DNA from: a virus
Lineage: Duplodnaviria > Caudoviricetes
Reading direction: 5' to 3' (one strand)
IMG/VR virus record: IMGVR_UViG_3300027710_000022
Coordinates: 1-64,000 of that record
Length of the DNA: 64,000 nt
Shown: positions 1 to 64,000 of the stretch, in pieces
How positions within the stretch are numbered: position 1 is the first letter of the stretch
How the letters are laid out: the number at the start of each line of letters is the position of its first letter
Program-made: the position numbers and the translations under genes
The notes under the pieces: generated by a model
What the model saw: the letters and a program-made list of their open reading frames with translations, nothing else
The model's database searches: none
Told to the model about the DNA's origin: nothing

Positions 1-269
1 CGTCCACCACCGAACGAACCACCTTTGTGAACATCAAGTCCAGTTTGTTGGGACACTTTGAATAATAGTTCCATCATTTGGTCATTCTGATATGGTAAAT
101 AACCATTGGAGTGAATACCCAAGATTGTACTATCATCCTCACGAACGATACCAATTTTATCAGGGATAATAATTCCTGACGAAGTTTGAAGTCCTTCGGT
201 ACGGACTTTCCAATTTAAACCAGTTCTATCCAAGAACTGATTAACCCGATTGTTTTCTACGATTTCCAT
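1..269 (-). CDS. DUF932 family phage/plasmid protein (3' truncated by window edge)
   Basis: Manual translation MEIVENNRVNQFLDRTGLNWKVRTEGL...IGIVREDDSTILGIHSNGYLPYQNDQMMELL...GGSFGGG fits the DUF932 N-terminus; host-type promoter at 307-314. Confidence 0.65.
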   Translation of the reverse strand, partial: MEIVENNRVNQFLDRTGLNWKVRTEGLQTSSGIIIPDKIGIVREDDSTILGIHSNGYLPYQNDQMMELLFKVSQQTGLDVHKGGSFGGG

Positions 270-523
270 CTGTTTAATTTTTATGGTTTAATAAATGATT
301 GTATGACAAAGATAAATTAATCTGGGATATAATCCAAATTTATTTTTAAGAAATATTAATTATTTTTTTCCTCCTGATCCACCTGTGATCAGAGCTCCCA
401 ATATTACTGGGTAATACTTGACGATACCCCAGTAATTTTACGGGACGATCAGGTCGAGAAAAATTCTTGGACATAAAAAAACCCCCGACAGAATCGGAGG
501 TCTTATTAAAGTAGGTGGTTTTA

Positions 524-844
524 TTACACCAACAAATCTTGTACTGAATGTTCGGAAGTTTTTTCATCCCACACATCATCATTCCAATCCTCACCGACTT
601 GGGTACAAGTCTTGTAGAAAATTTCAACAACACCATTCTCGATGGTGACAACTCCTTCGGTTCTCTCGTTGATAGGAATCAAATCCTTTTCAACAAGGAA
701 TAGAAGTACGAGTTCGTACTCCAAAAATTGGTCGGTGTTCTCCGACTCAATGTATTCAACTTGTCCTTGGAAATCCAAGGAGAACTCAAACTCCACATTA
801 GAGTTTAGAGTTTTTTCGATTTGGGAAGTGAACAAAGTGTCCAT
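524..844 (-). CDS. Acidic hypothetical phage protein
   Basis: 106-aa ORF between its own promoter and terminator. Confidence 0.75.
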   Translation of the reverse strand: MDTLFTSQIEKTLNSNVEFEFSLDFQGQVEYIESENTDQFLEYELVLLFLVEKDLIPINERTEGVVTIENGVVEIFYKTCTQVGEDWNDDVWDEKTSEHSVQDLLV

Positions 845-1014
845 AGTGTGTAGGTCTATTGGTTAGTAGACAATACAAATATAAAAAAGAAATTCCGTTT
901 TACAATACATTTATGAAAAATTATTTTACTTTTTTTCTGACCCTGGTAATCCAAATACATTACTGGGTAATACAAGAATTCCAGTTCGGGGACCTACTGG
1001 AAATTAATACTGGG

Positions 1015-1097
1015 TAAACTCCCCAGTAAAGTAATACGTCCGAACCGTCGCGTCGGAAATTCTAACACACACTATAAACTCCCCAGTAAAGTAATAC
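1015..1097 (+). repeat. Exact 23-nt direct repeat TAAACTCCCCAGTAAAGTAATAC, two copies 60 nt apart
   Basis: Copies at 1015-1037 and 1075-1097. Confidence 0.9.
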
Positions 1098-1184
1098 ACC
1101 TAACCGGTCGAGGACCTGAGGTATGAACAAAAAAAAAGGATAGTCTTTCGACTACCCTTCTTCACCTTTCCAACCTATGTATTT

Positions 1185-1745
1185 CTACACAACTACTCCT
1201 TCTAAATGTTGTAATACGGACTTACCTTCATCCCAACAATCGTCCTCACTATAATAACTTCCACAACATTCAACTAATGTTTTGTGTTCGTGACCTTTAT
1301 TACAAGTTTCAATTTCATAAACTTTGTATTGATAAACTTCACCCGTTAAGTATTCATCATAAATTCTAACTTCACTATTCATAATCAAACTTAACTTTTC
1401 TTCACCCCTTTCAAATTCTTTACCACACATTAAGTTCAATTGTTTTTCACTTATGAAAACCCAACCAACTTGTCCACTATCCCATTGACAACTGAACGGA
1501 CTTGTGGATATAGTTATACCACTATGGTCGTACATATACAAAGGTTTAATCAAAAGGACTTTATGGTCACTTTCAATTTGTGACTTCAATTCATCCCAAC
1601 TATCAAAGTCAACACTTTTGTAGTCAGTTTTGTCACCAATATCGTACCTTTTGTGAAAACAAATCATTGTAGTAATGTTATCCCATTCGGTACGAGGATT
1701 CATTGGGTCGTTATCGTGTTCGACAACTAATTCATACTTTCTCAT
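1185..1745 (-). CDS. Conserved phage hypothetical protein (NPRxxWDN...LYMYDHSG...WDSGQVG type)
   Basis: Recognisable motif string; start moved to ATG 1745 because the track ATG at 1769 lies inside the promoter. Confidence 0.75.
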   Translation of the reverse strand: MRKYELVVEHDNDPMNPRTEWDNITTMICFHKRYDIGDKTDYKSVDFDSWDELKSQIESDHKVLLIKPLYMYDHSGITISTSPFSCQWDSGQVGWVFISEKQLNLMCGKEFERGEEKLSLIMNSEVRIYDEYLTGEVYQYKVYEIETCNKGHEHKTLVECCGSYYSEDDCWDEGKSVLQHLEGVVV

Positions 1746-2028
1746 TTTAATGTTTTTTAGTGTACACAAATATACAACTAATTCGGTTATATCAAAAATA
1801 AATTTGTTAAAATATTGTCAAAGAATTTTGGATACCCGTGAAGGTAAAATAATTTACTGGGATGTATGACAAGGATACCCCAGTAAATTTTCGACTCTGT
1901 CTTCCTGATGATGAGGTTCTTTTTGTATTACCCAGTAATAAAAACAGATGGACGGAGATGGAGAAATTTTTGAACAAAAAAAATCCACCCCTTTCGGAGT
2001 GGACTTCGGTTAGTAGGGGAACTAACCT

Positions 2029-2559
2029 TTAAATGAACTCGTAAATGTTTCCGTTGTATGACACTTCTTTAACATTATCCAAACTTACCGATAAGGTTTG
2101 TACCTTTCTTTCACTCGGTTGATTTTTGTAATTGTTTGACTTCACCAACCAACTATCAAATTCAGTTTGGTCAATCGGGTTTCCTTCAAACTCAAATTCA
2201 ACTTGTGGTTTCACTTCCATAAACCACTCGTATTGAAGATAAAACTTTTTTGTGTTTTCGTTGTAAAGGATAACATTGTTGATGTGGTTACCAACTTTGT
2301 TTTGACCTACTTGAAAATTACCTTCACCACCTTCCCTCACTTCGTTACCTTTTACTCGTTGTTCGTACTCACCACCGATTAAAACTCTAACCGATTTTTT
2401 CTTCACAACTTTTCCATAATACTTGTTCAAACCTTCTCTACCACCTTTGTTCATTTTAGGGATAGTGTGTGTAACTAAATTCATAAATGTAGGATTTTTA
2501 ACCTCGTTCATCATTTTGATAAACTCACCTTGTAGGATTTTGAAACGATTTTTTTTCAT
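2029..2559 (-). CDS. Hypothetical phage protein
   Basis: 176-aa ORF with promoter and terminator. Confidence 0.75.
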   Translation of the reverse strand: MKKNRFKILQGEFIKMMNEVKNPTFMNLVTHTIPKMNKGGREGLNKYYGKVVKKKSVRVLIGGEYEQRVKGNEVREGGEGNFQVGQNKVGNHINNVILYNENTKKFYLQYEWFMEVKPQVEFEFEGNPIDQTEFDSWLVKSNNYKNQPSERKVQTLSVSLDNVKEVSYNGNIYEFI

Positions 2560-2975
2560 AACATTATTTTGTTTATTTTTTCAATACTCTAAATTACAAC
2601 TTTTATCCAATATAACAAAATATATTTAATATTTTTTTATCCACATTCTTAATTTTTTTTTGTGGACAAATTGTGGATAACTTTTTTCCCCGTGATCCAG
2701 AAAATAAATTACTGGGGAAACGAAGAAAAAAAAAATTACAAGGTTGTAAGAAATAAAATACTGGGGTATAAAGAAAAAATCTGTGTTCGATGTGTTTGAT
2801 ATTACTGGGGTGTAATACGTTTACCCCAGGAAACTTTTCCTGGAGGATCTGATCCAATGGTCGTTGTTATGTAATACCCAGTAATTTTTTCCTGGAGACT
2901 CAGGTTCCACTCCTTCTTCTAAACAAAAAACCCCCGAACTAAAAGTCCGAGGGTTTCAAATAAATTGTGTCGAGT

Positions 2976-3188
2976 CTAATACATTATTTCAAACTTATCT
3001 TCTTCGGGAATTACGGATAAACTTCTTCCGTTATCCCAATTCACACCATAATAACCCATATCATCAACGAATACAATCGTACCCATTGTGTTAGGTTGAA
3101 TAGGGTTTGTCTTTGGGTCATCATCCATTAGAATCAATCTAATTCTTTTACCGACCATTTCTTTTCTGATTTTTAATAGTTCAAACAT
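2976..3188 (-). CDS. DUF4314 family protein
   Basis: GKRIRLILMDDDP...GTIVFVDDMG...VNWDNGRSLSVIPEEDKF. Confidence 0.7.
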   Translation of the reverse strand: MFELLKIRKEMVGKRIRLILMDDDPKTNPIQPNTMGTIVFVDDMGYYGVNWDNGRSLSVIPEEDKFEIMY

Positions 3189-3199
3189 TGTTAAAGATT

Positions 3200-3400
3200 T
3201 TATTCGTTAGAAAATAACATTTCCATTAAACCAATAACGACGGGATGAATGTCTTTATTGTTTGAATCTCCCCATTGTTTGACTTCCCCATTTTCTTGAA
3301 TGTGAAAGTTTGTCTTTGTACCATCGGTTAGTTTAAACCAACCCTTAACTTCATTGTTCCCAATGAAATTCATTTTTTGTGTTGTGATTTGTGTAGTCAT
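3200..3400 (-). CDS. Hypothetical phage protein
   Basis: ATG 3400 lies downstream of the promoter at 3422-3429. Confidence 0.65.
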   Translation of the reverse strand: MTTQITTQKMNFIGNNEVKGWFKLTDGTKTNFHIQENGEVKQWGDSNNKDIHPVVIGLMEMLFSNE

Positions 3401-3752
3401 TTTGTTTAGATGTTTAGTACCCAAATATACAACTATTATTTTTATATACAAACATTATTTGTTAAAATTTTGTGAAAGAATTTTTCCCGTGTTGTAACAT
3501 GTAATTGATTACTGGGGTAATACGAAGATGTGGTTTTCCCGTCGCACGGTGTTCACATTTACTGGGGTGTTCACGTTCCGTGAACATTGGTAATACGTGA
3601 ACATAGAATATATCCCAGTAATTTATTAGCATGTGCATGTGCTGCTACGGCGCCTGGTGTTGTGCTGCATTAGTAATACGCACAAAAAGAAAAACCCCCA
3701 CCATTTCTGATGAGGGCTCACTTACTAACCACACTATTAAACAAAACTATTG

Positions 3753-3899
3753 TCACATATCGTACGCAAATGTAGGGATAAAAAACCAAAACATAAAATA
3801 AAACGTTAAGCCAATTAGTATTACACCTAAAATGCCGTCCCAAAATTCCCTTCGGTCGTTTTTATACGTCCACACAAAGGTTTCTATAAATTCTTTCAT
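3753..3899 (-). CDS. Small single-TM membrane protein
   Basis: MKEFIETF...GILGVILIGLTFYFMFWFFIP; start abuts the stop of the upstream ORF. Confidence 0.55.
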   Translation of the reverse strand: MKEFIETFVWTYKNDRREFWDGILGVILIGLTFYFMFWFFIPTFAYDM

Positions 3900-3900
3900 C

Positions 3901-4260
3901 TTAATAAGAGTTTTGGTTATAGGTATCATACGTGTTATAATTTCTTCCACGATTGTTATCTCGATAGTCATTACGAGAAACACGTTGAGGATATCTCGGT
4001 CTTGGTACAAAGGAGTTTTCCATTTGTTCATCAATCGGTTGAACATTCCAATCTAAATCTTGTTGCTTGCATTCTGCCCAATGAATGTTATAAATCAACT
4101 CAAGTCGTTCAGTTACAATGATATAACTATTCTCGTTGAAGTGGATTTTGGTCACAGGCTCACCAGTGTTCTTGTCAATGATTTCATACATTGAATGTAC
4201 ATTTTGTGGATTCATTACCACCGGTCTTTTTGAATTTGAATTTGTCAGTTTGATTAACAT
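3901..4260 (-). CDS. Hypothetical phage protein
   Basis: 119-aa ORF with an R/N/Y-rich tail. Confidence 0.7.
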   Translation of the reverse strand: MLIKLTNSNSKRPVVMNPQNVHSMYEIIDKNTGEPVTKIHFNENSYIIVTERLELIYNIHWAECKQQDLDWNVQPIDEQMENSFVPRPRYPQRVSRNDYRDNNRGRNYNTYDTYNQNSY

Positions 4261-4290
4261 AACATTTAAATTTAAGAGTGAATAAATAAT

Positions 4291-4383
4291 TTATAACATT
4301 TGAAATGTAAAATATGATAAAAGAACCACCCAACAGATTGCACCAATAGTTAATGCACGTTTTTCGTTATTTGGTATTTTCAT
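4291..4383 (-). CDS. 30-aa putative membrane peptide
   Basis: Manual translation MKIPNNEKRALTIGAICWVVLLSYFTFQML; first ORF after the promoter at 4429-4436. Confidence 0.45.
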   Translation of the reverse strand: MKIPNNEKRALTIGAICWVVLLSYFTFQML

Positions 4384-4667
4384 TTTCTTTTTTTTTTAAT
4401 ATGATTAATTTGGTTTCTTTTGTTGATACAAAGATATAACAATTATATTAAACTTCCAAATTTATTTTAAGAAATTTATTAACCGGTCTGTTGATGGAAA
4501 GTTTATTACTGGGGAAAGTGTTGATGAGAAATCTGACGAAAAACAAAAATACGTTACTGGGATAATTCCCCAGTAAAAAGTCCGGATGGGAAGATGATGT
4601 AGAAATTCTTGGACAAAAAAAAGGGATATCATTTCTGATACCCCGATTTTCACTAACACCACAAATA

Positions 4668-4928
4668 CTAATCTTTATAAATGATTTTATTTGTAATGTC
4701 CTTTATAACCTCTCGTATTGTAATACCTTTAACTCCAACCTCAACCATACAACCATAAATGTTGGTTATGATAGTGTTAACGTGTTTAAAATCACGATAC
4801 ACTTCTCGGTTACCCCAACTATTACCTTTTTTAATTGTCAACCTTGTTGTTTCCCAACCTTTCTTATTGTTGACATATACTGATATGTTGAAATTAGTAT
4901 CGTAATACGTTCTTCTATATGTTTCCAT
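4668..4928 (-). CDS. Hypothetical phage protein
   Basis: 86-aa ORF coupled to the upstream gene. Confidence 0.65.
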   Translation of the reverse strand: METYRRTYYDTNFNISVYVNNKKGWETTRLTIKKGNSWGNREVYRDFKHVNTIITNIYGCMVEVGVKGITIREVIKDITNKIIYKD

Positions 4929-4929
4929 A

Positions 4930-5565
4930 TTATTTAGTTAAGATACCCAACTTGTGTAGGTCGTTGTAATTAAATGTGTTATTCAACTTCTTACCGAATA
5001 TGTTCTCGTATATGATTTCCATATTAACCTTATTCAATTTTGGTTTCTTAATACCATACTTCTCACAAAGTTTTACAAAGTTTCGTGTATCACAAACGAT
5101 TTCAACATTCCTACTTTCTTCGGTATTAAACCATTGATTACCTGACTTGGTACCCACACCACTTACTCCAATCATACAATACCTAAACCCACCACAATCA
5201 CCCCACCAATTATCTTTCATATCCATTTCATACACTTTGGTAATTAGAACAAAGATATTTTCATTGTTCCAATGTTTTCTAACTACGATTTGACCTTCAA
5301 CGAATTTTTTAGTGTCTTTCTTAACAATCTTTTTAGTTAATCTTTCCACTTCTTCCTCGTAGATTTTTCTTCTCATCATATAGTCATTAAACATATTATC
5401 CTTGATTTTATCCACTCTACTAACGAAAGAGGTTTCACTTTGATAATACTTGTTTTCTAACTCTTTGATTTTTTCTTTTGTCATTAAGATTTCATTTTCG
5501 AAATTTCTTAATGTTGTCGTTTCGTTTTTACGAGGTCGACCAACCTTTCTTTTTAATGTTTCCAT
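4930..5565 (-). CDS. Hypothetical protein with AT-hook-like N-terminus and coiled coil
   Basis: KRKVGRPRK followed by a heptad-rich segment. Confidence 0.7.
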   Translation of the reverse strand: METLKRKVGRPRKNETTTLRNFENEILMTKEKIKELENKYYQSETSFVSRVDKIKDNMFNDYMMRRKIYEEEVERLTKKIVKKDTKKFVEGQIVVRKHWNNENIFVLITKVYEMDMKDNWWGDCGGFRYCMIGVSGVGTKSGNQWFNTEESRNVEIVCDTRNFVKLCEKYGIKKPKLNKVNMEIIYENIFGKKLNNTFNYNDLHKLGILTK

Positions 5566-5901
5566 TGTTTATGTGTTTAGTGTCCACAAATATAAAACTA
5601 ATTTCATTATATACAAAATAAAAATGTTAATCTTTTCTAAAAATTTATTAACCGGTCACCGACGGGAACAATGTATTACTGGGGAAATGAAGATGAAGAA
5701 TTCCTCAAGAGGTGAAAACGATTTTACTGGGATGTAATACCCAGTAATGTAATACCGATGATCGTTATAAATTTCTTCAGACTCTGTGTTGAATATCCCA
5801 GTAATATGTCTTACCTGTCACGGTGTGTCGGAGATTCCTCCTCAAACAAAAATCCCCCGAAGAAAAACTCCGAGGGATTAAACAAGAATGGAAAAACAAA
5901 T

Positions 5902-6240
5902 CTAACTTTCAATCAACCTATCAATAACATCGACCAATTCATCAAACATAATGTCGTGGTCAATAGTTTCAACCACAACCATCATATCATTTACCAATCG
6001 GACTTCATAATAATCTAAACCATTTAGAGTAATCAATACGAATTGTTTCCACTTCGCACCCGTTACTTTCAATAGAATACCCTTAACATAACCATCTTCC
6101 GTTAAACCTATACGGATAAGTTTTGTAACACCCCAACACATAAAAGGAATACCTCCTTGTGTTTTGTACAATACATACATAGTATCACTGGGGTTAAACT
6201 CTCGTACCCCCAAACTGGAAAGTTTTTGTTCCGTTGTCAT
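5902..6240 (-). CDS. Conserved phage hypothetical protein
   Basis: 112-aa ORF ending DIMFDELVDVIDRLIE; own promoter and terminator. Confidence 0.75.
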   Translation of the reverse strand: MTTEQKLSSLGVREFNPSDTMYVLYKTQGGIPFMCWGVTKLIRIGLTEDGYVKGILLKVTGAKWKQFVLITLNGLDYYEVRLVNDMMVVVETIDHDIMFDELVDVIDRLIES

Positions 6241-6299
6241 ATCATTTTGTTTTTAGTGTATACAAATATAACACTATTACCAGTTTATTCAAAATTTTT

Positions 6300-6930
6300 T
6301 TTGTTAAACTTTTGTGAAGGTGAGGTTCCCTGAAAATATATTCCTGGGGTACACCCCAGTAAGGTTATTTGAAAAACTAGAAAATTTTTTTTATACGGGT
6401 TTTTCATCCCAGTAATTTTATTTCAATTTTATAATTTTTTTCTCTGTATTTTTTTTACCCCAGTAAGGTTTTTTTGAAAACCAGGAAAATTTTTTTTTTT
6501 CTTCGTAAAAATAATATTACTGGGTTGTTGAAATAAAAAAACTCAAAAAAAATTTGGATGTACTGGAATTAGTAAAAAATCGGAGAAAAGTAAAACTATA
6601 TTACTGGGGTGACGGAATGAATATTTTTTTTTTAGAATATAAAGATAAAAATTTTTTTTGTTGTTTACAAACTTTTTTTATTACTGGGGTAACTTTTTCT
6701 GATCCCCGGACGATCATCCAAAATAAATTACTGGGGTGTGCAGTTGAGTCGTACACCCGGATGTCGTGAAAAACATTCCTGGGGTAACAATCCTAAAATG
6801 TGCGCAGTAAAAAGTCTTAAATGTGCGCAGTACCCCAGTAAACAAAAACAACGATCAGGAAAAAAATCAGGTTTCCTTCCAAAACAACCCAGTAATATTT
6901 CCCTGATGATGACCCGGTAACGGGTTGTGG
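6300..6930. other. Non-coding block with long A/T tracts, nine motif copies and direct repeats
   Basis: Imperfect ~40-nt direct repeat at about 6354-6392 and 6457-6500; AAATGTGCGCAGTA at 6797-6810 and 6819-6832. Confidence 0.65.
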
Positions 6931-6995
6931 TAGAAATAAAAAACCCCCACCGAATTAACGATGAGGGTTTGGGGGAGGGGGAAACGACTAATCTT

Positions 6996-7202
6996 TTATT
7001 TTGAATCTGTGTTAGGAACACTAATTAATATTAACAATACACCGAATAGGAATACCATAGTCCATAAGGTACCTATCCAATTAAAACTACTATCAAGTTG
7101 AATACTCCCGTCATCAACCAAAAAACCGAGGAATAGGAGTAGGGAACATACGGACACCAATGTCATTCCGACATTAAACATTCTGTTATAAGTTTTTTTC
7201 AT
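6996..7202 (-). CDS. Small two-TM membrane protein
   Basis: MKKTYNRMFNVGMTLVSVCSLLLFLGFLV...LWTMVFLFGVLLILISV; start placed after the promoter at 7221-7228. Confidence 0.65.
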   Translation of the reverse strand: MKKTYNRMFNVGMTLVSVCSLLLFLGFLVDDGSIQLDSSFNWIGTLWTMVFLFGVLLILISVPNTDSK

Positions 7203-7289
7203 ATCATTTGATTTAGAAGACAAAGATATAACAATAGTTTCATTATACAAAATATAATCGTTAATGTTTTCCTAATAGATGTGGGACCT

Positions 7290-7500
7290 CAGGATACACA
7301 GGGGGATTATTACTGGGTAGACCTCCCTATACCCATAGGTGGGGGGTCCCCCCTCCCCGTATCCCCCCTTATATAGGGGGTATTTTGACATCCTAAAAGG
7401 GGGGTCAATGCCGTAACAGAAATTTTTCCGGAAAAAAAGTTGAAAAATCGACTTTATACCCCTAAACTGAAAAAAAAATTTTCCAGAATTTTTTGGGAAT
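7290..7500. other. G/C-run-rich non-coding junction at the coding-strand switch (candidate genome end, pac site or origin)
   Basis: GGGGGGTCCCCCCTCCCCGTATCCCCCCTTATATAGGGGG and similar runs in an otherwise AT-rich genome; genes diverge from this point. Confidence 0.45.
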
Positions 7501-7507
7501 ATTTATA
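7500..7507 (+). promoter_or_regulatory. TATTTATA upstream element (putative phage-specific middle/late promoter), representative copy
   Basis: TATTTAT(A) lies shortly upstream of more than 20 start codons on both strands, e.g. 7500, 11177, 62758; a further copy at 54007 lies about 80 nt before the envelope operon. Confidence 0.65.
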
Positions 7508-7511
7508 ACAT

Positions 7512-8939
7512 ATGAAATTATTAGACATTGTATATGAATCTGTTGTTGACGAGGGGTTAAAAGTCACTCAAGACGAATTCATGCAAAGAGTTAAGCGTAA
7601 ATTCAAGAATGATTTAGTTACACTACCTAATGGTAAAAAAGTTCCTCGTTATGACTTTTCCAAAACAGTTTATAAAGGTGCTAGAGTTCCTATAACTTTT
7701 TATTGTAACAAAATAGGTAAGGACGGTAAACCACATGGTACACAACAAGTGGGTGCTTTAAACAACATGTTAAATAGAAACGATGGTTGTAAATTGTGTG
7801 GTGCTGAGAACACATCATCTCGTTTTGGTCATAATCAAGATAAGTTTATAAAAAAAGCGGAAGAAAAATGGGGAAAGGGTAGATGGGACTACTCTAACTT
7901 AAAATATACAGGGAGTGAAGAACCTGTAGATATTATCTGTCACAGAAAAGATGAAAATGGTGTGGAGCATGGACCATTTAGAATTAATAGAGCACAGTGG
8001 TTCTTAACAAAGAATAATCCCATGTATTGTAAACAATGTTCCAATGAATATCGTGCAAATTCAAGAACTGAAAAATCACGTACCCGTGAGGAGTTTATAA
8101 AAAAGGCTGAAGAAGTAAACGGTAAGGGTACATACGATTATAGTCAGATGATTTATAAACAAGGTAAGGGTAAGGAACCTGTAAAAAATATCATATGTCA
8201 TAAAAAAGATGAGAATGGTGTGGAACACGGTTTGTTTAATGTGAAACTGGCACAAAGTTTAATTGCCCAAGAGAGACCTGTAGGTTGTCCAAAGTGTGGA
8301 AAACTTAAGAAAACAGAAAGAGTATCATATAAAAAAGATGAATGGATTGAATTTTCTCGTAGTATACATAAATTGAAAGATGGAACACCAAAATATACCT
8401 ACGAGAAAATTGATTTGATAAAATCACCCTATATACAATCCCTTGATTATGTGATTCTAAACTGTCCAAAAAAAGGACATGGTGATTTTTCTATTAAATC
8501 TGGTGCTCATTTATATAGTAAATCAGGTTGTCCCAAATGTGCAACATCCAAAGGTGAGGATGCTGTGGCACAATATCTTTATTCTTTAGGTTATGACACA
8601 ATAAAGGATAAAAGATTTGATGACTGTACAAACGCTTGGAAAGGAATTCAATGTTACAGATATAAATTTGATGCATATTGTCCAGAACTAAACACCATAT
8701 TTGAATTTGATGGTGGATTTCATTTTATAAGAACCTTTAAACAGACCGAGGAACATTTTCAATTACGTGTAATGGATGATAAATACAAAAACAACTATTG
8801 TAAGAGGAAAGGTATCAAATTGGTGAGAATTGCATATACTGATATGAAAGATATCAAAGGACAGATTGATAAAGCATTAAAGAGTAATAAGATGTTATGG
8901 TTATCTGATAATTACCCTAAGAAGGGTTGGAACAGTTAG
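7512..8939 (+). CDS. DUF723-type Zn-ribbon repeat protein with C-terminal Vsr/DUF559-like nuclease (homing-endonuclease-like)
   Basis: Repeats of EFI..A....G.YDYS...Y...V.IIC...HG.F...GCxxC; C-terminal SKGE...KFDAYCPELNTIFEFDGGFH...D..KN.YC...I.L.RI. Confidence 0.75.
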   Translation: MKLLDIVYESVVDEGLKVTQDEFMQRVKRKFKNDLVTLPNGKKVPRYDFSKTVYKGARVPITFYCNKIGKDGKPHGTQQVGALNNMLNRNDGCKLCGAENTSSRFGHNQDKFIKKAEEKWGKGRWDYSNLKYTGSEEPVDIICHRKDENGVEHGPFRINRAQWFLTKNNPMYCKQCSNEYRANSRTEKSRTREEFIKKAEEVNGKGTYDYSQMIYKQGKGKEPVKNIICHKKDENGVEHGLFNVKLAQSLIAQERPVGCPKCGKLKKTERVSYKKDEWIEFSRSIHKLKDGTPKYTYEKIDLIKSPYIQSLDYVILNCPKKGHGDFSIKSGAHLYSKSGCPKCATSKGEDAVAQYLYSLGYDTIKDKRFDDCTNAWKGIQCYRYKFDAYCPELNTIFEFDGGFHFIRTFKQTEEHFQLRVMDDKYKNNYCKRKGIKLVRIAYTDMKDIKGQIDKALKSNKMLWLSDNYPKKGWNS

Positions 8940-9442
8940 TAATCGAATAATACTATATTATTCTCTTCATCAATACCAAGATTACTTAGGTGGAAATCTA
9001 ATAATACCAAACCTCCCAACTTTAACATATTGAACTCTTGGATAATCCCAAGTATGTTACCATATAAAACATCGTTGTTTTTAACTTCTTCTGATAGGTC
9101 GTTTTTCTGATTAACTATATAAGCCATGATGTTACTCGAATGTTTTTTAACAATATCCACTACATCCATAAATTCGGGTACATCTGTGATAAGTTTATAC
9201 TTGTGTTTTACTATAATGTACCTATCCTCATCAAATGCATTCTTCCCCGTCTTTTTCATGGAATATATCTTAGGGAAGTGTTTCAGGTCACCCTTGAATT
9301 TTAAAATTCTCTTTGATACTAATATTTCGGTGTCATCCTCGGTTAGTTTGTATATCTTACCGTTCTTTTCATATACCGACCCCCAATTACCTTTTCCGAT
9401 TTTCTCGTAGTGGGATTCCTTTATTATGTCTATTAGTTTCAT
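8936..9442 (-). CDS. Minimal protein-kinase-like protein
   Basis: Gly loop IGKGNWGSVY, IYK lysine, catalytic-loop-like DFHLSN, metal-binding LFDY. Confidence 0.65.
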   Translation of the reverse strand: MKLIDIIKESHYEKIGKGNWGSVYEKNGKIYKLTEDDTEILVSKRILKFKGDLKHFPKIYSMKKTGKNAFDEDRYIIVKHKYKLITDVPEFMDVVDIVKKHSSNIMAYIVNQKNDLSEEVKNNDVLYGNILGIIQEFNMLKLGGLVLLDFHLSNLGIDEENNIVLFDY

Positions 9443-9548
9443 GATTTATAAATATTAACGGTAAATTTTTTAGAATATGAGTACACAATATTCGTAAAAT
9501 AAACTACATTTTAAAAAAACATGGACATAGATGTCCGAATTATATATT

Positions 9549-10964
9549 ATGAAAATCAACGAACTTTACGAAACGGTAATTAATTATCAAACACAGAACA
9601 GGGTATTCTTTCAGAATGCCGAGAATTGGGACATTAGAAGATTGGGTGAAATGTATAAAGAAGGTGAACTAATCTTGCAGGATTGGTTTCAACGAGACTA
9701 TTGTTGGAACAAACCTCAGATATGTTCATTAATGCACACCTTGCTACACACCCCAACTTTATTACCCGAGATTGTACTCATCAGAATCGGAGACAAGTAC
9801 CACGTGGCTGACGGTCACCAAAGACTTCGTAGTATTTTATTGGAAGTTTTAACCAATCCCGATTTCAAGTACTTTTCAAAGGAACTTACCGAATCAACCA
9901 AGTACTTTAACGTGGGACCTAAGAATGCAGAACTATGGAAGGAGTTTAGTAGGGAGATTGAAAGAAAAACTATTACAGTTAAAGTTATCATCAATAATAA
10001 CTTGGATGAAAATGAATTACGTAACCTCAGTTCTTATGTCTTTAAGAAATGGAATAATGGTACAGCTTTGAGTCCTGCTGAAAAGAGAGGAGCATTTCCA
10101 TCCGATTTAAATATCAATATCGTTCAAAGACTTAAAAATAACATCCCAGTGGAGAAACAAATATCTCTATTGGTTTCAAGAACGTCAAGTAAGAATAAGT
10201 TTAATGAGTTGGTGGAAAAGGTTTTCTTTCACTTCATGAATCCAAATGCACTACATGACCCAAATGACGATGGGTATAGTACCATACATTCCTATTCCGA
10301 AGATGAATACAGTGGTAAATTTAAAACCTTCTATAAGTTGTTTAACGTTATGACGGATACGGTTTATAACTATACCAACTTCAATGGACATTTTGGACCA
10401 GGTTCTTGTTGTATGAGAGATGTTCTTACCTTTGTGAATGATTTATATCTTAAGAACGAAATTAAATCCTTTGATGAGTACAGTTGGTACCTTACATCTG
10501 TTCTTGATACTCTACATACAACTTATTACAATAACAAACGATTTGACGATTACCATGGAGGTAACTACGAAATAATTGATATGGAAATCAATAACACTTG
10601 GTTTAAAGGTTTCTTCTGCCATTTCGGTAAAGGTCAAGATCATAAATTCGAAAATCGTAGAACATTCCTATATGACAATAGAGAGTTGTTTGGCAAACTT
10701 ATTGAGTACGACCACCAAAGATTGTTTACACAGGTACAGAAACAAATAAAATATATTGAACAAAATAGAATCTGTGTTGGATTCGATGGTGGCGGTTGCA
10801 GATACCACGGGACCGAACCTTTGTCATATGGTGAAATGGAAGGTGACCATATCGTTGAACATACCAATGGAGGAAAAACGGTTATCGAAAACCTTCAAAT
10901 GTTATGTATGGAATGCCATTCCGAAAAAACAAAACAATTCAATACAAAAGAAATTGTTGAATAA
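9549..10964 (+). CDS. DUF262 plus C-terminal HNH nuclease (GmrSD-like)
   Basis: FQRDYCW and DGHQRL in DUF262; GDHIVEHTNGGKTVIENLQMLCMECH in HNH. Confidence 0.8.
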   Translation: MKINELYETVINYQTQNRVFFQNAENWDIRRLGEMYKEGELILQDWFQRDYCWNKPQICSLMHTLLHTPTLLPEIVLIRIGDKYHVADGHQRLRSILLEVLTNPDFKYFSKELTESTKYFNVGPKNAELWKEFSREIERKTITVKVIINNNLDENELRNLSSYVFKKWNNGTALSPAEKRGAFPSDLNINIVQRLKNNIPVEKQISLLVSRTSSKNKFNELVEKVFFHFMNPNALHDPNDDGYSTIHSYSEDEYSGKFKTFYKLFNVMTDTVYNYTNFNGHFGPGSCCMRDVLTFVNDLYLKNEIKSFDEYSWYLTSVLDTLHTTYYNNKRFDDYHGGNYEIIDMEINNTWFKGFFCHFGKGQDHKFENRRTFLYDNRELFGKLIEYDHQRLFTQVQKQIKYIEQNRICVGFDGGGCRYHGTEPLSYGEMEGDHIVEHTNGGKTVIENLQMLCMECHSEKTKQFNTKEIVE

Positions 10965-10995
10965 AATATACTTATCTTTGTAAAAACTTAATACT

Positions 10996-11118
10996 ATGTC
11001 AAAATCAACTACAGTACGTCCACACAACTTCCAAAGAGTTGTTAAGACCAAGAACGGTCCAGTTGTAAAGAATTGTATCCGTAAGGGTCATACCAGAACA
11101 ACAAAGAAAAGAGCTTAG
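10996..11118 (+). CDS. 40-aa basic peptide
   Basis: MSKSTTVRPHNFQRVVKTKNGPVVKNCIRKGHTRTTKKRA; own TATCTTTG promoter (10973-10980) and terminator. Confidence 0.6.
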   Translation: MSKSTTVRPHNFQRVVKTKNGPVVKNCIRKGHTRTTKKRA

Positions 11119-11132
11119 ATTTTTTCAAAATT

Positions 11133-11162
11133 AAAACCCTCTCAACCCGAGAGGGTTTTTTT
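11133..11162 (+). terminator. Intrinsic terminator
   Basis: AAAACCCTCTCAACCCGAGAGGGTTTTTTT. Confidence 0.8.
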
Positions 11163-11190
11163 ATTTCAAACCATAATATTTATATAACAT

Positions 11191-12036
11191 ATGAAAAGTT
11201 TAAATGAACAAACATCCCGCATCAAACAAATGATGGGATTAAATGAACAAACATCGTTGGATGAAATTGGTTATGGGGCATATGCAATGCAACAAGCAGG
11301 AAAAACATCCATTCAAACCACAGTATCACCAGAAAGTAAATCGATTGCGGACAAATTACGTAATTCAGTTGGGCATGAAGAATTTCTTAATGATATTAAA
11401 TTAATTAAAAACACCAAACAATTTTGGGAAGTGGATGCCGCTATAAGAAAATTTAGAGCCGATAGACCAGATTATGGTTTTGAGAAATTGGCAAATAGTG
11501 GTGGTAATTATGGTAGAGGGGTAATGACCTCAGTTGTTGAACATCTTAAATCAATTGGTATTCAATCCGCACCGGCAAACCAATTTAGTAGTAGTATTGA
11601 AATTCTAAGTAAACCAACTGTTGTCAAACAACAATGGGTTAAAAATAATGGTTTCCCATTAAAGTTTGGACAAATGACCGAAAAGTACCCAAATGGTATT
11701 ATCGGTAAATTCCAAGTTGCATTAAATTCGGGATTGAATGGGGATGGTTATTTTGGTTCAACAACTGAAAATAAAGTAAAGGTGAAATTTCCTCAGTATA
11801 AAAGAGAAATAGGGGTAACTGAAGAAATGTATAATACAATTGTAAAAAATGTTGCTGTTAGTAAAGACCTAAAGACAACATACGATATGAACACACAAGC
11901 AGGTAAAGATGCATATCTACAACAACAATTGAAAACCACACCATCGTTTAACCCTGCAGCCAAATATTCACAAGTAACCGCACAACAACAAGCTAATGCC
12001 GATGCACTTAAAAACGGTCAACCGTTACCCAAATAA
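11191..12036 (+). CDS. Leader-bearing hypothetical protein with a peptidoglycan-binding-like segment
   Basis: MKSLNEQ..RIKQMMGLNEQ leader; FQVALNSGLNGDGYFGSTT. Confidence 0.6.
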   Translation: MKSLNEQTSRIKQMMGLNEQTSLDEIGYGAYAMQQAGKTSIQTTVSPESKSIADKLRNSVGHEEFLNDIKLIKNTKQFWEVDAAIRKFRADRPDYGFEKLANSGGNYGRGVMTSVVEHLKSIGIQSAPANQFSSSIEILSKPTVVKQQWVKNNGFPLKFGQMTEKYPNGIIGKFQVALNSGLNGDGYFGSTTENKVKVKFPQYKREIGVTEEMYNTIVKNVAVSKDLKTTYDMNTQAGKDAYLQQQLKTTPSFNPAAKYSQVTAQQQANADALKNGQPLPK

Positions 12037-12068
12037 AAAAAAGAATAATTAATCATAAAAAAATATTT

Positions 12069-12097
12069 AAATCCCTCCCACAAAGAGGGGTTTTTTT
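12069..12097 (+). terminator. Intrinsic terminator
   Basis: ATCCCTCCCACAAAGAGGGGTTTTTTT. Confidence 0.65.
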
Positions 12098-12142
12098 ATT
12101 CCATATATTTTTTGTTGTATTTATATAAAAACAATATACAAT

Positions 12143-13168
12143 ATGTTAAAAGAACAAATTCCTACAGGTTGGCAAGGTGGTTTTCCATCTGAAAACCAAA
12201 AACAAATGTTATATCCTACTACAGATTTAACTTCATTACCTATGTTGGGTAATATGGATAATATTAATTTACTACAAAGACAATGGGGTGTTAAATGGCC
12301 AATGTTTAGTTGGAATACACTAAATGGAGAAAAAGACCCAAAACGTTGTTATGTACAATTTGCTCCTTATATTTCAAGAATCGGATATACCAATGAAGGT
12401 AGAATCTATTCCATAATCTGTCCACAACAAGGGATGTGGATTAAAGATGAGATTTGTATCAATGTGGAAGTAACAGTTACGGGACAAAGAGGATGGGTTA
12501 ATGAAGACACAAAAGAGATTGCTGCAGATATGATGGTAGAGGGAAAAATTTGGTTAACACCAGGTGAACATCAAGGTAAGTTATTAAAATTAATTTGGCC
12601 ATTATTAAAATACAGTTCTCGCAAATACCCTATCGACAAAGATCATGCTATTCGTGTTTTAACACATCTACCAGGAAACCCTAAAGAACCTATATTCCAA
12701 CTTGGAAAGGGATTATCTCCAAGATTTAAGAATCCTGATTTTGCCATAAAGGAAGAAGCATATAGTACAGGACATATCAATGTGGAAATAGGAGAAGTGG
12801 TTCTTACAAATGACCACAAATTAGATAAGTTTAATCAATACTTCTTAAACCTTTTTAACTTAGGTACGGGTAATATGTTACAAAAGGGTAACGTATTATC
12901 GTGGAATCTATTTTTTGATTCACCTGAATTGGTTTCAATTCCTGAATGGCAAAATCATGCTGACTATTGGCGTACATCCATAGGTGCCCATCACGGTTCA
13001 CCAGGTGGTGAAGGAACAAGTCCAAGATATTTTGATGGAACCTATTTTGACACGAAAAATTTCGCAATTAAGGAAGTTATTAAAGATGTTTTAGATCACG
13101 TTGTTAAAAACTCCGTATTGAATAAGATTCTAAAATTGGTTGTGGAATATTACCCTAAAACAAAATAA
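12143..13168 (+). CDS. Hypothetical protein
   Basis: 341-aa ORF with TATTTATA upstream; family not recognised. Confidence 0.75.
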   Translation: MLKEQIPTGWQGGFPSENQKQMLYPTTDLTSLPMLGNMDNINLLQRQWGVKWPMFSWNTLNGEKDPKRCYVQFAPYISRIGYTNEGRIYSIICPQQGMWIKDEICINVEVTVTGQRGWVNEDTKEIAADMMVEGKIWLTPGEHQGKLLKLIWPLLKYSSRKYPIDKDHAIRVLTHLPGNPKEPIFQLGKGLSPRFKNPDFAIKEEAYSTGHINVEIGEVVLTNDHKLDKFNQYFLNLFNLGTGNMLQKGNVLSWNLFFDSPELVSIPEWQNHADYWRTSIGAHHGSPGGEGTSPRYFDGTYFDTKNFAIKEVIKDVLDHVVKNSVLNKILKLVVEYYPKTK

Positions 13169-13197
13169 AGTTTGTATTTATATAAAAACAAAATACT

Positions 13198-13437
13198 ATG
13201 GACGAATTAATTGGAGTTGTAAAATTATTCGGTGGGAACTTTACCCCACAAGGATTCATGGAATGTAATGGACAATTACTACCAGTAAATAATTATCAAG
13301 CGTTGTACTCAATACTCGGTAATACCTATGGAGGTAATTATCAATCCATGACATTCGCTTTACCTAAATTAACACCTCCCAATGAGAATATGAAATATAT
13401 TATGTGTGTGGAAGGTATATACCCATCAAGACCTTAA
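13198..13437 (+). CDS. Phage tail collar domain protein
   Basis: IGVVKLFGGNFTPQGFMECNGQLLPVNNYQALYSILGNTYGG...FALPKL. Confidence 0.85.
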   Translation: MDELIGVVKLFGGNFTPQGFMECNGQLLPVNNYQALYSILGNTYGGNYQSMTFALPKLTPPNENMKYIMCVEGIYPSRP

Positions 13438-13441
13438 TACA

Positions 13442-14173
13442 ATGACAAAAGACGAAGTACTCTATAACGTACAATTATGTGACGTTGTATACAAAGACCA
13501 AAAAGACATTGACTTCAAATCACTTGGATTAAGTTCCGTTAAGTGGATTGACGAAAAGAAATCAGATACCCAAGGATTTGTTGCCATGAAAGGGAAGTCA
13601 CTATATGTGGTCTTCAGAGGTACGTCATCAAAGAAGGATGCTCAGAATGATGTATCCATCGACAAGGTTCCCTTCATCAATGAGGGTGATAAGGTCCATA
13701 TTGGATTTAAGTCCTCTTGGGATGCCGTTAAGAACACCATCCTCAAAGACATCACCAAGATGAGTGGGTATAATAAGATTGTTGTATGTGGTCATAGTCT
13801 TGGAGCTGCAGTTGCTACTCTATGTGCTTATAATCTTTCCCACGTATTTGAGGATACCACTATTGAATGTTGTACCATAGGAAGTCCAAGGGTCGGTAAT
13901 AAGACCTTTAAGAACAACTACGACAGTCGTAAGATTAAAACCCTTAGAATCGTCCATAATAACGACGTGGTGACACGTTCTCCCAACATAGGGTACTATC
14001 ACGTCAATTACATGTTACGAATCGATAACGAGGGTAATATTAAGAAATTTATGATTGATTGGGAACGTGCTTGGAATTTCCTTAAATCTATGGTTACCGG
14101 AAAGAACATTAAGGACCATATGACGGATGGGTATATAAGTTCATTAAAGAAGTGGTACGATAAACAACCGTAA
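13442..14173 (+). CDS. Class 3 lipase (alpha/beta hydrolase)
   Basis: VVFRGT, VHIGF, GHSLG nucleophile motif, GSPRVGN, D.V.R.P. Confidence 0.85.
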   Translation: MTKDEVLYNVQLCDVVYKDQKDIDFKSLGLSSVKWIDEKKSDTQGFVAMKGKSLYVVFRGTSSKKDAQNDVSIDKVPFINEGDKVHIGFKSSWDAVKNTILKDITKMSGYNKIVVCGHSLGAAVATLCAYNLSHVFEDTTIECCTIGSPRVGNKTFKNNYDSRKIKTLRIVHNNDVVTRSPNIGYYHVNYMLRIDNEGNIKKFMIDWERAWNFLKSMVTGKNIKDHMTDGYISSLKKWYDKQP

Positions 14174-14174
14174 T

Positions 14175-14537
14175 ATGAAAGTTATTATATCAGAGTCCCA
14201 ATTAAGGACCATTATTGAACAACAAACCACCAACCTTACCGTTCCCGAGCAAACCCTATTGGGTTTCTTAAATCGGTTCCTTAAAGGGGAAGAAGGGGAG
14301 TTTCAGAATACCCCCATAGATCAGCTTAGAAAGACGATGTTGTTTAATAGTAAGACAATATACCCGATGGCACAGAAGTTAATTGAGAAGAAAACCACCA
14401 GTAAGAAAACCTACGACGATAAGACTTTTAATTCCCTGTTTATGGCCATGGATAAATCCATCACAAAGGAACAAAGATATATGTTCTTTAAGGAAGGTGG
14501 TTCCATCACAGACATAAAGTACAATTCACAGTTTTAA
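14175..14537 (+). CDS. Leader-bearing hypothetical protein
   Basis: MKVIISESQLRTIIEQ N-terminus. Confidence 0.7.
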   Translation: MKVIISESQLRTIIEQQTTNLTVPEQTLLGFLNRFLKGEEGEFQNTPIDQLRKTMLFNSKTIYPMAQKLIEKKTTSKKTYDDKTFNSLFMAMDKSITKEQRYMFFKEGGSITDIKYNSQF

Positions 14538-14770
14538 TGAAACATTACCAGATATCGAGTGTAATCGAGAATAACCCCTGCTTTAACTGCAAACCTTGTT
14601 TAAGATTAAGGTTGATGGATATGGGGTTTATTCCCGGACAAAAGATTGATGTGGAAGACACTAAGTTGGGGTTATACTTGGTTCATTTAAAATCCTTTAA
14701 TGGTAACCACGAACAGACATATGCATTGAGGGAAGATGAGTTTGAACGTCTGTGTGTTCTTCCTTTGTAA
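14537..14770 (+). CDS. FeoA-like SH3 domain protein
   Basis: LRLRLMDMGFIPGQKIDV. Confidence 0.6.
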   Translation: MKHYQISSVIENNPCFNCKPCLRLRLMDMGFIPGQKIDVEDTKLGLYLVHLKSFNGNHEQTYALREDEFERLCVLPL

Positions 14771-14873
14771 TTTCTAACCTCGTATATCCCCGTTCACAGT
14801 TCTCGTACTCCGGTACCCCCGTTCGCAATTTGTGTCCGTTATATTTTTGGGATATTTATAATGAAACAATTAT

Positions 14874-14996
14874 ATGGGAACTGCAGCAAAAAAACCACGT
14901 GCAATGAGAAGTGTACGTTCAGGAAGAAAGAAAATGGAAATCTATAAAAAGAATCAAGAAATTCTTAAGAAGTATTTGAAATTAGCTAAAGGGTAA
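14874..14996 (+). CDS. 40-aa basic peptide
   Basis: MGTAAKKPRAMRSVRSGRKKMEIYKKNQEILKKYLKLAKG; TATTTATA upstream; stop overlaps the next ATG. Confidence 0.6.
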   Translation: MGTAAKKPRAMRSVRSGRKKMEIYKKNQEILKKYLKLAKG

Positions 14997-15634
14997 TGAA
15001 ATTTGAAAATATCATTATTGAAATGATTCAACATGATGTTGAGGAGATTGCAACGAAAGAAAAAGAACTCGTTGGTAAAGGAGCATTTCATAATGTGTAT
15101 CCATCAAATAAAAATCCAAATATAGTTTATAAGATTGGGTTTGATGAGGATGTTAATGGTTGGGTGGATTTATTCAAAAGTCGTCCCGATATTTTTCCGA
15201 AGGTGTATGGTGCGGGTCACGTTAACATCAAATTGAAAAAACAAGTAACGAACTTCTCTTGGAGAACTGGTGAATTTAAACCTATTACATATAACCCCGG
15301 AGATACTGTTAAAGTAAAGTATGTTGCGGTTGAGAGGTTGGATACCGATAAATCAAAACAACATTGGAATTCGTTGGCTAATGTTATTTCAACAATGTCA
15401 GGTAAATCATTACAAACATATCTTACAAGTTTGGGGATGGATGAGGAAATGGAAGAAGAATTTTTATCTCTTGGTGAAAAAATAAAAGAAACGGGTAATG
15501 ATTTCATTTATGAAATCTTTGTTGAGTTATACAATCTTATTCATTCTGTATACGAATTGAAACCAACTGCTGATGTTCATGTCGGTAACTATGGATATGA
15601 TAAGGATGGTAACTTAAAATGCTTGGATATTTAA
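14996..15634 (+). CDS. Minimal protein-kinase-like protein
   Basis: LVGKGAFHNVY, VYK, VAVERL, DVHVGNYG, KCLDI. Confidence 0.7.
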   Translation: MKFENIIIEMIQHDVEEIATKEKELVGKGAFHNVYPSNKNPNIVYKIGFDEDVNGWVDLFKSRPDIFPKVYGAGHVNIKLKKQVTNFSWRTGEFKPITYNPGDTVKVKYVAVERLDTDKSKQHWNSLANVISTMSGKSLQTYLTSLGMDEEMEEEFLSLGEKIKETGNDFIYEIFVELYNLIHSVYELKPTADVHVGNYGYDKDGNLKCLDI

Positions 15635-15638
15635 TAAT

Positions 15639-16697
15639 ATGAAGTTACTTGATGTTATATTTGAATCGGTAATTGAGTTAAATGAAAAAATGACTCAAGA
15701 TGAGTTTATTGATAAATCCAATAAAGTTCATGGAGACAGATATGACTATAAAGACGTAAATTATGTTAATAACAGAACTAATGTAACAATTATCTGTAAA
15801 AAACATGGACCGTTTAGAGTCATTCCAAGTAATTTTTTGGCGGGAGGTAATTGCCCCGAGTGTGGAAAAGAAAGTAGAAGACAAAAACAAATAAGTAATA
15901 CGGACGAATTCATAAAAAGGTCAATCGAAAGACATGGGGATAAATACGATTATACTAAGGTCGATTATAAAACCGCTAAAATTCCGGTTACCATCACTTG
16001 CCCAAAACACGGAGATTTTCAAATTACACCAAACAAACATCTGTTAGGTAGTGGATGTAAAAAATGTCATTTTGATAGAAAAAGACATTCGGTTGATGAT
16101 TTTATTAGAAAGGCAAAACAAAAACATGGAGATACATATGATTATAGTAATGTAAAATATGTAAATGACATGACTCCTGTTGAAATTATATGTGCAAAAC
16201 ACGGACCCTTCTATGCATCCCCAAATAATCACATAAGTAAAGGTTCAGGATGTGCACCATGTAAACATTCTAAAGGTGAAAAAATGTTAAATCAATTATT
16301 GGAAGATAAAGGTTTAAAATTTGAGACAGAATTTAAGTTTAGTGAATGTATTGGTTATAGTGATGAACATACATGTATTAAATCTAGAAAATTAAAATTT
16401 GATTTTTATGTGCCAGAATTAAATACGTTAATTGAATATGATGGAGCATTTCATTTTATTCAAATGGGAATGGTTAACGACGAGCAATTTTTAAGGGATA
16501 TATTAAATGATAAACAGAAAAATGATTTTACTAAACGTAAAGGAATTAAATTAATTCGTATCGCTTATACTGATTTTGATAGTATATCTGAAGAATTAGA
16601 AAATGGTTTAAATAGTAATAAACAACTATATTTAAGTAAAAACTATCCCACGGATAAGGGTTGGGTAAGTTTTGATATGAAAACAATACAAAAATAA
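15639..16697 (+). CDS. DUF723-type repeat protein with C-terminal Vsr/DUF559-like nuclease
   Basis: Three repeats of HGD.YDY..V.Y......V.I.C.KHG.F...P..H..G.GCxxC; KFDFY.PE.N.LIEYDG.FH. Confidence 0.8.
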   Translation: MKLLDVIFESVIELNEKMTQDEFIDKSNKVHGDRYDYKDVNYVNNRTNVTIICKKHGPFRVIPSNFLAGGNCPECGKESRRQKQISNTDEFIKRSIERHGDKYDYTKVDYKTAKIPVTITCPKHGDFQITPNKHLLGSGCKKCHFDRKRHSVDDFIRKAKQKHGDTYDYSNVKYVNDMTPVEIICAKHGPFYASPNNHISKGSGCAPCKHSKGEKMLNQLLEDKGLKFETEFKFSECIGYSDEHTCIKSRKLKFDFYVPELNTLIEYDGAFHFIQMGMVNDEQFLRDILNDKQKNDFTKRKGIKLIRIAYTDFDSISEELENGLNSNKQLYLSKNYPTDKGWVSFDMKTIQK

Positions 16698-16704
16698 TAA
16701 TATT

Positions 16705-17016
16705 ATGAAACTAACAGACATACTAACGGAATCAAAATCATTTGATGAGTTTGCAGAAAAAAGAATGGGTGGAGCAACTAAGATTGCTAATAATGCCAAA
16801 GAAAAGGGTGGCCCATCAATGTTGACTTATCATCATTTTAAAGTAAAACTTCCTTACTATAAGAAAGCATCTGAAGGTAAATTTGATATGGAAGAGTCAA
16901 AGAAAGAGTTTATTAAAACATTAAAAAGTATATCTTTAGATATGAACCAAACTGAATTTCAAACAGAGGTTGGTCGTTTAGAGGTACTTGGTGAACTTAT
17001 AATCAAACATAAATAA
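16705..17016 (+). CDS. Leader-bearing hypothetical protein
   Basis: MKLTDILTES N-terminus. Confidence 0.7.
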   Translation: MKLTDILTESKSFDEFAEKRMGGATKIANNAKEKGGPSMLTYHHFKVKLPYYKKASEGKFDMEESKKEFIKTLKSISLDMNQTEFQTEVGRLEVLGELIIKHK

Positions 17017-17531
17017 TGAAATTATTAGACATTTTAAAAGAACAAGGTTATTGGAGTGATGGTGCCGATAAGGTCGCATCTGAGAAACAGAAATGTGGTA
17101 TTAGTGGACAACAAGGTAATAATTCTCGTGAAATGAGACAACAGGACAGAGAGCTTGCTGCAAGTAATAGAGCCGAAGCCAAAGCAAACGCTGCGGAACT
17201 CAAGAAGACCTTTGATATGAGATATAATAGAGATAATGAACCTTTAGATAAAGCAACCAGAAATCAAATATTTGGTGAGTATAAACAGTTTAACCAAGGT
17301 TTATTAGGTGGAGGTTCATATTCTCCCGAACAAAAATTTGCAGTCTTATATAAGGTTTATGATTGGGTTAAGAACGTACCGAGTATATCATACACCAAAA
17401 AATTATCAGTTAAATTTAACAATCCAAATATAAAATCAATCTCTCTTGAACAACTTGCTGGTTATGCAAATCAAATGGGATGGGACAATTTTATAAATTG
17501 GTATAATGCAGGTGGACCTGTCATTAAGTAA
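17016..17531 (+). CDS. Leader-bearing hypothetical protein
   Basis: MKLLDILKEQ N-terminus. Confidence 0.7.
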   Translation: MKLLDILKEQGYWSDGADKVASEKQKCGISGQQGNNSREMRQQDRELAASNRAEAKANAAELKKTFDMRYNRDNEPLDKATRNQIFGEYKQFNQGLLGGGSYSPEQKFAVLYKVYDWVKNVPSISYTKKLSVKFNNPNIKSISLEQLAGYANQMGWDNFINWYNAGGPVIK

Positions 17532-17537
17532 GATACC

Positions 17538-17620
17538 TCCGGTTTGAAGACCGGACTTAGGGCCGGGACTAGTTACTAATCCCGTTGGGACAAGAATTCG
17601 CTACTCTTGTCCCTTTTTTA
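17538..17620 (+). terminator. Three-hairpin 3' element ending in an intrinsic terminator
   Basis: CCGGT/ACCGG, CGGGA.TAG/CTA.TCCCG, then GGGACAAGA/TCTTGTCCC followed by a T-run. Confidence 0.6.
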
Positions 17621-17668
17621 TTTAAATTATTTAACAAATCCGTATATTTATAAAGATACAATATCAAA

Positions 17669-18052
17669 ATGGGAAAGAAAATCAAAATCACAGAAGAACA
17701 ATTAAAGAAAATAATTGCTTCTAAACAAGTAAACGAACAAAATCATTTTCCTACCAATCCAATTTCTGGACCAGTTTCCGCAGGTTCTACGGATGTGGCT
17801 AGTGAATCAGAAAGAATGATTGATAGTTTTGTTAATCAATATAAAGATTTAGTTGCAGGTTCAGAATTCGACACTGAAGAGTCTCTATTAAATGCTTGTG
17901 ATGTATTAAAATCTAAACTATGCGGTAATAACGAACCGGTAGATTATACAATGGGTAGTGATGATGAAAACATGATGCCAAACCCACCATCAGAAATTGA
18001 AATGAATGAATCGGTAATTAAAATAAAATCGGAATTTAATAGATTTTTATAA
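17669..18052 (+). CDS. Leader-bearing acidic hypothetical protein
   Basis: MGKKIKITEEQLKKII...VNEQ; C-terminal MNESV..IKSEF.RF. Confidence 0.7.
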   Translation: MGKKIKITEEQLKKIIASKQVNEQNHFPTNPISGPVSAGSTDVASESERMIDSFVNQYKDLVAGSEFDTEESLLNACDVLKSKLCGNNEPVDYTMGSDDENMMPNPPSEIEMNESVIKIKSEFNRFL

Positions 18053-18056
18053 TATT

Positions 18057-18084
18057 AAAAACCCTCATTAATGAGGGTTTTTTT
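18057..18084 (+). terminator. Intrinsic terminator
   Basis: AAAAACCCTCATTAATGAGGGTTTTTTT. Confidence 0.8.
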
Positions 18085-18303
18085 ATGCCCATGGAGAAAC
18101 AAAAATGTAATTTTATTGGTTGTGGTAGAGACGCTGAATATAAAGAAACATATAAAGTTCTTGATAGTAATTTAGGTCTATATTCGTTTACAACCAATTT
18201 ATGTACAAAACACTTTTGGGAGATTCATAACTTCAAGGAAAAGGTTATTGGTGACTTTTCAGTGTTCTTTAAGGAGAGTCCAGATAAATCCTATTACGTA
18301 TAG
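18085..18303 (+). CDS. Small Cys/His-containing hypothetical protein
   Basis: CNFIGC and LCTKH; 72 aa. Confidence 0.5.
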   Translation: MPMEKQKCNFIGCGRDAEYKETYKVLDSNLGLYSFTTNLCTKHFWEIHNFKEKVIGDFSVFFKESPDKSYYV

Positions 18304-18315
18304 TATTTATACTAT

Positions 18316-18924
18316 ATGAAAATAGTATTAACCGAAAATCAATACAAATCTGTTATTCTTGAAGAAACGAATGGTATTGACTCATTTATTGGTGAGTTGT
18401 TAACCGCTTACCCAAGATTGGAGTCTCATATTGATTTAGTTAAGAAATTCATAGAAGAATCAAATTGTCAAAATATTGAATTTGGTACCTTTAAGTTACC
18501 TGCCGCTGGTATATCATTACACAACAAAGTTGTTATCAATAATAAAGTATTAAAATACACATTAGAAAATACCCTATTTGTTATTTTCCATGAAGTTGCT
18601 CATCAATACCAATACAAGAAATATGGTTCAGATATGATGCACAGATTTTATGTTGGGGAGGTTGATATGGATGAAGCTGTTAGATTTTTAAAATATACGG
18701 AAAATGTTGCGGATCAATTTGGGTTGAGAAAGTGTAGAGAATTTGTTAAATTAGGCTTATTAACCAAGGAATACATTCCCAAAATGGGCGGATATGATAA
18801 TTTTAGTGATATGATGTTCGTGAACTATCTTAACATACTTAGGGATAAAATAAAAGAAAGTGGTGAAACGGATGATGAAAAAATAAGTGAGTCTCTTTAT
18901 AACTGGGCGATTGTAAAATTATAA
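18316..18924 (+). CDS. Leader-bearing zincin-like (HExxH) protein
   Basis: MKIVLTENQY leader; IFHEVAHQYQY. Confidence 0.65.
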   Translation: MKIVLTENQYKSVILEETNGIDSFIGELLTAYPRLESHIDLVKKFIEESNCQNIEFGTFKLPAAGISLHNKVVINNKVLKYTLENTLFVIFHEVAHQYQYKKYGSDMMHRFYVGEVDMDEAVRFLKYTENVADQFGLRKCREFVKLGLLTKEYIPKMGGYDNFSDMMFVNYLNILRDKIKESGETDDEKISESLYNWAIVKL

Positions 18925-18925
18925 C

Positions 18926-19276
18926 ATGAAAATAGTATTAACAGAATCACAATTAAAGTGTATTATTGAATCTGAGAAAAACGGAGTTATACATTGTGAC
19001 GGTTGTGGGTGGGAATGGAAGAAATCAGATGGGGGAAAAGATATATATGTGTGTCATAAATGTGGACATGACAATGAGAAATTAAATGAAGATGATGGTG
19101 AGGAAAGAAAAGATGTTTACAGTTCTTTAACTGACAAACAAATTAAAAGTATTGATGATTTAAACAAGGACGCAAAATTCTTGAAATGTAAGGCGTGTAG
19201 AAAATTATACACCCAAACAACGTACAAAAAGAAAAAATCGTTACCCATTTGTCCTTGGTGCGGGAAACATAATTAA
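18926..19276 (+). CDS. Leader-bearing double zinc-ribbon protein
   Basis: CDGC/CHKC and CKAC/CPWC pairs. Confidence 0.7.
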   Translation: MKIVLTESQLKCIIESEKNGVIHCDGCGWEWKKSDGGKDIYVCHKCGHDNEKLNEDDGEERKDVYSSLTDKQIKSIDDLNKDAKFLKCKACRKLYTQTTYKKKKSLPICPWCGKHN

Positions 19277-19312
19277 TAACAATTAGGTATTTATATAACA
19301 AAGATAGTCCAA

Positions 19313-20581
19313 ATGAAGAAAATAATAGTGACAGAAAATCAAGCAAGAGTAATTGTTAATCATTTTATTAATGAACAAAATGAGATAAAAACAGAAGGGA
19401 TTACTGTTGACTTTGGAGCTGTTTGGCCTATGGGTAAATGGAAACTAACTAATGAGCAGATAACACAGATTACTCAAAAGGCAATACAAATAACCAATTT
19501 TATAACTAAACATAAGGGTAGTAAAATAACAATTCAAATAGAAGCCGGAGAAAGTCAAATTACAAATAAAGATAATGAAGTGTCACCACCAGTTGAATTA
19601 GCACAAGGAGTATTATCACAAAAAAGGGGTGAGTCTATGGTAAATTTCTTAAAAAATTATTTCCAATCATTGGTAGGTAAGACTATAACACAAAATGAAT
19701 TACCAAACATTCCTGAACCTAAAACAATAATTGGTACAACTCCATATAAAAAGGGTGACATTACAGATCCTAAAACAGGTAAAGTAGACCCACAGAAGGC
19801 TGCTGTTTATCAAAATGAACAATTTGTTAGAGCGGTGATTACTGCATCAAAAGATTACGAATGTCTTGTGGGTATGGAAATTACCATTGGATACTATCAG
19901 GGTCAAAATAAAGCGAATCACGAATGTGATGAGGCTATTTTTGATTTAAGAATGAACGGAATATCGTTAGGTGTGGTTAATTTAAATAACTCAAGTTTAG
20001 ATATGGGAACTGATTATGCAAAAAATAATCTTCAAAGAAAACAAACGAATTACGAAAAAACAGTATCAGAATTTGAAAGGTTGCTTGCTGCCGGAACATA
20101 TAAAGAAAGGGATAGAAAAAAATACGTTCCAGAACAACCAACAATCGCTTGGCCGCAATCATTTAGGTTACAGGCATCTAAACTTGGATATAAAACAGTA
20201 GAACCGTTTGTTGAGGCTTTACAAACAATTAATGACTCTTTTAAACAATATGGTAGAAAAAGTGATGGTAAAAGTGGTGGAAACAGATCTCAAACTTTTA
20301 TACTAGACGGAGCAAAGGCTAAAACTATAATTGATAATTCACCTTCGGATAAAATAGTTTTATCTATCGTCCCATTGGTAACAAAAGATGGTAATTACAA
20401 AATATTTTATCAGACGGGTACACACGCAGACACTCCATGGGTAACTATTAAAAGTAAAACGTCCCCTGACCCACTATTTAACGGGGAACCAAACGTGGGT
20501 ATGGGTAGGGGTAGTACAAAGGAGACAATTCTTTTACAAACTGACCTATGCGGTAACCCAATTACTAAACCCCAACCTTAA
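19313..20581 (+). CDS. Leader-bearing protein with a divergent OmpA-C-like domain
   Basis: MKKIIVTENQ leader; ITIQIEAGES...N....LSQKRGESMVNFL resembles an OmpA-like peptidoglycan-binding domain. Confidence 0.55.
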   Translation: MKKIIVTENQARVIVNHFINEQNEIKTEGITVDFGAVWPMGKWKLTNEQITQITQKAIQITNFITKHKGSKITIQIEAGESQITNKDNEVSPPVELAQGVLSQKRGESMVNFLKNYFQSLVGKTITQNELPNIPEPKTIIGTTPYKKGDITDPKTGKVDPQKAAVYQNEQFVRAVITASKDYECLVGMEITIGYYQGQNKANHECDEAIFDLRMNGISLGVVNLNNSSLDMGTDYAKNNLQRKQTNYEKTVSEFERLLAAGTYKERDRKKYVPEQPTIAWPQSFRLQASKLGYKTVEPFVEALQTINDSFKQYGRKSDGKSGGNRSQTFILDGAKAKTIIDNSPSDKIVLSIVPLVTKDGNYKIFYQTGTHADTPWVTIKSKTSPDPLFNGEPNVGMGRGSTKETILLQTDLCGNPITKPQP

Positions 20582-20757
20582 TTATCGGGTGAGTAGTTTT
20601 TAACAAAATTAATTGTGTGATTATAAAGAAGTGAGTCGTACTCTTTTTTTGTGACCATTTTATTTTCCCAAACATGTGTTTTTTTTGTTACAATTTTTTG
20701 TTGTGAACACCCACATGTTACCATGATAAGAATCATAACCATTATAATATTTCTCAT
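20578..20757 (-). CDS. 59-aa putative lipoprotein
   Basis: Manual translation MRNIIMVMILIMVTCGCSQQKIVTKK...; lipobox-like Cys. Confidence 0.5.
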   Translation of the reverse strand: MRNIIMVMILIMVTCGCSQQKIVTKKTHVWENKMVTKKEYDSLLYNHTINFVKNYSPDN

Positions 20758-20852
20758 ATTGTAATTTTTTACAAAACTAATATTATTTTCTTAATTCTAC
20801 AAATTTTTTTGGAATATTTATAAATAAATAAACATTTAATCAAACACAAAAT

Positions 20853-21695
20853 ATGTTATTAAAATTAGGATCAGAAGGGGAAGACGTTAAAAAACTACAA
20901 GTTAAATTAGGCGTTGACCCAATCGGTAAATTTGGACCAAAAACTGAAGCTGCCGTTAAATCTTGGCAATCTTCCAATGGATTAACAGCAGATGGTATTG
21001 TTGGTGATGGTACTTGGGGTAAATTATTTGCTGAGGGTACAGTATCTGCACCTACGGTAATTACTGAACCAGCACCTATTGCCAGTGTAGGGGGATTAAA
21101 ATTAGAAAAATTAAAGGGACATATTCCCGATTCAGTTATTAAAATGATACCCGACACTGCGGCTAAATTTCAAATTAACACACCATTAAGACTTGCACAT
21201 TTCTTGGCTCAATGTGGTCACGAATCAGGAGGGTTTAGAGCAACAAAAGAAAATTTAAATTATTCCGCTAAAGGATTAGTTGGCACATTTAAGAAGTACT
21301 TCCCTACTGAGGCAGCCGCGAAACCATACGAAAGACAACCTACTAAGATTGCAAATAAAGTTTATGGAAATAGAATGGGTAATGGCCCTGAATCATCAGG
21401 TGAAGGTGCAAAATTCTGTGGTCGTGGTTACATCCAATTAACTGGTAAAGAAAACTACACTGCATTTGGTAAATCAATCAATGAAGACATTTTATCAAAT
21501 CCTGATAAAGTTGCTTCGGATTATGCGTTATTATCAGCGGCTTGGTTCTTCTCAAAGAACGGTCTACATAAAATGGCAGATGGTGGAGCAACCGATGCTG
21601 TCGTTACTTCAATTACAAAAAGAGTAAATGGTGGAACTATCGGATTAGCTGATAGAATTAAACACTTTAAAGAATACTATTCGTTATTATCATAA
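20853..21695 (+). CDS. Modular endolysin: peptidoglycan-binding domain plus GH19 catalytic domain
   Basis: VKKLQ..LG...G.FGPKTE.AVK.WQ...GL.ADGIVG..TW; RLAHFLAQCGHESGGF; GRGYIQLTGK.NY; VNGG..GL.DR. Confidence 0.9.
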   Translation: MLLKLGSEGEDVKKLQVKLGVDPIGKFGPKTEAAVKSWQSSNGLTADGIVGDGTWGKLFAEGTVSAPTVITEPAPIASVGGLKLEKLKGHIPDSVIKMIPDTAAKFQINTPLRLAHFLAQCGHESGGFRATKENLNYSAKGLVGTFKKYFPTEAAAKPYERQPTKIANKVYGNRMGNGPESSGEGAKFCGRGYIQLTGKENYTAFGKSINEDILSNPDKVASDYALLSAAWFFSKNGLHKMADGGATDAVVTSITKRVNGGTIGLADRIKHFKEYYSLLS

Positions 21696-21697
21696 AT

Positions 21698-21726
21698 AAA
21701 AAAAGGGACTTAACGTCCCTTTTTTT
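21698..21726. terminator. Bidirectional intrinsic terminator
   Basis: A-run AGGGAC TTAAC GTCCCT T-run between convergent genes. Confidence 0.8.
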
Positions 21727-23491
21727 ATATCTCTTCTTGACCATCCTGTTGGGGTTCTTGTGGTACCTCAGGATTAGGTTGTTGTACTTTTTCTTTTTTC
21801 TTCTTAGGAGGTAATCCGTGTTGAATGTCACCGTATTTTCCACCCTCATAACCAACCATAGTCGGTACTCTTTTTCCTTCGATTACGGTTAATCTATGAG
21901 ACAAATCTTCATCCCACATTTGTTTACTAACTAAATAACCTAACGCTTCACCACCATCGGATAATGTTGGATTATCAATTATTACATAGAAAGCATCTCC
22001 ATTATCTGCAGAATAAGATTTAACGGCATATCTCTTACCTTGTTCATCTTCAGTTCTCATCATTTTTTCTTCTGAGAATCTATCATTATACTCTATCTTA
22101 GTTGTACCGTCCATTACCCATTCAAATGAACTGATGTGATAGATACCAAATAAGTGAGAAGATTTACTTTGGTAAATTCTATAGTTGTCATCCTTCTGTC
22201 CTTTTCTAACAAGAACATAGTCTTTTTGCATGAAATCATTAACAAGATATTCAATACCTGGCTTCCCAATTTGTTTTAATTTCCTATCTAATTTTTCACG
22301 ATATGGATAATCAGGAGGACTTGTTTTTAATATTGCGGTTAATAATTTACTATTTGAAATTCTTGATGTTGCATCATGTAATTGCATCATCGTAATATAA
22401 GTCGTCTTTAATTCTGGTGTCATTGCATTCCAAGAATCGACTTCTTTAATTTTACCACCTACAGCAATATATTCTGTCATTCTCTGTGGTGTTTGTGCTG
22501 AAAATTCATTTGGATCACCAGGAGTTTCATTGATAACGTCCGTAACCTTTGCAGATTCTAATTCTTCTTGAGATAATGCTCTCCATTCAAATTTATCTCT
22601 TTCACCATCTAATTGTGGCCAAGTACTAACAATAAAATCCCAACTCTTGGTTTCATCTCCATCATTAAACATTGAACTTACAGTATAAGAACCGTAGTTG
22701 TTTATTTGGATTGCTGCCATATGAAATCTAGCCTCATTGGTATCATCACTTAAATAATTTCTATTATCATCAATAAGGAAATAGAATGTTTTCTTATCAC
22801 TTCTTCTGTAGTAACCGTATTGATTGGTACCATTACCGTAAAGATAGTTTCCTTCATCGTCAGTAATTCTAACATCTCCCCTCCATGTAACACACCAAGG
22901 TGAATTTATTCTACCGTTTCTTCTAAATTTAATGTACTGGTCTCTGTGTAAAGATTGGTAGTAATAACCCATCCTTTTTGCATGAGTCTCACTTAATACT
23001 TTATATACTCTTACACCACCTTTATTTATAATGCAATTCTCATCACTAAACCACATTGGTTTCGACGCCTCAATTTTTGCTACGTTTGGTTGGTTACCGT
23101 CTGACGCAAATATTGCATCAAGTTTAGCCTTTTCATCCTCAACATCGTTTTCCTTTTCTTCACCACCCATTTCAAATTTACCAAACTCAACTAAAAAAGA
23201 AACTAAGTCTTTAAATTTAAAAACTTGTATTTGTTTTAAATCATTTAATGAATATTTCTGTTTGTCCGGAAATCTACCGTCGTGTCTTTTTAAAAATCTT
23301 AAGACACCTGAATTCTCAATAGAAATTTGATTTTTAATGTTGGTGTGTCTATTAAAGACCTTTTCTCCTTGCTCGTCTGTTAACTCGGGAACCTCAGTTC
23401 TCCATTTAGTCATTAGTTCATTGAAAAAGGTTTTTTGATTTGCTTTTATCTCCTCAAAAACCATATCAAATATTAAATCATTAATCTTCAT
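21725..23491 (-). CDS. Large leader-bearing hypothetical phage protein
   Basis: 588 aa; MKINDLIFDMVFEE; SPWCVT...FYFLID motif; TATTTATA upstream. Confidence 0.75.
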   Translation of the reverse strand: MKINDLIFDMVFEEIKANQKTFFNELMTKWRTEVPELTDEQGEKVFNRHTNIKNQISIENSGVLRFLKRHDGRFPDKQKYSLNDLKQIQVFKFKDLVSFLVEFGKFEMGGEEKENDVEDEKAKLDAIFASDGNQPNVAKIEASKPMWFSDENCIINKGGVRVYKVLSETHAKRMGYYYQSLHRDQYIKFRRNGRINSPWCVTWRGDVRITDDEGNYLYGNGTNQYGYYRRSDKKTFYFLIDDNRNYLSDDTNEARFHMAAIQINNYGSYTVSSMFNDGDETKSWDFIVSTWPQLDGERDKFEWRALSQEELESAKVTDVINETPGDPNEFSAQTPQRMTEYIAVGGKIKEVDSWNAMTPELKTTYITMMQLHDATSRISNSKLLTAILKTSPPDYPYREKLDRKLKQIGKPGIEYLVNDFMQKDYVLVRKGQKDDNYRIYQSKSSHLFGIYHISSFEWVMDGTTKIEYNDRFSEEKMMRTEDEQGKRYAVKSYSADNGDAFYVIIDNPTLSDGGEALGYLVSKQMWDEDLSHRLTVIEGKRVPTMVGYEGGKYGDIQHGLPPKKKKEKVQQPNPEVPQEPQQDGQEEI

Positions 23492-23542
23492 AGTATATAA
23501 ATATCCTATAAATATCTTTTTTTAGTGTTAAAATCAAGACAT

Positions 23543-23884
23543 TTATTGGGTTAATTGAGATTCCGATTTAATATATGTTTGTTTTAAGTTATCCAATTCA
23601 TCTAAAATAGATTTACACATCTTTTCGATCATTAGTATTTTCATAAAGTTATCCGCATTGGATTTATCAAACTCAGAATTGTAGTTATTTAAAAGAACCA
23701 TTTTCATGAGATTATCGTTCTCTGATTTTAACGTTCTTTCCTTTTTTCTTTGGAAATACTTCTTAGAATTTTCACGGGTACACTCAATACAGTAATTGCT
23801 ATGACCGTCCAAAACTAATTTGTTTTTGTAAAAATTGTCAAGGGTTTTAGGTGTTTTACAACCCGAACATTTCTTTTCGTTCAT
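23543..23884 (-). CDS. Zn-binding protein resembling an HNH endonuclease N-terminal domain, no nuclease motif seen
   Basis: KKCSGC..PK..DNFY......DG....CIEC. Confidence 0.6.
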   Translation of the reverse strand: MNEKKCSGCKTPKTLDNFYKNKLVLDGHSNYCIECTRENSKKYFQRKKERTLKSENDNLMKMVLLNNYNSEFDKSNADNFMKILMIEKMCKSILDELDNLKQTYIKSESQLTQ

Positions 23885-23980
23885 CTTTTTATTGGTTTAT
23901 TTATGATGCAAAAGTATGTATATTAAAAAAGATTACCAAATATTCTAAAAAATATTTGTGTATAACTAAAATTACGTTAT

Positions 23981-24547
23981 ATGGGAGAACCGATACTAAA
24001 AATAGGATATTACTCAATTTATCAAATAAAGACAGCTAGAGGGGTAAAATATAAAGTTGATAGTGGTAAGACCATATACATCGAAAGGTTCAAAAAATTC
24101 ATCATTAACCCCTATAGAGACACTAAAGAGTTCACTTCTCTTGATAAGGCTAAAGAATATGTGGGTCTTAAATTAGTAAAAAGAGGTCAAGAAAAAAAGA
24201 AAAAAATTGATAAATTACCGAAATCTTTGTATTTGGTGTTAATTAAAGAAGAGTCGACAGGTAAGACATTTGTTAAGGTTGGTATAACATCTAAACGATT
24301 CATAATGAGACGTTTTAGTAAAGCATATGGATATGAAGGTTATATTGTTGAGACGATATTAAGAAGAATAGATACACCTAACGCCGAAAAATTAGAAGAT
24401 GATATTAAAGAAAAACTTAATAAAAAAAAATCTGTAAAAAAATACAGACCAATTTTAGAATCTTTTTCAGGTTATTCTGAATGTTTTAATTATGATGGAT
24501 TAGACGAAATTGTTAAAATTTTCGATGAACTAACAAAAAATTGTTAG
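23981..24547 (+). CDS. GIY-YIG superfamily (T5orf172-like) nuclease
   Basis: LYLVLI...FVKVGITS...RRF...AEKLE..I...GYSECF. Confidence 0.65.
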   Translation: MGEPILKIGYYSIYQIKTARGVKYKVDSGKTIYIERFKKFIINPYRDTKEFTSLDKAKEYVGLKLVKRGQEKKKKIDKLPKSLYLVLIKEESTGKTFVKVGITSKRFIMRRFSKAYGYEGYIVETILRRIDTPNAEKLEDDIKEKLNKKKSVKKYRPILESFSGYSECFNYDGLDEIVKIFDELTKNC

Positions 24548-24990
24548 TCCCAAGCAAAATCTAAAGACAATTTACCGTTATCGTTTTTGACAGTTAATCC
24601 ACCATTTGCAATTGCAAGATGTGAATCGGCACCAACAACACCAAAAACTAATGTTGCTCCGTTGTTTAAACTGATAACCGTTTCATTATCGAATTGTTTA
24701 CCCTTGGCATTCTTATCAATAGGGGTACCTCCAATTGAACCTACAACTGATGGTGATTTATAATTTTTATTATAAACATCTGAATTAGAAACGTCTGAAC
24801 GGAATCCTAAAACCACTAATTTAACTTTTTGTGTTTTTAAACGTTTTATAATATCAATGTTACCTTGTGTTGTAGTTGCAGTTTTAATTGTTCCCGAAAC
24901 TTTAGACACCGTCTTTGGGGACATTTGTTCACTTAATTGTGAATCTATAATTTTTTTTAACTGACCTTCTGTGAATATATATTTTTTCAT
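24544..24990 (-). CDS. Leader-bearing hypothetical protein
   Basis: MKKYIFTEGQLKKII..QLSEQ. Confidence 0.7.
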   Translation of the reverse strand: MKKYIFTEGQLKKIIDSQLSEQMSPKTVSKVSGTIKTATTTQGNIDIIKRLKTQKVKLVVLGFRSDVSNSDVYNKNYKSPSVVGSIGGTPIDKNAKGKQFDNETVISLNNGATLVFGVVGADSHLAIANGGLTVKNDNGKLSLDFAWD

Positions 24991-24991
24991 A

Positions 24992-25291
24992 TTACTTAGC
25001 TCTTGGAGTTTTTTTGTTTAACGTTTCGTTTTCTTTGGTTAGATACTCAACTTTAACACTTAATGCGGCGACTTCTCTAGTCAATGTTAAAACCATTGAT
25101 CTTAAGTCATCTTTTTCTCTTGATGCGGATTCTAATAATCCCTCTAATTTAGAAATTCTATCTTTACAATCGTGGCGAATGAAATCTTCATCTCTTTCTT
25201 TGTGTAACGCTCGCCTTTCGTAATATCTCCAAGCTCCTGTACCACCTAAAACCGTCACCGCAGTTATCAAAACTGAATAAATGTTCTCCAT
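24992..25291 (-). CDS. Single-TM plus coiled-coil membrane protein (holin/antiholin-like topology)
   Basis: IYSVLITAVTVLGGTGAW followed by heptad repeats. Confidence 0.55.
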   Translation of the reverse strand: MENIYSVLITAVTVLGGTGAWRYYERRALHKERDEDFIRHDCKDRISKLEGLLESASREKDDLRSMVLTLTREVAALSVKVEYLTKENETLNKKTPRAK

Positions 25292-25525
25292 ATTGTTATA
25301 AATAGTGTAATACAAAATAAAAATTTAAACTTTTTTAATATATCCTATCTATTATCCCAAATTAATTTTTTAATGACAAATAGTCATGTGAAATTTAACC
25401 ATTTTGGGTAACAAGTTCTTATTTATTTGTGTATGGAAAAAAATAATATAATCGATTCCAAACTTTCTTATATGGTTATTTTTCCGTATATTTTACAAAA
25501 CAATAAATTCTTAAACAAAAAACGA

Positions 25526-28500
25526 ATGAAAAAAACAATTCTAAGTTTACTACTTTTATTAGTGGTAGGGTTTTCTGGGTTTGCTCAAGTAACAACCTCG
25601 ACGATTTCCGGTATCGTAAAAACCGAAAAGGGTGAGACATTACCAGGTGCCACCGTTCAAGTAGTACACGTACCAACAGGAACAAAGTACGGAGCAAGTA
25701 CAAATTTATCTGGTAAATATGTGGTTCCTGCAGTGAGAGTAGGTGGACCGTACAAAGTAATAGTATCATTTGTTGGTTTTAATCAAAACGAACAATCAGA
25801 TGTTAATACTTCTCTTGGTGTTACAACAAACGTAGATGTTGTGTTAGTTGAGTCGAGCACATCATTAAAAGAAGTTGTGGTAACAGGTGGAGGTAGAAAT
25901 AGTACTTTCTCAAAAGAAAGAACTGGAGCATCACAACAATTCAGTAGACGAGAATTACAGGCAATTCCAATTACAGGTGCAAGAACTATCGATGGTATCA
26001 CAAAATACAACCCATTCGGTAATGGTTCTTCATTTGGAGCTCAAGATTCTCGTTTGAATAATTTTACAATCGACGGTTCTCAATTTAACAACAACTTCGG
26101 TTTAGGTTCATCAGCACAAGCAGGTGGTAGAACAGGGGCTTCCGCCATATCGTTAGACGCGATTGAGCAATTGCAAGTGAACGTAGCACCATTCGATATT
26201 CGTCAAAGTGGATTTGTTGGTGCAGGTATTAATGCTGTAACAAGAAGTGGTTCAAACGAAATCGAAGGTTCGGTATACCAAACACAAAGAGATAATAGTT
26301 CTCGTTATGTTGGTGACAATGCAAGAGGTACAACGGTAACCGCATCTAAATTTGATGAGAAGGTACAAGGGTTCCGATTAGGAGCACCAATCATTAAGAA
26401 CAAATTGTTCATCTTTGGTAACTATGAATCAATTGATAGAACCGAACCAGGTACAACTTGGATTTCAACAGGTTCTCCTTTAACAGGTTCACAAGTTAGT
26501 AGACCAACTTTCCAACAATTGACTGACCTTTCTAAATTTATGAAAGACAAGTTTAATTATGAAACGGGTCCGTTCGAAGGATATTCTAACACTAACACTT
26601 CCAATAAATTCTTGGTACGTTTAGATTGGAATATTAATGATAAAAATAAATTAACAACTCGTTATGTGTTCCATAATTCAGAAGCACAAATTGGAATTTC
26701 AAATTCACAATCTGCGGGTTTCGGTAATAGAACTCAAAACATCAATGCAATGTCTTTCCAAAATAGTGGATATACTATTCAGGATAACACACGTTCATTG
26801 GTAATGGAATTAAACTCAAAGTTCTCAAACACTTTACATAACAACTTAATTGTTTCATATGATAAACAAATTGAGAATAGAGGTTACATGTCTCAAATGT
26901 TTCCAACGATTGATATTAAAGAGGGTTCAACAACATTAACATCTGTTGGTTTTGACCCTTTCACTCCTGGTAACAAATTAGATTATAATACATTTAACAT
27001 TACAAACAACTTAACAAAGTACATGGATAAACATACTTTAGTGGGTGGTTTTAACTTTCAAATGTATCAATCAAATAATTTATTCTTTCCAGCTTCTAAT
27101 GGTGTTTACATCTTTAATAGTTTGGCAGATTTCTACACCGCGGCTAATCAATCATTGGCAAATGGTGGTAAACCATCAGCATTCGCACCAGCTCGTTTCC
27201 AATTCCGTTATTCGGCATTACCCGGAGCGATCGAACCAATGCAAACTCTTAAATCTAATAGATTAGATTTGTATTTACAAGATGAATATAATGCAACTAA
27301 AGATTTAGTTTTAACATTTGGTGTTAGAGCGAACATTATTGGATTTGATAATACTGCTTTGGAGAACCCAACAATTACCGCAATGACATTTGCAAATGGT
27401 GAGAAGTTTAATACGGGTACAATGCCAAAAACACAAGTTCTATTAGAACCTCGTTTAGGATTCAACTGGGATGTTAAGGGTGAGAAGAAAACACAAGTAC
27501 GTGGCGGAACAGGTGTATTCACAGGTCGTCCTCCATATGTGTTCTTATCTAACCAAATTGGTAACAATGGTGTGTTAACAGGATTTATCGATGTTAGTGG
27601 AGCCGCAGCTGCACAATACGGATTCACTGCGGACCCTAACAAATACTTTATCCCATCAACCCCAACTTTACCATCAACATTTGACTTGGCGTTAACTGAC
27701 CCTAATTATAAATTTCCACAAGTATGGAAAACAAATTTAGCGGTTGACCAAAAATTACCATTCCTTGGTTTAGTCGGTAGTGTTGAATATTTGTATAATA
27801 AAACAATCAATGCTGTTCATTATTATGAGGCTAACTTACAAAATCCGGTGGGTACATTGGGTGGTGTTGATAATAGACCTCGTTTTGGTGGTACTGATGC
27901 AACAGTTAGAGTAAATAATAGTGTTTCAAGAGCGGCTGTCCTTACAACTAAAGACGGTGCATATCACGAATCATTAACATTGAAATTAGAAAAACCAGTT
28001 CAAAAAGGATTTTGGGGTTCAATTGCTTGGACAACAGCAAACTCAAAAGACTATATGAGTGCGGGTTCAATCGCAAGTGGTTCTTGGCAATCAGCATTAT
28101 CAGTTAATGGTAATAACGATTTAGGATTATCATTCGCAGATGCGTTTGTTAAAAATAGATTTGTTGGTTTATTAGGTTACAGAATTGATTATGGTAAAGG
28201 TTTAGGTGGGGCAACTACATTTACTTTAGGTTATGTGGGACAACAATCTAATCCATTCTCATACATCGCAGCAGGTGACTTAAACGGTGATAGAGTAAAC
28301 AACAACGATTTAATCTTCGTACCTAACAAGGGTTCAGATATCAAATTCGCAAGTTTAACCGCAGGTGGTAAAACATTTACTGAAGCAGAACAACAAGCCG
28401 CATTCGATGCATTTATTGGACAAGATGAATACTTGTCAACTCGTAGAGGTCAATATGCTGAAAGAAATGGTGGATTATTACCATATCTACATAGACTTGA

Positions 28501-28810
28501 TTTCTCAGTTGCACAAGATGTGTTTGTTAAAATTGGAGGTAAAAGAAATTCGTTCCAAATTAGAATGGATATTCTTAACTTTACAAATATGTTGAATAAT
28601 GATTGGGGAGTTTCTCAAAGAGCAACAGCACCTCAATTGTTAAACTTTGTAAGTAGAGATGCTGTTACAAATGTACCAACATATAGATTAGCAACTCAAA
28701 GATTGACAGATGGTTCTACTATTTTAGCTAGAGATTCTTATCAATACAATTCATCAGTATTTGATGTATGGAGTGCTCAATTAGGTATCCGATATATCTT
28801 CGGTAGATAA
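25526..28810 (+). CDS. TonB-dependent receptor, Oar-like, with N-terminal carboxypeptidase-regulatory-like domain
   Basis: Signal peptide; LPGATV...G..YG..T...G.Y....RVGGPY; plug NN.TIDG...NN.FG...SLDAIEQ.QV..APFD.RQSGF.GA.INAVTRSG.N; C-terminal QLGIRYIF. Confidence 0.9.
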   Translation: MKKTILSLLLLLVVGFSGFAQVTTSTISGIVKTEKGETLPGATVQVVHVPTGTKYGASTNLSGKYVVPAVRVGGPYKVIVSFVGFNQNEQSDVNTSLGVTTNVDVVLVESSTSLKEVVVTGGGRNSTFSKERTGASQQFSRRELQAIPITGARTIDGITKYNPFGNGSSFGAQDSRLNNFTIDGSQFNNNFGLGSSAQAGGRTGASAISLDAIEQLQVNVAPFDIRQSGFVGAGINAVTRSGSNEIEGSVYQTQRDNSSRYVGDNARGTTVTASKFDEKVQGFRLGAPIIKNKLFIFGNYESIDRTEPGTTWISTGSPLTGSQVSRPTFQQLTDLSKFMKDKFNYETGPFEGYSNTNTSNKFLVRLDWNINDKNKLTTRYVFHNSEAQIGISNSQSAGFGNRTQNINAMSFQNSGYTIQDNTRSLVMELNSKFSNTLHNNLIVSYDKQIENRGYMSQMFPTIDIKEGSTTLTSVGFDPFTPGNKLDYNTFNITNNLTKYMDKHTLVGGFNFQMYQSNNLFFPASNGVYIFNSLADFYTAANQSLANGGKPSAFAPARFQFRYSALPGAIEPMQTLKSNRLDLYLQDEYNATKDLVLTFGVRANIIGFDNTALENPTITAMTFANGEKFNTGTMPKTQVLLEPRLGFNWDVKGEKKTQVRGGTGVFTGRPPYVFLSNQIGNNGVLTGFIDVSGAAAAQYGFTADPNKYFIPSTPTLPSTFDLALTDPNYKFPQVWKTNLAVDQKLPFLGLVGSVEYLYNKTINAVHYYEANLQNPVGTLGGVDNRPRFGGTDATVRVNNSVSRAAVLTTKDGAYHESLTLKLEKPVQKGFWGSIAWTTANSKDYMSAGSIASGSWQSALSVNGNNDLGLSFADAFVKNRFVGLLGYRIDYGKGLGGATTFTLGYVGQQSNPFSYIAAGDLNGDRVNNNDLIFVPNKGSDIKFASLTAGGKTFTEAEQQAAFDAFIGQDEYLSTRRGQYAERNGGLLPYLHRLDFSVAQDVFVKIGGKRNSFQIRMDILNFTNMLNNDWGVSQRATAPQLLNFVSRDAVTNVPTYRLATQRLTDGSTILARDSYQYNSSVFDVWSAQLGIRYIFGR

Positions 28811-28820
28811 TTTAAATTAT

Positions 28821-28861
28821 AAAAAAGAATGGGGAGATGTTTTTACATTCTCCCCTTTTTT
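28821..28861 (+). terminator. Intrinsic terminator
   Basis: GGGGAGATGT TTTT ACATTCTCCCC followed by a T-run. Confidence 0.75.
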
Positions 28862-28879
28862 ATGTATATTATGTGAGAT

Positions 28880-29431
28880 ATGAGCAAGATAATTAATTTT
28901 TTCGGTGGTCCGGGTATCGGTAAATCCACACAAGCATCTGGTTTATTTACCGAGATGAAAAAACGCCACATGAGTGTTGAATATACATATGAGTTCCCAA
29001 AAGAGGTGGCTTGGGAAGGTAATATATCCCAATTAAGGGATCAGTTCTTTATAACCGCAAATCAACATAGAAACATTAGTCGTCTTTATGGTAAGGTTGA
29101 TTATATAATTGTCGATTCACCGATTATTCTTGGTTGCTTTTATGAACAAAGATATGGTGATGGTTATCCAGCATCATTTTATGGAATGACAGGTTTAGGT
29201 AACTTTATATGGAAGTTGTTTAAACAATATGAAAATATAAACATAATCTTAAAGAGAAATAATGAAACATATGACCCTAACGGTAGGATACAAGATTTAC
29301 GAGAGGCTGAAGAAATTGATAAAGATATTAAACTCACATTGGACATTAATAATATACCTTATAGTGAATTTTCTGTTCATAATGACACTCCTTTGGAGAT
29401 TTACAACTATTTAATAGAAAACAATTTATGA
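28880..29431 (+). CDS. P-loop NTPase / NadR-type (AAA_28) nucleotide kinase-like protein
   Basis: IINFFGGPGIGKST Walker A; YIIVDSP. Confidence 0.75.
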   Translation: MSKIINFFGGPGIGKSTQASGLFTEMKKRHMSVEYTYEFPKEVAWEGNISQLRDQFFITANQHRNISRLYGKVDYIIVDSPIILGCFYEQRYGDGYPASFYGMTGLGNFIWKLFKQYENINIILKRNNETYDPNGRIQDLREAEEIDKDIKLTLDINNIPYSEFSVHNDTPLEIYNYLIENNL

Positions 29432-30030
29432 AAAAAGGTTTACTATTAATCGTCTTTATTTTATTCGGTGCAGTATTATTCGCACAAGATACCATAAGAG
29501 TTAAAAATCAAGTATTTGAGGTACTTTACTCTCAAAAATTAGAATCACCTCTTTGGTTAAAATATCGTTCAATTAATAGACCGACAAATGTCAATAGAGG
29601 GTCTATGGATTTTTACACCGAAAAGAATATTAAAACTTCGGACGCCGAGGACTATAGAGCGAACATATATGATAAGGGTCATTTAGCACCCGCAGCTTCT
29701 TTTTCTGATAATATGGAAAACTTGAAACAAACATTTTCATATTTGAACTGTATGATGCAAGACCAATATCAAAATAGAGGTGAGTGGAGATTGTTGGAAG
29801 AACAAGAAAGAAAATGGGATGATGTTGAACCGTTAACAATAATCATTAAAGTATTTTTTGACGATACACCCAAAAGAGTACCAACAAATGCGGCAATTCC
29901 ATCACACATGCAAAAACACATATATTTTGAAAAACAAAAAAAGTGGAAATGCTTTGTTTTCTTAAATCAAAAGCCTAAATTTAAATGGGATGAACTTGAA
30001 ATGGTATGTCCACCAAGTGATCACAAGTAA
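29428..30030 (+). CDS. Exported DNA/RNA non-specific endonuclease (Serratia NucA-like)
   Basis: Signal peptide; YDKGHLAPAA, F...N...Q...NRG.W..LE...R. Confidence 0.85.
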   Translation: MKKGLLLIVFILFGAVLFAQDTIRVKNQVFEVLYSQKLESPLWLKYRSINRPTNVNRGSMDFYTEKNIKTSDAEDYRANIYDKGHLAPAASFSDNMENLKQTFSYLNCMMQDQYQNRGEWRLLEEQERKWDDVEPLTIIIKVFFDDTPKRVPTNAAIPSHMQKHIYFEKQKKWKCFVFLNQKPKFKWDELEMVCPPSDHK

Positions 30031-30033
30031 ATT

Positions 30034-30234
30034 ATGTTAAACAAAGAATTAGTAAACTATCAAGATAAACTATATTGGGTTTATAGAAGAATTAAACATT
30101 CACAAGTAAAGGAAGGTTCTGTTAATGATTTAAAGGAATTTTGGTACTGTGATATGGTAGTTAGAAATAGAAATCAACAAGACGATACCCTTTTATTTTT
30201 AAGAGAGATTGAAGAAGCTAAAATAGTTTCTTAA
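30034..30234 (+). CDS. Hypothetical phage protein
   Basis: 66-aa ORF in operon context. Confidence 0.6.
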   Translation: MLNKELVNYQDKLYWVYRRIKHSQVKEGSVNDLKEFWYCDMVVRNRNQQDDTLLFLREIEEAKIVS

Positions 30235-30610
30235 TTTCCTTTAAACAAATATTAGAGTACTTTTCTTCGTTTCTCTTAGCTTGTCTTTCTAAAGGGTTTT
30301 GAGAATAATATCTGGACAATTCGTATTCTCTATATTTTCTACGGACCTGCAAGTAATGCGTATATTCGTGAATTACTGTCGATATAATATCGTGTATTGT
30401 GTTATTATTTGGTAGATATATTATAATTTCATTTCTATAAAAACAATAGTTACCGAAAACATCAAAATTATCCATCTTACGTTTTCTTTCACTAAATCTA
30501 AACAATAACTTACGTCTTTTTCTATCACATAGACCAAAATACTTTATACACCACTTCAATGCATATGTGGCATAACGTTTTTTGGTTTCTATGTCAATAG
30601 TTCTACCCAT
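30218..30610 (-). CDS. Zincin-like (HExxH) protein
   Basis: TVIHEYTHYLQ...Y...P.E..A. Confidence 0.65.
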   Translation of the reverse strand: MGRTIDIETKKRYATYALKWCIKYFGLCDRKRRKLLFRFSERKRKMDNFDVFGNYCFYRNEIIIYLPNNNTIHDIISTVIHEYTHYLQVRRKYREYELSRYYSQNPLERQAKRNEEKYSNICLKEIKKLF

Positions 30611-30962
30611 TGTTAGTTTTATCTGTTTTTATAGTTCTCGTGGTCTTTTTAGGTGGTTTAACGAAATCGTTAATCGCGTCGAAGTTGTTTGAAATGTCTT
30701 TTAAAACCGCAGCAAATTCGTAATTTTCATTTTCCTCATGTTTTTTCAATAAAACGATAAGAAAACTTTTTAACTCCATGTCGGTTAATTGGGCTCTGGA
30801 TTTAACCGAACTCTTCATTAACTTAAAAACCATATAAAGTACTGACATTTTTTTCTCTTGTGGTAACGAGAAGTAATTCTCAATGGTAACATTAGATAAA
30901 ATGTTAATACTCACGGTTTCCAAGAATTGGATAAAAGATGGATGATTTACGTTTACTTTCAT
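30603..30962 (-). CDS. Hypothetical protein with a UVR-like helix pair
   Basis: EENENYEFAAVLKD. Confidence 0.6.
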   Translation of the reverse strand: MKVNVNHPSFIQFLETVSINILSNVTIENYFSLPQEKKMSVLYMVFKLMKSSVKSRAQLTDMELKSFLIVLLKKHEENENYEFAAVLKDISNNFDAINDFVKPPKKTTRTIKTDKTNNG

Positions 30963-31062
30963 TATTATTTCGTTTTTAAATAAATAGTGGGTGGATTGTT
31001 ATAATAAATAAAAAAAGGGATAAAATTTTAGTTTTACCCCTTATTTGAAATAGTCTAAAATT

Positions 31063-31422
31063 CTATTTTGCCCATTTTCCTCTGATTACAATTTGAGCGA
31101 TAATGTTATATACAGATAAATCTTGATATGTATCTTCGATAGCCTCACCTACCGTATCGGGTTTACCTAATAACACCAATTGCTTCAATCTCTGAATCTT
31201 ATCGTTCATTCTGAACCAAAGACCTGTCTGAGACAATTTAACCTCTTCAGGGGTCTCTAAACGGGTTCCTACGGAGATATTATCGGGTCCGTAGTTTAAT
31301 TGCTTTCTACAAAAGATTTCATACTGTTCCTTTAGGATTTTTTTGAATTCTGCTGTGGTTTCTGGGTACTTTTCCTCACATAATTTGATGGGGGATAGTT
31401 GTGGAGTGGTATCTTCTGACAT
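31063..31422 (-). CDS. DUF1599 (nucleotide-modification-associated) protein
   Basis: KQLNYG..NI...GLWFRMNDKIQRL...EAIEDTYQDLSVY.IIA.IV..GKW. Confidence 0.75.
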   Translation of the reverse strand: MSEDTTPQLSPIKLCEEKYPETTAEFKKILKEQYEIFCRKQLNYGPDNISVGTRLETPEEVKLSQTGLWFRMNDKIQRLKQLVLLGKPDTVGEAIEDTYQDLSVYNIIAQIVIRGKWAK

Positions 31423-31493
31423 ATTTTTGTGTTTTTTATTAATATAACGAATTTTATTTGTAATACAAAATATTTATATAAAAAACACATATC

Positions 31494-31742
31494 ATGGCAT
31501 CAGACGCATATAAAGAAATGCAAGCATCGAAAGATACACCAGGTTCAAGTCAACCAAAACACAAACAACTGATAAAAATGTTAACATTTAGGGTTGTTCC
31601 AGCATATTATAAGGAAATTGAGAAGGTTGCTAACAACCAAGAGGTAACAGTATCTAAATTAATTAGAAATTACATTAAAGAAGGTATGAAGAGGGACGGT
31701 GAATTAACAGATAGAGAAGAAAAAACCTTTGGTTTAGAATAA
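31494..31742 (+). CDS. Ribbon-helix-helix DNA-binding protein
   Basis: MLTFRV....YKEIEKVA....VTVSKLIRNYI. Confidence 0.65.
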   Translation: MASDAYKEMQASKDTPGSSQPKHKQLIKMLTFRVVPAYYKEIEKVANNQEVTVSKLIRNYIKEGMKRDGELTDREEKTFGLE

Positions 31743-31745
31743 TTT

Positions 31746-32075
31746 ATGGAAAAAAACATTATATCCGAAAATTTGATTAAAGAGGCCGTTGATAAGGTCT
31801 TATTTGAACAAATGTCAAAAGTATCAAGACAGGATTTTAGTAGAGTACAGTTTAAAATAGAGGAATTACAAAATTCTTTAGGTGAAACGGTAAAAGAACT
31901 GAGGAAATTAGAAGATTCTATACCATCAGGACTAAAAAGCACGTCAAACGCTAGAATTTCAGGTATAACCGTGAGTTTAAATAACGCCCAAAAACTATTA
32001 ATTCAACTTAAAGATAAAGTTAGACAATATAAGAAGTCTATTTACACACAATCTTTAGACGAGAAGAAAAAATAA
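31746..32075 (+). CDS. Leader-bearing coiled-coil protein
   Basis: MEKNIISENLIKEAVDKVLFEQ. Confidence 0.7.
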   Translation: MEKNIISENLIKEAVDKVLFEQMSKVSRQDFSRVQFKIEELQNSLGETVKELRKLEDSIPSGLKSTSNARISGITVSLNNAQKLLIQLKDKVRQYKKSIYTQSLDEKKK

Positions 32076-32077
32076 TT

Positions 32078-32434
32078 CTATTTTAACTTTTCATCACTTT
32101 TTAGGACTTTTTTACCCTTTTCAGTTAAGAAAAACATCTCTTCGGTGTCGTCATCTTCGTAAGAATTTACCAATCCTTTTGTTTTAAGTTCATTTAGGAT
32201 TGTACCTGCAACAATTTCACGTAAAAGAGCTTCAAACTCATCTTCATCAAATATTTCATCTTCAGTAAGGTCAGTATCTCCATTTATGAACTTCTCGGTT
32301 AATTTGTTAGATATATGATTTTTAGCGAAATCGGTAACCTCAATTTCATAATCCAAAAAGAACCCAGTTTCCACTAAAGTTTCAATTATCTCTTTCGTTC
32401 TTTCAATAACAATTGGTTGGTATATTTTTGACAT
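32078..32434 (-). CDS. Acidic hypothetical protein, possible winged-helix C-terminus
   Basis: L..KGLV.......FFLTEKGK. Confidence 0.6.
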   Translation of the reverse strand: MSKIYQPIVIERTKEIIETLVETGFFLDYEIEVTDFAKNHISNKLTEKFINGDTDLTEDEIFDEDEFEALLREIVAGTILNELKTKGLVNSYEDDDTEEMFFLTEKGKKVLKSDEKLK

Positions 32435-32544
32435 GATAAAAAATTTGATTTTTATTAAAATATAGGTAAAAAACACCAATAAAAAAAATTATTTGGTTGA
32501 AAGTGTCCACATTTTTTTATATATTATTGTATAATTAAAATATA

Positions 32545-33795
32545 ATGGGTAACAACAAAATTTTCATTCAAATTGCATCATATCGAGATCCGCAATTAAT
32601 ACCAACAATAAAAGACTGTATTAAAAACGCAAAAAAACCTGAAAATTTGGTTTTTTCAATTGCTTGGCAAAGGTCAAAAGAAGATGTGTGGGATAACTTA
32701 GATGAATTTTTAAATGACGAAAGATTTAAAATAATCGATATTAACTACGAAGACTCTAAAGGTGCTTGTTGGGCCAGAAATCAGTTACAACAACAATATA
32801 ATGGTGAGGAGTATACAATTCAATTAGATTCACATCATAGATTTGCGGAGAATTGGGATGATGATTGTATAAAAATGATTAAACAATTACAAAAGAAGGG
32901 ACATAAGAAACCTTTATTAACTGGTTACGTTTCATCATTTGATCCTGATAATGATCCAGCAGGTAGAATTCAAGCACCGTGGAAAATGAACTTTGACAGA
33001 TTTATTCCTGAAGGTGCAGTGTTTTTCTTACCAGCAACAATAGATGATTATCAAGAAAGAACTGAACCAGTTCCCGCTAGATTTTATTCTGCACATTTTT
33101 GTTTTACTTTAGGTTCATTTGTTAAAGAGGTTCCACATGATCCTGAATATTATTTTCACGGAGAAGAAATTTCTATTGCAGTAAGATCATATACTTGGGG
33201 TTATGATTTATTTCACCCACATAAAACAGTTGTTTGGCACGAATATACTCGTAAAGGTAGGACTAAACAATGGGATGATGATAAACAATGGGTTAGTAAA
33301 AATGTACATTGTCATAAAAGAAATAGAAAACTATTTGAAATGGATGGTGAGGTAAAAGATGTTGATTTTGGAATTTACGACTTCGGTAAAGAAAGAACTT
33401 TGGAGGATTATGAAAGATATGCCGGTATTTCATTTAAAAAGAGAGCGGTACAAAAATATACAGTTGATAATAATTTAGCACCTAACCCTCCTTTATATGG
33501 TGATGAATTTAATAATTCATTCTTATCAATTTTTAAACACTGTATAGATGTTACATTTGATAGAGTACCTGAAAATGATTATGATTTTTGGGTGGTTGCT
33601 TTTCATGATGAAAAAGACGAAACTCTTTTTAGAAAAGATGCAGATAGGGATGAAATAAAAAGATTAAAAAATGATCCTGACGGATACTGTAAAATTTGGA
33701 GGGAATTTACGGTGGAAAGTAAACCAAAATATTGGGTTGTTTGGCCACATAGCGAATCTAAAGGTTGGATGGAAAGAATAAAAGGAGATTTATAA
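32545..33795 (+). CDS. GlcNAc-transferase of the Skp1/GT60-like family
   Basis: IFIQIASYRD; GACWAR; QLDSHHRF..NWD; FYSAHF.F; YF.GEEI....R..T.G.D.F.P. Confidence 0.8.
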   Translation: MGNNKIFIQIASYRDPQLIPTIKDCIKNAKKPENLVFSIAWQRSKEDVWDNLDEFLNDERFKIIDINYEDSKGACWARNQLQQQYNGEEYTIQLDSHHRFAENWDDDCIKMIKQLQKKGHKKPLLTGYVSSFDPDNDPAGRIQAPWKMNFDRFIPEGAVFFLPATIDDYQERTEPVPARFYSAHFCFTLGSFVKEVPHDPEYYFHGEEISIAVRSYTWGYDLFHPHKTVVWHEYTRKGRTKQWDDDKQWVSKNVHCHKRNRKLFEMDGEVKDVDFGIYDFGKERTLEDYERYAGISFKKRAVQKYTVDNNLAPNPPLYGDEFNNSFLSIFKHCIDVTFDRVPENDYDFWVVAFHDEKDETLFRKDADRDEIKRLKNDPDGYCKIWREFTVESKPKYWVVWPHSESKGWMERIKGDL

Positions 33796-33803
33796 AAAGT
33801 AAT

Positions 33804-34571
33804 ATGAAAATATGTTTTGCAACCGAGGTAACATATGAAAATTATGTTAATAGAATTAAGAAAAGTTCGTTAAGTTGGTTTTTAGAAAGGGAATTAGATA
33901 AAAGAGGAATTTCATATTATATATCAACAAATTTACCAAATAATTTTAATGAATATAGTGACAATGATTCTATAAAGGTTTTTGATATTGAGGACCTAAG
34001 AAAAAATCATCCTACTTCGAAACAATATGAATTATTTCCTGAAGACCCGAGGGGGTTATATCCTTCTAGATATCCTTGGAATATGAGGAGATTCATTATT
34101 GAGAAGGCAGCACAAGATGGATATGATTATGTGATTTACATTGATGCTGATAATATGGTTATTTCACATTTAACAACTGATGATATCATCAACACATTAG
34201 TTGCAACTTACGAACCGAATGTTGTGTCAACTAACTCCGCAGTTTTTAGATACGAGGGTAGAAAACCAGATGATGTATTCCAATACCATGACAAATATAT
34301 TGAACATTTTAATTTAAACTTTAAAGACGAACAATACGACACTATAGATGGTCCCGTACAAGTTTTTATGGGAAACACAAATGAAGATATATTAAGATTT
34401 ACATCTAACTGGCATAAATTTACTGATTTTGGTTACGCACAAGAATTTGGGTTTGGTTATGGTAATAATAAACACGGTAATTTATCATTTGTAATTCCAG
34501 TTTCAAATTTTAAATTAGAATGGAAGGGGTTTCCATTTAGTCCTCATCATAGACCTGAAGATAGGTATTAA
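33804..34571 (+). CDS. Putative GT-A fold glycosyltransferase
   Basis: RRFIIEKA..DGYDYVIYIDAD (DxD). Confidence 0.55.
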   Translation: MKICFATEVTYENYVNRIKKSSLSWFLERELDKRGISYYISTNLPNNFNEYSDNDSIKVFDIEDLRKNHPTSKQYELFPEDPRGLYPSRYPWNMRRFIIEKAAQDGYDYVIYIDADNMVISHLTTDDIINTLVATYEPNVVSTNSAVFRYEGRKPDDVFQYHDKYIEHFNLNFKDEQYDTIDGPVQVFMGNTNEDILRFTSNWHKFTDFGYAQEFGFGYGNNKHGNLSFVIPVSNFKLEWKGFPFSPHHRPEDRY

Positions 34572-34596
34572 TAATTATAAAAGATTTAAATCACAT

Positions 34597-36117
34597 ATGT
34601 TTAGTATTGATGGTGTTGTATTAGCAAATAAAGGGTTTTATGTAAATTTGGATTCGTCTGTAAATCGCAAGAATCATATTGAAAATCTAATTTTAAAACA
34701 TAATATTGTTGGTTTAGAAAGATTTAGTGCGTTGAGAGATGAGTTAGTACAATCGTCATGTACCAAAAGTCATTTAGGAATTTTTAAACAGGCTTTAGAT
34801 GAGGATTTAGAAATTATATTTGTTGGTGAGGATGATTTTGACATAAAAGAATATTGCTACGCACCATATAGTGATATTCCCGTTAGTTTTAATGAGTCTA
34901 TAATGAAAATTTCAGAGGACTTAAAAAATGTAGAATGGGACGTATTATTGTTTGGGTGTAATCCAAAATCTCATTTAATTCCTGTTACGGAAAATTTAGC
35001 AAAAAACTATTTTAGTACTGGTGCATGGGCATATCTAATAAAAAAGAGAGCTTATAATTATATTTTAGAAAATTCAAATTACTATAGAGATTATATTGCA
35101 ATAGATGATTATCTTCCACTTTTAAGTAAAAAGGGGTTTGTTACTTTAACAACAATACCATTAACAATTAACCACGCAATTGGATTTGAATCCACTTTAC
35201 AACCTAGAGGTCCTGTTAATTACGATGCATGGATACAAGGTAGTTATGGTAAATTTTTATACGGGAATTATAAAGAAAAAAGTTTTAATAGTATGTCATT
35301 AGAAAAACAAACAACGGTAGTAATAACGGGTCATTATGTTGAGAATTATTTTTTTTATTTAAGTTATCTTTTACATAGTTTACCTGACGAATTATTAAAA
35401 TGTAGATTTATTGTTCATTATGATGAAGGACATGGTCACGATAGTTCGACTCAAAAAGTTAAATTAAATGCATTTTTTAGAGACTATGATAAAAACATCA
35501 ATGTAACTTTAAGTTATGGGTACGGTGGATTAATATCAAGTTTAGAATCGGTAATGGAACAAGTAACAACTCCATATTTTATATTTTTAGAACATGATTG
35601 GGTATTTTTGAAAAAAGACAATATTGATTTTCTAAATTTAATGAAGGCATTTAATAATCATGATTTTATAAATGCCGTTTGGTTTTCAAAAGATGACAAT
35701 ACAATGAGAGGTTTTGATATTGCTAGAGATATCGATGATGTAACAACTCCTTTTGGTAAGGAGGATAGAGTAAGTGAGGTTAATTTAGTAACAACTTGTA
35801 GATGGTCAAATAATCCTGTTATGTTCAGATTGAGTAAATTAAAAGAATGGTATTATAACATAATTAAAAATGAATACGTTGGTGTCGTTCATCAGGCTCA
35901 ACAAAATATTGAAGAAACAATGATACCTCATTATAGGGATATAATTAGTAAAAATAAATGGTTAGATATTAGAGATAATTGGGGAACCTTTTTATATGGT
36001 GCATTAAATGAAGGTCCGTATGTTGGTCACACTGACGCATCAAAAAGATACCAAGGTATTGCAAAATCAGGTCCAGAATATAATGGTGAGGAATATATAA
36101 AAAATAACCCATTATAG
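34597..36117 (+). CDS. Two-domain glycosyltransferase (GT25-like plus GT2-like)
   Basis: FYVNLD...RK...CTKSHL.I...GEDD; second domain TPY.IFLEHDW...WSNNP. Confidence 0.7.
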   Translation: MFSIDGVVLANKGFYVNLDSSVNRKNHIENLILKHNIVGLERFSALRDELVQSSCTKSHLGIFKQALDEDLEIIFVGEDDFDIKEYCYAPYSDIPVSFNESIMKISEDLKNVEWDVLLFGCNPKSHLIPVTENLAKNYFSTGAWAYLIKKRAYNYILENSNYYRDYIAIDDYLPLLSKKGFVTLTTIPLTINHAIGFESTLQPRGPVNYDAWIQGSYGKFLYGNYKEKSFNSMSLEKQTTVVITGHYVENYFFYLSYLLHSLPDELLKCRFIVHYDEGHGHDSSTQKVKLNAFFRDYDKNINVTLSYGYGGLISSLESVMEQVTTPYFIFLEHDWVFLKKDNIDFLNLMKAFNNHDFINAVWFSKDDNTMRGFDIARDIDDVTTPFGKEDRVSEVNLVTTCRWSNNPVMFRLSKLKEWYYNIIKNEYVGVVHQAQQNIEETMIPHYRDIISKNKWLDIRDNWGTFLYGALNEGPYVGHTDASKRYQGIAKSGPEYNGEEYIKNNPL

Positions 36118-36118
36118 A

Positions 36119-36739
36119 ATGAAGATTAATCTTTTTACCGGATGGTATTATGTACCTAAAAATCCTATAAGGGAGGACGAGTTTAATTTTTGTTATGAAA
36201 AAAATAAAAAACTAAACTTTGGTGAGTATTATATTGATAGAACTCAAAGACCGACTTATAATTCATTTTTAAACGAAATGAAAAAATATCCAAATGATAT
36301 TAACATAATAGCAAATCCTGATAATTTTTTTGACGAGAAATTTTTAAATGATGTATATGAACTATACTCCAAATATGAAAACAAAGAAAAATTGTGTTTA
36401 GGGTTAACAAGATGGAACTATATCAATGAGGGAGATGTAAGATATTTTAATGCCAAGGACTCACAAGATATTTTTATATTTTACGGTTCAGTAGATTTAA
36501 ACGTTGGCGAACAAATACCTTTAGGTAGACCCGGATGTGATAATAGATTGGCGGCAATATTAATAAATGATTTAAAAATGGATGTCTTTAACCCAAGTTT
36601 AGATTTAAAATATTATCATTATCACCCATCTGACGATTCAACAAGAACCTATTTAAATGAAAAATTAGAAAGGACTGAATTTGTTATGGGACCTCATGAA
36701 TTTATATATTCATGTAGATTAAATGATGTTAAAAAATAA
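36119..36739 (+). CDS. Glycosylation-cluster protein, putative glycosyltransferase
   Basis: IIANPDNFFD, SQD..IF, LGRPGCDNR.A...NPS. Confidence 0.5.
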   Translation: MKINLFTGWYYVPKNPIREDEFNFCYEKNKKLNFGEYYIDRTQRPTYNSFLNEMKKYPNDINIIANPDNFFDEKFLNDVYELYSKYENKEKLCLGLTRWNYINEGDVRYFNAKDSQDIFIFYGSVDLNVGEQIPLGRPGCDNRLAAILINDLKMDVFNPSLDLKYYHYHPSDDSTRTYLNEKLERTEFVMGPHEFIYSCRLNDVKK

Positions 36740-39089
36740 AATTATGGAAATTGTTAATAAGATATTGTCATTTGACAATAAAAAAATAGATGGTAGTATA
36801 ATAAATGATGAACAAATAAAAAATTTAGTTTTTTATTTGTTAGACTCAATTGATAATAATGTCGACGGAGATGTTGTTGAATTTGGATGTTATGTTGGTG
36901 AGTCCAGCAAATATCTAATGAAAACTTTACTAGAAACAAATTCAAGTAAAAAACTTTTTGTTTATGATTCTTTTGAGGGTCTTCCTCCATTATCTAAATG
37001 GGAGGAAAATACAGGATGGAGAGCAGGGACGTTAAAAAGTACCGAAGAAATACTAATATCAAATTTTGAACAAAACAATTTACCAACACCAATCATCCAT
37101 AAGGATTGGTTTAAGGATGTCCCTGAAGATAAAATACCTGAGAAAATATCCTTTGCATTTTTAGACGGGGATTTTTACGATTCAATTTATGATAGTTTAA
37201 ATAAAGTTTTTGATAAAGTTACTGATGGAGGTTACATATGTTTTCACGATTATCAAAGAAATGATTTACCGGGTGTTCGTGCGGCAATAGAGGATGTTTT
37301 TAAAGAAAAAGGTGTTGATTATACCGTAGAGGAAGTTTGTGGTCAATTAGGAATTTACAGAAAAAATAGTACCATTGAAAATAGAATACCCCAAAGACCA
37401 ACTAGTGAAGTTAATTATGGTGGGACAACAATCGTTACAGGTATTTGGGACATTAAAAGAGAAGAACTTACCGAAGGGTGGAGTAGAAAATTTGACCATT
37501 ATTTAAATCATCTTTCTAATTTAATGAAGACAGATGATAACATGATAATTTATATTGAGGAGAAGTATAGGTCATTTGTTGAGGACCATAGACCCAAAGA
37601 AAACACATTAATAATTGTTAGGGAGTTGGAATGGTTTAAGAAGAGTGAATTTTTTAACAAAATTCAAAAAATAAGAAATGATTCTAATTGGTCCAACACT
37701 TCTGGTTGGTTACCTGAAAGTACGCAAGCAAAATTGGAAATGTATAATCCAATTGTTATGTCGAAGGTATTTCTTTTAAATGACGCATCAATAATGGATC
37801 CGTTCAATTCATCACATTTAGTTTGGGTGGATGGTGCAATTACAAATACTGTACATGAAGGATATTTTTGGAAAGATGGGGTAATTAAAAACGTTTCTAA
37901 ATTTTTTAATAAATTCTCATTTGTTTGTTTTCCTTATGACGGAAAAGTTGAAATACATGGATTTAAGTATAATGAAATGTGTATCTATTCTGAGGATGAG
38001 GTAAACAAAGTTGCAAGAGGAGGTATATTCGGGGGTCCAAAACATTTAATAAGTAAAATCAACGAAATATATTATTCATTATTAAACGATACCCTATCTA
38101 ACGGTTTAATGGGTACGGAAGAGAGTATATTTACAATCATCACATACAAATATCCTGAACTAGTTCAGTATTTTGAAATTGAACAGAATGGATTGTTGGG
38201 TTTGTTTTTTGAAAATTTAAAAAATGGTAATTTAATTCCGAGACAAGAAAAAAGTGAAACGATAAAAATAAATCCTCATAGTAAAGAAAATATTGCACTT
38301 TACGTAATGACGTATAATTCACCAAGTCAGTTTGAAAAATTATGTATGTCGTTTGAAATGTATGATAGAAATTTTTTAGATAGACCTAAGAAATTTTTAT
38401 TAAATAATTCAATAGATTCGGATACAGATTTAACATATTCAAATCTTTGTGAAAAATATGGATTTACTGAAATTAAAAAAGGTAATTTAGGTATTTGTGG
38501 TGGTAGACAATTCATATCAGAACATGCTGATGAGAATAATTTTGATTACCATATGTTTTTTGAGGATGATATGTTTTTTTATTTAGGTGATGATGAGTTT
38601 TGTAGAAATGGATTTAGAAGAAAAATAAAGGACTTCTATAATGTCATGTTAGATATCATATGGAACGAAAACTTTGATTTTTTAAAATGGAATTTTAGTG
38701 AGTTCTTTGGTGATAATACAAGACAGTGGTCTTGGCATAATGTACCTGGCGATACAAGAGCTCGGTTATTCCCTGAAAAACCTGTTAAAATAAATAATGA
38801 CCACAACTACGCTCCCTATTTAAATTTTAAAAACATTAAGTCATATAAATCGGTACCGTACGCATCGGGAGAGATATATTATTGTAATTGGCCACAAATA
38901 GTCTCAAAAGAAGGAAATAGAAAAATGTTTATAGATACAAAGTTTGCCAATCCATTTGAGCAAACGTGGATGTCTTTTATATATCAAGAAACATTAGAAG
39001 GTAAGATTAAACCGGGAATATTATTAGCAACACCAACGGAACACGATAGGTTCGAATTTTATCCAAGAGAGGACAGGAGAGAAAATTAA
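36723..39089 (+). CDS. Fusion: TylF/MycF O-methyltransferase + HtrL/WlaTC-like glycosyltransferase + GT2-like domain
   Basis: GDVVEFGCYVG, YDSFEGLP, FAFLDGDFYDS; TTIVTGIWDI.R...W.RKF..YL; C-terminal FFEDD. Confidence 0.75.
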   Translation: MMLKNKIMEIVNKILSFDNKKIDGSIINDEQIKNLVFYLLDSIDNNVDGDVVEFGCYVGESSKYLMKTLLETNSSKKLFVYDSFEGLPPLSKWEENTGWRAGTLKSTEEILISNFEQNNLPTPIIHKDWFKDVPEDKIPEKISFAFLDGDFYDSIYDSLNKVFDKVTDGGYICFHDYQRNDLPGVRAAIEDVFKEKGVDYTVEEVCGQLGIYRKNSTIENRIPQRPTSEVNYGGTTIVTGIWDIKREELTEGWSRKFDHYLNHLSNLMKTDDNMIIYIEEKYRSFVEDHRPKENTLIIVRELEWFKKSEFFNKIQKIRNDSNWSNTSGWLPESTQAKLEMYNPIVMSKVFLLNDASIMDPFNSSHLVWVDGAITNTVHEGYFWKDGVIKNVSKFFNKFSFVCFPYDGKVEIHGFKYNEMCIYSEDEVNKVARGGIFGGPKHLISKINEIYYSLLNDTLSNGLMGTEESIFTIITYKYPELVQYFEIEQNGLLGLFFENLKNGNLIPRQEKSETIKINPHSKENIALYVMTYNSPSQFEKLCMSFEMYDRNFLDRPKKFLLNNSIDSDTDLTYSNLCEKYGFTEIKKGNLGICGGRQFISEHADENNFDYHMFFEDDMFFYLGDDEFCRNGFRRKIKDFYNVMLDIIWNENFDFLKWNFSEFFGDNTRQWSWHNVPGDTRARLFPEKPVKINNDHNYAPYLNFKNIKSYKSVPYASGEIYYCNWPQIVSKEGNRKMFIDTKFANPFEQTWMSFIYQETLEGKIKPGILLATPTEHDRFEFYPREDRREN

Positions 39090-39098
39090 AAAAACCTC

Positions 39099-39242
39099 TT
39101 ATTTGGAGGTTTTCTTCTTTTCTTCAGGTTTTTGTAAACCTTTCTTTATCTCACCTTTTTTTTCACCGTCTTTCTTCATTGCGGTTTTGTGTTGTTCAGA
39201 GATTTTCTTTTTCTCCTCTTCAGACATTCCAAATACTCCCAT
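39099..39242 (-). CDS. 47-aa Lys/Glu-rich peptide
   Basis: Manual translation MGVFGMSEEEKKKISEQHKTAMKKDGEKK... Confidence 0.45.
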   Translation of the reverse strand: MGVFGMSEEEKKKISEQHKTAMKKDGEKKGEIKKGLQKPEEKKKTSK

Positions 39243-39243
39243 A

Positions 39244-39534
39244 TTATATTGTATTATTTTTTATTATTTCGGTTGAATCGTCTTTTTTATTTTTAAGTTT
39301 TTCACATTTTTCATATTCTTCTCTTTCCTCAAAAACTATTATTAACGAATCTATTATTTCTATGTACAACTCCAAATCATTATCATATGATAATATCGTA
39401 CATGTATTATTATAATCATTTAATATGTCATTGTCAAGGGAAGTGATGAAATCATAAATCATAGTCAATTCCTCCTCATCATAATTCCCAACATTTAAAA
39501 CTCTTGTTGCCTGTAATAAAAAATTAAAATTCAT
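39244..39534 (-). CDS. Hypothetical protein with a UVR-like helix pair
   Basis: FEEREEYEKCEKLK; TATTTATA upstream. Confidence 0.6.
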   Translation of the reverse strand: MNFNFLLQATRVLNVGNYDEEELTMIYDFITSLDNDILNDYNNTCTILSYDNDLELYIEIIDSLIIVFEEREEYEKCEKLKNKKDDSTEIIKNNTI

Positions 39535-39548
39535 ACTATAAATACATT

Positions 39549-39875
39549 CTACTGTTTATCTCTTATTAATTTATCTAAGATTCTGAAACATTCTAAAAAT
39601 CCATCATATTCTACCTCACTTCTAGTTGTTTTAGAATCTTGTGTTGGACCAAAAACTATACCATTGGCCAACGATATTGAAAATACCCATTGATGTGGGT
39701 TATACATTTCAATAGTCAAATATACACCTTCTTTATCAAAAAAATAATAAAGTTTTTTTGTGTCATAAAACTCTAAAGTTGATAAACTTAGAACCCCGAC
39801 ATTAGGAAACATTACATTTGTAAATTTCTTAAATGAGGAAGGATACAAATATTCAATACTATACCAATCTATCAT
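39549..39875 (-). CDS. Hypothetical phage protein
   Basis: Start moved to MIDWYSIEYLYP. Confidence 0.6.
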   Translation of the reverse strand: MIDWYSIEYLYPSSFKKFTNVMFPNVGVLSLSTLEFYDTKKLYYFFDKEGVYLTIEMYNPHQWVFSISLANGIVFGPTQDSKTTRSEVEYDGFLECFRILDKLIRDKQ

Positions 39876-39961
39876 ATTATTAATTATAATGCATTTATGG
39901 TACTTTGTATATTGTATTTTTTGTTTTTTCAATAAAATCAATATAATTATGATTGTTTACA

Positions 39962-40201
39962 ATGATTATACATGAATTCTATTACAACGATGACAACAGG
40001 ACGTTGTACGTTGAATTTTCAACCGATGATGACAGCGATAATTTTTATCGAGTTCTAAATCTTGGATTTGAGGATGTTGAATATTATTCCCCCGAAATAA
40101 TAGTTGAGGAGGATATGGAAGGTATTGATGAAGATTTTGTGAAAGAATTAATCGTTCAATACGGTAAAGAGAATGATTTACCAGAAGAAAAAACTTTGTG
40201 A
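39962..40201 (+). CDS. Acidic hypothetical protein
   Basis: 79-aa ORF, very D/E rich. Confidence 0.6.
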   Translation: MIIHEFYYNDDNRTLYVEFSTDDDSDNFYRVLNLGFEDVEYYSPEIIVEEDMEGIDEDFVKELIVQYGKENDLPEEKTL

Positions 40202-40213
40202 TATTTATAAGAT

Positions 40214-40582
40214 ATGGGATTTTTAAACGATGATAAGAAGGAAAAGTTAACTGCGTTCGTAAAGTTCGTAAAAGACCAATTGGAACTTAAAACAGTTCCC
40301 ACTATCTCGATTAAGGGTAATAGAGACGGTTTGAAAACGACCGCGAATTATGATTACACTAAAGAAAATAAGATAATCAAAGTTTATGGTAAAAACAGAG
40401 CTTTGGTTGACATTATGAGAAGTGTTGCCCATGAAATGGTCCACCACAAACAATTTGAAGATGGTCGTTTAGAACAAAGACCACCCGATATTGGGGGTGA
40501 GATTGAGGATGAGGCAAATGCAAAGGCGGGACAATACATTAAATTGTACGCAAAAGAAGACCCGACCATCTACGAGGATTAA
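40214..40582 (+). CDS. Zincin-like (HExxH) protein
   Basis: RSVAHEMVHHKQ...EDEANA.AG. Confidence 0.65.
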   Translation: MGFLNDDKKEKLTAFVKFVKDQLELKTVPTISIKGNRDGLKTTANYDYTKENKIIKVYGKNRALVDIMRSVAHEMVHHKQFEDGRLEQRPPDIGGEIEDEANAKAGQYIKLYAKEDPTIYED

Positions 40583-40583
40583 T

Positions 40584-41165
40584 TTATTTTTTATGTAATG
40601 TTATCTCTAAGTGAGATTCTATTGCTTTATCATATACATTGTTACCTAATTTAATACTGGTAAAAAATGATTGACTTGTTAATAACAATTCATTTGATGG
40701 CATGGCCCCATATGTATCTATTGAGAAGGTGTACCTTGTCTTGTTCCCAAAATAACCCCATTCCATGATTGTATTTTTAGTACAATATGTACAAGGAAAT
40801 CCAACAAATATATAGTCATCTTTAACCACATTTTGGTTGTTTTCATATATCCTAAGTTGGTTATACTCAAAAGACCATGTTGTTTTATTTACACTAAATC
40901 TTCTATCTATTGATGAATTTTTAAAATCTTGACTTAAAAGTAATGTACTATCATTAAGAATTTGTTTTACATAAAAATCACTAACCGAAGCCTCGTTTTC
41001 CGATACCACAGTTACGTGACTATTGAAATTTACCTTATCTATAACGACTTTAACTTTAACAACGTCCCATCTACCATTAAGATTTAACATTGGGTTACTC
41101 GGTAATTCATACTTTTCACACCCAAATAGGGTAAAAACAACTAAAATCGATATTAATTTCCTCAT
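40584..41165 (-). CDS. Lipoprotein, possibly lipocalin-like
   Basis: Lipobox LFGC followed by LNGRWDVVKV. Confidence 0.6.
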   Translation of the reverse strand: MRKLISILVVFTLFGCEKYELPSNPMLNLNGRWDVVKVKVVIDKVNFNSHVTVVSENEASVSDFYVKQILNDSTLLLSQDFKNSSIDRRFSVNKTTWSFEYNQLRIYENNQNVVKDDYIFVGFPCTYCTKNTIMEWGYFGNKTRYTFSIDTYGAMPSNELLLTSQSFFTSIKLGNNVYDKAIESHLEITLHKK

Positions 41166-41246
41166 GTCTTTATATTTTAAGCAAAAATAGGTATTTTTTG
41201 GTATATCACAATCAATTTCAAAGATTTTTTTAGGTATTTATATATT

Positions 41247-41504
41247 ATGAGAATGGTCATTAACGAAAAACAACTAAAATTGATACTATCAACTGAAAAT
41301 CAAGATATTGAAGAACAGGGGGAAGTTGCGACTGAACCATCCGCAGGCACATCAAGTACTCAAGCTGGAGGTCAAGGGTACCCTGAGGTTGGGAAATGGG
41401 AAAGTGGTATAGAGAGAGGTCCTGCCAATCAAATTGGGGTTACAAAATGGGCGGATATCGTTGGTGCAAATTTAAAAAGAGGTAAGTCCAATCCACTAAA
41501 ATAA
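41247..41504 (+). CDS. Leader-bearing small protein
   Basis: MRMVINEKQLKLIL; KWESGIERGPAN motif. Confidence 0.7.
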   Translation: MRMVINEKQLKLILSTENQDIEEQGEVATEPSAGTSSTQAGGQGYPEVGKWESGIERGPANQIGVTKWADIVGANLKRGKSNPLK

Positions 41505-41539
41505 GAAATTACAGATATTTATATAGAAATCAAAAAATA

Positions 41540-42748
41540 ATGGTTTATCAAACAAGAAATATAGTTACAGAATCCGAAAGAAATAGAATTAGTTCAATAC
41601 ACGGATTTGTACCAAAAAAACGTGATTATATATTTGAAGCATGTATCACGGTTGATGGAAGATACTTTGTTATACAAGACGAAGTGTTTGATATACAAGA
41701 ACAAAAAACAATAGGAAACGTTTGGGGTTCATTGGATGTTTTTAAAACAATTTTTGAGAGTGTTAAATTAGAAGATGAGGGTTATTCACAAATTAGAGAA
41801 AACGTCCTTTCTTTACCAATATTAGAATCACAACAAAACCTTTATGGTTTAAGGGACATATTACTTGAATTTAATTTTTTACAAGATACGTGGTTAGGTA
41901 GACAATTTAAAAGTGCTGGAGATAGTGTTGCCGATTTTGCAAAAACATCATATGAAGGTGTAAAGAAATTTGGACTTGCAGTATCTCAAGGGGATTGGAT
42001 GGGTATTTTAAAATTATTAGGTCAAGGTGTTAAATACGTTTTAAGAAAATTAAAAGATGCCTTATATAGTAATCTAGGTATGATTGTAGATGCGGTTTTA
42101 ATTGCAACAGGTGTTGGTGCAGGAGCGACAAAAATTGCTTGGGGATTGGTTGTAGCTTTAGACCTTTATCAATTAATAAGTGATGATTGGCCAGAAGAAG
42201 AAAAAAATGATCCGTTTTGGTTAAAATGTTTATTCTTAGGTTTTGATATATTAGGATTTACAACTGCAGCCGCGGCTGCTAAAGCGGCTAAAGCGGGAAT
42301 TATGCCAATTAAAACACTTGTAAGTAATCCAGCAAAAATTGCACAATATTTTGAAAAGAACCCAAAGGTTAAAGGAATGATAACCTCAATGGTTGACGGA
42401 ATAAAACAAGTGCCAGCCTTATTACAATCGGTAATGAAGACACTTTCGGCTAAATTTCCTAAAGGTGCAAGTTTTATTAACGGTGTTTTAGGTGGATTAA
42501 AAACAATATCAACAAGATTCACCGAAAGTTTACAGAGATTGTTAGGACAAAAAGCGGGTACAGGAGCATCTGCTGGTGCGAAGACCACTGGTATACTTTA
42601 CGGTTTTGAGAAAGCAATCGGTGGACACGAAACTAAAGGTGCGACTATGGCTACTAATAGTGCTGCTAATGGTATGGACCCTATGGTATCGAACCAATAT
42701 GCTGAATTAGTTAGAACTAAATATAATGGTAAAGATCCATGGGATTAA
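41540..42748 (+). CDS. Putative virion/ejection protein with hydrophobic helices
   Basis: IVTESERNRI leader-like segment; G/A-rich hydrophobic stretches (LGMIVDAVLIATGVGAG; AAAAAKAAKAG). Confidence 0.55.
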   Translation: MVYQTRNIVTESERNRISSIHGFVPKKRDYIFEACITVDGRYFVIQDEVFDIQEQKTIGNVWGSLDVFKTIFESVKLEDEGYSQIRENVLSLPILESQQNLYGLRDILLEFNFLQDTWLGRQFKSAGDSVADFAKTSYEGVKKFGLAVSQGDWMGILKLLGQGVKYVLRKLKDALYSNLGMIVDAVLIATGVGAGATKIAWGLVVALDLYQLISDDWPEEEKNDPFWLKCLFLGFDILGFTTAAAAAKAAKAGIMPIKTLVSNPAKIAQYFEKNPKVKGMITSMVDGIKQVPALLQSVMKTLSAKFPKGASFINGVLGGLKTISTRFTESLQRLLGQKAGTGASAGAKTTGILYGFEKAIGGHETKGATMATNSAANGMDPMVSNQYAELVRTKYNGKDPWD

Positions 42749-42770
42749 ATTTAAAATTTAAAATTTATAT

Positions 42771-44591
42771 ATGAAAGATAATACAAACCCAATTGACAGA
42801 ATTAAATTAATGATGTCATATGATAATGAAAAAACTTTAAATGAAAATTTAAATGTTTTAAACTTAATAAGTGAAGATGAGTCAACTGAGGTTGGGGAAC
42901 AATTCAGGAAAGAAGTTGCAAGTAGATTTAAAAATACCGCTACAGGTGCTAAGGAAACCGCTATAATTTCTGCAATGGGTAAAGAATTTAAATTGGCAGA
43001 TAATGTTATTGCAACAGCATTAACAAAAGACCTTACTCAATTAACTAAAGAACTTGAAGATGCGATAAAGTTGGATTTGAAAAATGGAGTAAGAGTATCA
43101 ACAACAAATACATTGGGGCCAGCAGCGAAAGAAGCCTCTAAATTAAAGGCAATGAAAGAAATGTCATTAAAAAGTAGTGAATTAAAGGCATCAGGAAAAA
43201 ATATAACAACTAAAGAAATTGATGATATAGTTTTAAGAGCACAAACGGAATCTAAAGAGATGGCTAGAAAATTAGAAACTGGTGTTGTTAGTAAAGAAGG
43301 AAAAAAAGCTGCCAATCAAACAAAGAAAATTGCGGATTTAGAAGCAAAGATTAAACAATTAGAAACAGTTAAAACACCTCAACAAGCGGAAGCAGCAATT
43401 AAAAATGAGGTTAACATTACTATGACTCAGGGAGGTGCCGCAGGAACACACGCTGAAATGCAAGCAATTAAAGAAATGGCACCGGAAGCTAAAGTGGTTG
43501 CTCAAGAATCCAAAGCAATAGTTGAAACAATGAAACCATCTAAATGGGAAAAATTCAAAAAAATTGCAGGTAGATTAAGTCCAAAATATTGGATTATGTT
43601 AGGTTTAGCTGGTGTAGGTGGTTGGTATCTTTGGAAATTTTTTAAAGGTGGAACAACAAAACCAGGAGATCAATTATTTGGTAAATGTTTAGATGATGTT
43701 ATAGACGATAACGGAACAACGATTGTAAATACATCGGGTGGAGATCCAGTGGTACAGGTTAAAAATACAGGTAATACGGAATATGATCAAAAGGGTGGAT
43801 TATGGTTTTACAACAATGGTAGAGTGTGGATGGTTGATGGGACTAAAAAAGGTAGATGGTCATGTAAAGGTAAAGAAACAGTAATTGCAGAACAAGGAGA
43901 CGGTAATCCAAATACAGGTATTGGTAACATTAATATTACTTGGGATGGTGAATCGAGTCCGGTAACAACAGAACCGATAAAAACGGAACCAGTAAAAACG
44001 GATAATCCAAAATATCACGATTGTGCTTCAAAAGATTTTCCGTTTGAATTTGGATGTATTTCACCAAAAATTGCGGAAATACAAAAATGTTTAGGTATAA
44101 CACCACAAAAAGGTTATTTTGGACCTAAGACTAAAAAAGGTTTAGAAGATTTACAATATAATTTATCAGGTGGTATTACTAAAGAAACATATGATAAGAT
44201 TATATCAGCTTGTAACCCAACAACTGGTTCTACAACTGGTACAACTACAGGGTCTACAACAGGTTCTACCACTTCAGTAACGGGTACAACTACAGGTTCT
44301 ACAACTGGTAATACAACAACCGCACCAATAACACCTCCAGCAGTACCTGCTGAACCTGTATACGATAGAAACAGATTACAAGAATTATTGGCTAGTAAAA
44401 ATTTAGTTAAAAAACGTAATGGTGTTATTGTTAAATGGAAAGGTCCTGAATTAGAAGGTAACGACTATTACATCTTAGATAAATATTTGAAAGACCAAGG
44501 TTATATTCAAAAGAAACAAAGAGAAACTGGTGATAGAGACGATGAAGATGTAACAATGAAATATAAGTGGAAATTACAAGGAGAAGAATAG
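42771..44591 (+). CDS. Putative virion protein: coiled coil, TM helix, peptidoglycan-binding-like segment, Thr/Gly/Ser-rich tract
   Basis: YWIMLGLAGVGGWYLW; IQKCLG....GYFGPKT; TTGSTTGTTTGSTTGSTT. Confidence 0.6.
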   Translation: MKDNTNPIDRIKLMMSYDNEKTLNENLNVLNLISEDESTEVGEQFRKEVASRFKNTATGAKETAIISAMGKEFKLADNVIATALTKDLTQLTKELEDAIKLDLKNGVRVSTTNTLGPAAKEASKLKAMKEMSLKSSELKASGKNITTKEIDDIVLRAQTESKEMARKLETGVVSKEGKKAANQTKKIADLEAKIKQLETVKTPQQAEAAIKNEVNITMTQGGAAGTHAEMQAIKEMAPEAKVVAQESKAIVETMKPSKWEKFKKIAGRLSPKYWIMLGLAGVGGWYLWKFFKGGTTKPGDQLFGKCLDDVIDDNGTTIVNTSGGDPVVQVKNTGNTEYDQKGGLWFYNNGRVWMVDGTKKGRWSCKGKETVIAEQGDGNPNTGIGNINITWDGESSPVTTEPIKTEPVKTDNPKYHDCASKDFPFEFGCISPKIAEIQKCLGITPQKGYFGPKTKKGLEDLQYNLSGGITKETYDKIISACNPTTGSTTGTTTGSTTGSTTSVTGTTTGSTTGNTTTAPITPPAVPAEPVYDRNRLQELLASKNLVKKRNGVIVKWKGPELEGNDYYILDKYLKDQGYIQKKQRETGDRDDEDVTMKYKWKLQGEE

Positions 44592-44592
44592 T

Positions 44593-45237
44593 ATGAAAGA
44601 TATTAAAAAAATAGTAAGTGAAAACCTCTCAAAGAAGCATTCTATAAACGAATCCTTTGAGAGGATTTTTCTAAATGAAAATGATGAAGATAAATTCGGT
44701 TTAACCATACAATATTTGGGTAAATTGATAGATGAGGGATATGACAATGAACAAATAGAAAATGTAGTAAACGAACAATTTGATTGGTTAAAAAAACTAT
44801 TCACCCCAAATAAACAAAATCCACAAGATGCATCTACAAGAAGTGGTATTTTAGATAAAGTAGGTGGTGGAGCCATTTCACAATTTAAAGAATATGCAAT
44901 AACGACATTATTAAACCTAATAGGGTTTAAAGGTCCATTAGTGAGTGCAATGGCAACTGCAATGAGTGAAATGACATTAAGTGATTTAATTGCTGTCTTT
45001 AGAGATAAACAAAGTTGTTCATATCATGGTAGTACTGTTGCAGATGCATTATCAGAATCATTAGTGGTATATATTATTTCATCAAGTACTGAAGAAGATT
45101 CAATGGCGGCAAATTTCTTAAGAAATACAGTATTTGAATACATAAAATCAAGTCAATTTGGTGAAATGTTAGCAAATGCTGTTTGTAATGTTGCATACAA
45201 AACAAAATCAAGAATTATTTCAAACATTAATGAATAA
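44593..45237 (+). CDS. Leader-bearing hypothetical protein
   Basis: MKDIKKIVSENL...INES. Confidence 0.65.
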   Translation: MKDIKKIVSENLSKKHSINESFERIFLNENDEDKFGLTIQYLGKLIDEGYDNEQIENVVNEQFDWLKKLFTPNKQNPQDASTRSGILDKVGGGAISQFKEYAITTLLNLIGFKGPLVSAMATAMSEMTLSDLIAVFRDKQSCSYHGSTVADALSESLVVYIISSSTEEDSMAANFLRNTVFEYIKSSQFGEMLANAVCNVAYKTKSRIISNINE

Positions 45238-45369
45238 TAAGATATTTATATGTAGAGTTTAATTGGTTTGGTCGCCATTAAACGATAATACTTATAAAAC
45301 GAAAAGGAGGTGTTCTAAATCTCGACAAAGGGTCTTCGGACCTTTTGCTCGTTTATATGGGTACCAAAT

Positions 45370-45395
45370 AAAAAACCCATCCGAAGATGGGTTTA
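45370..45395. terminator. Intrinsic terminator at the tmRNA 3' end
   Basis: AAAAAACCCATC CGAA GATGGGTTTA. Confidence 0.75.
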
Positions 45396-45805
45396 TGGTG
45401 GAGGTGACGGGACTCGAACCCGTGTCTTTCCTGTTCAACAATAAATGACTACACGTTTATTCAATTAGTTCACAACTGACAAATATTTGGTTCCTATTTT
45501 GACATCGTTACCAACAACTGTGTCGAGTTCACTTTTGTTACGGTAGTCCTCTGAACGAGACCGTTTGTTTCTTTTTGGGTAGAAACCACACCTTAAGTAC
45601 TTCTGTTCCTAGGTTATATGTACGTCGACCCGATTGTAGTTTCGCCTTAGGCTACTGCTACGTTAGAAGTTGCAAGAATACCTGCTACTTCCATGTTGTT
45701 GTAAACGTTGCCGTCTAAAATTTTCCACCGTAGATTTAAGTCATAGATGAAGTCTGACTACGTGCCACTTACCCCTGATACCTGAAATCAATGCCAGGCA
45801 CCCCC
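45396..45805 (-). ncRNA. ssrA: tmRNA
   Basis: Acceptor stem GGGGGUG/CACCUCC with G3-U70, A73 and encoded CCA; T-arm GGUUCGAGUCC; internal tag ORF 45712-45647 encodes GNVYNNMEVAGILATSNVAVA*. Confidence 0.92.
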
Positions 45806-45810
45806 ATATT

Positions 45811-45855
45811 TTAAAGAACTTATACAAATGTAGATGAAAAAGGGTTAAAAAACAA
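45811..45855 (-). promoter_or_regulatory. Host-type promoter plus boxA-like element upstream of tmRNA
   Basis: TTTG-N19-TACATTTG, then AGTTCTTTAA. Confidence 0.7.
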
Positions 45856-45889
45856 ATTTTAACCCTTAAATTCCTATATGTGTAATTAT

Positions 45890-46192
45890 TTATTTCTTAG
45901 CAGATGGTTTTCTTCCTTTACGAGCTTGATTTCCTTTAGTTGCGGTTACAACATCCTTAGATTGTTTAACAACTTTTTTTGCTGCTTCAACAACATCTTT
46001 AGATTCCTCAACCACTCTTTTTGCTCTTTCTTTAACTACTTTAGCAACTTCTTTAACTTCTGCTAGTTTTTCTTCAACCGCATCTGGAATGTTATTACCA
46101 TCTTTGTCTTCGATTTTACCTGATTTCATTAGGAAAAATACTACAGCTCCAGCTACAACCAAAGCCAATAAAATTAAAAGTACTGTCATCAT
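45890..46192 (-). CDS. Small membrane-anchored protein with basic tail
   Basis: N-terminal TM helix, IEDKDGNNIPD, K-rich C-terminus. Confidence 0.7.
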   Translation of the reverse strand: MMTVLLILLALVVAGAVVFFLMKSGKIEDKDGNNIPDAVEEKLAEVKEVAKVVKERAKRVVEESKDVVEAAKKVVKQSKDVVTATKGNQARKGRKPSAKK

Positions 46193-46228
46193 AATTGTTT
46201 GTTTTATATATAAATATCCGTTATTGTG

Positions 46229-46918
46229 CTAAAATCGATTAACCCTTAAAGGGAAGTGTTTCTCATATAATGCTTCAAAAAACAACTTATTTTTCTCCCA
46301 TTGTTTATTAGTCATACCAATAGATTTGTGTGTTACCATTATTTTAGTGGTAACCCCAACTTTAATTCCATCTAAATGGTTGTCAACACAAAATGGTAAA
46401 TCATAAAAATGAAACCCTGTAAATTCTTCATTAAACTTATGTTTAATTCTACCTTTATGAACCATAATAAACAATCCATCAACAATTACCACTTCTTTTG
46501 GTTTGTCACCAAATGATTGTTTTGAATAGTGATTTACATGTCTTTTACCTTCATGTTCATGACCCACAACACCATACATAGATTCTCTATCTTGCCACCA
46601 CATTCCACTCATTAAGTTATCAGTACCTGCCAATCCTAAAATTCCATATTCAGGATTTTCTTCAAAAAGTCTAACAACTTTTGGTGTAATGTTGGAAGTT
46701 TCTAAAATAAGATCATCATGCATAAACACAACAATATCATGTTCAGAATCTTGTAATCCTGTGTTATATATTTTAGGTAGAGAATCCACACCATCATTCT
46801 CATAAATTAATATTTGAGTTTTAGGGTGTGAAAACATTTTCTCAACGTGTTTTAAATAGACATCATCAATTTTACGTGTTGAGATGACGACACTTATTGG
46901 TTCATTATATTTCGACAT
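46229..46918 (-). CDS. GT2-like glycosyltransferase (Glyco_tranf_2_5 type)
   Basis: IYN.G......DIVVFMHDD; G.LGLAG; V.IVDGLFI; FHFYD..FC. Confidence 0.75.
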   Translation of the reverse strand: MSKYNEPISVVISTRKIDDVYLKHVEKMFSHPKTQILIYENDGVDSLPKIYNTGLQDSEHDIVVFMHDDLILETSNITPKVVRLFEENPEYGILGLAGTDNLMSGMWWQDRESMYGVVGHEHEGKRHVNHYSKQSFGDKPKEVVIVDGLFIMVHKGRIKHKFNEEFTGFHFYDLPFCVDNHLDGIKVGVTTKIMVTHKSIGMTNKQWEKNKLFFEALYEKHFPLRVNRF

Positions 46919-47654
46919 GTGTTGCGATTATTTCACCATAAACTTCTTGAAGGTCTATGATTATTGGTTTATTAATTGGACTATATCCAGGATTACATAT
47001 TGACGCATTTACAAATAATGTTTTATTACCGATCTCAACACCGTAACCTTCGTGAATATGACCAAATACACTTACTAATGGATTTATTTCTTCTATTCTA
47101 TTTCGTAACAACTCACAACCAACATTCGTATTTGGTTGTCGCCAATTATTAACTAAATCTCCATATCCATTTGGTGGTCCGTGTGTAATTAACACGTCGG
47201 TATCGGTTGGGATGTTATTCCATTTTTCTAACAACTCTTCACCCATTCTCGGTAAATTAAAAGCCCAATCATAAAACCATGGTTGCCAAGGACTACCATA
47301 AAATTTAATAGGTCTTGAAAATTCATCACTTTCAATTGTTATAAAACTATCCTCTAAATAAGTTACATCAGATTGAGATAAATTTTCGGGTGACATTAAA
47401 TTATGTAACCAATCATAATCACCTTTATGGTGAGGTTGATTAACTCTTTCAAAACAATGGTCGTGATTACCTGATATGAATATTTTTTCATCAAATCCTT
47501 TAATGTTTTGAAACCAATGAATAAATTCGGTAACATCCCTTTCTCCACCTCGATTAGAAATATCACCCGCATGTATTAGCACATCACCAGATGGTATTTC
47601 GTGGGCCATACCACTATGTAAACTATGTGTGTCAGATATACAAACGATTCTCAT
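46905..47654 (-). CDS. Calcineurin-like metallophosphoesterase
   Basis: ISDTH, HAGD, GNHD, THGPP, GHIHE. Confidence 0.9.
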   Translation of the reverse strand: MRIVCISDTHSLHSGMAHEIPSGDVLIHAGDISNRGGERDVTEFIHWFQNIKGFDEKIFISGNHDHCFERVNQPHHKGDYDWLHNLMSPENLSQSDVTYLEDSFITIESDEFSRPIKFYGSPWQPWFYDWAFNLPRMGEELLEKWNNIPTDTDVLITHGPPNGYGDLVNNWRQPNTNVGCELLRNRIEEINPLVSVFGHIHEGYGVEIGNKTLFVNASICNPGYSPINKPIIIDLQEVYGEIIATHVEI

Positions 47655-47722
47655 AATATCAAATATAAGTAAAATTTATTAAAATGCATAAAAAAAGTCA
47701 GAATAAATCTGACTAATTTTTT

Positions 47723-48589
47723 TTGGGCCGAACGGTTTTAAAACGTTCCAATTCCACCACTTTGTTTTACTAAACAAAGAAAAAAAACACTGAGAATACA
47801 TGTTTTAACAATTGACTTGGGGACATTATTTGATTCTTCCCTTTTCCACTACCTTTTGAGTAGTACCAATCAGCGGCGGTCAATTAGATTAACCAATCCT
47901 TAAGTCGTTATATACTCTTTTAATACTCATTACTCATCAAAGATGCCTCCCTGATTCAACCTTGCGGGTTTAGAGAACTTTTTTAAAAATCACATTGGGC
48001 TTGAGACCCTTTGTGGCCGTGAACCCCTCACGACTATGTAGCCACCTGTCTACAACGACTGACGAACACTTTTTCTTGTATGATTTTAAGTTGTTAAACC
48101 AAAATTAACAAAATTTAGTTTCCGAATTTGGGAAAGTAGTGGTTCGTCGACCAGCCAAGCCACCTTTTGAGCGACTCGATACTAAACTACTCTCTGTAAC
48201 ATCCCTGCTACCATATTTTTGGACCCCTTCAAAACTAAACTCTTGGTAGAGTTTAATAAAGGATGATAACGACACCACTCGTACTTCACCATACCTTTCG
48301 GTTTTAAGATTCCCATCATATTGAATCACGCAATTGTAAAGTCGGATAACGATACTTCTCACAATAACTCTATGGATTATTCTTATTGGTGTTCCCACCT
48401 CAACCAAACAACTCGGATTGCTTGGTCGTCAAACCACTTTCCCTAAAGTGTTACCCTCAGTACTTAAGGTTTAACGATACTCCACTTGCCTACTCGAGAT
48501 CCATTACTGAATCCGCAACTCACCCCAACCAAGGGTTTGTCACTTTATCCCACTTTCATGGTTTATTTTAATCGACCATAGGCGGCCAA
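47723..48589 (-). ncRNA. Large (~870 nt) structured non-coding RNA, GOLLD-like candidate
   Basis: No credible ORF; GC-richer than flanks; 5' UUGGCCG can pair with 3' CGGCCCAA; many hairpins; own promoter (48627-48634) and boxA-like element; next to a phage tRNA array. Confidence 0.6.
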
Positions 48590-48599
48590 TATTTTTAAA

Positions 48600-48657
48600 T
48601 CAAAGAACTATTTCTTGTTTCTTTTACAAAGATAAGAAAACTTTTTTAAAAAACAAA
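48600..48657 (-). promoter_or_regulatory. Host-type promoter plus boxA-like element
   Basis: TTTG-N19-TATCTTTG, then AGTTCTTTGA at 48600-48609. Confidence 0.7.
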
Positions 48658-48664
48658 ATATTTT

Positions 48665-48898
48665 TTAATTATTTTCTACTTTATTTTTTTTCAATGTTTT
48701 TTTAGAAGATACTTTCTCAGTTGTCTTCTTTGTCTTGTACTCAGGATTTTTATAAAGTTTATATTCGGTCTTTGGTGCAAATGACCAATAACCACCCTTA
48801 ACTCTTAAATCCGCTTCATTGTCATCTACTCTCAGTACCTCACCAATTTCATGACCCTTACTTGCTTTAATTAATTTAATACATTTCATATTTTCCAT
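48665..48898 (-). CDS. Small basic hypothetical protein
   Basis: 77-aa ORF. Confidence 0.6.
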   Translation of the reverse strand: MENMKCIKLIKASKGHEIGEVLRVDDNEADLRVKGGYWSFAPKTEYKLYKNPEYKTKKTTEKVSSKKTLKKNKVENN

Positions 48899-48939
48899 GT
48901 TTATAATAAAATATAAGAAATAAAAACCATAAAAAAAAA

Positions 48940-49767
48940 TTAAAGTACATTTCTTTTAAATTCCTTATTAACTAAATTTGGTTCATCGTCATAACCAAAG
49001 AAGATACATTCTTTTTTAAACATTTCACATACGGTCAAATACTCATTAAGTGTAATTTCATCATAATAGTAATTCGGATTTTTTGAATGGTGATATCCTG
49101 ACAAAGAATCCTTAAAATAGGTATAGAAAACCATAAATGAATTATTCATACCGTTTGGAAAATCTTTTAAAAAATAAAATGGTTTTATATAGGGTTTATT
49201 TAATATGCCAAAATTTTTTAAATTACTTTCACTTAATAAATTGTTATTAATTTTTACAATATCATTAATATCCTCTATTCTAAAAAATCTATAATTATAA
49301 TTTTCAAAACGTTTATCATATTCTTTTCTAAAATTAAAATTTAAATTTGATATAATTTCATTACCCAATGGGTCATTTAGAAAAAAAGAACTTTGTGGTA
49401 AAAAATGAGTATCATTTGAACTTTCAATAAAAGAGTTATATTTTTGAATAAATTTTGATAAGGAGTCTATCTCAAGATCCTCAAATGTTTTTAACGACTC
49501 TTCTGTTCGTTCTAACTCTTTTTTTGTTAGTTTATTTAACATATTAAGGTCATATAATCTTTTCAACTTTACATACCAATCGTATGACGAAAAAAATCTA
49601 TCGATAGGGTTTCTTATAAATAAGAAACAATTTTTTTCTAATTCTTCATTAACAAAATTAAACTCGATTGAATTTAATTGTAATATATCTGATAAAGTTG
49701 AGTAAATTATTGTATTTCCAGATTTATGGGGGATAATAAAACTTGTATTATATTCAGGTACATTCAT
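48940..49767 (-). CDS. Sulfotransferase family 2-like protein
   Basis: IIPHKSGNT (5'-PSB-like), FIRNPIDRFFSSY (3'-PB-like), HFLPQS. Confidence 0.65.
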   Translation of the reverse strand: MNVPEYNTSFIIPHKSGNTIIYSTLSDILQLNSIEFNFVNEELEKNCFLFIRNPIDRFFSSYDWYVKLKRLYDLNMLNKLTKKELERTEESLKTFEDLEIDSLSKFIQKYNSFIESSNDTHFLPQSSFFLNDPLGNEIISNLNFNFRKEYDKRFENYNYRFFRIEDINDIVKINNNLLSESNLKNFGILNKPYIKPFYFLKDFPNGMNNSFMVFYTYFKDSLSGYHHSKNPNYYYDEITLNEYLTVCEMFKKECIFFGYDDEPNLVNKEFKRNVL

Positions 49768-49810
49768 ATGTGTATTATAAATACCATTAGGTTAACAAGA
49801 ACAATTTTTG

Positions 49811-49961
49811 CTGTAGTGGGTGGGTTCGAACCACCAAGTGGAGATTCAACCGATAACATGACGCTTGCAAGCTGGTGGTCTACCCCCTAATATTATCAAT
49901 CTGTTTCTTTGTCCACACCCCCGAGACAGGAGGGTACGTTTGCCAATTTCGTCACACTACA
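49811..49961 (-). ncRNA. 151-nt tRNA-like RNA with a greatly expanded variable region
   Basis: Acceptor UGUAGUG/CACUACA, D-arm, stem CCCUC/GGGGG with loop CUGUCUC, T-arm GGUGG UUCGAAC CCACC; about 80-nt structured insert closed by GUGGA/UCCAC. Confidence 0.7.
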
Positions 49962-50154
49962 ATATAACACCCTTTTATCAGCCGAAGCCTCACATAACCT
50001 TAGTGTGGAACCACAGGTAGGTGTCATGAATGATTACCACTGAGAATGTAGATTTTCACTAACTCGATTTAGCGGTCTCTATGGTAATTTTTTTGATGGA
50101 TGAAAAACATCTATTTTTCTTGCGGATTTCCATCGGAATCCCATAATTTAAAAG

Positions 50155-50228
50155 TGGACCAGATAGGAATCGAACCTATTACCTTCACATTATGAGTGTG
50201 CCGCTCTAACCGAGTGAGCTACAAGTCC
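50155..50228 (-). tRNA. tRNA with CAT anticodon (probably Ile2, otherwise elongator Met)
   Basis: GGACTTGTAGCTCACTCGGTTAGAGC...CTCATAA...GGTTCGATTCC cloverleaf. Confidence 0.85.
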
Positions 50229-50299
50229 AATTAATAGGTGGGGCTTAATTATTTAACTCTTTACCACCATTAAGTCTTTAATGCTTTAGACACCTATCG

Positions 50300-50373
50300 T
50301 GATCCCGTTTGGATTCGAACCAAAGACCCACATCTTAGAAGGATGTTGCTCTATCCAACTGAGCTACGGAACC
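50300..50373 (-). tRNA. tRNA-Arg(TCT)
   Basis: Anticodon arm ACATC CTTCTAA GATGT. Confidence 0.95.
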
Positions 50374-50489
50374 AAAGTAATGTAATGTCTGTACGGTTTG
50401 TATCTAATCCACACCTTTGTACGTGTTTCAAAAGTTTCCATTTCATACGTAGCGTCTGTTCCGTCACTTATTTCTAAGTCATTACATTG

Positions 50490-50574
50490 TACCTGGGGCG
50501 GGACTTGAACCCGCACGGGACTTTCGCCCCAACAGATTTTAAGTCTGTCATGTATACCATTTCATCACCCAGGC
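50490..50574 (-). tRNA. tRNA-Leu(TAA)
   Basis: Loop CTTAAAA, long variable arm. Confidence 0.95.
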
Positions 50575-50592
50575 ATTTGTTTTTCCAATACA

Positions 50593-50640
50593 TCAAAGAA
50601 CTATAATCAAATATAAGAATAAAAAATGATATAAAAAAAC
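50593..50640 (-). promoter_or_regulatory. Host-type -7 promoter box plus boxA-like element
   Basis: TATATTTG at 50608-50615, then AGTTCTTTGA at 50593-50602. Confidence 0.65.
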
Positions 50641-50691
50641 CCCGAACATTTTTTTTAGTTTGTTCGGGGGAATTAACTGAACTAAAAATGT

Positions 50692-51141
50692 TTATTTTAC
50701 TTTATACGATAACCCAAGTCCTAATGTAAAATCACTACCAACTAAATTACCGATAGTCCATAAATTTATGACATTACTTGGTCTAAGTGGATTGTACATT
50801 ATAAGAAAATTTGGTTTATTACCATTAATTGTTGGTTGTAACCCAAATCCAATAATTGCTTTGTCCTCTTTTAATTCTCTAAGAACACCAAACTTCATAT
50901 TATCAGATAAAGTTCCTGTATTGGTGTTGACACCAGGAGGAAGTGTTATTCCACCATTTTGGCTTTTCAATTCACCATATGGAAGACCTGCATAAAACCC
51001 CCAACCTTTTTTCATAAAACCACCTGTTATATAACCATCTGATGGGCCACCTTTTCGAGTGGCGGTTATAAACCACTCTTGCCCATTTGCCACGACTTCT
51101 ACTCCCAAAAGTAACGTTAGCACTAAAAAAATTTTTTTCAT
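50692..51141 (-). CDS. Exported small beta-barrel-like outer-membrane protein
   Basis: Signal peptide, alternating aromatic strands, C-terminal LGLGLSYKVK. Confidence 0.55.
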   Translation of the reverse strand: MKKIFLVLTLLLGVEVVANGQEWFITATRKGGPSDGYITGGFMKKGWGFYAGLPYGELKSQNGGITLPPGVNTNTGTLSDNMKFGVLRELKEDKAIIGFGLQPTINGNKPNFLIMYNPLRPSNVINLWTIGNLVGSDFTLGLGLSYKVK

Positions 51142-51440
51142 TTTTTTGATTTGGACAAGGAGTCTTCCGTTGCCCATTTTTCTTTTAACTTTGCTACCTT
51201 CTCAATCTTTACAATTTTACCATTCAATTTGGTAATCTCGTCCGCGATTTCTTTGGTTTTGACGGCCCTGCTAGCGAAATTTTCATCTGTTACTTCAACC
51301 CATTCAATTTTTCTTTCCAGAGATTTAATCTCTTTCTTTATTTGATTGACTGACTTTCTTTCGTCTGAAAGACTTGGGTCGATAGATGATGTTAATGTAT
51401 TAAAAAATAGCATTAACGATAGTGTGATTTTATCTATCAT
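51138..51440 (-). CDS. Exported or anchored coiled-coil protein
   Basis: Hydrophobic N-terminus followed by heptad repeats. Confidence 0.6.
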   Translation of the reverse strand: MIDKITLSLMLFFNTLTSSIDPSLSDERKSVNQIKKEIKSLERKIEWVEVTDENFASRAVKTKEIADEITKLNGKIVKIEKVAKLKEKWATEDSLSKSKK

Positions 51441-51518
51441 ATATTATAAATATTAATAATATGATAAATATACAGAATAAAATATTGTAAATCAATATCT
51501 TAATATAAAAAAATTTTG

Positions 51519-51590
51519 TACTCGGTACGGGATTCGAACCCGTGCAACCACCGTGAAAGGGTGGTGACCTAACCACTAGTCGAACCGAGC
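51519..51590 (-). tRNA. tRNA-Glu(TTC)
   Basis: CCACC CTTTCAC GGTGG. Confidence 0.95.
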
Positions 51591-51826
51591 AAGTAATCAC
51601 TCAAATGGGTATTTGTTATAATATCACAATTGTTGCACTATACTTTGGTTAATTACTCCGTCTGTATCCAACAGCTTTATGTTGGCTTATAATTGGCTAC
51701 TTTATTATAACTCACATTTTTATTTGTGATTAATTAAGAACTAACATTGCTATCAGGGTTTAAATGGTTCACAGATAAATCCGGAATCACCACCTACCGA
51801 TTTTACGGTATCTTAGTTAATTCTTG

Positions 51827-51911
51827 CAGAGAGTTAGGGATTCGAACCCCAGATACCTTTCAGTATGCCAGTTTTCAAGACTGGTGCCATCAACCACTCG
51901 GCCAACTCTCT
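51827..51911 (-). tRNA. tRNA-Ser(TGA)
   Basis: CCAGT CTTGAAA ACTGG, long variable arm, G73. Confidence 0.95.
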
Positions 51912-51998
51912 AAAATTGATTCTAACTCACCTTAAGTTGCACCATCCGAGTCACTGCTCTGGTTGACAAAGTCCTCGTTGAGTTAGTCTCAAAAAGTT

Positions 51999-52208
51999 AC
52001 AGGTTTTTCGTACCATCTATGTACATCATGACCGAAGTTTGGTTGGATTTACATCACGTCTCAGCAAACTTTACTCGGTGGTTACATTTTCGTATTGGGG
52101 TAATTATTCCCGACTTATAGTAACTCTACCCTCACCGCCCTACCTCGCGAGTCAGACGGATCTTTTGGGATTCATAGACAGTGGGGTTACACCACCGTCG
52201 TCACCTGT
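51999..52208 (-). ncRNA. Candidate ~210-nt multibranch structured RNA between tRNAs
   Basis: Closed by ACAGGU/ACCUGU; internal GACGGUGG/CCACUGUC, UCUAUG/CAUAGA, CGGUG..GUUAC/GUAAC.CACCG, GUUUG/CAAAC. Confidence 0.5.
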
Positions 52209-52210
52209 TG

Positions 52211-52284
52211 AGCCCAAACTCAGATTCGAACTGAGGACCTACTGATTACAAATCAGTTGCTCTGGCCAGCTGAGCTATTCGGGC
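52211..52284 (-). tRNA. tRNA-Thr(TGT)
   Basis: ACTGA TTTGTAA TCAGT. Confidence 0.95.
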
Positions 52285-52418
52285 TACTATGGAAAACAGA
52301 AGATGGGGGTGTGGACATCTGTTTTTATGATTGGCGTTTCTCGCTATTCGCTAGCCCCGTTAAATCCCAATCAACCATTTGTTTTACAAAGATAAAAAAT
52401 AATTTTAGATATTCCAAA

Positions 52419-53216
52419 TTATTTATTATCTTTTATATATTTTTTTAATATTTCAAATTCATTTTTAACAAATTCGGGGTCATAACTTCCCATATCTTTT
52501 ATTATATATGGTTCATATCCCATTTTTTTAATCTCATTAATTTTAATATTGTCACGATTTTTAACTTGTTTAAGTGAATGTTTTTTAGTTATTTTTTCAT
52601 AATGCCATTTACCATTCCACATAATTGCTAATTTATAGTCATTAATTATTACATCGGCATCCCATCCATTAAACATATTTTCATTAGATAAAACATCGTT
52701 ATATTCTTTTTTACAAAGTTCAAATAATAAAATTTCATTTTTACTTCTTTTACCTTGTTTTGATTTTTTACCACCCGCAGATCCCGAGCATTTGTATGAA
52801 CAAAATCTTCCTTTTAAATTTTCTTTACGTTCAAAATGTTTACCACAGTTATCACATCTACGTATTGTATATTTTATTTCTTTTTTGGGTCTCGGAGGTT
52901 TGTTTTTTAACGAAACAGATATTTTAATTCTTGTTTCTTCATTAAAATCTCTACTATTTGAACATTTATAAGAACAATGTTTTGGGTAATCCCCTATTGA
53001 AAATATATGTTCAGTTACATTTATTTTATATTCTTTATCACATTTTACACAATTTAATATCTTTTCATTTTTAATTTGGTTTTTTGTAATTAACGATTTT
53101 TCAATCATTAATTTTTTATTTGGGTTCATAGAACAATTAGTCACGTGAGCTCCTGCTTGTTGTTTCTTTTCAAAAACAAACGTTTCATTACAAAACTTAC
53201 ATTTATATTCCATCAT
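52419..53216 (-). CDS. Homing-endonuclease-like protein (Zn-finger repeats plus Vsr/DUF559-like nuclease) inside the tRNA array
   Basis: CKFC, HCSYKCS, FCSYKCS; SKNE...WDADVII...AIMWNGKWHY...RD..K. Confidence 0.7.
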   Translation of the reverse strand: MMEYKCKFCNETFVFEKKQQAGAHVTNCSMNPNKKLMIEKSLITKNQIKNEKILNCVKCDKEYKINVTEHIFSIGDYPKHCSYKCSNSRDFNEETRIKISVSLKNKPPRPKKEIKYTIRRCDNCGKHFERKENLKGRFCSYKCSGSAGGKKSKQGKRSKNEILLFELCKKEYNDVLSNENMFNGWDADVIINDYKLAIMWNGKWHYEKITKKHSLKQVKNRDNIKINEIKKMGYEPYIIKDMGSYDPEFVKNEFEILKKYIKDNK

Positions 53217-53254
53217 ACTCATTAATATAATTAATAAATATGACAAAATCAAAG

Positions 53255-53341
53255 TTGCGGGTGCAGGATTCGAACCTGACGTGTCGTTTTACCGACGTGT
53301 GCTTATGAGACACCTGAGTTTGACCACTACTCTAACCCGCA
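53255..53341 (-). tRNA. Atypical tRNA-Met(CAT) with fMet-like acceptor stem and long variable arm
   Basis: TGCGGGT/ACCCGCA-A, loop CTCATAA, extra arm GTCG GTAAAA CGAC; 87 nt. Confidence 0.7.
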
Positions 53342-53346
53342 AAATG

Positions 53347-53417
53347 TTGTCCCTCGTGGATTCGAACCACAACTAGATGGACCAAAACCACCTGTACTAC
53401 CGTTATACTAAAGGACA
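53347..53417 (-). tRNA. tRNA-Gln(TTG)
   Basis: GGTGG TTTTGGT CCATC. Confidence 0.92.
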
Positions 53418-53422
53418 ATATG

Positions 53423-53502
53423 TACCCAAGGTCGGACTCGAACCGACACGCCTTTCGACACGGTTTCTAAGACCGCTGTGTATACCATTCCACCACTCGG
53501 GT
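53423..53502 (-). tRNA. tRNA-Leu(TAG)
   Basis: GCGGT CTTAGAA ACCGT, variable arm. Confidence 0.95.
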
Positions 53503-53509
53503 ATTATTG

Positions 53510-53581
53510 CACGCATGTAAGGACTCGAACCTTCATCTTCGGTTTTGGAGACCGAAATTCTACCAATTGAACTACACACGC
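53510..53581 (-). tRNA. tRNA-Trp(CCA)
   Basis: TCGGT CTCCAAA ACCGA. Confidence 0.95.
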
Positions 53582-53587
53582 GTTTTG

Positions 53588-53659
53588 CGTTGATGATAGG
53601 ACTCGAACCTATAATCGTTCGGTTAACAGCCGAAAGCTTCACCATTAAGCTACATCAAC
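53588..53659 (-). tRNA. tRNA-Asn(GTT)
   Basis: TTCGG CTGTTAA CCGAA. Confidence 0.93.
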
Positions 53660-53664
53660 AACTG

Positions 53665-53739
53665 TAGGGTAAAGAGGACTCGAACCTCCATGATACCTTG
53701 CTCCCAAAGCAAGTGACTTAGCCATTAGTCCATTACCCT
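53665..53739 (-). tRNA. tRNA-Pro(TGG)
   Basis: CTTGC TTTGGGA GCAAG. Confidence 0.9.
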
Positions 53740-53752
53740 ATTTGTATAAAAC

Positions 53753-53786
53753 AAAAAACCTCGAGATTTTTAAGTCCCGAGGTTTT
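53753..53786 (-). terminator. Intrinsic terminator between the promoter and the first tRNA of the array
   Basis: AAAACCUCGGGA CUUAAAAA UCUCGAGGUUUUUU on the minus strand. Confidence 0.75.
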
Positions 53787-53809
53787 CTAATATTTTAAGT
53801 TAAACTAAA

Positions 53810-53905
53810 TTAACCAACATCAGTATCATCGAGACATATGTGCATAGGTTGCTCATTCCAATTTAGTTGGTTTGAAAACGATGTCATGTTTGTTAATTGT
53901 CTCAT
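53810..53905 (-). CDS. 31-aa putative leader peptide
   Basis: MRQLTNMTSFSNQLNWNEQPMHICLDDTDVG, between the TATCTTTG promoter (53933-53940) and the terminator. Confidence 0.45.
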   Translation of the reverse strand: MRQLTNMTSFSNQLNWNEQPMHICLDDTDVG

Positions 53906-54089
53906 TGAATTTAGTTTTATCTTTTTCTTTTACAAAGATAACAATAAATATGTATATAATCAAGAAAAGTTAATAAAGATTTTTTTTGACTAGTTGCCGG
54001 AACGTGATATTTATAAGGGACAAATAAAAATTATCTCTCTCCTGACTGTTTTCATATGAAAATTGCGGGAGCATTTTAAAAAATTTCAT

Positions 54090-54740
54090 ATGGAAAGAAT
54101 TAGAACATTATCACTTAGTTTAGGCAATAAATTAGCCCACGCATTTTTCTTATTAGTTGGGGTTTGGATTGTATTCGCTCTATGCTTCCAATTATTCTTC
54201 GTTTATTTAGAATTTTCCGGTAAACATGAACTACAAAGAAATGTTGTAAATTGGATTGAATGGAGAATCGATGGTACATTCAAAAATAATCCTGAAAATA
54301 TATGGTACGATGCCGACGACCATATTTGGGTTGAAAGTGTAACCAATGAGGTTAAAATCGGTAAATTAGCTGGTAATAGAAATTTAGCATTTGGAGTTAA
54401 AAACATCTTAGAAGAGTTTTTACAAGAAAAGGGCTACGATTTATCGGCATCATCTCCGTACAAATTACAAGTACAAATTGTTTATTTAGATGTTCTTACA
54501 ACAAAGAAGAACATATCTGTTTTCCATTCTGGTGAGGAGGAAGTGGTTATTAGACTGAAGGGAACATTGACAAAAGACGGTAAAAAGGAAAAAGAACTTA
54601 TTGTTGAGGAGTCGTCATCTGAGGTATCTATGTCTACTCTAATTGTTGATGAAGGAGGGTCGTTTAATCAAACTTCTTTAAGTAACGCACTCAAAAAAGC
54701 CAGTGAAAAACTAATAAATAAATTAATGGTTAAAAAATAA
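54090..54740 (+). CDS. Membrane-anchored CsgG-like protein
   Basis: N-terminal TM helix; GVKNILEEFLQEKGYDL...C-terminal FNQTSLSNALKKA, matching the 61982 protein. Confidence 0.45.
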   Translation: MERIRTLSLSLGNKLAHAFFLLVGVWIVFALCFQLFFVYLEFSGKHELQRNVVNWIEWRIDGTFKNNPENIWYDADDHIWVESVTNEVKIGKLAGNRNLAFGVKNILEEFLQEKGYDLSASSPYKLQVQIVYLDVLTTKKNISVFHSGEEEVVIRLKGTLTKDGKKEKELIVEESSSEVSMSTLIVDEGGSFNQTSLSNALKKASEKLINKLMVKK

Positions 54741-54746
54741 AAAAAA

Positions 54747-56414
54747 ATGAGAAATCTATTAATAATAATCGGGGTAATAACACTATCCCTAATTACGTTT
54801 AAGTCAAATGCACAATTAACCGTTAACCAATCGGTAACTCCAACAACGGGGTTAAAAGTTGGAGATACAATTTCAGTAAAGTATACGGTTGCAAGAGGTA
54901 CAACCACACCTCGTTATTTTTGGTTAAGATACCAATATAATAACAAAGCATTAGCATATGTTTCAACTACATTCTCACAAGGAACATCGGTTCAGACATT
55001 CTATACAGGTTGGTCGTCATATAAATTCACTGCGAGTACTGCGAATAGTATCACCGCTAAAGATTTATATGCTCAATATTTGGTATCACCTTGGGGTTAT
55101 GCCGCTAACGCAGATTGGAGTGTTGGTCAATTAACTGTTCAAAGAACTGATGCATCAATCAACGGAGACATTGCAACTCAAAAATATGTAATTAAGGATT
55201 TGGGTGCATATACTGATATTCACAAATTAGACTTATCATATTCAATTGACGCAACAAGTGCCAACATTACACCAATAACAACCGACCCAGGTACAATGTC
55301 TTTAACAAATGTAACGGGTAACACATCTCAATTTAAAGTAAGAGTTTTATTCCCAACAGGATACGATATTACCGCTCATAGTGTTTCATTAATACCATTA
55401 ACAACCGCAGGTGAAGTTAACTGGACGGCACAAGCAATTGCTTCTAAGGTATTGGATGCAAGTGGTGAGGCAATATTTACAACTGAAACAAAAGTGGGAG
55501 ACACATTTGCAGTATTTGTAAATGCAGCATTACAAAAAACGTTTATGAATAACATTATAACTGTATCTGACGCATATAGAGCATTTTTAGGTATTTCACA
55601 AGTGGATATATCAGGTACACAAACATATTTCACAAGACCAATATTACAAAAGAAAGTTGGTTTAATTACAAAAGATAAAACAACATTTAGTGAAAGTGAT
55701 TCATATAATTTATTTGCACATGTAATGGGAATAGATGTTAAGTCATCTGCTATGATTCCATCAAACGCAGCACCTGTAAATGGTGTTGTAAATTATAAAT
55801 GGTATAATGGTTTATTAAATCAAAGTTGGTTAGATGGGACACCGACATATAAAACTAAGGTAACATCTTCAAATCAAGCGGTGGACATGGTATTTGCATG
55901 GGGTGGTGATTTAGATTGGTCTCATTCGTCAGATCCTGACGTAATTGCCTCGAGAATAGCTTCGGGAAATTATGCAAATTCAATTAATCCATCTGAAAAT
56001 GTTATTAAAACAATGTCAACAACAACAATGTCATACACACCAACAGTTGAAAAGGCGACATTGAGTTTGAATTCCACAATTGCCAATAATAAAGTTGTAT
56101 TAACAGGAACATTAACTAAAGAAGGTTTGGCTGGTTTAGAAGTTATATTACAATATGATAATTCTAAATTGACTTTTGATAATATTGCATTTGATGCTGG
56201 CGCCAATGTAACTAACTTCTCAACAAATGAGGACGGTAGATTAACATTTGGTTCAATGGACCAAACAAAAACTGCAAGAATTAAAGTAGGTACACCTTAT
56301 AAATTAACATTTATACCAAAACAAACTTTAACGAATACAGCTGGTTTATTTTATACTGTTTTATCAGATGCCGTTGATGGTGGTGGAAACAAAATAAATT
56401 TAATAGTAGAATAG
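54747..56414 (+). CDS. Exported protein with cohesin-like and dockerin-like modules
   Basis: Signal peptide; VGDTISV..Y.YNNKALAYV; TVSDAYRAF; C-terminal LQYDNSKLTFD...LTFGS.D. Confidence 0.6.
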   Translation: MRNLLIIIGVITLSLITFKSNAQLTVNQSVTPTTGLKVGDTISVKYTVARGTTTPRYFWLRYQYNNKALAYVSTTFSQGTSVQTFYTGWSSYKFTASTANSITAKDLYAQYLVSPWGYAANADWSVGQLTVQRTDASINGDIATQKYVIKDLGAYTDIHKLDLSYSIDATSANITPITTDPGTMSLTNVTGNTSQFKVRVLFPTGYDITAHSVSLIPLTTAGEVNWTAQAIASKVLDASGEAIFTTETKVGDTFAVFVNAALQKTFMNNIITVSDAYRAFLGISQVDISGTQTYFTRPILQKKVGLITKDKTTFSESDSYNLFAHVMGIDVKSSAMIPSNAAPVNGVVNYKWYNGLLNQSWLDGTPTYKTKVTSSNQAVDMVFAWGGDLDWSHSSDPDVIASRIASGNYANSINPSENVIKTMSTTTMSYTPTVEKATLSLNSTIANNKVVLTGTLTKEGLAGLEVILQYDNSKLTFDNIAFDAGANVTNFSTNEDGRLTFGSMDQTKTARIKVGTPYKLTFIPKQTLTNTAGLFYTVLSDAVDGGGNKINLIVE

Positions 56415-56415
56415 T

Positions 56416-58701
56416 ATGAGGAAATTATTAGTAATATGTTTTTTACTAATCTCATTTTTAGGGTTCGGACAGAGTGTATCTGCTCCGGACTCTAAGTCGT
56501 TTATACCGTCTACAATTGGGCAAGATGCAAGTGGGTTTAGTTTAAGTGGATTTTCTACGACATCTAATTTGTTAGCATCAATAAGTTTAATCAACCCATC
56601 AACAAATACTACGTTCTACCTTAATACAACAACGGGTTTAACCGCAGCAAGTGGATTTACTTTAACAGGTAATAAAACTCGTTTAGTGGTAACAGGTACA
56701 ATGGCTAGTATCAATAATGCATTAGCATCTTTAAAAATAACCACAGGCTCAGTAGTTGGTAATGTTCAAATATCGGTAGCGGCAACTGTAAACCCTGTTG
56801 GATATTTTTACAATGGTGTAAACGGACACTTTTATAGACCAATATCAACAGGTACAACATACACCGGAGCAAGAGCCGCATCATTATTAACAACATTCAA
56901 AGGACAGACAGGATATTTAGTAACAATAACATCAGCATCTGAAAATGCTTTTATATTTTCCAACGTACCACAAGCTAATATATGGTTTGCGGCAACCGAT
57001 GAAGTTAAAGATGGGACTTGGGTAATTGACGCGGGACCTGAAAAGGGGACGGTAATGAAAACCTCAAATGGACAAACCGCCGGAAATATTCCTGGTGTTT
57101 ATAATAACTGGGCATCAGGTGAACCAAATGGTAATAATGGTAGTGAGAATTATGCAGTAACAAACTGGAACAGTCAACCAACATGGAATGATTTATCAAA
57201 CAATTGGAACAATCCTTATATAATTGAATACGGAACTTGGACTAACCCTGATGATGCAACATTTACTGAATTTTATACCAATAGTGTAACTCACTCAAAC
57301 GGAGAAGTATTAAGAGCATCATTTAATGTTGATTTTGGAACTAATATAGATGAAACTAAATTTTCAGCAAAAGGATATACATACACAAATAATACTTGGA
57401 ATGTAGTAAACGGAACCGCTAAACAATTAAGTGGTTTAGGTAAAGTTGATTTAACGAGTTTATTAGATACTTCTAAAACTGCAAATGGAGTTAAAGCGAC
57501 AACATCCGCTGGACAAGTTGAATGGGCAATAATAAATCCATATGACGCCAATTTAGGTGGACATCAATTATTAATAGACGAAAGAGAATTTGATGGAACG
57601 GGTGTTTCTCCAAACAATGTAACTTCAATTAAATTATTTGATATATACGATGGACCAGTTACCGTTAGTAATGTAAGTGGTTTTTGGAAAACCTATATAA
57701 TGTCAGGTAATTTAACAACCAAAATAACTTCATCAACATTTCAATCTCAATTAAGATTACAAGATGGTTGGTATGGAACGAAAGCTGAATTTACTTTTTC
57801 ACCAACGATGACATATAAACCACACGGAATGGAATTATCTCATTCTAATCAAAACGAACTAAACACATTATATAATAGTATTGTTACAGTATCGGATGTT
57901 TTTTTAGCGTTTAAGGAATTGGCGGATGGTGGGATATTTGGAAATCAAAGTGGGATGGGATTAACAAATGGTATTCAGTATTTGAACGCAGATGTGGACG
58001 GTAATGGGGTATTTAATGAAAGTGATACATATAAATTATTACAACATCTTACAGGAGTTCAATCACTTTCACAATCCACGGCATTAACTTATTTGATGAA
58101 GTTATATAACAAATCCGATTATGATGGGATAACAACATCAAATTGGGCGACTCAATTTAATTCAACTCGTAATCTACTTCCATTTACATTGAGTAGTTTG
58201 AATAACACGTATAATTTAAGTGTAACTTGGTTGGGTGATGTAAACCTTTCACATTCAGCACAGCAAAGTGTAAGTGGTGTTGCAACTAATTCATATAGGA
58301 CAATGAGTTTAACAACTAATTCAGTTTCAAATGAAATTAACGCATCACTTATGGGTGAAAATATAGGTGGTAAAGTTGTAGTAACTATATCAATAGACCC
58401 GTTACAACAAGAGTTAGTTGGTGCACAATTCCAATTAAATTATGATAATACGATATTAGAATTCCAAAAGGTAGAGTTTATAACAAAAGGTAACCCAACT
58501 AATTTTGGAACCGATAAAGGTACCTATGTAAAAATTGGGTCTCTAATTGGTGATGCATCAACTACATTGGATAAAACAACGGAATATAAAATAACATTTG
58601 TACCAAAAATTGGAATAACCGGAATATTAGGATTGACTTCAATATCAACAACTGATGCGGTTAATAAAAATGGAACACAATTAAAAGTGAAAGTAAACTA
58701 A
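56416..58701 (+). CDS. Exported protein: C-type lectin domain plus dockerin-like and cohesin-like modules
   Basis: GYLVTITSASENAFI...IW.AATD...NWASGEPN...WNDL...YIIEYG; ADVDGNGVFNESDTYKLLQHL; GAQFQLNYDNTILEF. Confidence 0.7.
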   Translation: MRKLLVICFLLISFLGFGQSVSAPDSKSFIPSTIGQDASGFSLSGFSTTSNLLASISLINPSTNTTFYLNTTTGLTAASGFTLTGNKTRLVVTGTMASINNALASLKITTGSVVGNVQISVAATVNPVGYFYNGVNGHFYRPISTGTTYTGARAASLLTTFKGQTGYLVTITSASENAFIFSNVPQANIWFAATDEVKDGTWVIDAGPEKGTVMKTSNGQTAGNIPGVYNNWASGEPNGNNGSENYAVTNWNSQPTWNDLSNNWNNPYIIEYGTWTNPDDATFTEFYTNSVTHSNGEVLRASFNVDFGTNIDETKFSAKGYTYTNNTWNVVNGTAKQLSGLGKVDLTSLLDTSKTANGVKATTSAGQVEWAIINPYDANLGGHQLLIDEREFDGTGVSPNNVTSIKLFDIYDGPVTVSNVSGFWKTYIMSGNLTTKITSSTFQSQLRLQDGWYGTKAEFTFSPTMTYKPHGMELSHSNQNELNTLYNSIVTVSDVFLAFKELADGGIFGNQSGMGLTNGIQYLNADVDGNGVFNESDTYKLLQHLTGVQSLSQSTALTYLMKLYNKSDYDGITTSNWATQFNSTRNLLPFTLSSLNNTYNLSVTWLGDVNLSHSAQQSVSGVATNSYRTMSLTTNSVSNEINASLMGENIGGKVVVTISIDPLQQELVGAQFQLNYDNTILEFQKVEFITKGNPTNFGTDKGTYVKIGSLIGDASTTLDKTTEYKITFVPKIGITGILGLTSISTTDAVNKNGTQLKVKVN

Positions 58702-59594
58702 TGAAAAAACTATTATTAATCATATCGTTAGTTTTGATTGGATTTGTATCAAATGCACAAATACAAAAACCCGATACATTACAACTATCGGCAAAAGAAT
58801 TATTTGGAGAGAGTGATGATTGGAACGATGTGGGTATATTACAATCCTATGTTAATTTTTCAAAAGATGTACTTTCATCCTCAAACTTATCAGTTGGTAT
58901 AATTGGAAAACAAATATCAACTACTCTTAATTTGGGTTACAATAAATCATCTATGAATGGGCAGTGGGGACATACATTCGCGGGATCAATAAATCCTATA
59001 TGGAACTACTATGGTGTGGGTTATGGCCTTAGTAAAAATACTGAAAAAAGAACTACTACATTACAATCATTTTATTCAACGGATTTTGATTTCCAAAAAG
59101 ATATTACATTATCATTTATCGATGTATTCAGAACTAAAAAGTTTGGAACATTCGGTTATAGTGTAATTGCGTCAAAATCATTTTGGGAGACTTATCAGGG
59201 TGAGTGGGAAGGAAAATATACGGTAGATGAAAATGGTGATTTTAAAGATTTAATATACCCAATGATACCGGCATCAAGTGAAATAAGTTATAGAGGTATG
59301 GTGATGTACACATATACATTGAAAACAAAGAGAGTAAACATATCACCACAAATATTTGCAATGAGCGATGTATATAAAGTATTTAAAGATGGTACTGAAT
59401 CGGATTTAGCATATATAGACGATTTCAATTTGGACTTATATTATGGAACATCTATTGATTGGAAAATAACTAAAAGGTTCATTTTGAATACTAATATTAG
59501 ATATAACACAACTTTTGACAAATTGAGCGAATCGGTTGGGTATAAAAAGAGTAATCCAATAATGTTTATGATAGGAACAAACTTTCAATTTTAA
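58701..59594 (+). CDS. Outer-membrane beta-barrel protein
   Basis: Signal peptide, amphipathic aromatic strands, terminal IGTNFQF (BAM-type signal). Confidence 0.65.
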   Translation: MKKLLLIISLVLIGFVSNAQIQKPDTLQLSAKELFGESDDWNDVGILQSYVNFSKDVLSSSNLSVGIIGKQISTTLNLGYNKSSMNGQWGHTFAGSINPIWNYYGVGYGLSKNTEKRTTTLQSFYSTDFDFQKDITLSFIDVFRTKKFGTFGYSVIASKSFWETYQGEWEGKYTVDENGDFKDLIYPMIPASSEISYRGMVMYTYTLKTKRVNISPQIFAMSDVYKVFKDGTESDLAYIDDFNLDLYYGTSIDWKITKRFILNTNIRYNTTFDKLSESVGYKKSNPIMFMIGTNFQF

Positions 59595-59597
59595 CAT

Positions 59598-59939
59598 ATG
59601 AAAAAAATACTATTCATATTTGTGATTTTACTATGGGGTTGTACTAAGATGGATATCCCAACCCCAACTTCCCCTGTTGAAAAAATATTCAATGTGGGTG
59701 AAAGTAGTGTAACAAATGGTCAATCAATTTTTTTTGATTTAACCTCTAATACTGTACATTATTTAATTTTAATCGATAAAAATAGTGGACAAGTAATAAG
59801 TCGAGAAAAATTTAATGGTCAAATAGGTGAAAATGAAAAAAAGATTTATACCAATTCACTACCCAAGGGATATTTATATTTAGTACTTGAGGATGTGGAT
59901 AAAAAAGAATTAAAAAAGACAACAATAATAGTAAATTAA
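59598..59939 (+). CDS. Small lipoprotein with Ig-like/T9SS-CTD-like fold
   Basis: Lipobox LWGC; YTNSLPKGYLYLVL. Confidence 0.55.
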   Translation: MKKILFIFVILLWGCTKMDIPTPTSPVEKIFNVGESSVTNGQSIFFDLTSNTVHYLILIDKNSGQVISREKFNGQIGENEKKIYTNSLPKGYLYLVLEDVDKKELKKTTIIVN

Positions 59940-59942
59940 AAA

Positions 59943-60323
59943 ATGACAAAAATGAAAAAGATTCTCTTATTGGTATTGGTATCCACAATTTTAACAGGAT
60001 GTTATAAGGACGATATCTTACCCGCACCTCAATCAATATCAGAAGACCTTAAAATGGCAAGTTCTGTTGGTATTAAACTACAATCAGCATTTGTCACTTC
60101 AGAAGTGGCTATGAACGTTAAAATTGAAACCGCAGGTTCGGTAACAATTAAAATATTTGACATTTCAAATAGGGTGGTATCTAAAGAAACAATGAATGTA
60201 ATTGCCGGTGATAATTTATTGAAGGTTTACACAAACGCATTACCATCATCAGCATACAGAATTGGATTGTTTGACTCTAACGGTAAACAATTAGGAATTA
60301 CAGATTTTAATAAAATACAATAA
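59943..60323 (+). CDS. Small lipoprotein with Ig-like/T9SS-CTD-like fold
   Basis: Lipobox LTGC; GSVTIKIFDISNRVV...GDN...YTNALPSSAYRI. Confidence 0.6.
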   Translation: MTKMKKILLLVLVSTILTGCYKDDILPAPQSISEDLKMASSVGIKLQSAFVTSEVAMNVKIETAGSVTIKIFDISNRVVSKETMNVIAGDNLLKVYTNALPSSAYRIGLFDSNGKQLGITDFNKIQ

Positions 60324-60343
60324 TTATATAAAAACAAAATACA

Positions 60344-60661
60344 ATGTCAGAAGAAGTAGAAAATTCAAACGATGGGACTTTATCAGGATTGAAAAAAACT
60401 ATTATTGGTGTAATAACAACAGCAGTAATGGGATTAGGAACTTGGGGAGTAACCCAAATAACGGGTGGTGGTGATGAACCTGCACCGGTACAACAGGCAG
60501 CACCTGTAATTAACATTACAAACTCAAACCAACAGGCACAACAAGCGTCAGGTGGTGGTAAGACAGTTGTAATTAAAGAAAAAGAAACAATTAAAGAAAA
60601 ACCAGCACCGGTTAAGAAAAAAGAAGGTGATGAGTTTAAAGAAGAGGCTCCTAAGTGGTAA
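60344..60661 (+). CDS. Single-TM protein with P/Q/K-rich tail
   Basis: LKKTIIGVITTAVMGLGTWGV followed by a low-complexity region. Confidence 0.65.
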   Translation: MSEEVENSNDGTLSGLKKTIIGVITTAVMGLGTWGVTQITGGGDEPAPVQQAAPVINITNSNQQAQQASGGGKTVVIKEKETIKEKPAPVKKKEGDEFKEEAPKW

Positions 60662-60662
60662 T

Positions 60663-60815
60663 ATGGAACAGGGGTTAAGTTTTATATCAGTGGTTTCTAT
60701 ATCTATGATAGGAATAGCAATCGATTCACCAATATGGTTTTTATCATCATTCGTAATCGGTTGTACATATCTAGTTATTAGAGGAAAGAAAAAGGGCTGG
60801 CGTTGGGAAAGATAA
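60663..60815 (+). CDS. Small membrane protein
   Basis: 50 aa, two hydrophobic segments, basic tail. Confidence 0.5.
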   Translation: MEQGLSFISVVSISMIGIAIDSPIWFLSSFVIGCTYLVIRGKKKGWRWER

Positions 60816-60837
60816 AAATTTAGTAAAACAATTAAAA

Positions 60838-61467
60838 ATGTCAGAAAAAAAAGAACAACCGAGTGGTTTTAAAGATTTATTGAGTAATATGATGAAACGC
60901 AGATGGTATATTACTGCGTTAGTATTGGGTGGATTTATGTTTATTATAGGAGGAATGTTTTTCGCCATACTAAACAAATCAGAAATAGCGGGAGAATGGA
61001 AAGAACTTCTTTTATTGTTATTAGGTGCTTTCATTGGTTCTTATGGTAAAATCATTGACTATTGGTTTAGTGATACCGATAAGGATAAGATGTTAGTTCA
61101 GAAAATGGATGAGGAAGATGGTACATCATTAAGTAACACAGCTGATATGCCTGTAACTCCACCGAATAATAGTCCTTTAATTCCTGAATCATTTCAAACA
61201 GCATTAGAGAATTCAAAAGTTGAAAAGATAAACGATACGTTTGAACAAGTACCGACTACACAACCAAGAACTGGTGTGGAGGTTGATGAAGATGGTGATG
61301 GTACAATGGATGGTATTGATTTTGATGGTGATGGTAAAATTGACATGTATTTCGCACACAGACAATGTGAACACGTTTGGGGAGATTTAGACGGAGATGG
61401 TACTGAGGAATGTTTGAAATGTGGTAAGATAAAAGATGAAATTGCAGAAATGCATATGGAAGGATAA
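60838..61467 (+). CDS. Two-TM protein with acidic Ca-binding-like DxDGDG repeats
   Basis: DEDGDG, DFDGDG, DLDGDG; CEH...CLKC. Confidence 0.65.
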   Translation: MSEKKEQPSGFKDLLSNMMKRRWYITALVLGGFMFIIGGMFFAILNKSEIAGEWKELLLLLLGAFIGSYGKIIDYWFSDTDKDKMLVQKMDEEDGTSLSNTADMPVTPPNNSPLIPESFQTALENSKVEKINDTFEQVPTTQPRTGVEVDEDGDGTMDGIDFDGDGKIDMYFAHRQCEHVWGDLDGDGTEECLKCGKIKDEIAEMHMEG

Positions 61468-61492
61468 TAAATAAAATTAAAAATTGACAAAA

Positions 61493-61741
61493 ATGAAATT
61501 TAAAGAATGGGTTATCGAACTTTTCAAAGATGAAAGGGGATCAATATCGGTTAAGCCGGTAATAGCAATGGTAGGTGCAATGTTCCTATGTATTACGATG
61601 GTATTAAATTCGTTCTCTCACGCGGATTTCGCACCGTCACCTGAATTAGTTAATGCTGTGATGTTAATCACAGGAATTGGTATGGGTGCTGATACGGTGG
61701 ACAAGTTCACACACAAAAAGAAAGACGAAATGGAAGGTTAA
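61493..61741 (+). CDS. Two-TM holin-like membrane protein
   Basis: DERGSISVKPVIA...two TM helices, charged C-terminus. Confidence 0.55.
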   Translation: MKFKEWVIELFKDERGSISVKPVIAMVGAMFLCITMVLNSFSHADFAPSPELVNAVMLITGIGMGADTVDKFTHKKKDEMEG

Positions 61742-61745
61742 TATT

Positions 61746-61771
61746 AAGGGGGGATAAAACCCCCCTTTTTT
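61746..61771 (+). terminator. Intrinsic terminator
   Basis: AAGGGGGG ATAAAA CCCCCCTTTTT. Confidence 0.75.
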
Positions 61772-61800
61772 AATAAAAATTTATTTAAAATTAATTAAAA

Positions 61801-61971
61801 ATGGAAGAAAATAATGAAATCGTTACAATTATTGAAGAAATAATTACGGAACCCGAAATTGTCGAGGTTGTTGAAGAAGTAATTTCAGAACCTGAAATTG
61901 TTGAGGTTGTTGAAGAAGTAAAAAATAAAACATTTAAAAGAAAATCACACCCAAAAAATTGGAAGGGTTAA
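61801..61971 (+). CDS. 56-aa acidic repeat peptide with basic tail
   Basis: EPEIVEVVEEV twice, then KNKTFKRKSHPKNWKG. Confidence 0.5.
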   Translation: MEENNEIVTIIEEIITEPEIVEVVEEVISEPEIVEVVEEVKNKTFKRKSHPKNWKG

Positions 61972-61981
61972 AATAGAATGT

Positions 61982-62704
61982 ATGAAAAAATTATTAATAT
62001 TATTAAGTGTTCTTTTACTAAGCGTTGTTGCCGTTAGTGCACAAACAATTGGTAAAACTAAAACAGAAGAGTATAAGGCAGACTTTGAAAAGAAAAGAGA
62101 TATAAGTGCTTACATGGATTACGATGGACCCCAAATTCCAATTCAAATATTAAAGGCCGGAATTTCTGATGAAATGTATGAGATGTATCCTGAATTAAAA
62201 GAAAAACGTGTTGGTTTAGGTGTTGCCAATATTTCAATGGAATACCTTGAAAACTTAAACAGATTCAAATTTACCGAAGATAAAACGGAAATTAAGAATC
62301 GTATGGTAAAACAATTCCAAGCATCTGCAGCAGGCATATCTGAAAACAAATTAGATGGTCGTGGTAAAATCAATTTGGCGGAGTATTTTGTCACTATTGA
62401 GTGTTATGACTACTCGGTATCAGAAGATGAAACCATTAACCTAAAAGACGGTATTAAAGACAATATGGTAACTCGTATAGGTCTTCAGGTTAGATTTACA
62501 AATGCTGAAACTGGAGTAGTATTCGGTGGATCAGGTTTAGGTGAAGCCACAACAAAAAGAGAACTAACCTTATTGTCAGATGCAACGATAGACCCAATTA
62601 AGTTTAATCAATCAACAATATCAATTGCAACAAAAAAGGCTTTAGATGTTGCTTGTGCTAACATTTTAGATAGAATGATTAAAAAGGGTATTTTCACAAA
62701 ATAA
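61982..62704 (+). CDS. CsgG/HfaB-family exported protein
   Basis: Signal peptide; LGVANI..EYL...NRF...E...AEYFV...YDYS; IGLQVRF.NAETG.V..GSG.G.A. Confidence 0.65.
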   Translation: MKKLLILLSVLLLSVVAVSAQTIGKTKTEEYKADFEKKRDISAYMDYDGPQIPIQILKAGISDEMYEMYPELKEKRVGLGVANISMEYLENLNRFKFTEDKTEIKNRMVKQFQASAAGISENKLDGRGKINLAEYFVTIECYDYSVSEDETINLKDGIKDNMVTRIGLQVRFTNAETGVVFGGSGLGEATTKRELTLLSDATIDPIKFNQSTISIATKKALDVACANILDRMIKKGIFTK

Positions 62705-62726
62705 AATCTTAACATAAAGAATTATT

Positions 62727-62756
62727 AAAAAGGGGGTATAATAACCCCCTTTTTTT
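62727..62756 (+). terminator. Intrinsic terminator
   Basis: AAAAAGGGGGT ATAATA ACCCCCTTTTTT. Confidence 0.75.
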
Positions 62757-62778
62757 ATATTTATATAAAAACAAATCT

Positions 62779-63597
62779 ATGAAAACTCTCTTATTTGTAT
62801 TATTATTAATACCGTCCCTGATATTTGGACAAGTGTCAAATTGGAGAACCAATCCTCCACAACAATCAACTCCACAAACAAGAGTGGAAGTGCCTAGAGT
62901 ACAACAAAACACTACACAAACAAACGATATAAGTAGATGGAGAAATAATTCACCTAGACAATCACAACCAGACCCTCGTGGAAGAGTTAGAATTCAAAAT
63001 TGGGGCAGACCTAATCAATTTGGTTATTATTGGGGTAATTGGGGATGGTACCAACCATTCCCATACATATGGTATGATGATTTTGGGTGGAGACAAAGAA
63101 GTGTGATTCGTGTATATGAAAATGGTAAAAGAGACACTATTAGAAAAGAAAAGGTATATACATCGTTTGGTATTGGTCACACAAACAATAAACAAGCATC
63201 ATTTTGGGGAACTATCGGAGGTAAGAAAGGATATTTCATTATGGATTATGTGATGAGTTATGATATAGATAGAAATCAGTATTTTCCAAATGGTAATTTA
63301 GTTATTGCAGATTTTCCTGTTAGTAAAGAGATATTCACAAAAGAACATACACTTTATTTAGGAGGTGGAAAGAGATTCAATAAATTCGGAGTACATACAA
63401 TGATAGGATTTGGTAACGAAATTCAAAGATATCAGGGTAAAGATGACTTAGGTGGTATATCATTTCCAAAATCAAATATAAACTTTACCACATTCAAAGT
63501 CGGACTAATAAGAGATTTCAAATGGTTCACATTAAAATTAGATACTGACCCAATTAGAAAGTATTCTCAAATATCAATCGGACTGAACAATAAATAA
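62779..63597 (+). CDS. Exported protein with Q/P/R-rich linker, W/Y/G-rich segment and beta-barrel-like C-terminus
   Basis: Signal peptide; YYWGNWGWYQP; terminal SQISIGLN strands. Confidence 0.6.
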   Translation: MKTLLFVLLLIPSLIFGQVSNWRTNPPQQSTPQTRVEVPRVQQNTTQTNDISRWRNNSPRQSQPDPRGRVRIQNWGRPNQFGYYWGNWGWYQPFPYIWYDDFGWRQRSVIRVYENGKRDTIRKEKVYTSFGIGHTNNKQASFWGTIGGKKGYFIMDYVMSYDIDRNQYFPNGNLVIADFPVSKEIFTKEHTLYLGGGKRFNKFGVHTMIGFGNEIQRYQGKDDLGGISFPKSNINFTTFKVGLIRDFKWFTLKLDTDPIRKYSQISIGLNNK

Positions 63598-64000
63598 TGA
63601 AAAAATATATTATCTCTCTCCTAATATTATTTTTTTGTGGTAAGTCTTTTGGTCAAAGTACAATAACACAGACTTACATTGACCCATGTGATAATAAAGT
63701 TTACGTGGTTACAATTCCATTTGGTCAAAATCAAACAATTGCAATTATTAGAGGTAAATCAAGAATTGTCACATTAGCGGATATTAATAGTGGAGCGTTC
63801 CAATTATGGGTAAATTCTATATTTGCAACACCGTGTTCGACACAAGATGATGCAATTTTCTTAGCTCAACAAGCAGCGGCAAGAGCGGCGGCAGATGCTG
63901 CAGCTAAAGCGGCCGCGGATGCGGCGGCGGCTGCCGCGGCCAAAGCGGCTTCAGATGCTGCAGCTAAAGCTGCGTCAGATGCCGCAGCCGCTAGTGCCGC
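63597..64000 (+). CDS. Exported protein with Ala-rich repeats (3' truncated by window edge)
   Basis: Manual translation MKKYIISLLILFFCGKSFGQSTITQTYIDPCDNKVY...AAADAAAKAAADAAAAAAAKAASDAAAKAASD. Confidence 0.7.
   Translation, partial: MKKYIISLLILFFCGKSFGQSTITQTYIDPCDNKVYVVTIPFGQNQTIAIIRGKSRIVTLADINSGAFQLWVNSIFATPCSTQDDAIFLAQQAAARAAADAAAKAAADAAAAAAAKAASDAAAKAASDAAAASA

Follow-up and report, generated by a model that had tools for sequence, protein, structure and literature searches.

Gene organization and export signals

The stretch of DNA analyzed here (the window, 64,000 nucleotides) derives from a very large T4-like lake phage of Flavobacterium-type bacteria. In agreement with the earlier note on this sequence, phage origin was indicated by a tRNA array, a tmRNA and HNH endonucleases in the window, and by a T4-type Gp23 capsid gene in close relatives. 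A TonB-dependent-receptor-like barrel and LPS-type glycosyltransferases are likewise encoded in the window, as is a secreted nuclease, which is located within the module in two other lineages (phage immuto and L111). At positions 54090–64000, 14 co-oriented ORFs on the + strand (g1–g14) form a block of about 10 kb. They mostly abut or overlap by 1–4 nt (e.g., at 56414/56416, 58701/58701 and 63597/63597), and their GC content (0.30–0.35) is the same as in the remainder of the window.

The block had been described as some 14 abutting genes for exported or membrane proteins, and this was borne out by a hydropathy test: N-terminal hydrophobic segments were found in 12 of 14 block ORFs, versus 5 of 55 in the first 54 kb (ORFs of 100 aa or more; Fisher p 5e-8). 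Signal-peptidase-I type signals were seen in six products (g2, g3, g4, g12, g13 and g14), lipoboxes in two (g5, LWGC; g6, LTGC) and transmembrane (TM) anchors in five (g1, g7, g8, g9 and g10). The TM segment of g7 is weaker, and a hydrophobic segment is absent from g11.

Two TATTTATA elements accompany the block on the + strand. The promoter-like copy upstream of g1 (54008–54015, one nucleotide from the position given earlier) likely marks the start of a g1–g12 operon; the other, placed correctly before, lies at 62758–62765, 13 nt upstream of g13. The window contains 28 copies versus 14 expected, a number reached in none of 100 shuffles, and 22 of the 28 are followed within 30 nt by an ATG that starts an ORF of 50 codons or more, compared with 7–12% of random positions. 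The element is conserved upstream of 10 of 14 g1 orthologues and of 25 of 50 g13 orthologues (spacing 13–20 nt). Between g12 and g13, an intrinsic-terminator-like hairpin (62732–62757, +; GGGGG...CCCCC then T8) appears to end the g1–g12 unit; 27 of 80 loci have a comparable GC hairpin plus T run 3' of g12.

Proteins encoded by the block

The product of g12 (61982–62704, +; 240 aa, secreted) has a CsgG fold and is the sole CsgG relative in the block. Its AF2 model (pLDDT 78) matched CsgG best in Foldseek (E 5.7e-8); VIA-align gave Z 13.4–12.2 for CsgG entries and Z 8–11 for the next families, and the best BFVD match was a phage CsgG. The family profile aligned with E. coli CsgG over 226 columns (hhalign 90.3%, E 1.5e-6). 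PF03783 was matched by 13 of 35 family members, g12 itself being too divergent to match. The long beta-hairpins of the model align with the membrane-bound form of CsgG (193 residues, rmsd 3.4) and are near CsgG length, approximately 5 and 8 residues shorter. Y69 is nearly invariant and P70 invariant in the family, and the pair aligns with Y51-P52 in the constriction loop of CsgG. Conservation does not extend to the constriction residues N55 and F56, and hairpin 1 bears a highly charged tip. The protein lacks a lipobox, and searches for a CsgE, CsgF or curlin-like partner gave no match. E. coli CsgG requires its lipid anchor to reach the outer membrane (CsgG C1S; PDB 4uv2 title), and because the lipid-anchor cysteine is missing, g12 may remain periplasmic.

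It had been proposed that the block encodes two CsgG-like proteins. This held for g12 but not for g1 (54090–54740, +; 216 aa), which has an N-terminal TM anchor, a YajG/Lipoprotein_16-like domain and a terminal FNQTSLSNALKKA helix. The match of g1 to PF03923 was below the Pfam cut-off (E 6.2e-5, 23.2 bits; cut-off 25), whereas all 14 orthologues matched this family (best E 3.8e-6), which is also carried by 30–52% of members in the neighboring Atlas clusters. The start codon (ATG, 54090) is consistent with the orthologue alignment. The FNQ(T/S) C-terminal helix common to g1 and g12 is real (BLASTP E 0.003), but the similarity is confined to it (hhalign 12%), and g1 was therefore rejected as a second CsgG-like protein.

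The two largest products, g2 (54747–56414, +; 555 aa) and g3 (56416–58701, +; 761 aa), are both secreted, and the dockerin/cohesin and lectin cargo claimed for the block was recovered in them. The former has a signal peptide, a beta-rich N-terminal half with no sequence match for the protein in Pfam or PDB, and a C-terminal dockerin-like plus cohesin-like module of about 290 aa that is homologous to the tail of g3 (hhalign 99.6%, E 1e-24). The latter consists of a C-type lectin domain (approximately 137–271), a middle region, a dockerin-like segment (approximately 485–547) and a C-terminal cohesin-like domain. Its Lectin_C score (27.1 bits) is above the Pfam cut-off (22.6), and Lectin_C was matched in 19 of 20 orthologues; PDB profile matches were the C-type lectins CEL-I, SP-D and mincle. 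The sugar-site motifs EPN (236–238) and WND (257–259) are invariant in the alignment. Thus g3 is a C-type lectin which, judging from its sequence, retains a Ca-dependent EPN/WND sugar site. Cohesin and dockerin matches of the window's own proteins fall below Pfam thresholds; among the 20 g3 orthologues, Cohesin was matched in 8 (best 2.5e-5) and Dockerin_1 in one. No recognizable outer-membrane export tag was found on g2 or g3 in this clade, so the lectin layer could lie in the periplasm and not at the cell surface.

Outer-membrane beta-barrels in the block are plausible. One candidate is g4 (58701–59594, +; 297 aa), a secreted, beta-rich putative barrel with the C-terminal end NFQF, whose nearest named Atlas clusters were all outer-membrane barrel families (0.93–0.94, to be read as leads only). 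Its AF2 model gave no usable fold (pLDDT 30.5), and its orthologues are either 83–95% identical or missing. It is a paralogue of the C-terminal domain of g14 (hhalign 85%, E 5.8e-6, 165 columns; BLASTP E 6e-5). The window ends within g14 (63597–64000, +); the part inside it encodes a signal peptide, a small N-terminal domain with two Cys, and a linker rich in Ala. The g14 proteins of relatives, among them a full-length copy in contig L002, have 473–525 aa; their linkers are Ser-rich and Lys/Glu/Thr-rich, and they end in a beta domain like g4. Secreted g13 (62779–63597, +; 272 aa) has a Q/N/P/R/W-rich N-terminal region with two SxWR repeats and a C-terminal beta-rich domain, and matched nothing in Pfam, PDB, PorP/SprF or CsgF comparisons. 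The lipoproteins g5 (59598–59939, +; 113 aa) and g6 (59943–60323, +; 126 aa) are paralogues. The former has a small beta-sandwich domain, and both resemble DUF3244 and the type IX secretion system (T9SS) C-terminal domain (CTD; Por_Secre_tail) below threshold (16.7 bits for g5 versus a Por_Secre_tail cut-off of 27). In the joint set, DUF3244 was matched by 14 of 39 proteins and Por_Secre_tail by 6 of 39, and the sole CTD-like match in the complete relative G204 was the g6 orthologue (15.1 bits).

The remaining ORFs are small. Product g7 (60344–60661, +; 105 aa; 68 of 80 loci) has one TM segment and an extended Pro/Gln/Lys/Glu-rich tail, g8 (60627–60815, +; 62 aa) is a variable membrane protein with a TM segment present in only 14 of 80 loci, and g10 (61484–61741, +; 85 aa), also with a TM segment, is highly conserved (median 89% identity in relatives). 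The membrane protein g9 (60838–61467, +; 209 aa; 69 of 80 loci) has two hydrophobic segments and an acidic tail that bears three DxDGDG loops and a Cys cluster; its first 103 aa share 69% identity with the neighbor of the scaffold gene in L111, a third phage lineage (E 3.5e-42). The acidic ORF g11 (61801–61971, +; 56 aa), with a tandem EPEIVEVVEEV repeat, occurs in 5 of 80 loci and is doubtful as a gene.

Distribution and related systems

The module is conserved in a very abundant phage clade and is partly common to two other phage lineages. The block is syntenic across dozens of related IMG/VR phage contigs, up to a complete 335-kb T4-like genome, which identifies these as phage genes and not a host chromosomal insert. 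Relatives of g12 were found in 546 IMG/VR stretches and 5883 protein clusters; in a tblastn search of 50,697 phage records, matches occurred in immuto phages only. A literature search found no publication describing this gene module.

A reduced version is present in the cultured Flavobacterium phage vB_FspM_immuto (NC_055915; host Flavobacterium sp. LMO8) as gp013–gp019, annotated as hypothetical except for gp013 and gp015 (and the adjacent gp012). Here gp013, which matches g3 at E 1.4e-12, is a C-type lectin protein, gp015 a cohesin protein, gp016 g7-like (43% identity, E 2.5e-14), gp017 55% identical to g12, gp018 g14-like (its sequence joins the g14 C-domain alignment and matches the g14 N-terminus, E 1e-4) and gp019 weakly g1-like (E 4e-5). 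By BLASTP, no counterparts of g4, g5, g6 and g13 were detected. T4-type capsid genes are present in both immuto and G204. However, the immuto genome is 160 kb, its secreted nuclease gp012 lies directly upstream of the module, and its cohesin protein is T9SS-tagged.

The earlier note was right that csgG genes have been reported for aquatic myophages: partial curli csgG/csgF clusters occur in pelagimyophages (HTVC008M group) and OM43 phage Melnitz, with putative roles in aggregation or "sibling capture", uptake, or lysis control (PMC7029224, PMC9004378). These clusters resemble the present block in that a CsgG-superfamily gene lies in a small exported-protein operon of a T4-like aquatic myophage, positioned between replication and structural regions. 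In contrast, their CsgG is a clear Pfam CsgG accompanied by CsgF, whereas g12 misses PF03783 and has neither lipobox nor CsgF-like partner; besides, the lectin, cohesin/dockerin, YajG-like protein, putative barrels and CTD-like lipoproteins seen here are unreported for them. The closest cellular relatives of g12 are non-curli CsgG-family lipoproteins of FCB-group bacteria (Bacteroidota, Ignavibacteriales, Cloacimonadota, KSB1 and Fibrobacterota MAGs), which share 25–31% identity, a length of about 230 aa, full-length alignment and a YPEL-x-EKRVG motif. They score above the cut-off for Pfam CsgG (28.6 and 33 bits versus 20.8). Unlike g12, they have a lipobox, and their genes lie in other surroundings, next to caspase-domain, CHASE2-cyclase and hydrolase genes.

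With cellulosome-type scaffolds, the module shares a cohesin-like domain and a dockerin-like Ca loop (DVDGNGVFNESD) in exported proteins, but it has no attached enzymes, its head is a lectin, and the dockerin-like and cohesin-like parts are within one polypeptide. Among 201 sampled Bacteroidota genomes, no close cellular counterpart was found, apart from one marginal match. Another likeness is to T9SS type A cargo of Bacteroidota: the cohesin protein of immuto and L111 ends in a genuine T9SS sorting domain (37.8 and 40.3 bits, above cut-off), a tag missing in the clade studied here.

Possible roles of the block

We lean towards reading the block as an accessory operon, conserved among T4-like phages of Flavobacterium-type Bacteroidota, whose products enter the infected-cell envelope by host Sec and not the virion. 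Remodeling of that envelope is the most likely function we infer. The host Sec pathway would carry the products into the envelope, with g1 and the small proteins g7–g10 in the inner membrane. By analogy with other CsgG-fold proteins, g12 may form an outer-membrane-associated ring, probably needing partners because it is without a lipid anchor. Products g4, g13 and g14 would be outer-membrane barrels, the long g14 linker crossing the periplasm. The dockerin-cohesin tails may allow g2 and g3 to dock to each other or to form head-to-tail chains, giving a glycan-binding layer that would hold cell-surface sugars of the mannose/GlcNAc type. The cohesin scaffold of related phages would exit via the host T9SS. 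The likely effect would be an altered surface of the infected cell. By masking receptors, this could protect against superinfection and keep progeny from being lost on debris, or it could glue cells together; superinfection exclusion or cell capture is perhaps the purpose.

The earlier note had proposed a dedicated export and display machine for lectin-tipped scaffolds, with aggregation, superinfection exclusion and progeny retention among its conjectured purposes. Read as a type VIII-like system, the CsgG-like protein would be an outer-membrane pore that exports the lectin/cohesin proteins for display on phage barrels. The long hairpins of g12 and the match of its Y69-P70 to the constriction loop would suit such a pore, and g2 and g3, being untagged in this clade, need another route than T9SS. 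We nevertheless consider this unlikely. The scaffolds of immuto and L111 carry a true T9SS CTD, so that the host T9SS and not the CsgG-like pore is the likely exporter there, and yet the csgG-like gene is retained in both. The missing lipobox, the loss of N55/F56, the charged hairpin tip and the lack of recognizable curli partners also argue against it. CsgG passes small, unfolded subunits, whereas g2 and g3 are multidomain proteins.

A slightly lower probability was given to lysis or egress machinery, with holin/antiholin-like small membrane proteins, spanin-like lipoproteins and anchored proteins, and a CsgG-like ring acting as an outer-membrane lesion, a model put forward for phage Melnitz. 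Among the products are four or five small membrane proteins and two lipoproteins, plus a linker protein that spans the periplasm, and a CsgG role in lysis timing was proposed for Melnitz (PMC9004378). However, no endolysin was found within or adjoining the block in the window, and the annotated endolysin of immuto is about 8 kb off, beyond unrelated genes. Lectin and cohesin proteins are not known to act in lysis. Ten products (g1–g6, g9 and g12–g14) were compared with PHROGs, and none matched any family, lysis and structural families included. The latter result also argues against the idea that these are virion parts (for instance tail fibers or decoration proteins, carrying lectin and Ig-like domains) whose hydrophobic N-termini are not export signals. 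Phage fibers and capsid decoration proteins often carry such domains, and in G204 the block is located about 20 kb from the capsid gene. This explanation is nonetheless very improbable, given signal peptides and lipoboxes typical of Bacteroidota, lipoproteins as the cellular relatives of g12, and the T9SS tag on the relatives' scaffold. The surroundings of the module are also non-structural, with tRNAs in the window and replication genes in immuto and L111.

Organization and conservation of the module

The last 10 kb of the window (54090-64000, + strand) contained 14 ORFs in one orientation (g1-g14), which adjoined each other or overlapped by a few bases, and the base composition of this block was the same as that of the remainder of the window. 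N-terminal hydrophobic segments were found in 12 of the 14 products, whereas among the 55 ORFs of the first 54 kb there were five with such a segment (p 5e-8). Signals assigned by eye and with simple rules were six of the signal-peptidase-I type, two lipoboxes and five membrane anchors. One ORF, g11 (start 61801), occurred in just 5 of 80 related loci and is therefore probably not a gene.

A total of 546 stretches related to g12 (start 61982) were found in IMG/VR, on contigs of up to 335 kb, and g12 protein clusters at 90% identity numbered 5883. When the 14 products were searched by tblastn on 80 fetched loci, gene order was the same in most of them, with g4, g8, g11 and g13 variably present. 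One relative is represented by a complete genome of 335,630 bp, in which the capsid gene is of the T4 type (Gp23). The only cultured relatives were the Flavobacterium phages vB_FspM_immuto (NC_055915, hereafter immuto; 160 kb, host Flavobacterium sp. LMO8); immuto gp017 was 55% identical to g12, and immuto also carries Gp23. The synteny across related phage loci bears out the earlier note, in that the block is a conserved phage module and not a host insert. Among 50,697 phage records, no match was found for the block by megablast or for g1 and g3 by tblastn, and none of the ten module proteins scanned against PHROGs matched any family.

In immuto, a reduced form of the module (gp013-gp019) has genes for a lectin protein, a cohesin protein and g7-, g12-, g14- and g1-like proteins in consecutive order, adjoining a secreted nuclease among replication genes. 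In L111, which represents a third phage lineage, replication genes are followed first by the gene for a cohesin/dockerin scaffold of 647 aa and a gene resembling g9 (69% identity), then by a nuclease gene, genes for two small membrane proteins and a CsgG-like gene with a lipobox (35%), and finally by a barrel-like gene whose product gave a weak BLASTP match (E 8e-4) to the C-terminus of immuto gp018. Besides being very common, the module recurs in three or more lineages of large Bacteroidota phages and is therefore maintained by selection, although no role is known for any of its genes.

As read from the sequences, the module tolerates insertions at fixed points. In the complete 335-kb relative, two added ORFs (357 and 247 aa) were located between the g10 and g12 orthologues (7910-9991 of locus L004), and g3 was 108 residues longer, with an insertion in its middle. 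In L002, the locus of another relative, convergent genes on the opposite strand were observed 3' of g14 (13265-18464, - strand), including those for 672-aa and 392-aa products; read by eye, the 672-aa product resembles AAA+ chaperones of the ClpB/ClpA type, and a small ORF on the + strand (18578-18988) looks Hsp20-like.

The TATTTATA elements that had been claimed near g1 and g13 were present on the + strand at 54008, 5' of g1 (start 54090), and at 62758, 13 nt 5' of g13 (start 62779), and both sites were also kept in relatives. g12 and g13 are separated by a strong hairpin that resembles a terminator. Based on the two elements and this hairpin, the block reads as two putative units, g1-g12 and g13-g14. 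The element occurred 28 times in the window, twice the 14 expected, and in 22 of these cases it was located 0-30 nt 5' of the ATG of a same-strand ORF, often with a spacing of just 4 nt. Further sites were scattered across the window, for example at 7500, 11177, 18304, 40202 and 51445. Should TATTTATA act as a promoter element of the -10 type, many transcripts would have little or no leader. Its identity as a late promoter was not borne out: it was absent 5' of the capsid gene in both the complete T4-like relative G204 and immuto, but this gene is operon-internal there.

A divergent member of the CsgG superfamily

No Pfam match was found for g12 itself at E 0.1. Among the 35 members of the g12 family alignment, 13 matched PF03783 (CsgG; best 1.9e-17) and six matched LpoB. 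A search of 1.8 billion representatives yielded 216 relatives, down to 25% identity, the distant ones being lipoproteins of about 230 aa. Cellular relatives in FCB-group bacteria scored 28.6 and 33 bits to PF03783 (cut-off 20.8), and the genes adjoining them were not curli genes. In hhalign, the g12 family profile gave an end-to-end alignment of 226 columns to E. coli CsgG (90.3%, E 1.5e-6). With an AlphaFold2 model of g12 (pLDDT 78), Foldseek placed CsgG first (E 5.7e-8 to 4uv2), and VIA-align gave Z scores of 13.4-12.2 for eight entries of CsgG, aligned over 171-193 residues, followed by LptE, PelC and similar lipoproteins at Z 8-11; the best viral structural match was a phage CsgG. Because the fold searches, the profile alignment, the family members and the cellular relatives agree, we place g12 in the CsgG superfamily, as a divergent member.

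Two CsgG-like proteins had been claimed for this block. The claim held for g12, which has the CsgG protomer fold by both Foldseek and VIA-align, but not for g1: its similarity to g12 is confined to the last helix, FNQ(T/S), and it was rejected as a second CsgG. g1 scored 23.2 bits to Lipoprotein_16/YajG (PF03923), for which the cut-off is 25, and all 14 of its orthologues matched this family at E up to 0.01 (best 3.8e-6). It has no lipobox and carries a TM anchor in its place.

Several features distinguish g12 from E. coli CsgG. Its signal peptide ends AVSA|QT with no cysteine, and immuto gp017 and all of the close phage orthologues likewise lack one, whereas both E. coli CsgG and the distant g12 relatives have an N-terminal lipobox cysteine. 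In the curli channel, each protomer contributes two amphipathic transmembrane hairpins to a nonameric pore of 36 strands; g12 may form a pore of this kind or a ring alone. Long strands were predicted at 135-153, 157-174 and 180-195, and the model aligns with membrane-bound CsgG, but its hairpin loops are 5 and 8 residues shorter than those of E. coli CsgG, and the tip of hairpin 1 is charged, unlike in the curli channel. In a low-identity alignment, Y69-P70 of g12 correspond to Y51-P52 of the CsgG constriction loop, whereas N55 is replaced by K73 and F56 falls in a gap, so that only the Y-P of this loop is kept.

Lectin, scaffold and putative barrel proteins

The C-type lectin claimed among the module products is g3 (start 56416), which scored 27.1 bits to PF00059 (cut-off 22.6); 19 of 20 orthologues matched the same family, and PDB profile matches were to the animal C-type lectins CEL-I, SP-D and mincle. 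The residues of the Ca/sugar-site motifs EPN (E236, P237 and N238) and WND (W257, N258 and D259), as well as E244, were unchanged in 20 orthologues. The EPN motif in C-type lectins points to mannose/GlcNAc/fucose-type ligands.

The final ~290 residues of g3 and of g2 (start 54747) are homologous (hhalign 99.6%), and g2 has the whole tail, in which a dockerin-like segment, carrying one canonical Ca loop, is joined to a cohesin-like domain. In g3 the canonical DxDxNGxxxxxD loop can be seen at 526-537. Cohesin (PF00963) was matched by 8 of 20 g3 orthologues (best 2.5e-5) and Dockerin_1 (PF00404) by 1 of 20 (0.0013). The orthologues and the Ca loop lend some support to the dockerin/cohesin cargo proposed in the earlier note, but the window's own g3 gave no cohesin match. 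Since dockerin-like and cohesin-like parts are present in one chain, head-to-tail chaining of g2 and g3 through these tails is possible. With regard to a host source of the tail, 201 Bacteroidota genomes gave one marginal match, and there was none among longer proteins, a length class that was poorly chosen.

Three further products, g4 (start 58701), g13 and g14 (start 63597, cut by the window end), may be outer-membrane barrels. This reading is based on their signal peptides, on aromatic C-termini (NFQF in g4, LTF in immuto gp018 and VFF in the L111 homologue of g14) and on their Atlas language-model neighbours, since all neighbours with a Pfam family belonged to outer-membrane barrel families (0.93-0.94). 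g4 is paralogous to the C-terminal domain of g14; in relatives, g14 also has a head with two Cys residues and long linkers rich in Ala, Ser and Lys/Glu. The AlphaFold2 model of g4, built from a shallow alignment (19 sequences, 83-95% identical), had a pLDDT of 30.5 and was unusable for fold search. PDB profile searches with the g4, g13, g2 and g1 alignments found nothing meaningful, and our own amphipathic beta-strand score failed to tell known barrels (PorP, TonB-dependent-like) from soluble controls. No PorP/SprF (PF11751) identity was detected: g4, g13 and the g14 C-domain had no Pfam or NCBIfam match and, with shallow query profiles, reached hhalign values of 7.5%, 1.4% and 1.9%, respectively, against an alignment of 14 Bacteroidota PorP/SprF proteins.

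The N-terminal region of g13 (62779-63100) is rich in Gln, Asn, Pro, Arg and Trp and has two SxWR-N-x-P-x-Q repeats, whose Ser, Trp and Arg were invariant in 24 orthologues; an aromatic-rich GYYWGNWGWYQP stretch follows. As an analogue of CsgF, g13 was rejected (hhalign 0.3% for its profile versus E. coli CsgF).

Export route and possible roles

A T9SS type A sorting domain (PF18962) was matched above the cut-off at the C-terminus of the scaffolds of immuto (37.8 bits) and L111 (40.3 bits), suggesting that in these two phages the scaffold is likely exported by the host T9SS. If so, the conserved CsgG-like protein must serve another role. In G204, which belongs to the clade of the window, no sorting-domain match was found above the cut-off. 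In the window itself, g2 and g3 end in the cohesin-like domain, and g5 (start 59598) and g6 (start 59943) are paralogous lipoproteins with a small beta-sandwich resembling DUF3244. The latter two scored 16.7 and 14.4 bits to the sorting domain (PF18962/TIGR04183; cut-off 27), and as detached copies of the scaffold's tag they were rejected (hhalign 0.6% to the L111 tag). The presence versus loss of the tag among lineages provides a natural experiment on the export route.

A putative glycan-binding cohesin-dockerin layer and a putative CsgG-fold ring are taken as the most distinctive parts of the module. We lean slightly towards the view that the block is an envelope-remodelling module, made in the infected cell, which combines this layer with this ring. 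The earlier note had proposed a dedicated export machine in which a CsgG pore serves as the exit. The protomer fold of g12 is what such a model draws on; however, curli systems have CsgE, CsgF and curlin partners, none of which was found in the module of g12 (no product matched curli families in Pfam), and the likely T9SS export in immuto and L111 calls for a different role. We consider this export model unlikely. A role of the block in lysis appears a little less probable still, and it is very improbable that its products are virion parts.

Envelope remodelling can also be framed in a bolder and less probable form. T4-like phages of Flavobacteriia would equip the infected cell with a surface structure of viral origin: a cohesin-dockerin chain in the style of a cellulosome, with a Ca-dependent lectin at its tip, held by phage-made outer-membrane barrels and the CsgG-fold ring. 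The structure would bind host-type glycans, thereby blocking superinfection and progeny loss or capturing neighbouring cells. If true, this would amount to a new class of envelope organelle encoded by phages and common to lakes and seas over a wide range. Phage clusters with csgG/csgF have been reported in pelagimyophages and phage Melnitz (PMC7029224, PMC9004378). In the searchable literature we found no paper describing a lectin-cohesin-CsgG-like module or discussing the immuto genes. The module joins two questions, the role of phage CsgG-like proteins and how lytic phages re-dress the host surface, and the cultured pair of immuto and Flavobacterium sp. LMO8 makes direct tests feasible.

Several other features of the window were also observed. 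A 1127-aa ORF (25427-28810, +) with CarboxypepD_reg and OMP_b-brl_4 (E 9e-49) encodes a TonB-dependent-receptor-like outer-membrane barrel, a further host-envelope protein made by the phage. Near it lies a gene for a 200-aa nuclease with a signal peptide (29428-30030, +). Its product shares 41% identity with the L111 nuclease (E 1.4e-43), and the L111 protein shares 50% with immuto gp012 (annotated as NUC1/endonuclease G-type). The nuclease gene is inside or adjoining the module in immuto and L111, and 24 kb upstream of it in the window; a role in degrading superinfecting DNA would fit such a secreted nuclease. Glycan-modifying enzymes were clustered at 32545-39089 (+), including a glycosyltransferase (phrog_24687, E 2e-179), a GT25 LPS-type glycosyltransferase and a 788-aa TylF methyltransferase-HtrL_YibB fusion. 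On the - strand, a tmRNA gene (45396-45805) has a tag peptide ending VAVA, and an array of 12 tRNA genes (50154-53739), opposite in strand to the module, ends 350 nt before g1. Like the glycosyltransferases, two HNH/homing endonuclease genes are located farther upstream of the module, at 7512-8939 (+; phrog_559, E 1e-37) and 9531-10964 (+; phrog_2598 and HNH families); such genes are typical of T4-like genomes.
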